From positions 178,932,001 to 178,996,000 of the forward strand of contig OZ038378.1 in assembly GCA_964036045.1 (NCBI GenBank): a stretch of DNA of 64,000 bases, read 5' to 3'. The notes below the pieces were generated by a model. It was not told the origin of the DNA, did not search any database, and was given only the letters and a program-made list of their open reading frames with translations. Below are positions 1 through 64,000 of the stretch, in pieces. The DNA comes from Eutreptiella sp. 'Long Island Sound 2002'. Lineage: Eukaryota; Protista; Euglenida. Both the position numbers and the translations under genes were made by a program. Positions within the stretch are counted from its first letter, which is position 1, and every line of letters starts with the position of its first letter.

Positions 1-2989
1 TCCCTTACAGGGCCCTGGACAATCACCCGTTCTTCCCTTCGCAGAGTGTGTTGGGCCATTGTTGTCTGCTCTGCTGTGGAGGCGGTGCATGTTGCTTCGT
101 TTGTTTGTGCTTGAGGCCCAGCACTTGGTTTGCCGTGGCTGTGGCTGGTGCTGCAGGGGTCGTCCTGCAGCAAGCAAGCAAGCAACAGCAGCAAGCAGCA
201 GGCACATAGAAACTATTTGTGGGGACACTATGGCTCAAAATCAGCATCCAAGTAGCCAAAAACAATTGCAGAGCAAATGTGCATCATCTAAAATACGTAG
301 CATATCATTTTGAGCCATACAGCCTGTTATATGGCCAATTTAGTGTCCAAAAATGGCTATTTTCAGCCGGTTTTTAGGGCAGTTGACCTGAAACTTCAGA
401 ATGATGGCCAGTGTGTCAAGCAATTGTCTTCAATGAGGGCCGTTCTTCTTCCACGGTGATTGGACCATCACAGGGTTGTAAATGGGTGTTCAATGAGGCA
501 TGTCTCACACTGTGGTGCCATGCCATGGTTCATTTCGAGGTGAAAATGATCCGTTTTCAACCAGGTTCAAGAGAACCATAAAAACCCAGCTCGGTCCTGG
601 ACGTAAAACTTGATAGGCAGGCTCCTCCCTCAACATCACACCCGCAATGGTCAGAGGCAAATTGGATGGTATGATATACAGCTAGTGTCCAAATATGCCC
701 CAATGAGTGGATGACATATGCCAGGGTGGACAAATATCTTTGGGCCATTTTTGGGTCCCAGACCCCCCCCCCCAACAAGACGCCCTGCAGCACAGGCCTC
801 CCCATCACCCATACTGGGAGGAGCATGGCAGGAGGCCCATGCAGTTACACATCTGGTGGAGCCGGTAGAGCCCTACCCAACCACATCTGCTTGGTTGCAG
901 CCTGGTGGAATCACACATCCCTGGGGGGGTGGCCTTGCTGAAATGCACAAAACGCACCTTCGCCAGCGCACTGATTCTTGGGAGGGATCGGTGCAGTGGG
1001 TGGCGGTTAAAAATGGACAACTATTGACCATAAAGGAAGTTGGTTTGCGGCCAACAGAGGTCAGTGGTCAATTGCAGTAGACATCCCCAAGGTCACCTGA
1101 CAAGAAAAGTTCCATTGTTCTTGTAGCTTGGGCGAGCCCTGGTCGATAAGCGTTACACGCTTACCTGGGGCCGTTAATCGATAATTGAGACTTGTTGTCC
1201 TTAGCGGGCTCTACCTCAGGATGCGTCATTGGGTAGTGCTCCCGCTCCAGCGAGGGACATTTCAGGGAATTCCAGGGCTCGGACACGCACGGGTCAAATG
1301 CGGGTGATCATGGCCTCAACCCGCCATCTAAACCATCGGAGGCAGGCCCTTTAACGATTGGTAAAATTTGCTTTTGACCTGTTTTTGACTTCCTGGTTTC
1401 CCATGGTAGCCCTACCCTCGCATGGGCCAATGGCGCTACCATTGCTAGGCCATTGCCCTGCATACATCATTCAATTTGGGCCTTTTTGTGGGGACTGTCG
1501 AAAACGGGTTCTCGTGGTCAAAGACACCCTTTTTTTGCGACCCAGATGGCCCCGCTGCATTTTTGGTATCAGTTATTTTTATCTGACTTGGGGCCCATTT
1601 TCAGTCCCACGGTGGGCCCTTTTCGAGGCATTTTGGGGATCGTACAAACAAACGGGCCTAATGTGGGCATCGTGGTCCGAAAAAAGTCTTCTAATCATCT
1701 GGGGGGTGGAGGGGAGATCACTCTGGGACCCACTTTTAACGCCCCTCTTGACCCCCAAAGCCCCCCATAAGGAGCGCGCCCGATGCGATTCTACAGCACA
1801 TGGACCAGACATCAGAGGGGGTTAGACATGCAAATGCAATGTTGAGGGCCTGCGCATGAGCGCTCACGTCTGCGGCACGCAGTGCACCGGCCCCCGTTGG
1901 GGTAGGGCATCGTGCACCGTGGAAGGCCTCACGCACCGGATGTACCACCACAAAAATGCACGGGGCAGTCAGTCACGCCCGCACCTCAACACAGCGCCGC
2001 CCGACTGGCAAATCGCTGTCCGTTGTCGCACCAACTGTGCGTGGGTTGGGATTAACAGCTGAGAGCGCCAGCAGCTGTCGATCGGCCACCAAATGCTTTC
2101 AGTTGACGATCCGCGGCGGCCGGCTATCCGCGAAATGCGGTGGATTGATCATCGACAGCCGTGGGTTAGCCCCAGGAGACGGCGACCTGCTGCGTATCCC
2201 GCTGGTCTCCTTGGGAGGACCGTTTTAATTGGGCAACAGATCGCTTTCCGCACCATGCCACGACCCAACCATTAAGGCAAAATCGCTGGGAAATTTGCTG
2301 ACCGACCGACCTAAAGCCGTCGGAACACACCCACCCGTGTTGCGAGGGTGTCTCCTATGGAAAACCCCGTAATGCGCACTGTGGACGGCAGCATCACGAC
2401 CTTCGCGACCGGCTCTTAGCCACCCCCAAGAGGATGGCATGCGACCCCGGACAAGCGAACGTGGACCTATAACCGTCGCCGAGCCACCGACAGCGGTCGG
2501 TCACTTCGGGGCAACAGAAGGCAGCGCGGCGTCCTTGGGCCTGCCGCCCTCCGTGCGGCACACCATAGGCAGCAGACCCAACGCCCATGTCAGACCTGCG
2601 GTGCACCCTCACCCTCGCCGGAGCTTGTCAGGGGCAGCGTGATTTGCGTCCCGGCGCATGTTCAGTGTCCCGCGGCCCCATGCCGTGACAGCCCAACCAA
2701 CCGGAGACTGTCAAAATCCGCCGGTTGATCATGAGCTGGGGTCGTTTCCAGACACGCCACCATCGTCCGGCAGGGGACCTGAGTCGCGTTAGGAATCAGC
2801 CCCACGCCACGTGCCACTCAGTGATATCCGCTCTTGTCGAATCCCGAATTCAGTAGGAATCAGCCGCGTCCCGTGTCCGATTCAGTAGGACCCAGATCCT
2901 TCTGATCACACGTGACCTGGCGGACGCTCGCAGCAAGTTGGGTCGGTTCACTGCGGTGCTGCCACCGCAGCCAAGCCCTGGCCCATGGC

Positions 2990-5900
2990 TCACACATCTC
3001 TCGGGGTGCTGCTATTCACTCGGACCCGCATGTGCGCGCTCAGCTCCGCCGAGTACAGTTTGCTCGCCATCGTCGGGGTGATGCGGTGGAACGACATAAA
3101 CTTTTTGATGGCGGCGTGGGCCTTGCCAAACTGCCCTTGGGACAGCCCCGCCCACGACACGTCGGTGATGGCCACGTGCGCCAGATTCCAAACGCACGAC
3201 GCCGTGCGCTTGTCCCCCCCTCCGCACACCGTCTTCCGCCCGCAGTCGAGCCACGGCTCGGCGGGAATCGCATCGAAAAGCCCCGCACTGAACATGGCAC
3301 AGGCCCCTCCGAAGTGCCAGTACATTGACATGGGCTGCCGCAGCTGGGGCACACCATTGCGCTGCCTGCACATGAACGCCATTGGACTTTCAGACAGCCA
3401 GACAACCAGGGAGATGGGGGAGATGGACAAGTTGGTCGGTGCATTGAGGCGGGGTGGTCGAACGGGGCTGAGGTTGGGATGGGGGTCCGAGGGGAGGAAG
3501 GGGGGGTGACACTCCTCCATGCTAACAAACAGCTGAAAAGCTTTTAGCACTGAATGCGCCGAAAAACTTGTTTCAGGTTGTACAATTGGAGTCTGGATGC
3601 ACCCTGCCAATCCCTGGAGCGGATGCTGATAAATCCGGGAGGTCTGTTGCTGGACGCTGTTAATTCTTAGACAATCCTGGATAGATGTGGTTTTTCCTGG
3701 GGATTTCTGGATGGATGCTGTTAATCCTTGGATATTCCCAGACGTTTGCTGTTAATTTCTGGATGCCGCAAATTCTTGGAGGTCTTTGGATAGATGCTAA
3801 CAATTCCTGGGGTCTCTGGATAGATGCTCTTCATTCTTCGAGGTTCCTGAACGGATGTTTTTTCTTCCTAGACGTCTGTGGATGGATAGTATGACATCTT
3901 GAATGTAGGATTGTGCTTCATCCTCACCTTCCACCAAACTTTGGGCTGAATTCAAAACCACCACAAGGGAATTCTGATTTTTTGCTATTTTGCGTGTGCT
4001 GCAGCCTGTTGCCTGCTGCTTGCTGCTGCTGCTTGCTGCTGCTTACTAAAGAGGGTAGCTCCATCCTACAGTCTAAACAGGGTAAAACCTTATTGGTTCA
4101 CAACCTGTGAACGCTAACCCTAATTAAGTGTCGTCCTCCAGGTCCAACCGCCTGACCCCCCCCTCCTCCTGGCGCCTTGGAACCCCGGAGGAATGCTGAG
4201 TTATTGCACGTGTGCACAAGCGGCAGGCAGTACAAAGCTCAGAAAGAAAATTGGCTCGTCAGTGGCCTACAAGACCATAGGGACCCCCCCACTCCCAGCA
4301 GCCTTGCCCCCCTCCCAGTCCCCCCCCTGTCCATTGAGACCACGTAAGCACCTGGGTTGGTTTTTTTTGGGGGGGGGGGGGGCTCTATTGCCCCACTCCC
4401 CCCAAACCCATTCAGGAACGTCCGGGAGTTCACAGCATCCATTTGGGAACATCTCGGAATAAACTACAAAGATTGAGTAAGAGATTCAGCAGGGCCTGCG
4501 AGGGACAAGTGCTAGAAGTGGCGACCAGCTTTCACATTGTGTCAAAAATTGCCAAAAAAATTGCCATTTTTCAACCACTTTGGGTGCAACCTTTTGTCAC
4601 CCTTTTGACCTGATTGGCACCCAACCAAGCCTTAGGGAGGAAACACGCAGTGGCTCAGCAGCACCTCATCCAGTGGACCTTATCCTCCATGAGACTGATA
4701 GGACATGGTTCCTCCGTGGTCTTGTTAGCGTCCACGGTACACGGCTTATCCAGTGTCATGCAGCATGTCAAGAGGTTCTGCTCCCGCTCCCGTTTCTTCC
4801 ATCCCTTGCAGACTGCCCCTTTGTGGCCACGGGCCGGTGGATGGGCAAAGCCTGGGGAGAAGATAGAGGCAGGGACGAAGGCTTGTGTTGCAGGTTTATT
4901 GATTGAATTGCCTCAGGCACTTCCAGAGAGCAAACCAGGAAGTGGGGAAGGGACACTGACACTGGGTGTACTACCCAATACTCCCCCCCAGCCTTTATGG
5001 AACGCCTCCCCCTCCTTCCCCACAGCACTGGCCACTGGGTGTACTATCTGGTAACCCACCAGGTTTTATGGAATACCACCCTAAACCGCACACAGCACAC
5101 ACTATCCCCCAACCCCCTTTTACGCCCCCCCCCCCTCCGCCCAACACACAGAGGAGGAGGAGGGGGAGCAACAGGAGGATCGGGCAGCTTAACCAAGTTG
5201 ATGCATAGCAGCCAATTTGAGAGCTAACTTGGGTTGGGAAAGACCATGAACAATTCACTGCAACCACAATGTTGCATTGGATTCCTCCCTGAGCAATTTA
5301 AAATTAGGAGGGGGAGCACTTGTTATTGCAATGGTGTGTTTGCCGCATCCTTAATGTCGCTTTGGGAGTCCTGGTGGTCTTAGGCGGCTTCTTTGGCAGG
5401 AAAAAATTGGTGCAGAAAATGGTGAAATGGGGGCTGTTGGGGGGGGGGGGGGACTCGCTTTTTGGAGGAAAAGGTGGGGGGCGGGTAACAGCCTGTTTTT
5501 GCCATTTTGAAACTGTAGGTCCTGGGGGCATCTGTGAGAAGGACTAGTGACAGAGACGAGAGATCTCTCAGGTAGCTATGCTGTCTCCGGAATTCTCCAC
5601 ACACGGTTGGGAACAACTGGGGTCGAGGATGCAAGGGCCACAAAACAGTGTTTTCCGCCATCCTCCACTCACCCCACAACTTGACTTGAAATGGAGAGCT
5701 GGTGCATTCCTCTGTAGCATCCCCGTATTTCTTTTTATATGAGCTACTTCTCCGGCACATCAGGTGCACATGACCAACACAACACTCAGTGTCGTGACTA
5801 GTGTGTAATTTTGTTTATTGATGCTCAATACGCCAAGCCAAGCCAATCCAATGATTGGTTCAGATTGCAGCCTCTTGCTTATGTGCCCTACCAATGTAAT

Positions 5901-8900
5901 CATTTTTGGGCTGGGATATGCTATCCTTGCAATTTTTGTATGTCTTGATCATCTGTACTTTGGTGCAGTACTGCCGGATGAATTTCTTTTAATGTTCACC
6001 AAACATGCATACAATCATCTAATTGCCCAAGAAGAGGAGGGTTGCAGAAAATGTAGAGACACCACATGCAAATCAAACATACTGAACAGCGTGAAACGTG
6101 TAAATTTGTGAGTCAAACCAGATTCTGCAACATTCAAAATCAAAACAAATAAGCCGCTGTCTCAGTGCGACAAACCCGGCCAGTCAAGCAAATTACAAAT
6201 GGGGGCAGAGACCCCCAGACAAAAGCAAGTGCCAAAATGGGCCAACCCTTTTGGCACTGCGGGTGCCAAAATGGGACCCCCCTGAAAAGCATTTTTAGAC
6301 CATAAGGGGAGCACAAAAATTGCCTTGGCATGTCACTACCCCCTCAAAAGCATTTTCAGATCATCAGTGTCCCATAAAAAATGGTTTTGTGAAACATTTT
6401 GAGAATATGAGGGTACCGCAGAAATAGTTTCGTGTGCCAGTGCCCCAGATGCACTCAGATGCACTTCGAGACCATGAGGGTGACACAGAAAATGAGTTGG
6501 AGTGTCAATAGCCCCTCAAAAGCATCTTGAGACAACGAGGGTACCACAAAAAATGGTTTGGTGTGTCACCAGCCCCTCAAAGCATTTTGACACCATAACG
6601 GTAACACAAAAGTGGCTTGTTGACAGTTCTCTTGATGAGATTGAGGGGGTGAAGGGGAGAAAGGCTGCCAAAAGAAAGGCTGCCATGGAAAAAGGTACAA
6701 GTAGCACTGCAGGCAAGAGTACCTACCAATGCAGGCCTTGCACCTAAAGATGCCCCAAGGCCAGCGGTAGTAAGACCCTTGGTTCCTTCATGGCCCATGC
6801 CCAAGCTGCAAAATCCTCTGCTGCCACCAAGAAAAGGAAGCAGGGTCAAAATTCAGGTTCCTGGGACATTTATAGTGGTATGTTGATGATTTTCGTGCTG
6901 CGGCCCGCTTTGCCATGCATTTCAAGCTAAACGCCTGTTTTTTCCGACAAGGCGCATTGGAGTGCACCATCGGTGCAAATGGTGTTCACCATTCTCCTTA
7001 GTCCCATCATTACCAACCCAGTTGAATGCCACCACTCCACTTTCCCACTCACCAGATTGCAACAAACTTCAGATCAAAAGCATAAGCAGCATCAAATTCC
7101 TTGGAACACTTGGCAATATTGCCATCATACTCAAGCAATCAAGCCCTACCAGTGAAGCTCCTTTGTCCCCCTCCTTTGCAGGGGGGGGGGGGGGATTGCG
7201 GTCTGGGGGGGTCGAATCCAATTGCGAAAAATTGCGGGAAAATTGCGATGTCGTAAGCGGCCCTCCTGAACCCTCAAGGTGCAACAATATTGTGCACAAC
7301 AGGGTTTGAACCCAGGACCTTTGGAAGTAGAACCTAGTACTACTACCAACTAAGGTATGTCAGGATTTGACAACCTTGAAACATCAGAGAGTGGATGCCA
7401 TAGTAAAAAAAAAAGGGGGGGGGGTGAGCGTCCTTATGGCACCCCCTGTCTTGAAGCGTCAAGTACAACATGGAGTCTCATTGTTCTGCACCAGCGTGGG
7501 GAGGCAGTCAGAAAATTGGGAAGTGAGAAAAATTGCGGGAAAATTGCGGGAAATTGCGGGAAATTGCGAAATTGCGGGAAATTGCAAAAAATTGCGAACC
7601 TCAATCCCCCCCCCCCCTGCCTCCTTTGCCTCCCTTTGTCCAATCACCCTGATTGCCTTGGCAGCACGTAGGTGTTGCTTCCGTAACATCTCCGCACCAT
7701 GGATTTGGTGGTGCATGTGTTTAGCGATGAGAGACTTCACCTTCTGTGCTGTGTGGTACAGCAAACAAACCCAGAAATCAAGAAGGCTTGTGTAATGGAA
7801 GGCGGCATGGACCGGGCTGATGGCATTTGCATGTTTTGCTCCCTGATTCAGAATACTGCACCATGTGTAAATGTGGTGGGTGCACACTGTAGCGGACACA
7901 GAACACCCATGTCTGACAGTGTCCAGGAAGACATGCGGGCGTCAGGTTCTGGGCTGCGGGCAGTGTTTAAACATTGGGAGGGAATACGTGGAGTGTTGCA
8001 GGCGGGGGGGCGGGGGCTGAGCGGGTATGGGGCGGGCACTTACTGCAGAGGCACAACCTAAATATAGCGGGATCGTATGGTCCGTGGCCTTCCTCTGCAA
8101 GAATTTCAACACATTGGGCAGCACCATGTAGCTGTCGTCATCCGCCAGGAGGAGCCATTTATAAGGGCGACAACTGATGTTCGCATGGTGCAACGCAGGA
8201 ATCCTGAGCATAGCGTATGGACCATCAAGCCCTTGGGAGGGGAGAACCTCTGCTCTGGAAGGGCGACAATTGGTCAGGTTTGCTGCCACCCATGGGCTCA
8301 AGTCGTGCCTGCCGTCGCAACCTTTACCATCAACTTGCCCTTGCATATGGCCCGCAACCATTCATCCAGGAGTCCAGGGTCTAGGCGTCTCGTTGGGCGA
8401 TTCTGAGGCTTGGAAACCACAAAAAGTGGGGGGTTGCGGGTGGACTAGGTGCCCTCGGAATTCGGTTTTGAGCCTCGCCCAAGATACGGCCCGTTCTTGG
8501 TTTCGGGCCTGCTTGACACAAATAGCGCACATTTAGGCCATTTTTGGCCATTTTTGGGCCGTTTCTCGGACATATCATGGAGTTAGAGGGCAACAAAGAG
8601 CTCTTGGTCACGGGGCGATCGAGGCGCACGTGGAGTGTTCGAACCGTTTGCCTTCGTTTGGCCGTTTTGAGTGGGTTTCGGGGCCTTTTGGGGCCAAAAA
8701 AGGCTGTTTTGGGGCACAAAATGCGCAGTTTTGGGAGGGCACCTCCCGACTTGGCGCCCCGGCCCCGGGGCGCCACCGGTGAGTTTTTGGCTCAAAACTT
8801 GGGTTCCGCAAGGGCACACACACACACACCACCGGTAATCCCCAGCGTTGTTCCCGGTCCAGTGGGAATGAGCCTTTCCAGGATGGTTCTCAAAAGCCAC

Positions 8901-9575
8901 TGTCGGCACACTCTTTGTCGCTTTGTTGCTGTAGAAGAAATGCTTCACGCCATTTAACCACGTGTCTCGGGCATGCGCCAACTGCCGGTGCCGCTTCTCG
9001 TAGCTGATGATAACCACACAAATGTCCTCCCAAGCCACCCCTGAGCTGCGGTTGCCGGGCCGGCTCAACATATCCTCCTCCGACGGTGCAGGAGGCTTAT
9101 ACTGTACAGGCTCCGTGGTAAGTTCGTCAGCAGGTGCAGATTCACCCCCAGCAGGCGGGGCGGTGGCCTCACGGGGCACAGCATCCTCAACAACTGCTGG
9201 ATCAGGGGCCTGAGAAATAGGGTTAGGCGGGTGAAGAATAAACAAGGGAGGCAGAGGGTGGGACATAAGATAAAGCACGGGCTGGGGGTAAAGGGTGTGG
9301 CACAATGGGAGGTATCAGGTGCGGTAAGGCATAGGGTGAGGCACAACACAAGGCAAGGCATGGTGAGGCATGGCATGGGGCAGGGGGTGAGGCACAGGGT
9401 GGGGCATGCGGTGGGGCACAGCAGGAGAAATCGGTGTGGACGCAAGGACCTGCGGCTTCTTCTGCCGGGATGCAAGCAGCGAAGGGGGAGGGGTCTGATG
9501 CGACTGACGGGAGGCATAGATGAGTGCAATGATCATCAACAGGGCCACGAATGCGGCGCCAATGCGGATGGACAT
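2990..9575 (-). CDS. Fringe-like / GT31 family glycosyltransferase, type II membrane protein, 6 exons, about 432 aa
   Basis: Exons assembled by hand: 9575-9450, 9209-8833, 8203-8044, 5784-5673, 4812-4665, 3365-2990. All introns are GT-AG with matching phases, and the total is 1299 nt (divisible by 3). N-terminal anchor MSIRIGAAFVALLMIIALIY. GT31-type motifs: DICVVIISY..RH..L...RDTW, YKWLLLADDDSY (DxD), PLYLG and YWHFGGACAMFSAGL. The exon 4 acceptor is a weaker GAG, and the intron 1 donor position is less certain. Confidence 0.8.
3600..3900. repeat. Degenerate short tandem repeat (ctggatagatgct / ttaattcttgga units) in the last intron of the GT31 gene
   Basis: The motifs tggatagatgct and gttaat(t/c)cttgga recur visibly. 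Confidence 0.5.
6270..6620. repeat. Degenerate ~60-bp tandem repeat
   Basis: About 5 recurrences of cccctcaaaagcatttt...accat(a/g)agggt. Confidence 0.45.
7179..7619. mobile_element. Non-autonomous TIR element (MITE) with 9-bp target-site duplication, inside GT31 intron 3
   Basis: Termini are CAG(G)nATTGCGGT and AACCTCAAT(C)nTG. CCTCCTTTG occurs at both 7170-7178 and 7620-7628. Internal AAATTGCG(G/A) repeats. Confidence 0.75.
7290..7352 (-). pseudogene. tRNA-derived (SINE-like) fragment inside the MITE
   Basis: The minus strand has an A-box-like TAGTTGGTAG and a B-box-like GGTTCAAACC at tRNA spacing, but the cloverleaf is poor. Confidence 0.5.
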
Positions 9576-10322
9576 TGCAGCGACGGCAGCCCCTTATAGG
9601 GCACAGCACGGCTCTACCCGACACCAGTGCACAGCAGTTGAAGCTGGCAGTGGCGGCAGACACCTTGAATCCATGTATCTGCAGAGTTGGAACACAAAGA
9701 GCAGGAGTCAAGCAGGAGACATAAGGCAAAAGAATGGCAGGACACCTACCCTGCCCCCCCTTCGAAAGCCCCCGCCCGCAGCGCGCGATGATCCCCCCCC
9801 CTGGGGGAGGGGGGGAGTGCAGGGTATTTGGTAAAACTTAGTACCGGACGATGTAACACTTAGTAAAATTTGGTAAAACTTAGTAGAAACGGGGTAAAAC
9901 CTAGTAAAAAAAATTTATAAAAAATTTTTAAAAAATTTTTATATTTACTAAGTTTTACCTCGGTCCACTAAGCCCCCCCCCCCCCCCCCGGCTGCCGTTT
10001 TAAACAAGGTAGTCAACACTTCAATGGTAGGTGGTACTTTTGTTTAAGGGCACAAGGCCCTCGAGTCGATTCCCCGCCACTTGTGTTAGTGGCGCCCCAC
10101 CCAGGCCAAACCATCATGCACACCAATTAGTTGGCACTCGGCCAACATAACAAAATATAATTGGGGTCGGGCAGTAGAAACAAAATCAGGCTCAAGAAAA
10201 GAGTCCTGACAGGGCCATGGCCAACATCTGTGGGAACTACTTACAAGTAGTTACAAAAGACACACTTGAAAATCAAGTCGGCCTTGGTATCTGCATGGCG
10301 CGGTTTGCCTCGCACTGTGGGA

Positions 10323-11240
10323 TTATTGGCACATCCCAAACAGAGCCGTTTTCAACTCCCCTTGTAGCTCGGTGCAAAATGCTTGGTCATTTCTCAATTG
10401 ACCATTAGCATTTTGGGGATATTGAGGAGGCACCGCATACCACTTGCGACAGATCCACACACCACGACGGGTGTTAACAGCAGAAACAGCAACAACAGTA
10501 GGCACACCAGGACGGGTGTCAACAGTAGCAGCAGCAGCAGCAACAGAAGCAATAGCAACAGCAGCAAGGTTGGCCGTCCAAAATTGGTGCAACCCAACAC
10601 AAATCTCTGATTGACACAAGATGGACACATGCAAGGCACAATGAAGAACCTTACATTCGTGGCACGCCATGTGTGGTGTGCCATCACAAGAAAAGCATGT
10701 GTCAACGGGGTCCAAAGATTTGGGTTCGGGGTACATCCAAGCCACCTCCCAATGTACCGCTGGGGTCCTTGGGGTGGAGGCCGACTTTGAACGACTGAAG
10801 TACAGAGTAGCTTTAGCCATTTCACGCAACAACCACAATTGATCTTGTGGCACTTGCAATATGCCCTTGGCAACGCGCCGAGACAAGGCACAATGCAACG
10901 TCAAGAGACATGCCGGATGGCAATCGACACCATCAATCTGCTGCATGAAGGTGGAATGTAGGGGTGCAATTGCAAATGCAAGGGCACCGAAAGCATCCAA
11001 AATCTTTGACCACTTCTTCCGCTGTTGTGGTTCAACGCCTTCTAGCTCGGCAATCAAATCCACAACAGCCAACTCCTCCTGGTTTGCCCCAACAATGTGT
11101 GGCCAGTCGCACACTGGGTCAAACTTAAGGCAAAGGTATTTGTACAAGTGGGCCGGGTGGCTACATAACCCCTGCCGCCTGGGGGGTCCCCAACGCTTCA
11201 CAGCGGGGGGCAGAATCAAAAGTGGCCCACAAGTGGGCAA
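10323..11240 (-). CDS. Hypothetical protein (up to 305 aa) with a B-box-like Cys/His cluster
   Basis: The ORF contains CFSC-x7-CHEC-x4-CALH. Its true start is unclear because the 5' end runs into the 80-bp repeat. Confidence 0.3.
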   Translation of the reverse strand: MPTCGPLLILPPAVKRWGPPRRQGLCSHPAHLYKYLCLKFDPVCDWPHIVGANQEELAVVDLIAELEGVEPQQRKKWSKILDAFGALAFAIAPLHSTFMQQIDGVDCHPACLLTLHCALSRRVAKGILQVPQDQLWLLREMAKATLYFSRSKSASTPRTPAVHWEVAWMYPEPKSLDPVDTCFSCDGTPHMACHECKVLHCALHVSILCQSEICVGLHQFWTANLAAVAIASVAAAAATVDTRPGVPTVVAVSAVNTRRGVWICRKWYAVPPQYPQNANGQLRNDQAFCTELQGELKTALFGMCQ

Positions 11241-11680
11241 GGTGGCTACATAACCCCTACCGCCTGGGCGGTCCCCACCGCTTCAGAGCGGGGGGCAGAA
11301 TCAGAAGTGGCCCACAAGTGGGCCAGGTGGCTAAATAACCCCTGCCACCCGGGGGGGGTCCGCAACGCTTCAGAGCGGGGGGCAAAATCAGAAGTGGCCC
11401 ACACGTGGGCTCGGTGGCTACATAACCCCTGCCGCCGGGGGGGGTCCCCACCGCTTCAGAGCGGGGGGCAGAATCAGAAGTGGCCCACAAGTGGGCAAGG
11501 TGGCTACATAACCCCTGCCGCCTGGGGAGTCCCCAACGCGGGAGGCAGAATCAGCAGTGGTAGCAGTCAGAAGTGGAAAATCTTATTTCTTGGGGGCCAC
11601 GCAACAAAGCGTGGATTTCAGAGTGGGGGGACAATATCAGAAATAGCCCACAAGTGGGCCCAGTGGCAGTCAGAAGTGGG
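11140..11680. repeat. ~80-87-bp tandem repeat, about 6-7 copies
   Basis: Unit: gtggctacataacccctgccgcctgggg..ccccaacgcttcagagcggggggcagaatcagaagtggcccacaagtgggc. Confidence 0.9.
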
Positions 11681-14162
11681 AAAACTTATTTTTCTACTAA
11701 GTAATTTACTTAGTAAAATTTTTTTTTCTACTTAGTAGTTTACTTAGTAAAAAACCCACCCCCAGAGGAAAAACTTAGTAAATAAATATTTTTCTACTAA
11801 GTTTTGAAACCTGGTAAAAAAAATTTTGCAAAAAAAATTTTTTCCTAAGTTTTACCACGGACCCGGGAGTGCAAGGGTATTTCAAAGCAAACGGTGGTAC
11901 CCTCCACTGATGCAAGCAAACAGAGCACAGGTGAAGCGACTTTTGCATTGATGCTCTGCCAATGTGATTCATGTAACACGAATGCTATTGGGGGTCCAAA
12001 GGATCGGCAAAGGACTTCTAGGTATGAGAATAGCACACTCTGTACCGTTGCATATGTTCAGTTTGCATAACAGGCACAGGGTGTGTGGTACCGGCTGATG
12101 AGGAGGAGGCGATTGAGCATGGGGCTGGTTTGGCAACCGGTTTAGGGCCCGGTTGCGCAACCTGACAAGCCTGTTTGGGGGCTGGCTTTGCTCTTGCCTT
12201 GGTGCAGGCACCAACTTCTTTGGGGCGGCGAAATCCTTAGGGATCCACCACAGTGCGCTGTGTGGGCTGTGCTGGCGTTTGGGGTTGCTCAAGGCTTGAG
12301 GCTGTGGCGATTGCATCACCCAAGTCTCCAGAGTCGCGGGCATTACCCCTATCGCTCCGCAGTTGAGCTTGGAGAGACAATATCACAGAATACACACAGG
12401 TGACTGGTTTGAAGGAATGGGAAAGCAATGCAAGAACGTGTGTGTGACAGATGGGGACCCGCCGCAATAGATAGTGAAGTGACCCCTCCGCCCCCAGGGG
12501 CAAAGGGCACCTGCAGCGTGGCAAATAGACCGGGCATACACGAAGGGACTGCAGATGTAGCAGCATTGAGAATACAACAAGCTGTGCTGTTGTGCTGTTC
12601 CACTGATTAGTACTTCTGTTGTATTGAAGATTGCAGTCCACAATGTCCTTGCTGTCGAACAGACAGGCTGTCATTGTTAAACAAGAGAGCGGAAGGCTGG
12701 TTTGCTGCTGTGTAGTGCAACTGGCATCTTGCACTTTACCTTGCCTGTGACCTGTATTTGTTGCTCAAAATTCATCTGTGTTCATGGGGAAATGGGGTTG
12801 GGGAGGAAATGCACGGTTCTGTGGGTGAGAGTGGAATGCCAGCCCTGCTGCTCACCCTTGCGGCACAATAACCCCATGCTGTCCATTCTCTTGCGCAGGC
12901 AGGCTCCATGTGCAGTGGTTCCATGAACTTGAAGTTCAGAGCTCTCCACAGCGTGTAATATGCGAAGTGGAATGCAGGCTACGCTTCCTAATTACCAGCT
13001 GTTGCGGACTGAATTTCCAAGCATTATGCTCTTGCTGTTAGCCGCTATGGACTCTAGCACTCAAGCAAGCCACTACAGGCCTGGGTCAACGTGGTGTTTA
13101 AAATACCTGCCCTTACTACCCTCTATGGAGATAGCTGGATGTTCCGCCAAGTTTGTGCTTGGGCTCAGGGTCCATGAAACCGACTGCCCAAGTGCAGAGC
13201 TATGGGGGGCTAGGTCAGGGGACAGGCGTCTGGTTCTCCAACTAAACTTGATGCACATTGCACTGCAGTGAACTGCTTTTGTCAAGCATGTTCCCTGCCC
13301 CTATCCTGCCCATCACCCTGGCACTGGTCCTAACCTGAACGCGGGAGAGCAAGAGGTGTGGGGGTCGCGAGGCTCAGCAATTACTACATCTATGCTGCAG
13401 AAGAGGGCCGCACGCACCATCCCTCCGCAGATGTGTACACGTATCTGCAGTGCTCTCGGATATGCAGGTTGTTGGGAACTCGGGCTCCATCAAGCCTGCT
13501 TGGTGGCCATGTGATCCAAGCAGTGCCCAATGATTCAGCAGTCGAAATGGAAACCTACATTGTGTCCCCATGATATCGAGTTCTGACTTCATGCTTAAAT
13601 CCACTGACTTCATGCCTGACTGGATATCCATCTTTTCTGTATTTCAAACCCCCACCAATCTCCTTTGAATGGTTCTTGCCACTCATGGCAGCATCCACGA
13701 ATCTTGTTGAGTGGGTTGGCAAAAAAATGATACTTACAGGGGATAACGCCAACTTGACTGTGATTCAATGGCCCCCTGAACCTTTAGTCAGAAATGCAAT
13801 CTATCGTGAGTGGTCCCAGAAACCTTTTGCAGCATACAATCAAGGATCCATGTTTGACAGGCAAGGACTTGCGACAAGAAACTGCGAAACAGCGCTCTTC
13901 AATATGCACGTCCACATGCATTGGAAAATGGTTTTTCTTCGAGCCTTGAGATCATGTTCCGCAGACGGATGTCATCATAGATGCTCTTGCGCATTTTCCG
14001 GATATGGAGAATGCAATGTTGTCATATCTGTTCACCAGGAGGTTTTCAAACTGAAATGCTCACTGGAGTAGAGTGCGTGCAGTCCCTGATCACATGTGCA
14101 CACAATCGCTACCCGAAGAGGCAGAATTTGCACATGCTCTGATGCCTACTTGGAAGTTTGCG

Positions 14163-14579
14163 AAGTAAACCCCCCCCACCTTTAGCCCTCCCGGGGGATA
14201 TAGTATTCTTGATGAATGCCCGAGCCAAAGGGGGGGTTATAGGTGGGGGGGGGGGGGGTTATAGGTCAGCCCTTTGTGCAATTTTGCTTTAGGCGCTTTG
14301 CGCCATCTGTTGTTTGTTCTGTGTTTTCAGTTTCTATTTATTTTCCCCTCATGGATATTGATTTAGATATGCCCCATGCCGTGCCTGATGACAGTGATGA
14401 CGACGAGGGTGATGACCCTTTTGATGGGCTTCACGATCTCTGTCTCTTTGCACAGCTCTGTCTTTGAAGTTGGGTGAGAAGGGGGGGCTATAGGTCCCCA
14501 GATGACTGAAAACAACGGATGGGGGGGTTATAGGTGGGGGGGGGGGGTTACAGGTGGGGGGGGGGGGGGTTAATCTACT
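14163..14579. mobile_element. Degenerate MITE with AGTAAACCCCCCCCACCT-type ends and GGGGGGTTATAGGT subterminal repeats
   Basis: The left end agtaaacccccccccacctttagccc resembles the reverse complement of the right end ggggttacaggtg(g)nttaatctact. Confidence 0.5.
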
Positions 14580-14620
14580 CAGTTTTACTAATAATATAAT
14601 ATGTGTACAATATTACAGCG

Positions 14621-15134
14621 GATTCAAGGAACACTGAGCATCTTTTGCAAATGTTTTTTGCCTTAAATTCAGAAAAAGGTGAGTGCCATGCATTCCTTTT
14701 TTTTCTGTCAGGGACCGAAGTTGGGATGAGATTTTTCTCCCTGAAGTCCAACAACAACGAAGCCACAACCCATGTACCGCCATGTGTGGCAAGCAATTCA
14801 GGGGAGTCAGGTGATTTTGCTTTCAGCACACTACCATTGTCCAACCAATGCACCCTGTACGCCAACAAATCACCTCGCAGAGGTTGTTAGATCAAAGCTA
14901 GGCAGGCGTATATAGGGGAAAACACCACATACCCCACCATTTTGGGCCTGTTTGGGCCTATTCGCGTACCCTACCCCAAGGGGTTGAATTGTTAGTTTAA
15001 CCCCCTGTAAAATCATTATTTTGTCCAATAAACACATCCCCCAATGAGTTTTTGGTCCGGACCCCCCAAACCCCCCCCACTTGAAACCCACTTTTTTGAG
15101 GTTTCGAGGGAGGGGGGGGGGTGGGGGGGGGGGG
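14621..15134 (+). repeat. Left copy of a ~515-bp direct repeat flanking the YR retrotransposon
   Basis: Nearly identical to 20318-20835. I see about 3 substitutions, one 4-bp indel and homopolymer length differences. Confidence 0.95.
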
Positions 15135-15544
15135 TGTTGTTCTGTACCCTGCTGTTCATCCAAGGTCCACAACAAAGGCTCATGGAACCATAGAAACCCC
15201 ATCACTTGGGTGGGAGGGCGGGCGCCCTGCATGTCGTGACTGGGTGGGAGGGCGGGACTCCCAAGGCAATATTTAAATAAGAAACTAAATGGAGACAGTG
15301 TACAACAATAACAAAACTGCGTAAAACCCCTGTTTCCCTGCAGTAAACAGGTGTTTCACACATAAAACAAGGCAACAATACGAATGGCATGTTGTTCTGT
15401 ACCCTGGTTTCTTTATTCGCGTGTGGTGCATAAATCAATCGCTGGAATGCATGGCAGGTCAGGCGGAGCCCCCGGCCGCTCTGCAGCCAACCGGCCACGG
15501 CGCCAGGTGCATCACGACCTCTAACACCCTGCCTGTATGGCAAG

Positions 15545-18500
15545 TCAGGCTGCCCCCAGAGCACTGCTCTGCAGATTCCGAAAAGCCCCAGATCGACCCT
15601 TGGGGAAACCCAATATCCAAACTGGAGCCGGCAGACCTGTATACGACTGTAGGGCCGTCAGTCTATCAAGAGCACACTGGTGTGCGGCCTTGAAGTCGCC
15701 TTTCCAATCACTGTCTATTCTAGAGAAGCAATCAGCCGGGCTTAGGTCGCCCGGCGCCCACGATAGATAGACAGACGACTGCAGACGACGCCAGACGTAG
15801 AAAAGACGACGCAGGTGTCGGTTCTGTCGCTTGAGACCAGACCGGGCTCGGAACGACGCCACCTACTCCAGGGCCGCCCAGTTGTCGCCCACAAGGCAGA
15901 ACGCAGGCCAGCCAATCTTTTCACAAATGCGCACCCCCCTGATCATGGCCTCCAGCTCAGCCTCTTGCTGAGTGCGCACCCAATTGCTGCAGTGAAAAAC
16001 CCTGCCCCCCAGGGATGAACTCCAGAGACCTACTTTATATCTGTCCCTGTCAAAGGCGGCATCAACATAAATGGCGCCCCGCCTGGCGAGGACAAAGGGA
16101 ATCAGTGGTGGTGGACGCCAACCCTCCAACGCAAGAACCAAAACATGTGTCAGGCTAAGCAGCAGGCGCATGGGGCAATTCTGCAGCCAATTGGGGCCCC
16201 ATTGACAAAAATTCCACCAACCAGAGAGGAAGGGCATACCACCAACGGCAGGGCGCACTGCCCAGGTAAACCGGCCCAAAACCTTTCGAGCACGTTTGCG
16301 GGTAAGAGGCTGGAGAGCCGTCCTCAACCAGACCCCAACCAGAGAGGCCCAACCCTGCGGTGTCGTTTGAATCAAAGAATGAGAGGGATCAAAATTCAGA
16401 TCTTTCCCCAACCACAGGATCCTGGTGACAGGCTCCAAAACACTCTTGACACTGATTATTGCCCCCGACTTCCTCAAGGCCTCGCACAAAGAGGCAGCGG
16501 CCGTTCGCACTCTATTCTTGCCATAACCCACAATTAAAAAGTCGTCGAGATAATGTAAAATCAAGACATTTGAAAAACCCAGGGACGCCAGGATATACCC
16601 CAAAACAGTCTGGCAGACAATGGGGGAGTATTGCCAACCAAACGGGAGGCAATTAAACCCATAAACCTTTCCATCGATGCAGACCCGGAAGGCGCCCCGG
16701 AGGTGGTCGGGGAGCTGTAGGGACCAGAATGCGTTTGTCAGGTCCACATGGCAAGCGACCAGGGGCGCACTTGGCTCTGACTCGACACGTAAGTGTTCCA
16801 GGGATTGCAAAAAAGGGTCGGACAAAAAACTCAAATAATCTGCATCACCTAAAGCCATTCGTGGCAACTGCAAGCTGTGAACCTGCACCATAAGAGCCAG
16901 ATCCTCCACCGAAGGGAGCCCAAAGCTCGCCGGCTTATGTTCGTGAGCCTTATTAAACTTCACCAGGTGCACAATCATTGACGCCTTTGTGGAGTTTTTC
17001 GGGACCGGGAACATGTAACCATTCGCCCCCCCCCCCCCCCCCTCCCACACGCTGAGCACACCGTCGCGCACCAATGCTCTAGCCATCACCAGGCCATCTT
17101 CTGACATACTACGCATGCTGCCCAAATCCCGCGAAGCAACGGATTCAAAATCCTCTGGGGCCAAAAAATTCCAAATAAAAGGGGGTATGCTGATGGAGCC
17201 AATCTGGCCTATTCCCCTGTCCAGGGCGCTCCTGTCCAAACCAATAAGCAAAGTGATAGGGGAAGTGGTATCTTTGAAAATGCAAATCCAGACTTCAGGG
17301 GTAAGGGCATCCAAAGCCCGCAGAACCCTCTCGTCAAAAGAAGACATAGAGATGTCAAAAGCCACACGGGCCCCTCGCATGAGGAGCAATCGAATCCGAC
17401 CCCTTACCAACGGCCGCAAAGAGTCAGGTAACCGAAGCCCCTCCAAGGTATTATTAATCCAGCCCAGCCCCCTTGGAGAGTCGAGCAACCGCTCCACCGC
17501 CTGCAACCGAGGGCAGGAGAAGTCCAGCGGTGCCACCCGCAGCACGTGTGACTTTGAGGGCCATCTCCTTGGGGTTGAGTCGGACTGGCTGCACTGATCT
17601 CCGGGCCCCTGTGACCGAGGACCGCACTCTGCCTGCGAACTTCGAGGCAGCCTGACCGCTGTCAACGGACTTGTCATGACCCGTTGTTGTGGCGCATGCC
17701 TGTACCCCAACACCACCGGAAGTTGTGGCTGTGGAAGGCGGTTTAGGAGGGGCGGTGACTGGGGCCTTGGCCGTGGTCGTCGTTCCGGCCGTGGTCGCTG
17801 AAGAGGGTCTCGGATGTTCCCGACTGCCCGAGGACCGACCGCTGGAGGAGGACCTCTGGGCTTTGCGGCGCTTGGCGGTGGCAGGTGGGGCCTCACCCAC
17901 GATGATGGGCTCACACCGAGAACGGCCTTGTTGCGGAGGATAGGCTGCATCTCCTTCCGAGTCCGAATCCACGATCTGCTTTGAGGAATCTCTGGCGCTC
18001 TTTCTGGACTCTGAGGAGGGCTTCGTGATGGTCGGCTTTTCGTCGAACAGGTCTCGGAGAGACTTTGGCCACAGGAGGGCCAAGTGGGTACGCTTCCAGG
18101 TGAAGCCCGTGTCTGTTGGCCAAGGCAATCGCGCTTCATCGACCATGTCGAACTCATCAGGCGGGGTAGCGTAGTAATGGGCCATTTTAACACTTGCCCA
18201 ACGCCCCCACCAGCAGAGGAAGCGCCAGGGCAGACCGAAGGCGCGCAGGTAAGTGGCCCCCGCGCGCCTCCATGCATGCCAGCGTGCCTCCGCTCGTATC
18301 GAACCTTTGAGCAGCTTCTCCATGTTTTCCTCCAACTGCGCCGCGGAGAATAAGAGGATGCCGTGACCTGGTCGGATACGTCGCAGCCAACGCGCCCAGA
18401 CTGCAGCATAGGGGCCCAGCTGGCGTGTGACCCATCTTTCCCCCCGCTTGAGGCCCCAGAACGAGAAGTGTGACTTTCCCACTCCATTCCTTCGCGCCGA

Positions 18501-19120
18501 GGATACTTCACCCACCCGGGATAGGGAGGAGAACGACAGGACACACCCAGCATACGTGATCCAATCTTCCACCGACGTGCAGGCCTCAGCGATGATCTGG
18601 AGGACGTCAGGACCACCGTACGGTCTGTGGACTTCGGAATCCACTGGCGCCTTTGTGATCCTCCATAGGCGGGTCCAATTGAGCTCCGGTAGCCACCCCA
18701 GTACCACGCATGCTTTGACCGCGGAGACGCAGCCACGGAGAGTGGCTTTTCGGAAGCCCATCTTGAACATTTGGAAGAGTGCCAATTCGACCACCCGTTG
18801 CGCGTCATTCCACGCTGTTCGACCACCGATTTGCACCAGATGTCGGAGATGGGATGCATACGCGTCTCGTGTACCTCCTTTCCATGTGGATAGAATTGCC
18901 GCGGAGACGCAGTTGTGCGGGTCGCAATACCCCAAGGCTTTCCATGCGTCCAAGATTGAGGGCCAGTGGATGGTATCTTCGGAAGCCACCTGCGATGACG
19001 ACGGGCCGGGGGCCGGTGTGGCAGGGACACGGGGAGCCCATTCCGGTTCAAACCCCCCCACCAGCGGGGGGGCGTCCTTTCATTCCAGGAGAGGGCACTG
19101 CCAGACCCAATGGCGCTCAA
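15545..19120 (-). pseudogene. Reverse transcriptase + RNase H ORF of the YR element, interrupted by one in-frame TAG (15863-15865)
   Basis: RT motifs DLTNAFWSL, LPFGWQYSP, HYLDDFL and WLGK. RNase H motifs YVDAA, QEAELEA, GDN and, after the TAG, WAPGDLSPADCFSR. The RT-like sequence proper begins near 17550. Confidence 0.9.
17454..19061 (-). CDS. Tyrosine recombinase of the retrotransposon (535 aa, open)
   Basis: Catalytic set is visible: LSRVGE (R), HAWRR (HxxR), WGRW and MAHYY (Y). A basic low-complexity tail follows. Confidence 0.92.
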   Translation of the reverse strand: MGGFEPEWAPRVPATPAPGPSSSQVASEDTIHWPSILDAWKALGYCDPHNCVSAAILSTWKGGTRDAYASHLRHLVQIGGRTAWNDAQRVVELALFQMFKMGFRKATLRGCVSAVKACVVLGWLPELNWTRLWRITKAPVDSEVHRPYGGPDVLQIIAEACTSVEDWITYAGCVLSFSSLSRVGEVSSARRNGVGKSHFSFWGLKRGERWVTRQLGPYAAVWARWLRRIRPGHGILLFSAAQLEENMEKLLKGSIRAEARWHAWRRAGATYLRAFGLPWRFLCWWGRWASVKMAHYYATPPDEFDMVDEARLPWPTDTGFTWKRTHLALLWPKSLRDLFDEKPTITKPSSESRKSARDSSKQIVDSDSEGDAAYPPQQGRSRCEPIIVGEAPPATAKRRKAQRSSSSGRSSGSREHPRPSSATTAGTTTTAKAPVTAPPKPPSTATTSGGVGVQACATTTGHDKSVDSGQAASKFAGRVRSSVTGARRSVQPVRLNPKEMALKVTRAAGGTAGLLLPSVAGGGAVARLSKGAGLD

Positions 19121-20126
19121 TCTTTCCTTTTTCTCTGCACGTTTTACACGGGCCCACTAGTGGGTCGGATGACCGAACCCACTCGTTCTTGTGCACCTCA
19201 AAGAACTCCACTCCATCCTAGATCCGGAAGCGTTGGGCCATGATTTTCTTTATCCGGGCTCCCGCGGGCGTCAGGCCCTCTGTGAACACCGAATTACTTG
19301 ACACCTGTTTGGATTGTGTGGCATCAGTCTCGTACTTTTCTTTGTATTTGTGCACCGCCGTATAAGTCAAGAGCCACATGGCTTCCGTCATGTTGACCAA
19401 ACCCTCAGTCAATTCGGGGCCTGCGGAGGGGTTTGCCTTTCCCAGATCCTTGTCTGCAGACCCGCTTGCCATCGCCACGTCGTCCCCGTCAGGCTTCAGG
19501 CCAGTCCACACCGTGTCATTCGCCTTCTAGGCATCAGAGAACTCCATCAGCAGGGCACGCTGCTGCTCGTCGCCCCACTTGTCAGACATCCTCATCTCGC
19601 GCTGTGGAATCGGTAGTCGCAGGACCATGGCACGAAGAAACCAAAGCATGCGGACCACCCACTGGGGGTGGTTGTACGCCACGTGCAGGTCGTACAGAGC
19701 TTTAAGGGACAAGGGAGGTATCGCCATTTCCTGTCTGGCAGGCGCAGAAGTCAAGCTGGCGACCTGTGCATGTAAGTCGGAGATCATTTTCTGTTGGTTT
19801 TCCAAGAGCGTCTGCAGAGCCGTGTCATGAAGAGATCCTGGAGATACCTGGGCATTCGCAGTAAAGAGGCCTGTCTCCACATTTAAAGTCACCCCAGCCG
19901 TCAGGACATATCCGATGATGTATTCAATAAACGCGTCCTCATCGCCCGTGAATTGTACCAAAGCCGCGAACTGCCGTATCCACTCGGTACGTCTGGCACC
20001 CAGTCCCCGAAGGCTCTTTAATACCTTTGTACGAGCCAGAGCCCATTCTCGTGCTGGGGAATCTCCTCTCACCGATTCCTGTACCCCCGCCAGAATGTAA
20101 TCCTGGAAATCGATGGACTCCGACAT
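19080..20126 (-). pseudogene. Gag-like ORF1 of the YR element with two in-frame TAGs (19527-19529, 19218-19220)
   Basis: ORFs 20126-19527 and 19511-19218 are in one frame. Continuing past 19218 gives CKTCREKGKIERHWVWQC (C-x2-C-x8-H-x4-C), ending in TGA at 19080-19082. Confidence 0.8.
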
Positions 20127-20317
20127 GGTGAAGGGCAGCGACCGACAGGCAAAAGGGAGAAAATTGAAGGGAAGGCTGGCCTATCAAAGGATTGTTCGTA
20201 GTCTCAGGCCTGCACCTTTTGACTCCCAAGGCAACATTTAAATAAGAAACTAAATGGAGACAGTGTACAACAACAACAAAACTGCGTAAAACCCCTGTTT
20301 CCCTGCATTAAACAGGT

Positions 20318-20835
20318 GATTCAAGGAACACTGGGCATCTTTTGCAAATGTTTTTTGCCTTAAATTCAGAAAAAGGTGAGTGCCATGCATTCCTTTTTTT
20401 TCTGTCAGGGACCGAAGTTGGGATGAGATTTTTCTCCCTGAAGTCCAACAACAACGAAGCCACAACCCATGTACCGCCATGTGTGGCAAGCAATTCAGGG
20501 GAGTCAGGTGATTTTGCTTTCAGCACACTACCATTGTCCAACCAATGCACCCTGTACGCCAACAAATCACCTCGCAGAGGTTGTTAGATCAAAGCTAGGC
20601 AGGCAGGCGTATATAGGGGAAAACACCACATACCCCACCATTTTGGGCCTGTTTGGGCCTATTCGCGTACCCTACCCCAAGGGGTTGAATTGTTAGTTTA
20701 ACCCCCTGTAAAATCATTATTTTGTCCAATAAACACATCCCCCAATGAGTTTTTGGTCCGGACCCCCCCAAACCCCCGCCACTTGAAACCCACTTTTTTG
20801 AGGTTTTGAGGGAGGGGGGGGGGGGTGGGGGGGGG
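20318..20835 (+). repeat. Right copy of the ~515-bp direct repeat
   Basis: Matches 14621-15134. A diverged partial relative lies at about 55705-55835. Confidence 0.95.
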
Positions 20836-21159
20836 CAAAAATGTCGAAAAAATGACCCCCCCTTTTGAGCCGAAAAAGTGTTTCCGGGTCCCGACTCCAT
20901 GGGGTTTGTATGGGGCGGAGTGGGACGAGCGCTTGGGCAGTTTATGCACTTTGCGGCCATTTTTGCTATGTTGGCAGTTTTTGCGACCTCGGTGACCCCG
21001 TGGTACCCACTCTGAGGGGCGTGAGTGGGGATGTTGTGACTGTATATGCCTACTAAGACACGGAAGGACGTTTTTTGCAGTCTCTAGCCTTGCTGAGAGC
21101 CGGTCAAAACCCAGGCCAAAGACGCGAAATGACTGTTTCCACCAATAATGACCTAGTGA

Positions 21160-24100
21160 ATGGGCCGGTACACGACCTGCAGTTTTTCACCCTGGGCAGC
21201 TCAAAAATCGAAGTCTTCGAAACTTGTTTTTATGATATTGTGACCACACAATATGACCATCCAAGGTATGTAAAGCATGTTTTCGGCCGTATTTACGTGT
21301 TTTTCATCCTATTTGGGTATTAGGTCCAAAGGGGGGGGTCTCCCAAGGGATGGGTACACAACCTGCTTATGCAGTTTTTCACCCTGGGCAGCTAAAAAAT
21401 CGAAGTTTTCGAAACTTTTTTTTTTGATATTGTGATCACCTAAAATGACCATCCAAGCTATGTAAAGCATGTTTTCGGCCGTATTTACGTGTTTTTCACC
21501 TTATTTGGGTATTAGATACCAGGGGGGGGGGGGGGTCTCCCAAGGGATGGGTACAAAACCTGCTTCTGCAGTTTTTCACCCTGGGCAGCTCAAAAATTCA
21601 AGTTTTCGAAACCTATTTTTATGATATTGTGATCACCTAAAATGACCATCCAAGCTATGTAAAGCATGTTTTAGGCCGTATTTACATGTTTTTCACCCTG
21701 GGCAGCTCAAAAATCGAAGTTTTCGAAACTTGTTTTTATGATCTGGTGACCACACGGTATGACCATCCAAGCTATGTAAAGCATGTTTTAGGCCGTATTT
21801 ATATGTTTTTCACACTATTTGGATATTGGGTCCGAGGGGGGGGGGGTCTCCCAAGGGATGGGTACAAAACCTGCTTATGCAGTTTTTCACCCTGGGCAGC
21901 TCAAAAATCCAAGTTTTCGAAACTTGTTTTTTTGATATTGTGACCACCTAAAATGACCATCCAAGCTATGTAAAGCATGTTTTAGGCCGTATTTACATGT
22001 TTTTCACCCTATTTGGATATTAGGTCCGGTGGGGGGGGGGGGTCTCCCAAGGGATTGGTGCACAACCTGCTTCTGCAGTTTTTCACCTGGGGCAGCTTAA
22101 AAATCCAAGTTTTTGAAACTCGTTTTTGTGATATTGTGATCACCTGAAATGACCATCCAAGCTATGTAAAGCATGTTGCAGTCCGTATTCACATGTGTTT
22201 CACCCTATTTGGGTATTAGGTCCAAGGGGGGGGGGGGGTACACAACCTGCTTATGTAGTTTTTCACCCTGGACAGCTCAAAGATCGAAGTTTTCGAAACT
22301 TGTTTTTATGATGTTGTGACCACACAATATGACCATCCAAGGTATGTAAAGCATGTTTTAGGCCGTATTCACATGTTTTTCACGCTATTTGGGTATTAGG
22401 TCCAAGGGGGGGTCTCCCAAGGGAATCGGACACAACCTGCTGATGTAGTTTTTCACCCTGGGCAGCTCAAAAATCGAAGTTTACGAAACTTATTTTTTTG
22501 ATACCATGATCACTTAAAATGACCATCCAAGCTATGTAAAGCATGTTTTAGGCCGTAGTTACGTGTTTTTCACCCTATTTGGGTATTGCTTGCGGGGTGG
22601 GGGGTGGGTGGGTCAAACGGGATTGGTACATAACCTGCTTATGCAGTTTTTCAGCCTATACAGCTCAAAAATCCAAGTGTTCGAAAGTTATTTTTTTTGA
22701 CATTGTTTTAGCCCGTATTTATGTAGTTTTTACCCTATTTTGTGTGTGTGTTGATTGGGGTAGATTCTCTGCGAGGTGGACTTGCTGAAGGCAATAGAAA
22801 TTTCAAAACTTGTTTTTATGATATGGTGACCACACAATATGACCATCCAAGCTATGTAAAGCATGTTTTAGGCCGTATTTACATGTTTTTCACCCTATTT
22901 GGGTATTAGGTCGGGGGGGGGGGGGTGTCTCCCAAGGGATGGGTACACAACCCGCTTGGGCAGTTTTTCACCCTAGGCAGCTCAAAAATCGAAGTTTTCG
23001 AAAATTATTTTTTTGATACCATGATCACCTAGAATGACCATCCAAGCTATGTAAAGCATGTTTTAGGCCGTATTTACATGTTTTTCACCCTATTTGGGTA
23101 TGAGCTTCAGGGGGGGGGGGGCTCCCATAGGATGGGTACACAACATGCTTCTGCAGTTTTTCACCGTGGGCAGCTCAGAAATCCAAGTTTACGAAACATA
23201 TTTTTTTGATACCGTGATCACTTAAAATGACCATCCAAGCTATGTAAAGCATGTTTTAGGCCGTATTTACATGTTTTTCACCCTATTCGGGTATGAGCTT
23301 CGGGGGGGGGGGGGTCTCCCAAGGGAATCGGACACAACCTGCTTCTGAAGTTTTTCACCTGGGGCAGCTCAAAAATCCAAGTTTTCGAAACTTATTTTTT
23401 TGATACCGTGATCACTTAAAATGACCATCCAAGCTATGTAAAGCATGTTTTAGGCCGTATTTACATGTTTTTCACCCTATTTGGGTATGAGCTTCAGGGG
23501 GGGGGGGGGGGCTCCCAAAGAATTGGTACACAACCTGCTGATGCAGTTTTTCACCTTGGGCAGCTCAAAAATCGAAGTTTTCGAAACTTATATTTTTGAT
23601 ACCGTTATCACTTAAAATGACCATCCAAGCTATGTAAAGCATGTTTTAGGCCGTATTTACATGTTTTTCACCCTATTTGGGTATGAGCTTCAGGGGGGGG
23701 GGGGGGGCTCCCAAAAGATTGGTACACAACCTGCTGATGCAGTTTTTCACCCGGGGCAGCTCAAAAATCGAAGTTTTCGATACTTATTTTTTTGATACCA
23801 TGATCACTTAAAATGACCATCCAAGCTATGCAAAGCATGTTGCAGGCCGTATTTACATGTTTTTCACCCTATTTGGATATTAGGTCCGGTGGGGGGGGGG
23901 GTCTCCCAAGGGATGGGTACACAACGTGCTCATGTAGTTTTCCACCCTGGGCGGCTGAAAAATCGAAGTTTTCGAAACTGCTTTTTTGATATTGTGACCA
24001 CCTAAAATGACCATCGTGACCACCTAAAATGACCATCCAAGCTATGTAAAGCATGTTTTAGGCCGTATTTACATGTTTTTCACACTATTTGGGTATTAGG

Positions 24101-24360
24101 TCGGGGGGGGGGGGGGGGGGGGGGCTCCCAAGGGATGGGTACACAACTTGCTTCGGCAGTTTTTCACCCTGGGCGGCTCAAAAATCTAACTTTTCGAAAC
24201 TTATTTTTTTGATACCGTCATCACCTAGAATGACCATCCAGGGTATGTAAAGCATGTTTTAGGCCGTACATATGTCGTTTTTGCCCTATTTTGTGTGTGT
24301 GTTGCTTGGAGTAGATTCTCTGCAAGGTGGACTTGCCGAAGGCAATGGAATTTCTTGAAC
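21160..24360. repeat. ~190-195-bp satellite, about 16 copies
   Basis: Repeated gaccatccaagctatgtaaagcatgttttaggccgtatttacatgtttttcaccctatttggg...(g)n tctcccaagggatgggtacacaacctgc...cagctcaaaaatcgaagttttcgaaac. Confidence 0.97.
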
Positions 24361-24585
24361 CCCTTTCTGCCCACGGGCTGTCACAGGCACAAAGGTGTGC
24401 ACCCCATCGAATGAAATCTTCGTGTCAGGAAGGTTTTCAGCAGTTTCAATGATTCACACCAAAAACCAAAGGACACAGCTCACCAATACTTGGCAAGAGG
24501 CCCACCACCGTGCTGTTGGGACATGCTCCCAAGATGATTCGTCGCGTAACATCCCCCATCCTAGGGATGCAGCCAAACTAACAAT

Positions 24586-24695
24586 CCCGCACCACACCAC
24601 ACCACACCACACCACGCCACCCAAGGCCACACCACACCACACCACACCATGCGACCCCCCCCCACACCACACCACGCCACACCACACCACACCCT
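24586..24695 (+). repeat. (CACCA)n microsatellite
   Basis: Seen directly; a similar tract lies at about 28935-29000. Confidence 0.85.
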
Positions 24696-26228
24696 GAGTA
24701 CTCCCCAACCCTACCCATGAGCTGCATGCTCCATGGGTGCAAAGCCCACACGACAGGGCCCAGGCACCGCCCTCGAGCGGTGTACTCATAGTGTCGGGTG
24801 TCCGCGCGCACCAGCGCAAAGCACTAGCCCTGGGATCCCGCGGCTCCCTAGCACTGGCCACATAGGGCTCAGCAACAGGTCATCGACCCCTCTAGGGACG
24901 CCGACCCCACCAACCTCCCCTTCCCCTTGCCACTCACAGCCCCCACACCCACATAGCCTTCTCCCCCCACCTCCCGCTGCCCCTTTAGCCCCCTCTCCCA
25001 TGCCCACCCTCCCTCCCTTTCAGCATGTGCAACCGCCGACAACGTGGAGGCCCCCGTGCGGGGCTTCGATGGCGGCATGGGGAAGCAAGTCTGAGAGAGG
25101 GTGGGAAGCAAAGGGGGCCAAGAACACAGGTCATGGGGAGAGCGAGGGGACCTGACATGTTGGGAGAGCAGGAGGCCCAGTAGGACTCCCCTCCCCCATG
25201 TAGGGGACCAGAGGGTGTTGTGGCCCTCTTGACGTACGGGGGATGAGCAAAAAAACCCCACAAGCCCTGTCTATGGGAACAGAGGAGCGGCCCACAAATG
25301 TGTGGAGGGGCGCCGCTCCCCTGTGTGTCAAAGCCCAGCTAACCCCAACCAGAATTGCGAGCAGGGGAGTGGTCCACGGATGAGTGGAAGGGCACCGCTC
25401 CCCCGTGTGACATGCAGCTGCCACGCTATGCCGGGATTGTGAACAGGGGAGCGGTCCACGAACGAGTGGGTGGGTGCCGCTCCCCTATGGCCTTGTACCT
25501 TTGCACCTCCGCTCGCTGTTGGCGAGCGCCCGTCCATGGGGACACCCCCACCCCGGTATGGATATCCACCAAATTTGAGGTATGTAGGTATAAGGCCATT
25601 AACCCCGGCCACCACCCCCAGCCTCTACAACCGGGAAGAGGATGTGGGCCGAGCAACAGCCCCGGACCCCCTTGAAGGAGTCCCTCCCGGTCCGGCCACC
25701 ATTGATGGGCCTCTTCATGGGGTAAAAGCACCAACCAACCATCACCCAAATGCAATAATTAACACCACCCACCCGCCTCTTCATTTACCACCTCAACAAT
25801 GGGAAGCCCCGGGGCCGAGACCGAAGAACCTCGGTGAAGGTCAGACGGCTAAGCCTGCACACGTTTCCGGTGTCCATGCGGGACACACCGACAGAGCTTG
25901 CTCCGGGGCCCTGGGACACCCTGGCTACCCATGCCTAGGAATGACCACTGCCGGCCACCACCCATGGCACTCCTACCTAGGATTGTGTATAAAGTCTGAT
26001 GTCTGGTGTCTAATGCGGCATGTTGTGTTTGCAGTGTATACAACAAGATGTGTGATATGTCTGATGTAGGTATGATGCTTGGAGGAGGGGGGGGGTTGGT
26101 GTCAAAATGGGTGTGCAAAAAGTTGATGCCCCCCCCCAAGGAAAAAATTAAAAAAATCAAGGGGTTGGGAAAGATCAAGCCAACATGGAAAAGCTGGAAA
26201 AAACTAAACGGCGAGAATCCGGAGAAAG

Positions 26229-26830
26229 GCCCCATAGGTCCCCATACGTCCCCATAGGTCCTTGTATGTCCCCAAAAGTCCCCAAAACTCCCCATGGACC
26301 TATGGGATCCTTTGGTGACCTATAAAGTTTGTGGGGACCTATGGGGGCCTATGGAGACCTGTGGGGACCTAGGGGGGCTATGGGGAGGTATGGGGACCCT
26401 ATGGGTGCCCATGGTGACCTATGGGGACCTATGGGACCTTTGGGCACCTATGGGGACCTTTGGGGCCCTATGGGGACCCTTGTGGACCTCTAGGGACCTT
26501 TGGGGACCTATCCCCTTAGGCCCCCATAGGTCCCCATGGGTCCCCACCAGTCCCCATAGGCCCCCATAGGTCCCCATAGGTGCCAATGGGTCCCCAAAGG
26601 TCCCCATAGGTGCCAATGGGTCCCCATTGGTGCCCAAAGGTCCCCATAGGTCCCATAGGTCCCCCATCGGTCCCCAAAGGCCCCCATAGCTGCCAATGGA
26701 TCCCCAAAGATCCCCGTAGGTGCCAATAGGTCCCCATAGGCCCGCCCGCATAGGTGCCCACAGGTCCCCATAGGTCCCCAAAGGCCCCCACAGGTGCCCA
26801 TAGGTTCCCATAGGTCCCCATAGGTCCCCA
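26229..26830. repeat. 10-bp minisatellite (ATGGGGACCT / AGGTCCCCAT) in alternating inverted blocks
   Basis: 26229-26291 reads cccatagg, 26292-26512 reads atggggacct, and 26520-26830 reads ataggtcccc. Confidence 0.93.
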
Positions 26831-26844
26831 TACATCCCTTGCTG

Positions 26845-27400
26845 CGGCCCCGAAACGTGCGCCCATTGGCTGGACGGCCCATCCCGTCCCTCTAGCCTGT
26901 GAAGTTGTGCCTTTTGGGGGCTACCATCCCCCGCCGGTGCGCCGAAACGTGCGCCCATTGGCTGGATAGGCGATCCCGTCTCTCCAGCCCGTGACCCCGC
27001 ACTTTTGGGGGGCTACCACCCCCCGCTGGTGCCCCAAAACATGCACCCATCGGCTGGAGAGGGCATCCCGTCCCTCTAGCCCATGACCCAGCGCTTTTGG
27101 GGGGCTACCGTCCCCCAGCGGCCCCCCAAAACGTGCGCCCAGTGGCCGGACAGGCCATCCCGTCCCTCCAACCCGTGATCCCGCGCCTTTTGGGGGCTAC
27201 CATCCCCTGCAGGAGCCCCGTGCGACCACCGGCATAGCAGGACACTCCGTCCCCCCGGCCCATGACCCCGCGCCTTTTGGGGGCCACTACACCCCGCTGG
27301 CGTCCCTCAGGCTGCAACCGCTGGCTCGGCGGGACGCTCCGTCCCTCCCGCCCGTGGTCCCGGGCCTTTTGGGGGCTACGGCCCCGTGCTCCCCTACACA
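26845..27400. repeat. ~85-bp degenerate tandem repeat, about 6 copies
   Basis: ccccaaaacgtgcgcccattggctgga...catcccgtccctctagcc..tgaccccgcgcttttgggggctacc recurs. Confidence 0.8.
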
Positions 27401-28720
27401 AACAGAGTCCCACTACCCACTGCTCCCCAGCACTGTGGTGGTGTTCTGCATGAGTCCCATTACCTGCTGCTCCCCAATAGTGTGGCAGTGTACCGAAGGA
27501 GTCCCGCTACCCAGTGCTCCCGCGGCAGTGTGGCATTGTACTGAAGGAGTTCCACTGCCCACTACCCCCCGCAGTGTGGTCGTGCAAAGGAGGAGTCCCA
27601 CTACCCACTGCTTCCTAGCAGTGTGGCGGTGCACGGAAGGACACCCACTGCCGGCCGCACCCTAGTGTTGTGGCAGTGCACTAAAGGAGTCCCACTGCCC
27701 ATTGCTCCCCACCAGTGTGGCAGTGCATAGGATGAGTCCCGCTGCCCCATCACTCCCTAGCAGTGCGACAGTGTACCGAAGGAGTCCCACTGCACACTGC
27801 TCCCCAGGGGTGGGGTGCTGCACTGAGGGAGTCCCATTGCCCACTGCTCCCCGGCGATGAGGCATTGTACAGCGGGAGTCCCACTGCCCACTGCTTCCCC
27901 GCAACTTGGCAGCGTACAAAAGAAGTCCCGCTACCTGCGACTTCCCGGCACTGTGGCAGCTCGCTGAAGGAGTCCCGCTGCCCACTGCCCAGCAGTGCGA
28001 TAGTGTACTGAAGGAGCCCGCAGCCCACTGCTCCCCAATTGTGTGGTGGTGCACTGAAGGAGTCCCACTGCCCACTGCTCCCCAAGAGTGTGGTAATAAA
28101 CCGAAGGAGTCCCACTGCCCGCTGCTCCCAAGCACCGTGGCGGTGCATTGAAGGTCTCCCACTGCCCATTGCTCCTTAGCAGTGTGCCGGTGCACTGAAG
28201 GAGCACTGCAGGACTCCCGTTGCCTGCTGCTCCCCAACAGTGGGGCAGTGCACTGAAGGAATCCCACTACAGGCTTCTCCTCAGCAGTGTGGCAGTGCAC
28301 TGAAGGACTCCCACAACCCGCCGCACCTGAGCAAGTGCGACCAAAGGGGTCCCACTGCCTGCTGCTCCCCAACTGTGTGGCGGTGCACTGAGGGAGCCCC
28401 AGTACCAACTTGCTCCCAGCACTGTGGCAGTGCGCCGAAGAAGTCCCACGGCCCCACTGCCCCACTGCTCCTCAGCAATGAGGCAGTGTACAGCGGAGTC
28501 CCAATACCCACTGCGAGCCAGCAATGAGGCAGTGTATAGCAGGAGTCCCACTGCCCACTACCCCCAGGCAGTGCAGCAGTGTACTGCAAGAGTTCCATCG
28601 CCATGCCCCAAGGCAGTGCGGCAGTGTACCGCAGGAGTTCCACTGCCCACAGCCCCTGGGCAGTGCGGCAGTGTACCGCAGGAGTACCACTGCCCACTGC
28701 CCCAAGGCAGTGTGGCATTG
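27400..28720. repeat. ~41-bp minisatellite, about 30 copies
   Basis: Unit: ggagtcccactgcccactgctccccagcagtgtggcagtgcactga. Confidence 0.95.
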
Positions 28721-30779
28721 CACCAAAACTCGAGTAGCACCATCAGGCAGAGGGGCAGGGTGTCCCCAGGGCCCTGGACAGCAACCATCCGGCACCAGAG
28801 AGAGGGGCGGCCCTCTGCCACAGGTGCAAAACACACTACACACAGCATGCGGGTCGACACACAGCCCTCCCGGCTTGCATTTTTCCGCGTGCAAGACCAT
28901 CTCGGCCATTGCCTTTTGGCAACGCCGCCTTGGACACACCACACCACACCACACCAAACAACACAACACAACACAACAAAACACACTACACCACACCACA
29001 TTTTGCGCTACCTCTTGTTCTCGCAGGACTGCCGCACACTCTCCAACTCAACAGGCCCAGGAAGCAGGACAAGGATTGAAATGGAACGCAGGTCACAGAC
29101 TTTGTACAGCTTCAGGTATTTTGACCATCAAATGCAATGTTGATGACTGCCCTGGTGCTGAGGTTGTGCGCTGGTGCTGTGCTCATGGTGAACGCGGGTT
29201 AGGGTGCAAAAGAAATGGGAAATGTAAGAGGAAAATCGTGAGAGGATGGCCACGAATGCTGGTCACCTGGGCCAAATTCGTGAAACATGCCGGAGTGTAT
29301 CATGCCAAAACCCTTCAGATATGGAAATCACTTGATCACTTGCGTCCAATGTATAGTTGAAGGCGGCAGGCATCGGGTGTAGTGTCTATGCACATTGTTG
29401 TGGGACCATTGGCTACCCTCCTCGTTCTTGGCATGCTGCTTTCCGCCCTCTCTGGGTGCCGTTGGCTGGGCTCCGGAACGGTGTTGGTTTGGCTACACTA
29501 TTGAACACTGGTTAGGCACCGGACACATGAGGCTTGCCTTGGCTACACAGAGCCCTGAGGGTTTTTTCTGGGGTGCCGAAACTGTGGGTGGACCCCACGC
29601 GGGTGACCATGCCTTGAGCCAAATCACGCCATGCCTTTTGGTCATGTGGGACCAGCTTTTGTTGACTGGAGTCATGTTGGCAGGGAGAGAGGGGGTGCCT
29701 TAAAGGCTGGGTGAGTATGCTACTGTTTAATCAGTCATTGCCGAAATGATTCTTTGTGTAGACGCTGAATTTTCTGATGTGCGTCGATGACTTAGGCAAT
29801 CACGAGGAGTTGGAAAAAGTAAAGTGTCTGCTGAAAGATAAACCTGGGGTCAACCAAGGTGAACCTTGGTAAGTGGGTTTGGTCTGAAGAGAATCAATGG
29901 CCCAGTTGGGATGACCTCCTGAGGGGGAATCTTCCTGGCGTGGACAGGTGGGTGTGTTGTCCACCCACTGGGTTGGGGGTGAAGGGGGCAGGTTCAAAGA
30001 TTGCGAGAAGTGCCACCGTCACAATTCCATTGTGACCACCGTTCCATCACTTTGTTCTTCGCTCTGCACGTGGGATCCGGGTCTTCACATCCGTGTGTGG
30101 ATGTGAGTGGGCGTGCCCCCCCCACCCCCCCCGGCCCCGACTGCCCGGGTGCATTATTTTAAAGACACCGGGGGTCTTCTGGATAGCAGAAGATGGCTGG
30201 GGTCTAAGAGACCTGGTCCAGAAAACAACCCCCCCCCCTCCCTCACCCTCCGCTTCCCCCACCTCCTCCATAACACAGTACAGACACCAAGATAACAGGA
30301 CAGATGGTAGATGAAACAGGCCCCGTGGATAGCACCATTACCCCGTGGCGAAAGGCGAGACCAATAGACAGAAATAAGCATAACCCGGACGCCACGCAGT
30401 AATACAGGGGATGGTGTAACTCCACTATGTCCATGGTCGAAGCCGGGGTAGTATTCCCAACCCCAAGTAAGAATGCAAATATACGTTAATTAAACTTTCG
30501 TATTGTTCTGTGAAACTATCTCGCATTGCACAGGCATGCGCAATTGAAGCATATCTAATTCAAGGAAACTGATCCAACAAGCAGGAAAGAAAAGAAGATA
30601 TACTCAGCCACTAGAGAATGCGCATCAGAAAGGACCCACGAGATTGAAGATGTACGAGCAATGGATCTAACCTGGGTGTATGATCTATCGATAACAAGGG
30701 GAAAAAACAAGAGAACAGCAACAATGCACAATGAACCATATCTGTGAGAAATTTTCTAGACGTGGCAGCGCAGTGCATT

Positions 30780-33700
30780 TGATCAATCTGCAGCTTGGAC
30801 ATCGCAAAGTGCTGTGATGTCATGAGAGTTCTTTGTGCTAGATAGAAGTCCGAGTATGGTTCAATAGAAGCAGATAGGTTGAGATTTCCAGATGGAGCAG
30901 AAAGCAAATTGATTTGGTCGCGAACCAGAGGTTGTGCGTTGTCTGGTATCATTAGAGTGTATGTGGGTGCAGTAATCCAGGAGATCAAGCTTTTCCCATT
31001 GATGCGGTCCAAGTCATCGGCAGCGTACATGAGCAGAACTAAATTCATGATTAATTCTCTCGCGTTCTCTGACGTGATGAGAGGAACGTGTCCTTTCGCC
31101 TTGTGTAACGTGCGTAGGTGTGGTAATGCCATGTGGTCCGATACCCATGCCAAGACATGTAGACTCACCTGGTGGTGATCCTCTGCTGTCAAGGTCGATG
31201 ACGTTTTTGCACGAAGCAGTTTGGGCAAAGCAGCAATGTGTTCCAATACTTGTTTATGTCCTTGTTTTTGCCATTCTTGCCATGCTCTTCGTTGTTGCTG
31301 TGGAAGATATTCTTTGATCGGTTCAAAGAGATGATCTCTCATTGCACTTGATGTGACTTTGCTCATGTCTCCTTCTGGTGGTTTTAAAAGTTTGAGAAGA
31401 AGCATCGTAACGTCCCGGTTTGATATTGCTCGATACGCAGGGTCCCATTGATGCACGAGTCGCTGAATATCCACTGGCTGTTGTTGCACATAGTACAGTA
31501 AAGCGGGTGATCTCACCACTGCCAATGGAATATGGTCCAAAGTGATCTTCTCTGAGTTGGTCTGGATGTCAGCAGAAGCCGTGAGAAGCAACCCATATGG
31601 AGAGAGAATCTTCAATATGCCCGCGATGTGCACAAATTTCCCTTTTGCAGTGAGCCAGCGCAGTGCGTCGCACACATGTTTTGCCGATTTTCCAAAAGCT
31701 GCAGGTATTGCCATCTTACCTTCTGTGATGACTGATGGAGGTAGCTCATTTTGGAGTTGTGCAAAAAGTTCCACATGTTGCGGCTCTTCAGAGGCTTGAA
31801 GCGAAGTGAGGAAATCGGTAGCAAACAAATTTTCTGCCATGAGCTGCAAAGCGAAAGTCCAAGAAATCTTTCTGGTCCAAAACAAGCAAATGCCCGGAAA
31901 GCTGGGCCAGGACTCAATTGGTAATGCTTACCTGCAAGGTTGCCCAGAAACTGGGCCAGCACTCGATTGATGATACTTATCAGCAACATTGCCCGGAAAC
32001 TGGGCAAATGCAGTACCTCAATATGTGGACAAACACCTTCCTTCCTACATCACCCCCATCCCTACTCATCACAAGCATTATTTCGATATGTTGCCACTTT
32101 TGGCAGCCTTTTTGGCTATCACTGGCAAAATCAAAGACATGACTCCGATTCTCTCCGCTTTGGATAAGAAGGAACCACGAGTTGACACGAGCATCAATTT
32201 GTTGAACTTTTTGCCAGAATCCCCGCCAAAACCCAGACAACCATAGGATCCAGTGCAAGTTAAAGGAGATACCGCATTACAAGCTACTCCTCACCTGACC
32301 TCACAGGCAGGCACTTCGGCATCGATAGATGTCATGCAGAAAATTCTGGTACGGATCAACAACCAGCCAGCAGAGCATATGGTACAGCAGGCTAGAAATA
32401 TGCACGTGCATTTATACACCCATGGGATAAGGATCTCAGGGCTACCGCATTTAGACTTGAAGCATGCTCAATGGAGCAAATTGGAATCGGTTGAAAAAAC
32501 TGAAAACATGAAAAAGGTGCTTCAACAGTTTTTGGAAAACCCCCCAACAGTGAAGCAAGACGCACATCGTTCCGATCAAACAGACACAGCGCAGTCAACC
32601 ACCACCACGCCAATTCCTACCAGAAGCATCGTACCAGACCCCTCGATTCCGTTCCGATTCGTTTCCGATAAGTATACTTGTAGGCTGGCAAGCATACAAT
32701 GACCCACCCAATACACCAATTACCGCCCGAATTCTGCGTCCCGTATTTGGGAAACATTTATGTTCAATAGGTGATGACGCCGTGAAAGCACTGAAGTCAT
32801 TTACCTTTTTGGGGGTGGCAGAAGAGGGGAAGAAACTCACAGAAGTGCCAGGGTCTACAAACCTCTCAGGCTGGAGAGTAAATTGGAAAAAGGCAAACAA
32901 ACAACTGAGGACGCCATGGGTCCCTGGGCTCACATACAGAAGTCCAGCGCCAGCAGTGGAAACAGTGAGAGAGAGCACCAGCCATGGGTCCCTGGGCTCA
33001 CATACAGAAGTCGGTAATACTGTTGGACGTTCATTTTGAACCCAACCAACGAGCCATTGTGGCCCGTGCAAAGATTAACAAAAACAAAGTACAATTTGTA
33101 AATGTTTGTTTGAAAGCAGGTGGAGAGCCTCACGAACTCTGTTGTACTCTGGCATGGACAGAACCCTTTCTGTTGGATGAGGATTTTTACGCTATCTTTG
33201 GTGGATATTTTCAAACAAATCCGGGGTGGGACAGCTTGTGCCCCACAGCATCGCCAGCAACCAGTGCTGCCATTTTGGACACATTTGAAGGTACATCGTT
33301 ACATTTCGTGCAAAAAGAAGTGGACACACCCACGTGGACCTCGCCCCAAGGCTTCTATGGAGCTCATGGTCACTTTTTGACGACGCGAGATGACCATCAT
33401 ACCTCCGTGGTACAGGTCATTTCCACTTCATCATTCCCATCCGATCATACACCGATCATATTGTACACTTCAAGCGTACAGCCGTTGGATCCTCTGAAAA
33501 CTCTGGACCACCCCGGTCGTATCATCATCCCCCCCCCCCAATTCACTCACTCCATAGAAGCACGCTATCAAGCAGCGTTTGAAGAGCACTTTCATGCTGT
33601 GGAACAACAACCCCTGGAATACACATATCAGCATTTCTCACATGCAGTCATACAGGCAGCAGAAACAATTTTTGGTACACCCACTCCGCATGTACCGTTA

Positions 33701-35597
33701 CCAGCAATGGTACGACAAGCACACAGAGCATTGGAACAATATGTATCACAAAGCCCACATTGGTGGAAAAACATGACACATATGCAAGCATATCAAAAGC
33801 TGAAAACACGCATCAGAGACGCATGGGATGTCACACAACTGGAACGTAAACTACAGATATCGCTCTTCACAACACAGCACAAAACGCAACCATCAGCACC
33901 ACGAAAACCACTATACAGAAAGATATTGAGGGAACAGAGACAAGGCAGAATAGAGCCTACCTTCATGGCAGGTGTATCGACCCCCACAGAATTACATGGC
34001 CTCATTGGAATGGACCAATTCCGTCAACGCCATTTGACCCCTCCTCTCAGTATGAGTAAGCCACATATACAGCAATACATGCAGTGGCCACGCTTGTGTA
34101 TCCCAGATTTTCGTATTACAGTTTCCATGATCCGGTACGTCCTGTCACAAGCCTCACACACCACCCCCTATCATGATCGATTAGAGTACAAGTTTCTGAG
34201 TTTCCTTTCAATCAGTTGTCAGTTGGTTGGTCAGTCAGTTGGAGTTGTTAGTACAAATTTACAACCATTGGTACAATGGGGAACAACTACATACCATCTT
34301 CCAAGGTGATTTCTACGCCTTACCTAATAAACTGCCCCATGGATCCATAGCAAATGCCCACCCCCTTTTGAATTTCACCACAATTTGGAAAGTCTTTTCG
34401 GCATGTTTGAAATGTTTCTTAACCCCCATTTTGTGTCAGCCAGAAATCATCCCACCGTTACAGTTTGCTCTGCATGGTGGTGCTTCCGCCATAGACACAC
34501 TCCAAGTCGTCCATGATCATATATTAGATTGATGGTATGCAGGATTGGTAGCATGCTTGGTATTTGATGATGTAAAACATGCATTTGGCTCAGTCCAACA
34601 TGATACTTTGGAGGCAGTGTTACAATTGCTTCATTTTCCTTGACAGCTCATTCACATACTCATGAATGCAGCCACAGGATCCACTTTGCATATGGGTGGT
34701 ACGAACGGCATAGAAAAAGCTTCAGCAAAATTCAAAGGAGGTATCGCACAAGGGTGCCCAATGTCAGCATTGCTTTTCTGCATCTTGTTAGAACTTCGCA
34801 TACGAATGGTCACCCATGATATACCAGCCCCCTGCACTGGATGTGGCCACTTTGGCCATGTGGCATACATGGATGATACCACCTATCTCCTTAATTCAGT
34901 GCTAGATATTCAACATTTGTTGAACAATTTGTTTCAGACAGGCATCTTGACACATTTGCACACGTCCACTACCAAACTTTTGATTGCAGTTGCACACCGT
35001 CAGGGCTTGAAAACAATTTTTCAACAACCAGACATTTTGGCTGGTGGCAGCAGGGCTCCTATAGCAGATGGCAACACATACATCCAGCTCCTGGGCCGAC
35101 ATGCCTTCCCACACATTTTCCACGCCACGGGTCTTGTAAAAATGATGAGTGCATCACGCAGAGCAAGTATAGTACTCAGATACACACGACTACTGTCCAA
35201 TTACCCCATTCTGATGCATGGTGCAGCAGCAGGAGGTGTACACAGATGGTCAGGAGGCATTCACCCTCCAGCACCAGGTTCCATGAGATTGTCAAACCAT
35301 CCCACAGCATCGGCACTTCGTGCCACAGCGAATTGGAAGGATGCTCCCTCTGCATTGTTCTTACAGTCACTAGAATCAGGATGGACAGGTATACAATCAG
35401 CATAGATGCAGTCAGCGAGACGCCCTATGGTACTCCCCCAGGCTCCGACAAAAACACGTGGTACACAAGCCGGAAGGGGCATAGCAACGCAGTGGGTCTC
35501 CTGGTTGCAGAGGATGAGTCGGAGGTCCGTGCGACCAGCTTCCGGCGCAGTGGACGGCCAGTCACCGTACACTAGTCCTCCTCCTCCTCCTCCTCCC
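30780..35597 (+). mobile_element. Decayed, rearranged LINE: inverted 5' ORF1 segment, then plus-strand ORF1 3' part, EN and RT, ending in (CCT)n
   Basis: The minus ORF 31885-30611 aligns by eye to the N-terminus of ORF1 of the intact LINE (PAAF..CDALRW.T..GK; SWITAPT). Plus-strand pieces align to ORF1 (SGWRVNWKKA), EN (GG.F..NPGWD, SDHTP) and RT (DDVKHAFGSVQH, GGIAQGCPMS, YMDDTT). TGA stops lie at 34530 and 34641, with a frameshift near 34220. Confidence 0.9.
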
Positions 35598-35599
35598 CC

Positions 35600-36030
35600 C
35601 GGCCCTTCTTAAGTGGAGCCCCCTCCGCCACGGGGGCGCCAGTCCGTAAAATCTTGATGCCAGAGGTTGGGGCAGTTCCAAAACAGGACATTGCATGTGG
35701 GCCTGAGTGACTGGTGGTACTCTCGTCACCTCTCCCCCCACACACACAAATACCACAAACTGGATTGTTTGCCGCCCAAATTCAAAATTCTGCCCTTCCC
35801 AAACAGGGGAGGGCACAGGCAGGGTACGCTTAAAGGAGCAGGAGGCTGAAGGGAGGTGGGTTTCGAAAAGGTTGCAAAAGCAGCCAGTCGTGGGTGCAAA
35901 AGCGGTTGGGGGCAAGGGCTGGCGGTTACAAAATGTTTGGTGGGCCTTTGCGGGCGAAAAAAAGCGGTTGGGGCGGAACGGACTGACCCGAGGGGGGGGG
36001 GGGGGGTGTTGTCTCCTCCTTCAAGCGAAT
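35600..36030. repeat. Interspersed repeat fragment between the LINE tail and the pogo element
   Basis: gcaaaagcggttggggg..ggctggcggttacaaaatg-type sequence ending in a G-run. It reads as a dispersed repeat, but no second full copy is in the window. Confidence 0.3.
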
Positions 36031-36091
36031 TTGCCCACAGCAGCGACGGCGGCCGTGGCAGAAGCCAGCAGCAGCAGCACTCGGCAAGCAA

Positions 36092-38151
36092 CAGTAAACC
36101 CCTCCCCCTTTTAATATCACGCGCGTGATATTATTTCGGTGCGTGATATTATTTTGGGCGTGATATTATTTTGACCACCCCCTGCCTGTCCACCAGATTT
36201 TTGTTGTGATGGTTCGTGACTCTGAAGTTCCATTTCTTGCTGATGTTATTGAGGCCCGGCAGCACGATGAGCTTGTTGTTGAACATGTTTTTGAAGCTGT
36301 GACTGATGATGAGGTGTCGGACATTGAGGAGTACTCCACTGGGGATGACGCTGACAGTGATGTTGAAAACGCTGCTGGGCCAGAAGTTCCTCGTGCTGAA
36401 GTTCCTGGTGATGAAGTTCCTGATGCTGAAGTTCCTGATGCTGAAGTTCCTGATGATGAAGTTCCTGATGGTGAAGTTCCTGATGCTGAAGGTCCTGAAC
36501 CTGCTGTTGTTCCTGGTGTTGATGGTGATGCTGATGAAATTGCTCATGCTGCTGCTGATGATGCTGCTGACAATGCTGGTGATGATCCAACTGCAGCTAC
36601 CAAAAATGAGCGCTTCGTCCAGGCCAAAAAAAATTATCATCGGGGTAAAGGATCGAGGAACACATTGGGAAAGAGACGACGGGTTGACGCACACATCAGG
36701 GTGAAAAGACGTGATGTTGCCCTGCTGCGCGAAGGCCAAACTTTCGCCACCATCCAGCGCGCAATCTGGGACATCACTAATGAGCAGTTCTTCCTCGTGA
36801 ACCAAAGACAATTAAATAATTGGGTCAAAATTGTTGATAAACTGGAGGGCTGTGTGATTGCGCGCACAGCAAAACGCATCAGGGGAGGAGGGCGAAGTGT
36901 CCATTATATGCAATATGACGTTGCTTTGTATCAGTGGTTTTCTGACAGGCGCGCACAGAACCAGCCTGTCACAGCTCGTCAATTGAATGACGAAGCCCAG
37001 CGCATTGCCTCAGTTGATGGCAGAATGGTGTCCCGTCGCTGGCTGGAGAAGTTTAGGAAAAGACACAGCATTGTGCTACGGAAGTGCCAAAGGAAAACAC
37101 AACTGTCAGCAGCTGAGCGCACTGCCCGCCTTCAGAAATTTTACGCTTATATCTATTTGCAACCGTCAACCATTTCTGTGTGGGTCAATTTTGATGAAAT
37201 ACCAGCCACTCTGGCTGGTGTGATGGGCAGTGTTCAGACGTTGGAACACGCTGGAACAGCCAATGTGATGGTAAATTTTCAAGAGAGCCATTTCAAACGG
37301 ATGGGCACTTTGATAGCAATGCTGGGGGTAAAAAAACAAGGGGACCTGTACTGTGCTGTAAAACTGAAACCTGCAGTTTTGCTGAAATGCAAGAAGAGCA
37401 AGGTTGTACAAAATCCCCACCAGTTGCAGTGTGTAACAAATGCAACGGGCGTCATCAACACACAATACATGCGTGACCACTTCATCCCATACTTGCAAGC
37501 ACAGCTCCAGAATGTGGGGGGGGAGTGCATTATTATTTTGGACTCGGCGTCTGCACACATTTCACAAGCTGTGCTGCAGGCCCTCAGGCACTGTGGTCTG
37601 AGGTATGCTGTGATACCAGGTGGCCTAACCATGTTTATTCAATCGATTGACACTGCATTGGCTGCCTTGTATCGTTCAGCCCACCACAGGTTGTATGTTT
37701 CGCACATGGAGCATCAGGCCAAGCTAACTGCTGCACAACAGCGAGATTTGTTTGTTGAGTTGTGCTATAGTGGCCTGACTGCAGCCACTGCCAACCTGGA
37801 TGTGCCTGCAATATTCCGGGATCTTGGTTATATTGATCCCAGCAAAGCAAAGCTTCGAATCCCCTACCAGTTTGCACCCCCAGAAGTTCAGCCCCAGAAT
37901 GCTGCAGCTGCGAAGCCCAAGCCGAAACCCAAGGCAAGAGCACGCCAGCTATCTATGGCCACTTTTCTCGCACCAAAATAACTATGTGTTTTGGTTGACA
38001 ATCACGTTTCCCACAGTGTTTTGCCTTGCTGTCTGCGATGTGCTCAGGTGGCCAAAATGCATGCGTGATATTATTTTAGTGGTCCAAAATATTATCATGC
38101 ATGCGTGATATTATTTCGGTGCGTGATAATAAAGGGGGGGGTGGTTTAGAT
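36092..38151 (+). mobile_element. pogo/Tigger-like DNA transposon with ~30-bp imperfect TIRs
   Basis: The left end TAAACCCCTCCCCCTTTTAATATCACGC matches the reverse complement of the right end (TAAACCACCCCCCCCTTTATTATCACGC). GCGTGATATTATTT subterminal repeats occur at both ends. Confidence 0.8.
36206..37981 (+). CDS. pogo-like transposase (CENP-B/Tc5 HTH + DDE_1 domain, DD35D), 591 aa
   Basis: HTH LYQWFSDRRAQNQPVT...SRRWLEKFRKRH. Catalytic NFDE, LDSASAH and PGGLTMFIQSID, with 35 residues between D2 and D3. Confidence 0.9.
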   Translation: MMVRDSEVPFLADVIEARQHDELVVEHVFEAVTDDEVSDIEEYSTGDDADSDVENAAGPEVPRAEVPGDEVPDAEVPDAEVPDDEVPDGEVPDAEGPEPAVVPGVDGDADEIAHAAADDAADNAGDDPTAATKNERFVQAKKNYHRGKGSRNTLGKRRRVDAHIRVKRRDVALLREGQTFATIQRAIWDITNEQFFLVNQRQLNNWVKIVDKLEGCVIARTAKRIRGGGRSVHYMQYDVALYQWFSDRRAQNQPVTARQLNDEAQRIASVDGRMVSRRWLEKFRKRHSIVLRKCQRKTQLSAAERTARLQKFYAYIYLQPSTISVWVNFDEIPATLAGVMGSVQTLEHAGTANVMVNFQESHFKRMGTLIAMLGVKKQGDLYCAVKLKPAVLLKCKKSKVVQNPHQLQCVTNATGVINTQYMRDHFIPYLQAQLQNVGGECIIILDSASAHISQAVLQALRHCGLRYAVIPGGLTMFIQSIDTALAALYRSAHHRLYVSHMEHQAKLTAAQQRDLFVELCYSGLTAATANLDVPAIFRDLGYIDPSKAKLRIPYQFAPPEVQPQNAAAAKPKPKPKARARQLSMATFLAPK

Positions 38152-40274
38152 ATGGCCCCGCACGCCCCTTGATCTACAACCGCTCCAATGGCCACCGAGG
38201 CCATCGTTCTGTCAGAGACTACCGTTTGGACAAAGACTTGATCATGGCCTCGCGCTCTCTCGTGGCGCTTGTTATCTTTTTCATCTCCCGCTCGTCCCGC
38301 AGCTTCTTCAACTCCCAGTCCTCTCGCTCCGCACGGAACTCTTTCCTGAGGAATGGGAGTATGCGTACCACAGGGTACAGCCTTTACGGACCCCCCCCGA
38401 CCCTCCCCAGCGGCGCTGGGCGCCAGGTGTACTGCACGGTTCCCCACCAGCCTTTATGGAGCACCGCCCCGCCCACATGAGGGGCCGAAGTTCCCGATAC
38501 AAGTCGCCGTTGGGACGCCCCTACCATTTTCCCGCCGGTTTCACTTCACGTCGCATTGTGCGTCATCAACCACCCCAGAAAACCATGGACATTGTGCACA
38601 GGCCCACGCTGGCGCCGCAGCTGGACTCGACAGTGGTAGAGAGCACGGTCAGCCCCAAGGCCTTGCCAACTGCCTATTTCCCAGTGCCCAACAGGACCGA
38701 CGTTCGCGGGCCTGGGCCCGGGCCACTGCTACCGCTGCACCAGTGTCCAGTGCTGTGGGGGATTGCCATAAATGCCAAATAAATATGCCGGTTGATACTT
38801 CCGGATGTGCCCAATTGTTCAAGCTTTGAAAAGGAGATTGTAAACTTTGTTTGCCCCCAGACAGTGGGGAAACGTATTTTGGTAGGCGAGAGTGGGGCAG
38901 TTGGGGGTGGGGTACTTAAAGGCTGGTGGGATGTCATGTAAACCCGCCCTGCCAGATGCATGCGTGATATTATTTCGGTGCGTAATAATACGTGGGGGGG
39001 GGGGGGGCACAGATGCTGCAGTTGTGGTGATGCATCCGGACAAATGGGGGGAAACGGGTTCACACCTTCTCAACTCCTCATCATCCTCCAGGAAGGTATG
39101 ACCCTCCTCGGCAGCCCTTGCCCACTCCTTTGCTTCTTCCTTGAGATTTTTGGCCTTCTTCGCCTTCTTTCGTGCCTCCTTCTTCTTCGCGATGTAATCC
39201 TCTTTGGCCTTCTTGCGCTCCCAAGCACGCAGGTCATAGTACCTGCAGCAGCAGCGATGCACAGCAGCAGTGAGTAATCGTGCACAGTCTGACCGGCAGC
39301 GCTCAAAGACGTCACCCCCTCCAACCCTCTTCCGCTTCTCATATGACAGGCATCCCCAGCCCCAGCAGTCTGTGATGCATAAACGAAGCAACAACGTGCA
39401 TCAACTCAAAACACAGGAAGCTGGAATGAAGTCCTGCCATCGACGGCTGAATGTTTCGTGAAAAGATCAAATGCACAAATGCTTCATTTTCTTGAGGGCC
39501 AAAGAGCCAGAATTGCATCTGCCGAAACAAAATATTCGGCCATTACAGCACTGACATGACTTGACTTCGGCAAAATCATTGAGTACAACGAAGCACCGCT
39601 TGGAGCAAACTTGCAACTTGGCATGCCGAATCCATTGCCTCCTGTAATATGGCGCCCCTCAAACCGAGCGGCAACCTCACCCTAGTCTCAGACTCGAGTG
39701 GGCACTGATGATGATGCGGGTGTTCGTGTCGCCCGCAAATCCGTGGTGCACTGGGGTCATTCGCAGAGTACTAAGCACAATCAGGGCAGTCGACACACGA
39801 AATGGTGGGCCGGAATGGGAGCGTAACGGGTTGGGAGGAGGAGGAGGAGGAGGAGGAGGACCTGCGACCCAGCCCTTGCTGGCCGCACGACTAGCACCGC
39901 GAGAAACACGCCAATGCTAGCTGGTTCCCGTTAGCTCCGCCTCGCTGAGATGCAGTGGGTCTTTCGCGGTGCATGCAGGAATGTGCCCTAGGACCTTTCG
40001 GCTCACATTCCCCCGCTCACCCTATCCGTGGGTACCCCAACCGAAGCCTGACAGGTGGTAGCCAAGTGGGACAATATGCTCAGCACATACGGTCCTAGCA
40101 TCAGCATGATCACCCCGGAATCCAGTTAGCAGTGTGTCCCACAGATTGCTTTCATTGCTTAACTTGCGTAAGGTGATGCTAGTTACAATGGTCTAGTGGC
40201 TTCTCTCTTGGAGTCTGACAATAGTACTGTTCTTGCCAAGGGCACGCGAGCAAACAAAGGCATTCACGACAAGT

Positions 40275-43200
40275 TCACCAAGGCTCTTCAACCCACTTGT
40301 CCATACTGGGTTGAAACTTCAGTCTATAATCTTGTGTGCTCATCTTGTGAGGTAATCCTAGTAAAGCGAACAGCTGTTGAAATGCCGCCAATAGGGCACG
40401 CAACCGTTTGACGGAATATACTTGTTCTTGTACCACTAAACAAGTGATCATGCGCTGATTCTCTGGATATCCAAACGTCATGCTCCAAAATATGGTACCC
40501 TGAAGGTTCGTGCCTATAACAGGCTTTTCAACCGAATCAATAAGCCATACAGTGGGAACATTGTGTTGTAGCTTGCGCATGTCCCGCATATCTGTGACAA
40601 ACCAGTATGTGACTGGTGTGAGCGAGTGCGCCATCAAGCGCATCTTGGGCAAATACACATGAAAATGCATGCGATTTCCTAAGAGGAACAGCAAAGGCGC
40701 ATGTGGCCACACTACCCACACTTCAGGGTATGATGCCCATGAGTGCTTTGGTACTCTGTGCTGGTGCGCGAGTACGAAATGTGTCATGGGTGCCCCATTG
40801 AGGGCTGCAAAATCTTGGGTTTGTAACATGAGAGGCAAGGACGTTGCCTCTCGTAATAACTGCAGAGTGGTAAGTATAAAACCCAACAAACGTTGCTGTT
40901 TGGATTCGTTCACTCCCAGCTTTTCCATAGCATGTGTAGTGTCTGTTGTTGCTCTACCGTCTGGATTGATGCACAAAGAGATGTGATCGGCCTGTGCTCC
41001 TGGATAATACACACAATGCAACAAAATGGTTGCTGCTCCCCTTTGTACCCAAACTCCCCAAGGGGTAGGAATGCAATGTTTCCAGGATGGGATGACATCG
41101 GGTATCATGACTGCCAATTTGGAATAAACCAAATACAGTATTACATCTCTGTATGGGCATTCCTCACACATGTGCCTGGAGGTATTCTGCATTCCACACC
41201 AGATGCATTGTGCAGGATTTGGTTGCCAGATGCCCTGTCTGCATGCCACAGTATGTATATGTGTGTTCCATTGAATGTGCCCATTCATGAGGGCATTAGC
41301 ATACAAATCATACACTGGCTGTGGGGCACAGTACTCTACATCATGAGACTTACAATACAGCTCGGTCAGCTTGGTGTGCACATACTTGTCCCAATTATGA
41401 AACTGCTGACCTTCACAAGAAAACGTGATTTGTGGTTCTTGCAATTCGGAAATCCATCCTATGCTTGGCACTTGTGACAGCGCCGTTTCTTTGGCACAGC
41501 TATCTACACTGTCTAGAATGATATCCAACAGTGTACCCTTTCGATGGGAGTAAATATGCACTGGAACTTGATAGTCTTGAGACAATTGTTTACATGCCTG
41601 AAGTAAATCTCTCAAAATGGGTACAGTTTGCTCTGTATCTGACTGTAGGGCTGTAACATATGACTTAGAATCTGTATATGTATCCGATTTGGTATACCAC
41701 ACTCCATCTTGAGTTCCCAGCTTCTTTCTCACCAGGAGTGTTACCCAGGCCACATACATCTCTATGGCAAAAGAGTGGTCTAGGCTGATAGGACAATGTA
41801 TCGGGTATACTGTGTATTCCATCGTGTCATAATCACAAATGGCAAGAGCACCTCCTACCCTGCCATCTGATAATCTGGAACCGTCTGTGACAAAGAATGG
41901 GCGTTTGGGCAAAATCTTGATGTCTGGCAAAATGGCTGGACACGGAACTGAGGGCAACAGATCCACATTCGGTAAACAGAACATCCAATCCGGGATGGGC
42001 CAGCCAGCTTTTCTAGCCGCTGGCAAATTTTTATATCCAGCCGTCATCCATTCATGCATATGCACAGCTTGCCAATCATGTGTGCATTTATACATGTTGA
42101 TTTGTTCATCGATCTGCTTGACATATGCTGGGACATGAATGCGAATGTTCATGTGATGGGTGTATTTGAGAAATCTGTCATAATCTGTGCTGTGTGAGGG
42201 ACACATCTTTCCAAAGATATCTGGAACACATGGTATGCCTGGATGAAAATTTTGAAAGGCTCTCCATATACCATGAGTAACTGATTTCCGGACCAAAGGG
42301 TTCAGATGTCCTGCCTGCCTCATGATGGTGATGACAAATGTGTGTAACATGGTGACTGTGGCTGGATATATACCAGTCCATCCAGACTGTAATGATTGCA
42401 TGAAGGAGGCTGAAGGAATTTGACCCCAATTCGCTACACTCCTAATGGCAGAAGCAGCTGCAAAATCACATAATCTCATGGTGGCATGTGCTGGAGGCCT
42501 CACCCCTGCTATCCATCGTTGGGAACCTCCTGCACTTGCTGAGTACATAATCAAAGGGTAATTTGCTGGTAGCCTCTCATATCGAAGAGCAATACTTGCT
42601 CTTCTGCATGCTGATAATAACTTGATACAATCTTGTCGGTGGAAGATATGTGGCAAAACATGTCTTCCCAACAACCTGGCATATTCATTACCGTCTAATA
42701 ACTGCAGAGTGCTCCCTCCTGCTCGAAAATCGTGGCCGTGGTATTGTACCTTTCCACCTATCATAGACGCTACTATACCCGTCAGTTTGATTACTGAAGT
42801 GTGTAAGTGTGTGTATAGCCCTGCTGTCATCTGTCTGTCTAACAATTGCTGCATATCTTTTGCGCATTCCAAAACAAAGGTTGTATCATCCATATATGTG
42901 ACTCTGAGAAATCTCCCTCCTGGACTGATTGGTACTGGAACCTGATGAGTGATAATGGCGATGCGCAATTCCAGGAGTAAACAGAAAATCAAAGCTGAAA
43001 CAGGGCATCCCTGTGCAATACCTGCCCGAAATGTGGTGATGGCTAATTTCACTCCTTTTTTTCCGCCCATAAAAATTTTTGATTTGGTTGCTGCACCCAT
43101 AATGATAGTGATCCATCGTTCATGAAACCCTGCGAGTCGTAAGATTTGTTCCAATGTGGGGTGCTGAACAGAACCAAAAGCATGACGAATGTCATCTAAC

Positions 43201-45644
43201 ACAAGAAAAACTGTGAGATTTCTGTACCACCTGTCATTAACATGATCATGTATGACCCTCAATACATCATTGGCTGAAGATTTACCCCATAAGGCAAATT
43301 GCGTTACTGGTATGACCTGAGACTGACATAGAAGATGAGTAACGTGTTTTTTTATACTGGCCGAAAAGATTTTCCACAAAGTGTGGAAATTGAGAAGAGG
43401 TCTGGCATTTGCGATGGGACCATGAGGTAATTTATTGGGGAGAGCGTAAAAGTCTCCCCAATATATACCGTCCATGTCCCCTCCTGCCAACCATGTGTTG
43501 TAAAGCTGTACCAATTGTAATAACTGCGAATCTGACAAGAAATTCACCATTCGGGCCTCTAACAGGTTTCGAAATGGAGTGGATCGTGGAAACTTTTTGA
43601 GCACTTTGCGTAGAAAACTTACCGTAAGTGTGAGAGGGGGAAACTGAGGGGGATCCCACTGGACCCATTGCAGAATATCATTGCGGTTCATATATAAAGG
43701 GGGTGAAAGATGTCGTTGACGAAATTGATCCAATGCAACCAAACCAATCATGTCTGCATGTGCATTGTGCTGTGATACATATGTAGGCTCAAGTGATGCA
43801 TTGTATGGTTGTCGAAATATTTTTCGGTAAAGGGGTTTTCTAGGTGCTTGCGCACCTGCTGACCCCCCCAAATTGTTGAGGGAAACCCGAATCTTGTTCT
43901 CCAAATGTATCATATCCCATGCTCGCCATATCTGTGATCTATGCTTCTGTAACTGCTGTGCCTGTGTTATATGTAACCACCACTGTGGGTGCTCTGTGAT
44001 GTATGCTTGCATTCTTTGCATAGCCTTTTGCACTAACATGGGGGTTGAATATGCATCACATGGCTGCCCAAATACCTGCGTGGCTGCCTGTAAAATTGCA
44101 TGTGTGAAACTTTGCACCGTGATATCCAATGTGTCTGATGCATGCTGTGTGTATTCTTTATCGAAAACTCTCTGGAAATGAGCCAACTGAGTGGCTGTAA
44201 TTCCCACAGGTATGACATACCTATTGGTAGCATGGGTGCATTCCGGAGGGGGTAATGGGGTCACATCATATATACTCAGAATTAATGGGAAGTGATCAGA
44301 AGGGAACGAACAACGATGAATCACCTGTGTTATAGGAGGTGTGGTGTGTGTGACGGAAACCATGAAGTGATCCAATGCGCCAACATGCCCCTGTGCTGAT
44401 ACCCATGTGGGTCCTGGTGATTGTTTCTTTACTGGATGTATGTTGGTATCTAGAAATGCATCGAGTATGGCTTCTGTGCGGGCGGGGCTGGATATGGGAC
44501 AATCATTATCCCAACCCGGATTCTGATTGAAGTCACCACCTACTACAGTGTACCAGTAGGTAGAAATCAAGAATGGTGCAACCCAGTTCAAGGTTGCTCT
44601 TATTTCGTGTGCCTCTGCTTTAGATTTGAGGTACAAATTGACTACTTGAAAGGGTTTGTCATTGTACAAAAAGCGAACCACAATGGCTCGATGATCTGGG
44701 GAGAAATGTTGCTCTTGCATCTGTATTCCCAACACTCTGCGTAGCAAAATTGCTACTCCCAATGAATTCCGGTCTGTATGCGTGTGAAATGCCATATATA
44801 GAGGATGGAACATGAAATCTGAGGGGAGTTTTCCTATCTCCTGCAACATGACAATGTCTGGGAATTCCATCTCTTTAATCCATACATGTAACTGTTTTGT
44901 CTTGTCTCGGATACTGATCTGAACATTGAATGATATGCATCGGACCGGCGACGTCTCATGAGGATTTTTTTCTTGGGCAATGCAGTGAGGGACTGATACA
45001 ATGTCCATTGTGTGTAACAGGGACTGTCTCAATCTCTGTGGCAATTTTCCGGGTATTTTTAAAATCCTGCGTATGATGCGTGGTTTGAATATTGCCACCA
45101 TGAGAGTACTGGCTGCACCTGTGAGCATTGTATGTGTGATGGAATCCTGTGTGAACCAGTACATAGGCAATATGAGCGAGTGTCCGGTGGGTACACGAAT
45201 TGCAAATTGTGTACTTGTTTTTGTGCATCCTGAGATCTGCATAGCACCTTTCAGCTGAATGTAATAAAGCACATCAGCCCATTGAGTTAACAATGGAGCT
45301 GGCTGGTGTGTGTGCTTGAAATAATGGATGTGTATCAATCCAGCAGGGACTGGCAAAAGAGACAGAAGTTCTGCAGGAACTTCTCGGAAACTTACACACC
45401 GGTTGTTCTGAAACTGAAAACCCCACTGACTGTCAATGGCATTCCCAGTCAGAGGAGACACATACAATATTACTTGCTGTATCGGAAATTCTGACGGAAA
45501 GGGAACTGAATCTGGGGGGCTTTTAAGGTTGCCAGGGGTTTGGCCATCCTTGCTGTTCAGGTGTAGATGGCCAGGCATGGTTATGTACCGGTGCTTGTTG
45601 TGGTGCCCAATGATGCTGTGCATGCTGATGGGGTTGCCAGCCAC
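40275..45644 (-). CDS. LINE ORF2: N-terminal extra domain, APE endonuclease, RT, RNase H, CCHC-like knuckle and C-terminal extension (1789 aa)
   Basis: EN: CISFNV, MLQE, GGDFN, LDHF, SDHFP. RT: ARPL, DDIRHAFGSV, GIAQGCPVS, YMDD. RNase H: FVTDGS, AIEMY, TDSKS, HIYSH, DSVD. Knuckle: CIWC-x7-H-x-C-x2-C. Confidence 0.95.
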   Translation of the reverse strand: MAGNPISMHSIIGHHNKHRYITMPGHLHLNSKDGQTPGNLKSPPDSVPFPSEFPIQQVILYVSPLTGNAIDSQWGFQFQNNRCVSFREVPAELLSLLPVPAGLIHIHYFKHTHQPAPLLTQWADVLYYIQLKGAMQISGCTKTSTQFAIRVPTGHSLILPMYWFTQDSITHTMLTGAASTLMVAIFKPRIIRRILKIPGKLPQRLRQSLLHTMDIVSVPHCIAQEKNPHETSPVRCISFNVQISIRDKTKQLHVWIKEMEFPDIVMLQEIGKLPSDFMFHPLYMAFHTHTDRNSLGVAILLRRVLGIQMQEQHFSPDHRAIVVRFLYNDKPFQVVNLYLKSKAEAHEIRATLNWVAPFLISTYWYTVVGGDFNQNPGWDNDCPISSPARTEAILDAFLDTNIHPVKKQSPGPTWVSAQGHVGALDHFMVSVTHTTPPITQVIHRCSFPSDHFPLILSIYDVTPLPPPECTHATNRYVIPVGITATQLAHFQRVFDKEYTQHASDTLDITVQSFTHAILQAATQVFGQPCDAYSTPMLVQKAMQRMQAYITEHPQWWLHITQAQQLQKHRSQIWRAWDMIHLENKIRVSLNNLGGSAGAQAPRKPLYRKIFRQPYNASLEPTYVSQHNAHADMIGLVALDQFRQRHLSPPLYMNRNDILQWVQWDPPQFPPLTLTVSFLRKVLKKFPRSTPFRNLLEARMVNFLSDSQLLQLVQLYNTWLAGGDMDGIYWGDFYALPNKLPHGPIANARPLLNFHTLWKIFSASIKKHVTHLLCQSQVIPVTQFALWGKSSANDVLRVIHDHVNDRWYRNLTVFLVLDDIRHAFGSVQHPTLEQILRLAGFHERWITIIMGAATKSKIFMGGKKGVKLAITTFRAGIAQGCPVSALIFCLLLELRIAIITHQVPVPISPGGRFLRVTYMDDTTFVLECAKDMQQLLDRQMTAGLYTHLHTSVIKLTGIVASMIGGKVQYHGHDFRAGGSTLQLLDGNEYARLLGRHVLPHIFHRQDCIKLLSACRRASIALRYERLPANYPLIMYSASAGGSQRWIAGVRPPAHATMRLCDFAAASAIRSVANWGQIPSASFMQSLQSGWTGIYPATVTMLHTFVITIMRQAGHLNPLVRKSVTHGIWRAFQNFHPGIPCVPDIFGKMCPSHSTDYDRFLKYTHHMNIRIHVPAYVKQIDEQINMYKCTHDWQAVHMHEWMTAGYKNLPAARKAGWPIPDWMFCLPNVDLLPSVPCPAILPDIKILPKRPFFVTDGSRLSDGRVGGALAICDYDTMEYTVYPIHCPISLDHSFAIEMYVAWVTLLVRKKLGTQDGVWYTKSDTYTDSKSYVTALQSDTEQTVPILRDLLQACKQLSQDYQVPVHIYSHRKGTLLDIILDSVDSCAKETALSQVPSIGWISELQEPQITFSCEGQQFHNWDKYVHTKLTELYCKSHDVEYCAPQPVYDLYANALMNGHIQWNTHIHTVACRQGIWQPNPAQCIWCGMQNTSRHMCEECPYRDVILYLVYSKLAVMIPDVIPSWKHCIPTPWGVWVQRGAATILLHCVYYPGAQADHISLCINPDGRATTDTTHAMEKLGVNESKQQRLLGFILTTLQLLREATSLPLMLQTQDFAALNGAPMTHFVLAHQHRVPKHSWASYPEVWVVWPHAPLLFLLGNRMHFHVYLPKMRLMAHSLTPVTYWFVTDMRDMRKLQHNVPTVWLIDSVEKPVIGTNLQGTIFWSMTFGYPENQRMITCLVVQEQVYSVKRLRALLAAFQQLFALLGLPHKMSTQDYRLKFQPSMDKWVEEPW

Positions 45645-48264
45645 TTGTGATGGGAAGGCGAAAATGCTGTGGATTGGTATCTTTTACCCTCCTGTCTGGT
45701 GATGGGGACCTGGATCTAGAACGAGAGTAATGTTTCTTTCCGTTTTTCTTTCGTTTTGGAGATCGTGATTTCGATCTGGATCGGCTCCGCTTCTTCTTGT
45801 GTGAGTTCTCCTTCTTTTTTGTACTGCTCTCTCTCCGATTTTTGTGGTCATCGGATTGATCCGATTCACTTGAATCATCATTCCCTTTTTTTTGTTTCTT
45901 TTTTCCAGATGAATGGCTGGCTTCTGGCGTAAAATATGAGGCTTGATGAAATCCCCTGGGAACCCATGGGGACCAGGGTTGTTTGGTGGCTTTTTTCCAA
46001 TTGATTCGCCACCCTGAAACGACTGTCATACCTGGTGTATTGGCTTGATCTTTTCCGTCCTCTGAGACTCCTAACATACAGAAAGACCGTGTGCCTTTCA
46101 CTGAGTCATCTGTGATGGAGCACAGGTTTTTGCCGAATACTGGTCTTAATGCAGTGCCCAAAATCCGGGCAGATATATCATGCTCTGGGGGGTCCATCAC
46201 TGCATTCCATGCCACAAGGATACATATAGGAAATTTTGCAGGGTCTGATGACCTGGATTGAGATGTCTGTGCTGCTTGTTGATTTCTGTGTTCTGCCTGC
46301 TTGACAATGGTATGACCCGTCGAGATCGGGTCTTGGGGGGTTTCCTGCTCTGCCTGTGTGAAGAAATCTTTGATAACATGATCCAATTTGGGATGTGTAG
46401 TATGCATGTTGAGAGTGTTCCATTGCTCATGTAGATCCGTAGGTGAGAGGTTACGAATCTCTGGTATGTTCAGGCTGACCGTCATGTGGAGCTTTTTGGC
46501 AAAGCCACTGATTTTCTCTATAGGCTGGTGATTGATCCATTTCAATAGTTTGTGCATAGGCGGTGAACCTGGAATCTGTGTTTTTACTGTAGGAACTGGT
46601 GTTTTATCTTGAGCTGACTGAGGTGTGTGGTGTGTGGGTGACTCTCCTACTGGATCAGTATCATTCAAATACTTCAGTAAGTTTACTGTAGTGGGCCTGT
46701 GCTCTGGTATGAGTGCTGTGATAATGGGAAGCAAGTCCTGCCTGATACCTGTGACTGCTAAAAAAGTTGAGACAAGAGGAACAGAAGCCATATATTTGGT
46801 ATGGAGTGGGGGGAGACACGTGAAATTTTCGGGAGAAGACTCTTTCAAGAGGTCCACCAGACTTGGGGACGGTGGGCCTTCCCACTCACTTGCTTTCTGT
46901 CTGATTCTGACCAACATGGCGAATGCATTTGCGAAGTTCTCTGTGAGCTGTGGAAGCGTTAGTTCAGCTGTTTCGGATCTGTCTCTCATTTCTTGAAGCT
47001 CTGCTTGTAGAATCTTGATAGTGCTCTGCAATTCTTCGATCTGTTTGTTTTGCAATTTTATCGTGTTCTCTGCTTGCCGATGTTGCGTCTTGATATGATC
47101 CAGGTCCGCCTTGGTTGTTTCCAATCTTTGAGCATTCATACGCTGTGTGAAATGCTCCGGAATGAGAGGTTCTTCCTCTTTCTGCGAAAAACCATCATCC
47201 AATGCCTGCAATAGGTCTGCACTCGTTCTGCTTGTTTTCTTCATGTCCAGCAAATTGGGGCTGTTTAGCAAGTTGATATAGTTGTCCTTTGGCTTGAGCA
47301 ATGCTGCAGTAGGAGCAGTAATCCATGAAGGTTTTTCCCCAGGCCAGGCTTCTTCAAAAACCGCTTCTGTTGCCACTTCCAAGATGGATTGGCGAATGAT
47401 ATCTTGAGCTTTGTTCTGGTTCATCGCTTGTACGATTCCCTTGTTTCTGAGTGCATTTTGCTTGTGCGGAGGAGCCAATTTATCACTTGCCCATGCCAAC
47501 AGATGATGATAAATTTGCAGATAATCCGATCGTGTGACAGTGGCAGTGCCTGTGAATGGTACAGTGTCTGGTAATCGGAACAGTTGTTCCTGAATACACT
47601 GTAGCCCAGACTTTTGTAATTCTCCCCATATTGTCTTGAGATGTACAGGAAGAGACTGTTCCATTGGTGTCAGCACAATGTTCTTGAAGAGTGTAGTATT
47701 CACCTTCTTGTATTCTTGTCCCTTAATCTGCAGGAGCTTGCCAAATGTATCCTTGATCTCACTGTTCTCGATCTTTCGATACGTTTGATCCCACATCTTG
47801 ACAATATTTTTAATTGATGGTAGCTGCACTTGTATGTGTGCCAAAAGAGCTAGAGAGCGGGCTAGAGCGATTGGTATGTGTTCCACTTGCTGCTTCTTCT
47901 TTTCTTGCATGACTTCAGATGTCACAGTGATCAGGTATCCTTGTGGGGCCAATAGTACATTTATGCTGGAGACATAACTGATCTTGCCGACTATGGTAAT
48001 CCATCTGAGAGCATCACAGAGAGCTTGTACTTGTATTCCAGGCGCGAATGCAGCTGGTAAAGCACTTTCAGCTTCCTTGTACACATGAGCAGGAATGAGA
48101 TCAATGTACTCTGTGAGAAGTCTCTGTAACTCTGGGTCTGATGAGTCTGCAAGCAGCTGCAACAAAGAAGCTTGATAGGGGACATGTTCCATGTCTGTAC
48201 ACGGGACATGTAGGAAGTGATGTACTGAGGGAAATTTGTTCACTGATGAACCTGATTGACACAT
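45523..48264 (-). CDS. LINE ORF1 (up to 913 aa): helical N-terminus, coiled coil, possible RRM-like domain, RS-rich region, Q/P/W tail
   Basis: Uninterrupted ORF overlapping ORF2 by 122 nt. Homologous to pieces of the decayed LINE at 30.8-33 kb. Heptad-like run LETTKADLDHIKTQ...LQAELQEM. RS region KKRSRSRSKSRSP...SRSRSRSPSP. Confidence 0.88.
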   Translation of the reverse strand: MCQSGSSVNKFPSVHHFLHVPCTDMEHVPYQASLLQLLADSSDPELQRLLTEYIDLIPAHVYKEAESALPAAFAPGIQVQALCDALRWITIVGKISYVSSINVLLAPQGYLITVTSEVMQEKKKQQVEHIPIALARSLALLAHIQVQLPSIKNIVKMWDQTYRKIENSEIKDTFGKLLQIKGQEYKKVNTTLFKNIVLTPMEQSLPVHLKTIWGELQKSGLQCIQEQLFRLPDTVPFTGTATVTRSDYLQIYHHLLAWASDKLAPPHKQNALRNKGIVQAMNQNKAQDIIRQSILEVATEAVFEEAWPGEKPSWITAPTAALLKPKDNYINLLNSPNLLDMKKTSRTSADLLQALDDGFSQKEEEPLIPEHFTQRMNAQRLETTKADLDHIKTQHRQAENTIKLQNKQIEELQSTIKILQAELQEMRDRSETAELTLPQLTENFANAFAMLVRIRQKASEWEGPPSPSLVDLLKESSPENFTCLPPLHTKYMASVPLVSTFLAVTGIRQDLLPIITALIPEHRPTTVNLLKYLNDTDPVGESPTHHTPQSAQDKTPVPTVKTQIPGSPPMHKLLKWINHQPIEKISGFAKKLHMTVSLNIPEIRNLSPTDLHEQWNTLNMHTTHPKLDHVIKDFFTQAEQETPQDPISTGHTIVKQAEHRNQQAAQTSQSRSSDPAKFPICILVAWNAVMDPPEHDISARILGTALRPVFGKNLCSITDDSVKGTRSFCMLGVSEDGKDQANTPGMTVVSGWRINWKKATKQPWSPWVPRGFHQASYFTPEASHSSGKKKQKKGNDDSSESDQSDDHKNRRESSTKKKENSHKKKRSRSRSKSRSPKRKKNGKKHYSRSRSRSPSPDRRVKDTNPQHFRLPITSGWQPHQHAQHHWAPQQAPVHNHAWPSTPEQQGWPNPWQP

Positions 48265-48561
48265 GACAATATATGTGTATCATATATTGTATAGCTTGTT
48301 GAAGAGTAAGGAAAGGGAAACACTGGCCGCATGGGGTATGTTCTGATGAACACAGAGCCACTCTGGCTATTCTATGATAGTGAAACTGACCGCACGGGTT
48401 GCACTGTGTGCCTTTCCGCTCTGGTCTGTGATCCTAATAACTAATGATTGTGCATGCCAGGTTTCAGGAAACACAGCAACATTAGTTAAAAATACCCTAT
48501 TTTTTCCTGTAGCCTGATTGTGTCGTTTATCCCCGGGAGGCCTGGTACATGTCTCACGTGG

Positions 48562-48635
48562 AGTACTACAACGGGACTCGAACTGGCGTCGCTGGTGGTT
48601 AAAGACGACGAATATAACCACTCTACTATTGGACG
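48562..48635 (-). pseudogene. tRNA-Glu-like derived sequence (A/B boxes), same orientation as the LINE
   Basis: Minus strand reads TAGTAGAGTGGTTATATTCGTCGTCTTTAACCACCAGCGACGCCAGTTCGAGTCCCG, resembling tRNA-Glu (GTGGTTAGGATTCGGCGCTTTCACC...GGTTCGATTCCCGG). The anticodon arm is degenerate. Confidence 0.55.
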
Positions 48636-49063
48636 AGTTCAGTGATACTAGCTGTCTGACTTCTGATCTGGCTCTAAGTCTGGTATCTCCAATCGTCTAC
48701 ATTATTACTCACTACGCTGTCGGTTGCCACGTGCTTCAGCGGGAAGACGCTGGAGCTCCACTCGCGGGATCCTGGTTCGATTCCCGGCCACCACGAGCAG
48801 TTTCCGCCGCTCGTGGTGGCTCACGGACGGGTGGTGTGGCAACCTCCCGCCACCTGTGGGCGGTGGCGGGGCGCACTGCTGCAGGCAGTGGGCAGGCATT
48901 TTTTTCTCCTGATCATGACCAAAAAAGGGGGTTTGTCAAAAGAGAAGCTAAAAGAGAAGCTAAAAGAGAAGCAACATCCCAAAGTGGCTCCGGTCACTCA
49001 TGTCTGTACCAAAACGGGAGACGTCGCGGCCTTCTATCAGTTGTGGGCGGTGGCTGGGCGCAC

Positions 49064-49133
49064 TGCAGTCAGTGGGAGTCGAACCGACGATCTTTCTGTT
49101 GACGAGTCTATGTTGTACCACTAGGCCGCTCCG
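49064..49133 (-). pseudogene. tRNA-derived (SINE-like) fragment
   Basis: Minus strand reads GCGGCCTAGTGGTA...GGTTCGACTCCC at tRNA spacing; the stems are imperfect. Confidence 0.5.
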
Positions 49134-49529
49134 TCTCCATGCCGTAGTCACGCATACCGGTTGCACTCGGATCTTGCAGAAAAAGGAAACTAAGCTATCA
49201 AGTCGCACCCAGGGCTCAGTGCCGCAGAGCATCCATAGGCACCGGCGCCAGCTTTACTTTGGGGGTAGTGTACACTCCCCAGGGATCATGCACACGGGCT
49301 TGGCGGTTCCACTGTACACAATATTATCAATATCTCTAAGGGGTCTTGTGTGTTTAGAATCTGCTGGTCCCCCCTTATTGACATTGGTAATAGTGGACCC
49401 GTGCTCCCTGCTTCGTACTGCCATCTGTTGAGTGTCTTGTCTCTCCCCTTTTCCGGTCTGTTGGCGCAGTTCTGAGCACTGTCGGGCCCTCACACCACGT
49501 CAAGGTCACCGGCCCTAGGGTCTGAGTAG

Positions 49530-49745
49530 GGCGTGAGGGACGGGTTGGGGGGGGGGGGCTGTCGTACCAATCCCTTGGAAACCCCCCCCCCACACCCAAT
49601 CCCCGTAAAAAACGGATCAATGCTGCCTAAAACAATGCAGCTTGGATGGCCATTGTAAATGGGCACATGATCAAAAAGATAAATTTCGGAAACTTCGATT
49701 TTTGAGCGTTCCAACGCGAAAAAAACAAGTCGATTCTCAACAGAA
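49530..49745 (-). repeat. Solitary diverged, inverted copy of the 190-bp satellite unit
   Basis: gcagcttggatggcc and aaacttcgatttttgagc are reverse complements of satellite motifs. Confidence 0.7.
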
Positions 49746-49934
49746 AAGCATGCTGTCACCCTAAGAAGGTGACACCGCAGTATGTAATCCCACGGTGTAA
49801 CCACACCCTTGGGTGAAGAAATGTGTTCACACCTGTCGTATGTGGTTCATGCATGGTCCATGTAGAGACGTATAAGCAAAGAAACGGATGCGCACTCACC
49901 GCGATACTAGGCGATAGACATGCACGCAGCATAC

Positions 49935-52820
49935 TTCTCATTCAAAAGCCCCAAATTGTAATCTGCGAAAGACGAACAAACAGGGAGAGGTCTCGCTGGC
50001 TCAACAGAAGATTTTCTTCTTGGAAGCAGTCAACTGGAAAGCGAGGTTAATGCCCATGAACTGTGACTTGTGTTTGTGGTGGCTTTCGATTTCGCAACTG
50101 TTGAGAGAGAGGGGGGGGGTTTCTGCTCGTTCTTGTGCTCTTTGCTAGCTCCTGAAATAGTGCTTCATTTGAATGGGGCTTGCGTCTAAGGGGGTGTTCT
50201 CCTTTTGCCCTTGTGATATTGTGGTGTTCCCAATTCCTTCGCGCACTTCCACAAACTTCCGCAGTCTGCAACTGGGGTTGTTGGTGAGGCAAGTGTCAAT
50301 TGCAGACACGGTTCCACGTCTCGGGGTGCGGGAGTCTCCTGCATGCATTCCCGTGCCAGGGCTACTTCTGGTAGCTCCGAGTGGCCACTCGTGCTAAGCC
50401 AAGGCTTTTGAAGGCACCCGGTCATGTGGGCCCGGTTGCAAACGTCTACGCGCGAATTGGTGTTCTGAAATTTGGTTGCCCTCGGACCCATGCGGCACGT
50501 TGTTACAAGGTGCCCCTTCACTCAACGTGGGGCACAATGGATTAACCCCCAAACAAGCCCCCCTTATTTGGTTTTTGCCAAAAGCAATTGCTATCGGCAC
50601 CGAACAAGGCATCGTTGTCTCGTCTCACGATACCTGCAATGCCCAAGAACTACCGATTCGGTACACGGCACCGTGACATGGTCGACACGATACGAATACG
50701 TGCGACACGAGTATCTCACTTTGGGAACGGATGACATCAAACTTTTCTGCAGGGGGGGGGCAAACGCCTTGAATTGTGCATTTGAGGCCGTTTGCTTCGA
50801 GCCGATCCCACTGAGCCCCACGAATTCATGAGTGCTAACATGTGCACGGGCCACAACCTTCGCGATAATCAACGAACAACTTCTTCAACTCCATTTGCCC
50901 ATGTTGCTCCGGATTCACTTCTTTGATGTCTCGAAGCCAAGCGAAGAATTCCTCAAAAATGCAAAACGGGAATGTCGATTCTTGCACGCAACGTAGATTG
51001 GTGCTTTGTTCGTTGCGATGATTGGGGATCACAACAACACGACGATGCGAGGAACCAATGAAAAGTGACGCAATCACAAACCTCCTGCTTCTTCCAAATA
51101 TCCGTGTCCCTGGGAAACAGATGACGGAGCGATTTTCTCGGTAAACAATCAATCACACAGCCACCGCTTGGTGAGGCATACCAACAGCTACTACTTGCAC
51201 GCTTTGATGTGGCATTCGAGGGTCAATATTCGGGGTCAGTAGCTCCGAGTCTACAAACTTCACTTTCATCGGTCCACGGCACATGCATACCTAATCACCC
51301 CGTACTTGCCAAAACTGTACCCCAAACTGTCTTTGTCCTTACCCTCATCATCCTGATAGCAAAGATTCACACAAGTAGCCATTCGAAAAAGGCACAAACA
51401 AGCGACGATGAGGAATGGCATCCTTCACGGATTCTATGTCGACGTGAACGCTAACATAGGCTTCATGTGGCATTGTTTCACGTTGCACTTTCTATCACCG
51501 AAAGTGTGACGCTTCTTGGTTATCACTTCACCACATGTTGAAAACTCTTGCGTGTTGATATCACACACGCTATGGCCGTACATTGGATAAACTATCGAGA
51601 GAGACCGTGGATCAAATCAAAAAGCTACATTGCAACACGGCCCCAACCCGAGCACTTAGAGGACCACAGCGGACCACACTCCCTCACACGTATTTCCACC
51701 CCCCCCCCGGGCGTTTCGTTTGAACTCATGGCTAAGGGCAATCGAATCATGCACGCACGGACACACACCTGTGGCTTTTCCTTTTTCTTCTTCTTCTCTT
51801 TCTTGTCCTTCTTGTCCTTCTTGTCCTTCTTGTCCTTCTTGTCCTTCTTGTGCTTTTTGCGCTTCTTCTTTTTACTCTTCTTTTTGCTCTTCTTCTTCTT
51901 CTTTTTACGTTTCTTAGCACTTGAGCTACTCGAACTGCTCGCGCTACGACAAGGACGAAAACGCTCGCACCACCGGAAGGCCACCTCAAGCACCAAAAAG
52001 ACCAACCGTTTGGGGGCTTAGGGTCACTTGTTGCAATGAGCAGCGTGGCCAATATGACATTTACGCGGCCCGCCGACGGAATGGTGCCTTGGCGATCGCC
52101 TTACCGCATGGAGGATTCCGAGGCCTCGGGGTCAGTGACTTTGATTGATAGCGCTACCCAAAAGGGCAAACTCCAAAATGCAACTGTGTCATTAAGGCAG
52201 TGAAGGTAGTTGAGAAGGCGCGAAGAAAAATGTCGTAGTTTGTAGCATTGCTGAACACGCGGTCGTAAGGTGTCCGATTCTCACACGAGCTCGTGGTTGG
52301 GTGGGACACGACGCGAACTGCGATGTATCACAAAATTCTGGTGGTTTCGGGCACGATGCACGAGTGGGGAAATGTAGTTGTACGCATAAGATGATCGATA
52401 CCTCGGACGGAACAACAAACACCGACAAATGTTGGACTCAAACATACGAAGAAGAGGAGTCATCCTTGCTACTTTCGCTCTCTTCGCTACTCGATTCGTC
52501 GCTGCTGGTATCACTACTCTCACTCACACTTTCATGGCCATCTTTGCTTAACTTGCGCCGCTTGGCGTCGTTCCCCTAGGAAGAGGGCGTTCGAAAAGGC
52601 ACATGTACCTCCATATCCACCCCCTTCAAGAATACCCTCCACAGTGGCGTGCAATGCCATGGCCTTGTTCTCTCGATTGTTTCATCCCCAATTGACACAC
52701 GACTTGGAGTTTCATTTTTGTGGATGACATCATGACGACAACCCCACATTGCGCATTTCTTCGTACCTTGTCATCACCGTCCTGGTCGTCAACATCGTCT
52801 CTCTTCCTCTTTGTTTCCAT
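49935..52820 (-). CDS. Conserved uncharacterised Lys/Ser/Asp-rich protein, at least 7 exons, 3' end not resolved
   Basis: Exons 52820-52767, 52575-52448, 51943-51769, 51352-51291, 51109-51082, 50951-50858 and 49962-49935 are all GT-AG with consistent phases. They yield METKRKRDD..., (KKD)n, then FGKYGVIRDTDIWKKQEEFFAWLRDIKEVN...FVDYREDYNLGLLNEK. This resembles a conserved plant/fungal/protist motif (GKYG-I-E-D-W-K--EF-AWL...EDYNTAT-P-KYY) that I recall from memory. Confidence 0.78.
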
Positions 52821-53319
52821 TAAAGTTTCGGTGTCTTCGAGCTATTCATCTCCTTCAAAGGATGGGATTGCAAGAATCCTGAGAACACCTCCTCACGTGC
52901 TGCGAACGCAAAACGCCTGCTACAACGTTTACCACGAAATTAGACTATTATAAGTTACGCCGGGTTTGGTGTTGGTTCAAAATGCCTTTCCGTGATTCCT
53001 CGGCCTGGGGGGGGCTGACACTGGGAAGCAGAAATGGTGAACAATCATTACCGACGAGACAAATGGAATTGTGCTGTGTGCTTTCTGTAGAAGATTTTAC
53101 CGCCCTATTGACTTAAGGTAGGCCTAGCCTACGCGTGCTCTGAGCGACTCTAATATTTCATTTGCCTTGCAAAATAAACCAACTTGCAGGCCACTCATCA
53201 GCCTTTTTGGCTGTTTCCGTGTGGTATTGCAACTGTTTTCAGAGCCTTATATGTAAGCAGGCTTCCATCCTTGTGCGTCACGCGGAGCAGAGAATTTCCA
53301 GGGATTCACTTCAAACATC

Positions 53320-53840
53320 ATGGCCGACGAAGAAGAGCTTACGGAGGAGCAGATCGCCAGAAATAAAAAGAAGTTGCTTCGTCCAGATCGCAAGATAGTT
53401 GTTAAGATCTGCGACATGGACGAGGAAACGAAAGAGAATGCCATTGAGTACGCTCAACAAGGTTTGCGATAGTTGTTCGCTTCGAAGTTGCACTACATCC
53501 GGATTTCTACGGATAAGCTGAAATAACTCACACCGTGTCCATCAAGTTTGCTTGCAAAGAGCCCGCCGTATCAAGGCCCGAGTGAGGTCTGCAGTGTTTG
53601 TGCCCAACGATGTCTTCAACAGGGTTGGATGACCACAAATTGTACAAAGATGTAGCAGCACATATCAAGAGGTGCTGCGACGAAAAGTATGGTGGTACGT
53701 GGCACTGTATTGTTGGACAACACTTCGGCAGCAACGTGACGCACGATGCTTATACCATGATCAACTTCTATTTGGATAAGTTGGCCTTCCTCATCTTCAA
53801 AAGCGGCCCTCCAGAGAAGGAGAAAGAAGAATCCAGCTAA
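53320..53840 (+). CDS. Dynein light chain (LC8/DNAL4 family), 119 aa, 2 exons
   Basis: join(53320-53461, 53623-53840) with a GT-AG intron. Motifs VKICDMDEETKENAIEYA and KDVAAHIKRCCDEKYGGTWHCIVGQHFGSNVTH. Confidence 0.95.
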
Positions 53841-56800
53841 TCGGCCCCTTACGCGATGTCCCCCAGGAAGGCCCTTTTCTTGTACTGTTCAAGCATGTCC
53901 TCTTTCCGAATAGTTGCGTCTGTGTTTTCATCAATCTCACCCCTCTTAGTCGATCGAGCACACATGATGACGAGACAGAGTGGTATCGGTCATTGCACAC
54001 ATTTTGGTGTTAACATCGCTTGCATTTGAAGGTCGAAGGAAAAGATCTTGTGAAAGACGATGTCCTTCGAGTCTTTTTATCGTTTCTTGGCTAGGCTTGG
54101 TCGGACAATAGTCTTTGCAGGCAAGGAGAGCTGCGTTTGCACGTTGCACACCCAAAGAATTAGGCAAAACATCTCACCAACCTGAGCACAACATTCCAAT
54201 ACTTGAAGCCACATCCCATAAAAATATAATGCACTGTTTTCCACAGCTTCGCACTCCCACTAGGAGTTCCCACCACTTAGGAGTTCCCACCACTTGTACA
54301 CACCCAGCTACCAAAAAACAACAACAATTCTGCTGTTTCCTCCACCATTTCGCAAAAGCATGTCCACAACATGCTGGTCGTGTGTTTACCTCCTGCATAA
54401 GACTTGTGGGAGGCCCATTACAACATGCTGGTCGTGTGTACAATTAATTAGCTCACCTCAGTTGCGTTTTGCAAGCAAGCGTTTTGCAAGCAACATCCAG
54501 ACAACAAAGACTACACACGGCTGTTGTACAATTGGACCTTCTGAATAGTGTCTCCATGTGTCCAGGACACGCCAGCAGTGTGTACAAAGCAACCTGTACC
54601 CACGTGTAGCCCATAATCTAACATTCTAGGTGTCGACAAACTTGGAGCCCTTGGTGTGTACGAATTACAGACCGGATAAAAAACCTACCCAGCCGCCCTT
54701 GCAGTGCCCACACCCCACACCCAACCACAGACCATCGTATCATGCCTGGTAAAGATTGGCAGTGGACCCTCTGAATCGTATCCCTGATTTGTCCAGGACA
54801 CGCTGACGGTGTGTACAATTTTCTAATTGTAGTAGCTCATGGTGTCTACAAAGTTGTAGCCCATGGTGTCTGCAAACTTGTAGCCCATGGTGTGTACAAA
54901 GTATGGACCGTTTTAAAAAAAACTACCCAGCCGCCTTCACAGTGCCCACACCCCCAACCACCATTCCTCAGTATAGGTATAGCCTTTGCCACCCCCCCCC
55001 CCCCCCCCAAATGGCTGTAACTAGGGATTTTTGGCATTGTATACAAGTTAAATGGCGGAGGGGGGTCGATGTGTGGAGGCACAATTACAATATCCTCCCA
55101 CAGCCTTTAGCCTCTGTGAAAATATGTAGCCAGGCACACATTTAGTAAAAAAGATTTGCAAGTTAGAAAATGGGGCTGTACAAATTGTTATACTATTCAG
55201 GCCACAGTTGCATGATTTTCACAAAGTATGTTCGCATGGTGAGTTAACGGACTAAAATGTTATCCGTGCTTCGTAAATTCTTTTTTTGCGCATGGTAATC
55301 AATCTGGATGACAACAACAAGGGATGAAAAGTAAAAGCATCGTTTTTAGTTTGCGGATTATAGGACTTGGAGTGCGTTTACTTGGTTTTGGTTTTTTTGC
55401 CATGTAGCATTTTGAGTGTTTGCATCTGCTGATGTTGCTGTAGTTTGAATTTCATGCGCATTGGTGTGTTAAAGTCTCAAGTTTGCTTGTTGTCACCCCC
55501 TTTACGGCCTCAACGCTTACTTCAATGGTATCTTGTGAACCTTTTCATAAATAGTGTTTCGCCAAACCCTATGTCATTCCCATGTCGGCAAAGATTTTGC
55601 ATTGCTTTCAATAATAATGCGTGTGTTATTGGCCAATGACCTGAGGTGGCCACAGCAAGAAATCACTTTGCACAGGTTGGTAGATTAAAGCCAGGCAGAC
55701 CTGCATATTGGGGTCTTTTTGGGCCTATTAGCATACTTTACATCAAGGGGTTGGACTGTTGGTTGAACGTTTTGACAAATCATTATTTTGTCCAATAAAC
55801 GCATCTTTCAATGAATTTTTGGTTCGAACCCCCCAGATCGTGTCAGGGTTTTTTGTGAGGATTTTTCGGATCCCCTGCTCCTGCCTCTAGAGGAGCGTGG
55901 ACCTCTCAGGTCAGCCAACGAGGTGTAGGGTACTCCGTGCACCCCCCCCCCCCCTCCATAGTCATGTACAGAATAACCAGGTATCATTGTTGGCGGTAAA
56001 GGAGCTAGCATACTACAGGAAACACCTGAAGGTCCATAGTAGGTGGGTACAAGCAATCCAGTATAGCCTGACCCATAAGCAACTGGTCTTTTTGCAGGGT
56101 GCGCCGGAGGTGGCACATTCATAGGAATGTCCAAGGTGTGAATAGGTCCAGGTGGGCCACTAAGGCCTGATCCCTGTGCCATAGGCGAGTGGGTTGTTGG
56201 AGAGGATGTAGCTCGGTGTGTAAGAAGTCCTAGCGTGCCCATGGCACTATCGGCCGAGGGGCCAAACACTTCAAAAACTGTCGTTGAAGGGGAGGGCTTA
56301 GCAGCAAAGGCAGTCTCGCGTTCATGGTCGTGTGCTGCTTCGTGATCTCCTCCTTCGCCGGCTTTCTCTTTTTCTTTGCCTTCAAGTGTGGTGCCACTCA
56401 TCCCACAGGTCAGACCCGGTGCCATCGCTATCCAATATAATACATGTTGGAACAGGGGATCCAAAGTAACCAGCAGTGAAACCGGGGTGTAGCACCAAGC
56501 AATGCAACCACATAACATCTCTGTGTTGGCAAACCACGCAACATTCAATTAACGTGCTAACCAAAGGTGCACAAGGGCAAAAATTGGTGGAGACCTCAAT
56601 TACCCCGATCAGCGGTTACGGCCTTCTGGGCAATATGTCACAACCACTTGGCTGTGAAGTATGGGTAGGGAACGAAATAAACCTCGGAACCTCGGTCTAC
56701 CGCGCACTGGTCTTCCTGCCAATTGGTGGTGTTCTGTGCGCGCGGGAACTGGTCCAAAGCATATGCTCCGGGGCTCCAAAAAGATATGAATGGATCCGGG

Positions 56801-57699
56801 CTGAAGCAAAGGACTTGGGTCTATCGTGCACCGGTCGTCCCGCAAACGGGTGGAGTCCTATGTGCGCGGGACCTGGTTCGAAAAGATGCTTCGGGGCTCA
56901 ATCAGGGAAGAGATGCACGCACCTCTTGGCTCCCAAACCATGGTCGACTATGCTGCGGTCAACCTTATGATATGAAAGGATCCAACAGCACATGACCTCT
57001 TCCCACAGGACTTGGGACTGAGTCCACTCTCTCCATGGGTGCCCTGGCTAAAAAGGTGGAGAAGATTATCTATGGACTGAGCTTGACGGCGGCCGTGGCC
57101 GCCAAGGTGGGTACGCATGACTGATGACAAAAGGAAGGGGGAAACCAAATGAGACGAGAAGTGTTGTTGCACTCTTGATCACTTGACAGGGATAGTTATG
57201 GTTTCATCCTAATGCGAACTGGATGGTTCTGGAGCGGTTGAGCACTCAATTTAACACATATCTGTGGTAATCACCTGCTCACTTGGCGGGGAAGACGGGA
57301 AGAGATCAACCGATTTGATCCACTTGACTGGGCACACAAATCTATACATCCGCGTGGTGGTCATCTGCTCACTAGTCAAGGACTTTGACTTGAAGGTAAC
57401 CACCGATTGGGTCATAGCAGCTGTGCACAGTCATCCAGCACACAGGATGGTTTCATTTGAGTATGGTTGATGAGACGCAAAAACTTGTTCAAATCATGTT
57501 GCACCATTCTTGAAACACGAGCATCAGTATATCCTTCTCGCCGGAACGTGCAAGGGGCACTGTACAAAGATTTCAGTGACTTGATGGTGGGTTCCATTCA
57601 GAATACAGTAATGTCTCTGCTGATATCAATGTCAAGATCAAACTGATCTAAAATGATGAGGGACCATTCCAATGACTCAGCCGAAATGAGGATTTTTCT

Positions 57700-58340
57700 G
57701 CACCATTGTTGGTACTTCTGGTCTTACTGCGCACGCCAGGCTAGAAGTGTTGCGCGACGCCTTTGCTGCTGTAGCGCGACGCCTTTGCTGCTGTAGCGCG
57801 ATGTGTCCCCTTGCTGGCAAGTGTACACCTACAATGTCTTCACTCCTTCCTTGCCTTACCTTACTTGTAGCAGAGGCGAAGCAATGCAGCCGAGGCAAGT
57901 ACCTAAACCAGTGGTGGACAAACTCTAATGCTTTGCCTTGCATGAATTGGAGAAGTGATAGGCATTTTTAAGCGAAGGCACCATGACTTTTTCGGAAGAA
58001 AGTCTCAATTGGTTGAAAGCCAGCGAGCAGCAGCCATATTAGCAAAAGAAGAATGCTTGTCTTTCTTCAACAGCCCCCTGAAGCCTACTCTCAGTCTTGT
58101 AAATTTTGAAACAGATACACTCACAACATGGACGAGACACACTTTTTCCGTAATTTTGATACAGTGGGGTCTGCAGTGTGGGCAAGGCGAGGTCGAAAAC
58201 ATGTGGCAAGCAAAAGGGGCTGGCAGAGACAACACAGTACAGTATTGGCGTGTATTTTTGCTTCTCGGAACACCACCACATGCACTTGCAAAGGTTGTTT
58301 CGCCACATATACATGTGTTTTAAAAACGATGGAGATTCAA
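57700..58340 (+). pseudogene. Frameshifted pogo/Fot-like transposase fragment
   Basis: Across adjacent frames: FKRRH...RKSQLVESQRAAA...FF, then MDET...WARRGRKHV...QRQHSTVLACIFAS, matching the HTH-to-DDE_1 junction. Confidence 0.65.
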
Positions 58341-60609
58341 AAAGCCTTGAGTAGTCCCACCTACGGGCCGGGCGGGTTGTAAAACCAAACAAACTCATGG
58401 AAAAGTACCCATTTCAAGTGCAAGGCCCAAGGGAGTCAAAGGACAAGTGAGCTTAGCCTAGGCCAAAATAGGGGTAAATACAACCTTAAATACCCAACTT
58501 GGGTCCATTATGGGTGGGACAATGTGTATATCAATGCTATAAAACCCCAATGCCATAGAAATAAGCATTTCACTATGCTACTTTTCTAGTCAATGTTAGG
58601 TGGTACAACATTTGGTGACTGGTATAGTAGCTGGAGATTTTATCTTAAGTAAGAGGTTGTAAAAAGGTTTCCTCTGGGAATTTGTAAAAAGAAACCGCTT
58701 GAAAACCAAAATAGATACCTCTTTTCAAAAGATGTAACGTCTTAGAACCTCTTATCTTTGAAACTTGTACCATGCCCTAGAACATATACTCTTTTCAAAA
58801 CAAATAACCTCTTAGAACCTCTTACCTCTGAAACTTGTACCATGCCTTAGAACACAGGCATTCCACAATGACAATGACAACACACGTCATAAAAAGACAG
58901 CAACGAAAAACAATTGAACACTTTGGGGCCGGCTCAAATGTATGCAAACGCAAAGAAATATGTAGATATCCTCAATGTACCATGCTTGAGTGAAAAAATA
59001 GATCGTGAACCATGCAGACACTCTTTACGTATTCTTTATCACCTAAATGAACCCTTTGCTAAACCCATGTTTGTCACCATTCAATACATGTACATTATTC
59101 TGATTGCATTCGGATCTAAGAGTTTTAGGCTAGCGTATTTTCAAATTATCAGAAACACCAACGTTGCAATGCAAAACAAACGGACCTTCTTAATATCACG
59201 TTGCAAAGATAAAGTTGATTTAACATGAAACCGTCGAGAAACCAAGTACTTTTCCATCCATAGAATGTGTATTGACCTGAATTTACTACATTGATGAGTA
59301 AAACTTTTCAAAACATTCATGTCGACATGAACAATTTTGGCACAGACAACATCAAGCCGAAGGCCACATCATTCATCACGACAAATTCAAAAAAAACTTC
59401 TAATGGGGTAAAAAAATGTTTTCCGGAAGAAAACATTCCCTCTTTGCACGGCTTTGTAAACTGAAGGCCATAAAGAGGCGTACGTGTTCAACCTTTTTGG
59501 TTTTCAGACAATTCCTTGAAAAATTGCCAAAATACACCTTTCAACAATGTGTCACCTTTTCTACTGTTGTCGTCCAAAAATTAAGAATTTAATTTTTTTA
59601 CAAATATACCATGCTTGACCCTCGTGTGTCATGTGCCACACATCAACCTATTCATGGACCTTTGCTACCATATACCATTAATCTTGAAGATTCAACATAG
59701 ATTGATCCTGATCAAGAAACAATGAGTGTACACAACTAATTGACGAACTTGTAAATACTTGCCTCTCCACAACACATGCGGCAAATCCTCAACACAGCTG
59801 ATGTGGTCCTCAATGAACTGGGCTAATGCAAAGCATTTCGGTGGCACTTGGGGAGAGGCGCCCCACGCCAAATCAGCATCTGCCCAAATCTAGCAGGTAG
59901 GACATGGATAATTGAATGAGATCTGCATTAACCCATAACAACTATTTTCGTTGCTCAATCTCCACAAACATGCTCAGCAGCATGATACTCAAAAACAGGA
60001 AATCATTGGGACCTTTTTTCATCTGAAACATTGTGGACTGGTCGTGCTAATGTGCCCTCCGCAACACACTCAATCTGCAGTGCAATCCTTGAAATTCACA
60101 ACTCCCAATTCAAAAGCAACTGCATGCTTCAAAGCTTCAACCCACTTTGGTGCTTGTACCACTCTAGAAACATTCAATGATACAACTCAGTAATCTTGCA
60201 GGATGCTGTTTGCATGTGCCATCCTCAAATAATGCAGGTTCAGAGTTACTGGGGCAGGGAGGGGTTAGGGTGGGTGTGGATGCAGGCAATGGTTTTGGTT
60301 GGTAAAAAAACGGGGGAGGGGGGTTGGTACCAGCCATGTCATGCCCTCATGTCGCGCTTACTCTCTTGCCAAACCACAAATGCTGCACATTGAATAAAAC
60401 AGCGTGGGTGCCTCAAACCTCAATTGCTCTAATTTGTGGCCAAGCAAGTGCACCAGTAATCCTGAAGGTTCAATGTATGTCCGGTCTGGTCAGGAAGCAG
60501 TAACTGTACAGAGAAGCAGTAACTTTACAGAATTACCTACGGTACTTCTGAATAATCATCTCTTCACAACACACGGACTGCAGGTCCCCAGCATGAGCAT
60601 GCCTCAGGG

Positions 60610-61050
60610 TCACTGTGGTGCCTCATTGAAGCGATCCAGGGCAAAGCGCTGCAGTGGCACTTGGGGACTTGCGCCCAGCACCAAGTCCGCAGCTGCCTCC
60701 CCGATTGCAGGACCAAATTTGAACCCATGGCCACTGAACCCCCCCAACAACACTATATTGCTATGGCCCGGCACACAATACACCACAAAATCTGTGTCAG
60801 GGGTTGTTGTGTACAAGCACCGCACTACCTCTCGCTCAGTGTGGGACACGTGAGCGAAATACGTGCGTATCGCAGTGCGTAAGTGGTTGACATATGCTTC
60901 TTGGGCCTCTGGGTCTGGCGGGGGATGGGCAATCTCGTTGGGTGTGTGCAATACCAGGCCTTGCCACATCAAACCAGCCTTGATGCCAGTGTGGTCCTGA
61001 GTCTGCAACAGGGCGTCCTTCGGGCGAGCGATTTGTGGCAGCACATAGAC
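60610..61050 (-). CDS. Terminal exon of an FAD-dependent sarcosine/pipecolate oxidase-like (MSOX/PIPOX family) gene
   Basis: CLYTTTPDTDF, GGFSGHGFKFGPAIGEAAADL and FALDRF followed by a stop. Acceptor tttcatcAG lies just before 61050 (phase 0). Upstream exons were not identified. Confidence 0.85.
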   Translation of the reverse strand, partial: VYVLPQIARPKDALLQTQDHTGIKAGLMWQGLVLHTPNEIAHPPPDPEAQEAYVNHLRTAIRTYFAHVSHTEREVVRCLYTTTPDTDFVVYCVPGHSNIVLLGGFSGHGFKFGPAIGEAAADLVLGASPQVPLQRFALDRFNEAPQ

Positions 61051-64000
61051 CTGATGAAATGAGGGATGGAGGGAGGGAGACACATGGCACAGGCATAGAC
61101 CTCCAAGCAAAGGAGGGGGATCACCTGCAGTGTCTACAAAAAAGTCTCCCACTTTTTACCGAAAAACCCTACACTTGACTACAAAAAACTACTCTGGGTT
61201 CTAAAAATCCCCAAAAAGTGTACAAAAAGCCATTCCTTGCCAAACAGACTTAGACTTTACGACAAGCCCCCATCCCAGCTTCTTGAGCGAAGAGACCCCT
61301 TCTCTCACCGAAAACCCACCCATTCATTACCATAAAAAAACCCAAAGTCTACCAAAAATACCTGTTTGCACAAACCACGATGCATAAACACCTTGATGAT
61401 GATGAAAATCAACCCCTCAGTGTCAGTGCCATCCACATTACATAAAAGGCACATGTATGCACAAACATGCAGAAAAGCACGGCACTCCTTGGTCACGTCA
61501 CTGAATCAGCTTGTATGGCAAACCCCATGCACATGCCGTATGGGCAGGTTTGCTCTCACATTCAGAATAGCACCCTTGTGTAAAGCATGGGAGGAACTGT
61601 TTCCGCAGTTTTTTTTTAAGGCTTTTACCGATGTCTGCACAAGGAAAGGAGGGGGGATGTGTGCATGCACGTATAGTGTATGGTATACGAGGAGGGGGTG
61701 TGCGCGCCGTTGTACCATATCCCGTTCAGAACCATGTTTGCCCCCTTACTTGCGGCCACGGCTGGATGTAATCAACGGCAGACAGGCAATCACAAGTCTA
61801 GGATCATTACAGCACTACAGCACGTGCCAAGCCCCATCAGTGTGCTGTCAGTTACACGTGGGTATCTGGAAAGATATTTTGTTGTCATTCTACAGCACCT
61901 GTAGCCACGCATCACATGGCTTGAGCCCATGAACTCCGCCCAGAAAATTTGCCTGGGACAAGGGGTGATGATGGTCCAGCGGCAGATTGGGCCTAAGGCC
62001 TTCACAAACTTGACCATGTTGTGGTTTGCCTTTGCTATGTGCGTGGACTGTGAGCAGAGGTGAGCCACCTCCGAGCCCCTTACAAGGCACATGGGGTGAA
62101 GGGCACCCTCAGTGAGAAGGTAAGTTGACCACCCTCTGGGTTGCTTGTCAGCGGGACCTCACTGCGCTGTACAGCCACAATGCAACCCTAATACAAATAT
62201 CTTTTTCAAGCACTCTTTGTAGTGCAACTGAACACTATACAACCAAAAAAAAATTGATGACCGCCCCCCCACGCTAATGGTTGACTTGGGGGGGGGGGCT
62301 CCAAAATTCATCATCACGGGAATGACTGAATGTGAAGGGTGCTGGTGCCAGCATGAGAGGGACGGTGAGGGGCATAAGCTGCCCTTGTGAGCAGAGGGAC
62401 AGTTTTTTCACTCTGACCTGTCAAAAAGTCTTTTCCGCAGTGGCTAAGGACAAGCAATGTACACAATTTCCTCCACAACCAATAAATACATCCAGAAGCT
62501 GCAGAGAAGTACCATCCGGCACAGGAATAGCCCTCAAAACCAAGGTTACCATTCTGGTGCAGGCATTCCAAGAGTTCCCGCACACTGCGCCTCTTGGCAA
62601 ATCAGCCAAATGGAATCACACTGCTTTTGGTTGACCATGATGACTAGGAGGCACTTCAAACTGCTGATCCCAATTCTGAAAAAGAAAATTGGGTGGTGGA
62701 CTGCGTGCTCTAAGTCAAAGCACATGCCCAGATGATATACGTGCACTGGAGTTGGCTGCTTTGGTTGCTGTATTCAAGAAAGATAATGGTAAGTCCTGGA
62801 CCAGGGATTGTCCGAATCAGCAGCCCTTACTGATGCATCTCCTAAGAAACCAACTATCCCAACCGCTGCACTGTCAAGTAGGTACATACGGCATGGGAGT
62901 GCAGGGCGGGGGGGGGGGGGAGGTCTTTCTGATGGTCAACCAGCCTGTGACCCCTCACCCCACAAAAGAGAGGGACAAGCTTGTGGGGCTGTGAAGCAAG
63001 GGATACTTAGCGACTTACGGTCATACGGAATGTTGCCTTGAGTTCGCCCGACTATTGAATGTTGCATAGGCTGGTTTGGGTCAGCTCAGCTCGATCCCTC
63101 TCCAGGAACCCGATCAGCAACCTGTTGCTTGCACCTTCTTTTCAGCGGGGACTCACCCACACTTGACACCGCACTATCACTGTCGATGCACCTCCCACTG
63201 TTATCGCTGGACCCTGCACTGCGCATGGTGCAGTCACTACTGGTCCCACACTGTGGTCCCACACTGTCTCCGGATCTTCGCACTGTGACAAGCTTGGGGG
63301 GGGGGGGGGTTCAAAGTGTTTGTTGTGGACACATGCCTCAAGGCGCAAGGTGTGTGATCCTGGGAGACTGCGCTGTCCGGTACTTTCAGGTGCTAAATCC
63401 TTCTCGTTTGTGGCCCTGGGCGCAAGTATGCAGTACAAAGGGGTATGTAGGGTCCAATACCTCATGGCCATCATCTGCAAAGTAGTCAGGAATGAACGCT
63501 GGCATTGAATGCATTGAATGACTAGGCGTCCCAGCATCCGGAAGTGGCTGAAAATAGGCCACAGCCTCACGAGTAACAGTAAAGGGCAGCGTAATGCCTA
63601 ACTGCGATGCAAGACTCCCATTCCATGCACCAGCTGAAAAGCAGTGTGAAATAGGAAGAGGGTAGCGTAAGGGTTGTGGGTGCAGGCTCAGCTACAGGGG
63701 ATTGGTGGCACATACATGGCTTACATGGTTTACATGGCTGAAGAGAGCGGGTGAGGGGTGTAGCGGGGTAGCGGGGTGTAAAGTTTGCAGCGGCTTGCTG
63801 ACTTAAGCAGTGAAGGAGGGACAACAAGATTGTTGAGAACTGGACAGGGTTGGAAAAGGTTGGTGAGGGTTGATAAGTAAAGGCATTTACTTGTGTTTGC
63901 TTGACCATACATGGACCCCTTTAACCAACTCTGTCTTTGTGCCCCTGGCAGCTTGAGGGATTGGGTTGTTGCATGTACAGACATGGTTGGGGCATGAGGC

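Follow-up and report, generated by a model that had tools for sequence, protein, structure and literature searches.

Tyrosine recombinase (YR) retrotransposons are described as inserting as circles, with no duplication of the target. The model of their replication, which comprises split repeats, regeneration of the ends and a circle, has to our knowledge no experimental system, and we know of no YR retrotransposon for which a linear intermediate or a single-strand transfer has been shown. The VIPER/TATE elements of kinetoplastids combine a gag-like ORF, a YR and an RT/RNase H-like region with split repeats, of which A1 lies at the 5' end and B1, A2 and B2 at the 3' end (PMC6681497). DIRS1-like elements carry inverted terminal repeats, internal complementary regions and a methyltransferase (MT) domain (PMC3266345). 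The window, that is, the whole 64,000-nucleotide stretch of DNA analysed here, contains an element with the same gene order and the same split repeats as VIPER/TATE, flanked by a long direct repeat.

The element occupies positions 15135-20318 on the minus strand (5,184 nt) and shares 93-97% identity with other genomic copies along its entire length. Its first ORF (19527-20126, minus strand, 199 aa) had no family match and is called gag-like from its position only. It is followed by a tyrosine recombinase ORF (17454-19061, minus strand, 535 aa), the catalytic part of which lies in the first ~330 aa, and by an RT/RNase H-like region (15863-17200, minus strand). The ORF coordinates give this order, gag-like - YR - RT/RH, both in the window and in copy L009. 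The RT domain was identified by Pfam RVT_1 with an E value of 7.5e-13, which passes the curated cut-off, and the same domain is present in L009. The region is truncated in the window by an in-frame stop (15863-15865), 71 codons short of the end in L009. For RNase H, the RVT_3 matches fall short of the cut-off in L009 (E 0.0065) and in the window (E 0.14), and PF00075 is present in one relative (P0034).

Sequence searches with the recombinase ORF returned nothing from Pfam (E up to 10), phmmer or a profile run against PDB sequences. The ORF contains the motifs RVGE, K, HAWRR, W and Y, and the pattern R..K..HxxR..W..Y is kept in an alignment of 13 relatives. Its ESM features scored 0.99 to PF00589 clusters. 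An AF2 model built from the alignment (pLDDT 69) matched only tyrosine recombinases, namely lambda Int (E 3.6e-5), XerA, Cre and Tn1549 Int; the model from the single sequence (pLDDT 42) was uninformative. Motifs, features and fold thus bear out the YR, and RVT_1 the RT, of the YR retrotransposon named in the first-pass annotation. By domains, fold, gene order and split repeats, the element is a VIPER-like YR retrotransposon (order DIRS). It resembles DIRS1-like elements in that the YR ORF lies before and overlaps the pol ORF (PMC3266345). A DIRS1-like assignment was nevertheless rejected, since no inverted repeats of at least 40 nt were found in 12000-24000 and no MT domain in any ORF. With Ngaro-like elements (A1-[ORFs]-B1A2B2) it shares the split-repeat logic and a recombinase that replaces the integrase, but the Ngaro recombinase is encoded downstream of RT/RNase H and that of the present element upstream (PMC8547959).

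The split direct repeats of the element are A (98 nt) and B (53 nt). The terminal A repeat (A1, 20221-20318, minus strand) forms the complete 5' end and terminates in ...ACAGGTG. Towards the other end, and likewise on the minus strand, lie the internal B repeat (B1, 15354-15406), the internal A repeat (A2, 15256-15353; 98 nt, with 3/98 differences from the terminal copy), a unique spacer from A2 to B2 (15152-15255) and a terminal B2 remnant of 17 nt (15135-15151), from which the outer 37 nt of canonical copies are absent. The boundary of A2 and B1, ACAGGTG|TTTCAC, reproduces the circle junction. The inner direct repeat 15256-15353 versus 20221-20318, which is missing from the list of the first-pass annotation, is the element's own A repeat. 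The layout A1-[ORFs]-B1-A2-B2 is seen in the canonical copies L001, L002, L004-L007 and L009-L011, and the A repeats within a copy differ at 0-6 of 98 nt. Apart from the B2 cut to 17 nt, the window copy has the same split-repeat layout.

Both ends of the element are exactly adjoined by a copy of the flanking repeat, the first at 14622-15134 (513 nt) and the second at 20319-20835 (517 nt), neither with an assigned strand. These coordinates correct, and otherwise confirm, the ~515-bp near-identical repeat reported earlier at the termini. The two copies differ by 3 substitutions in 513 nt and by simple-repeat indels, which a three-way alignment resolved into a 4-nt AGGC slip and different poly-C and poly-G run lengths. 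BLAST of the window against itself and a repeat search gave the match as 14615-15134 versus 20312-20835, with 97.7% identity in 525 columns. At its outer edge, 7 nt pair ACAGCGG of the host flank with ACAGGTG of the element end; their similarity is due to chance and lies outside the true duplicated block. An intact target core, G|ATTCA (14621-14626, no strand assigned), forms the left edge of copy 1 and is repeated at 20318-20323. At the other end of copy 1, the B2 remnant meets poly-G without microhomology, which creates the novel junction poly-G|TGTTGTTC at 15134/15135.

The 513-bp repeat is duplicated host DNA and separate from the element: the left half is locus-specific, and the right half comes from the beginning of a dispersed repeat, R. 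The left half (14622-14866 in copy 1) occurs only three times in the 2.28-Gb genome. The right half (14867-15134) corresponds to the first 268 nt of R and terminates in G10-T-G12; R has >2,900 candidate copies in the genome. All 39 R copies that were scored continue past the poly-G in the same way as 20319-21177. In copy 1, R is broken off at the poly-G tract; copy 2 is continuous with the remaining R (20836-21177). The unbroken R copy (20564-21177, no strand assigned), composed of R1, poly-G, a linker and R2, shows the right side as it was before the insertion. The diverged relative noted previously at about 55705-55835 is real (55704-55835, 79.5% in the window self-BLAST) and represents another R copy. 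A third, near-identical copy of 416 bp of the block (L017) is located at a distance of 1.5 Mb, without a neighbouring element. It ends at the same poly-G, which indicates that this tract is an independent breakpoint. A search of the block and its surroundings for a tRNA-like module found none. A 196-bp tandem array occupies 21178-24291; its interpretation as a T. cruzi satellite, following the VIPER+SIRE idea, was discarded because the unit is unlike that satellite and because of the genome size of 2.28 Gb.

We then compared 17 copies, the one in the window and 16 others, out of ~80 in the genome. The terminal B repeat is kept in 14 of them, and all 14 join the target at G|NTT(C), with a left flank ending in G, a right flank NTT.. 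and no target site duplication (TSD). The outer part of B2 is missing in the remaining three, namely 37 nt in the window copy, about 49 nt in L008 and about 530 nt in L013. All three have a TSD, compared to 0/14 of the B-complete copies (exact p = 1/680), and none conforms to an insertion without TSD at the circle-junction core. The TSD of the window copy comprises 513 bp and starts exactly at the canonical 5' junction. That of L008 (141 bp, 100% identical) extends from the 5' junction, with a 2-nt microhomology at the 3' joint, and that of L013 (16-17 bp, 1 mismatch) from the canonical 5' junction. Each of the three B2-truncated copies obeys G|NT(T) at its 5' junction. The same architecture of truncated end and duplication is thus directly observed to recur on two other chromosomes, those of L008 and L013. 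In L015, an occupied target and its empty counterpart lie 340 nt apart.

The first-pass annotation had left three options for the flanking repeat. A true LTR-like terminus is refuted: when the flanks of the copies were aligned, the 16 others ended at the equivalents of 15135/15098 and 20318, and none carried the 513-bp block. An LTR retrotransposon was rejected on the same grounds, since the terminal repeat is missing from 16/16 other copies and the block is host DNA. A giant target duplication, another of the options, is supported and recurs in a minority of copies. A flanking duplication confined to the window copy had been named as the mark of a one-off repair event; 14 of the 16 other copies lack any duplication and 2 carry one, so the event does not define the termini of the whole family, nor is it strictly a one-off. 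Giant TSD formation would be a rare, irregular insertion mode, represented by 3 of the 17 copies compared, whereby a copy whose tail end is incomplete duplicates 16 to 513 bp of its target. For the window, we consider it probable that the 513-bp repeat is a giant TSD flanking a single defective member of a VIPER-like YR retrotransposon family that normally inserts without duplication.

On the normal route, a circle with the junction ACAGGAG|TTTCAC recombines with a G|NTT(C) target, as the 14 canonical copies show. In the window copy, only the 5' (A1) end would have been joined by the normal recombinase reaction, at G|ATTCA, and the 3' end, devoid of the outer 37 nt of B2, would have been blunt-joined to poly-G 513 bp further along the target. 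Attachment of the element ends 513 bp apart would place the interval on both sides. Across the three copies, the truncated 3' end would have been end-joined 16-513 bp from the 5' junction. For the strand-level steps, the exact chemistry and the timing of the duplication, we infer the following course. The substrate may have been a linear, uncircularised copy with its 3' end within B2, of which the recombinase moved the A1-side strand alone. Re-extension of the freed host 3' end along the target could have come to a halt at the poly-G tract, and the stalled end would finally have been ligated to the incomplete element end by end-joining of the host.

The divergence of the repeats bears on the timing. 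The block differs by 3/513 substitutions and the window element's own A-repeat pair by 3/98 (Fisher p = 0.055); the private divergence of the element is at most 1.54%. The host duplication thus looks younger than the A-repeat pair and the private divergence, which is a borderline result for dating it against the insertion, and a later rearrangement or gene conversion would account for this apparent youth as well. It would agree with a two-step origin, which we regard as rather unlikely: a canonical insertion at G|ATTCA was followed by a break at or near the left (B2) junction, the repair of which cost the element 37 nt. The repair would either have used the right junction as a template for 513 bp or have proceeded by unequal illegitimate exchange, the partner being an empty sister or homologue that was broken at poly-G. 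The independent breakpoint at poly-G (L017) would suit such a course, and ACAGCGG|ATTCA of the host flank matches ACAGGTG|ATTCA of the right junction at 10/12 positions, a possible guide for a template switch. However, the two steps would have had to occur three times, with the break confined each time to the B2 end of the element. For two of the three truncated copies, it maps within the terminal repeat, which accounts for 51-53 nt of an element of 5.2 kb and would rarely be hit by a random later break. Furthermore, L008 is young, as its private changes (0.25%), identical A repeats and perfect TSD are mutually consistent. With all three values near zero, this copy gives no sign that time passed between insertion and duplication.

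Two related readings were rejected. Insertion at the joint of an older tandem duplication would need an extra terminal deletion each time, and the presumed joint in L008 and L013 would lack the invariant G at -1. A circularly permuted insertion of a circle opened in B2 disagrees with the absence of the missing 37 nt from the other end.

Staggered-nick priming would account for both the variable TSDs (16-17, 141 and 513 bp) and the variable truncation of one end, and the window contains LINEs (ORFs at 40275-48264). In such a LINE-like, target-primed insertion of the element RNA, the recombinase would be uninvolved. A nick at poly-G would prime reverse transcription 37 nt within the RNA 3' end, by the RT of the element or of a LINE, and a second nick on the other strand, 513 bp upstream, would yield the duplication. 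We consider this improbable, because all three 5' junctions follow the recombinase rule G|NT(T), with a chance of ~1/16 to 1/64 each, and all three copies have a complete A1 end. Moreover, the 3' joint has no tail or poly(A), and truncation of the 3' end is the reverse of what is seen in LINE copies. On these features, the variable TSD notwithstanding, assignment to the LINE-type insertion class was rejected.

The remaining option of the first-pass annotation, a circle that carried host DNA and integrated by homologous crossover, is possible at the window locus. A single illegitimate join would excise the element with 513 bp of adjacent host DNA; homologous re-entry of the circle into an empty allele would give exactly host-A-element-A-host, with both outer junctions native. 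It leaves the B2 truncation and the three different host duplications in three copies unexplained, and it requires an empty allele plus two rare events. In L013, moreover, the crossover would have had only 16-17 bp of homology, and the model offers no reason why the illegitimate join should fall in B2 every time. We judge it very improbable. Still less credence is given to an assembly artefact, either a mis-joined heterozygous insertion or a falsely doubled block. The size and repeat content of the genome, a joint within a homopolymer and the neighbouring filled and empty targets of L015 would favour an artefact, but the block copies differ by 3 substitutions and a 4-nt indel and are thus not the same reads used twice. 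In addition, poly-G shares no overlap with element position 38 that could mislead the assembler, and two other chromosomes have the same architecture.

Beyond a giant TSD at one defective copy, it is conceivable, if doubtful, that the three copies represent a second, regular integration pathway, in which one-strand recombinase transfer of linear, uncircularised first-strand cDNA at G|NTT is completed by host strand-displacement synthesis and end-joining. Such a pathway would leave TSDs of tens to hundreds of bp, and reverse transcription would have started at the points of truncation (37, about 49 and about 530 nt). It would provide the first natural read-out of an intermediate so far only postulated by the split-repeat model.

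One family in one genome thus displays the textbook mode in 14 copies and a different mode in 3, characterized by a recombinase-type 5' junction, a truncated 3' end and a duplication of 16-513 bp. If confirmed across all copies, such 'failed' insertions would be a record of the intermediate and of the host repair of a half-finished recombinase reaction. For annotation, long direct repeats flanking YR elements may be mistaken for LTRs.

The element agrees with VIPER-like elements in its near-identical repeat pairs within a copy, the lack of an MT domain and canonical insertions without target duplication (PMC6681497). No report of target duplications such as those of 16-513 bp was found for the VIPER/TATE group. 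The present family differs from VIPER/TATE in its host, a 2.28-Gb intron-bearing protist genome, in a 104-nt unique spacer between A2 and B2, and in the target duplications of 16-513 bp in three copies. Endonuclease-independent or atypical LINE-1 insertions are 3'-truncated and joined at DNA lesions, and breaks with a wide stagger occasionally give rise to very long target duplications. They have no recombinase-specific junction, whereas the 5' junction described here obeys the recombinase target rule.

The first-pass annotation had described a near-identical direct repeat around the YR retrotransposon copy at positions 15135-20318 of the window, an element encoded on the minus strand. Self-comparison of the window confirmed this repeat, matching 14615-15134 to 20312-20835 with 97.7% identity over 525 columns. 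Reading of the sequence corrected the limits of the repeated block to 14622-15134 (copy 1) and 20319-20835 (copy 2); the outer 7 nt of the raw match, ACAGCGG versus ACAGGTG, belong to the host flank at copy 1 and to the end of the element at copy 2. In a three-way alignment, the block copies differed by only 3 substitutions, the remainder being a 4-nt AGGC slip and run-length changes in poly-C and poly-G. A further direct repeat, 15256-15353/20221-20318, which was absent from the annotation, is part of the element itself. Long G runs occur at both block ends, homopolymer G tracts are plentiful in the region, and short G-rich repeats (GGGGGGGTTATAGGTGGGG...) lie immediately left of the block at 14512-14576.

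We then compared the window copy with 16 other copies of the same family (L001-L016), together 17 of roughly 80 genomic copies. The block was absent from all 16 and is therefore not an LTR, which refutes the proposal of an LTR-like terminus. Both block halves were searched for in the 2.28-Gb assembly. The left half (14622-14866) has just three genomic occurrences, namely the two window copies and a 416-bp copy 1.5 Mb away, and the right half (14867-15134) corresponds to the opening 268 nt of R, a dispersed repeat present in thousands of copies. All 39 scored genomic R copies run across the poly-G tract into sequence as found at 20836-21177. Judged by these sequences, copy 2 with the right flank and copy 1 with the left flank represent the native states, copy 1 being broken at the poly-G. 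Thus, the pre-insertion locus consisted of the left flank, a single block, and the rest of R. A tandem array with a unit of ~196 bp (82-91% matches between units) follows directly after R at 21178-24291.

The distant third block copy (L017:4848-5265; G000:C1:180499847-180500264, minus strand) is inverted, bordered by an old abundant repeat on one side and by unique DNA on the other, and no YR element lies close to it. It carries one substitution relative to copy 1, ends in the same poly-G tract, and resembles a templated or retroposed insertion derived from the window locus. Because the poly-G also terminates this element-free copy, the tract is by itself a site of stalling or breakage.

In sense orientation, the canonical element consists of A1 (98 nt), the ORFs, B1 (51-53 nt), A2, a unique 104-nt spacer, and B2, with the split direct repeats A1 and B2 forming the 5' and 3' ends. 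The internal B1-A2 boundary reads ACAGGAG|TTTCAC on the window plus strand, as expected from joining both element termini in a circle. The two A repeats of one copy differ at 0-6 of 98 positions, as against 3-7% divergence between copies, and this closer similarity within copies fits the end-regeneration model already published (PMC6681497). Rearranged products are concentrated in the 3' repeat region. The left ends of L012, L014, and L015 show independent internal deletions, each starting directly after the terminal B repeat and taking out a further 230-310 nt in addition to the spacer, A2, and B1; L003 instead begins at the internal B1, where its junction is the canonical G|TTTCAC, and L016 has a deletion that begins inside B2. 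Copy L011 (G000:C15:14864500-14874499) is rearranged as well, with element positions 1-4508 followed directly by 3372-5177, a partial internal tandem duplication of ~1.1 kb.

All 14 copies with a terminal B repeat have a G as the host base preceding that repeat, and the host sequence past their A1 end begins with NTT, often NTTCA, which resembles the first bases of B. The flank test revealed no target-site duplication (TSD) of at least 4 nt in any of them, in agreement with the short-core recombination without TSD expected for this element group (PMC3266345). At the canonical copy L015 (G000:C17:49972400-49982000), an empty target copy reading ggaatcgATTCACtcgg is kept 340 nt away: 218 nt of left and 39 nt of right flank (oriented coordinates 2264-2481 and 7146-7184) are repeated uninterrupted downstream (7535-7791). 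The filled and empty sites lie side by side, both bounded by (AC)n runs, and reflect either a local duplication or a haplotype mis-join.

At the right junction of the window copy, ACAGGTG|ATTCA, the block directly follows the complete A1 end; at its native left edge the block is preceded by G, which makes this a perfect canonical target. At the left junction, the element has lost the outer 37 nt of the terminal B repeat, of which 17 nt (15135-15151) remain, and is fused to G10-T-G12 without microhomology. Recurrence was assessed by self-comparison of each locus, direct reading, and the flank test. Copy L008 (C7:73257400-73267300) lacks ~49 nt of B2, has 2 nt of microhomology at its 3' joint, and is flanked by a 141-bp perfect duplication starting with G|TTTTC. 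In L013 (C7:27902800-27912300), ~530 nt are missing at the 3' end, and a duplication of 16-17 bp with one mismatch starts with G|TTGG. A duplication was thus present in 3/3 copies without the outer B2 versus 0/14 with a terminal B repeat (exact p = 1/680), and the recombinase target rule is obeyed at the 5' junctions of all three. In these three copies, the two element ends meet the target at points separated by 16 to 513 bp; the 5' end bears a recombinase signature, and the truncated 3' end is joined as by end-joining. These data support the giant target duplication considered in the annotation, as a recurrent event in a minority of copies (3/17). The flank comparison proposed there, which spoke against an LTR, yielded different duplications in only L008 and L013 of the 16 other copies. 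The two block copies are not identical, and other chromosomes show the same pattern, which makes an artefact of assembly unlikely. We found no description of this irregular insertion mode in the literature searched, and it appears to be undescribed.

We propose a linear substrate whose B2 end was incomplete. First-strand cDNA synthesis would start at this end, which would have to be regenerated under the split-repeat model. The recombinase may have finished the A1-side exchange only; the freed host 3' end would have been re-extended along the target, in the window as far as the poly-G, and then ligated to the element's end. Alternatively, a canonical insertion could have come first, the B2 junction having broken later and been repaired from a template. 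Dating of the window copy leans towards this main rival, with 3/513 differences between the block copies versus 3/98 between the A repeats (p = 0.055), private changes of up to 1.54%, and a nearest relative of 98% identity. In L008, however, duplication, A-repeat, and private divergence agree with one another, each lying close to zero. Insertion by target priming alone, with no part played by the recombinase, is less probable, given that all three 5' junctions are canonical and the A1 ends complete.

The first minus-strand ORF of the element (199 aa) is gag-like by position only, with no family match. The RT region, also on the minus strand, matched Pfam RVT_1 (E 7.5e-13), and the RNase H part is weakly supported by RVT_3 in copy L009 (E 0.0065). 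An in-frame stop at 15863-15865 shortens the RT/RNase H-like ORF of the window copy by 71 codons relative to L009; the window copy is therefore defective. Pfam and PDB sequence searches did not recognize the 535-aa ORF (17454-19061, minus strand). The motifs RVGE...K...HAWRR...W...Y are kept in 13 relatives, language-model features point to Phage_integrase clusters (0.99), and an alignment-based AlphaFold model (pLDDT 69) matched exclusively tyrosine recombinases in the PDB, namely lambda integrase (E 3.6e-5), XerA, Cre, and Tn1549 integrase. On the basis of motifs, features, and predicted fold, we identify it as a tyrosine recombinase. A second long open frame spans the whole YR ORF in another frame (17454-19120, minus strand; 1085-aa ORF), and L009 has an overlapping frame of the same type (3480-5738, 752 aa); the translation is rich in Arg, Pro, and Ser. 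The window element has no inverted repeats of at least 40 nt and no methyltransferase domain and does not belong to the DIRS1-like elements. The family is of an already known kind, and its gene order and repeat layout match those of the VIPER-like elements described in PMC6681497.
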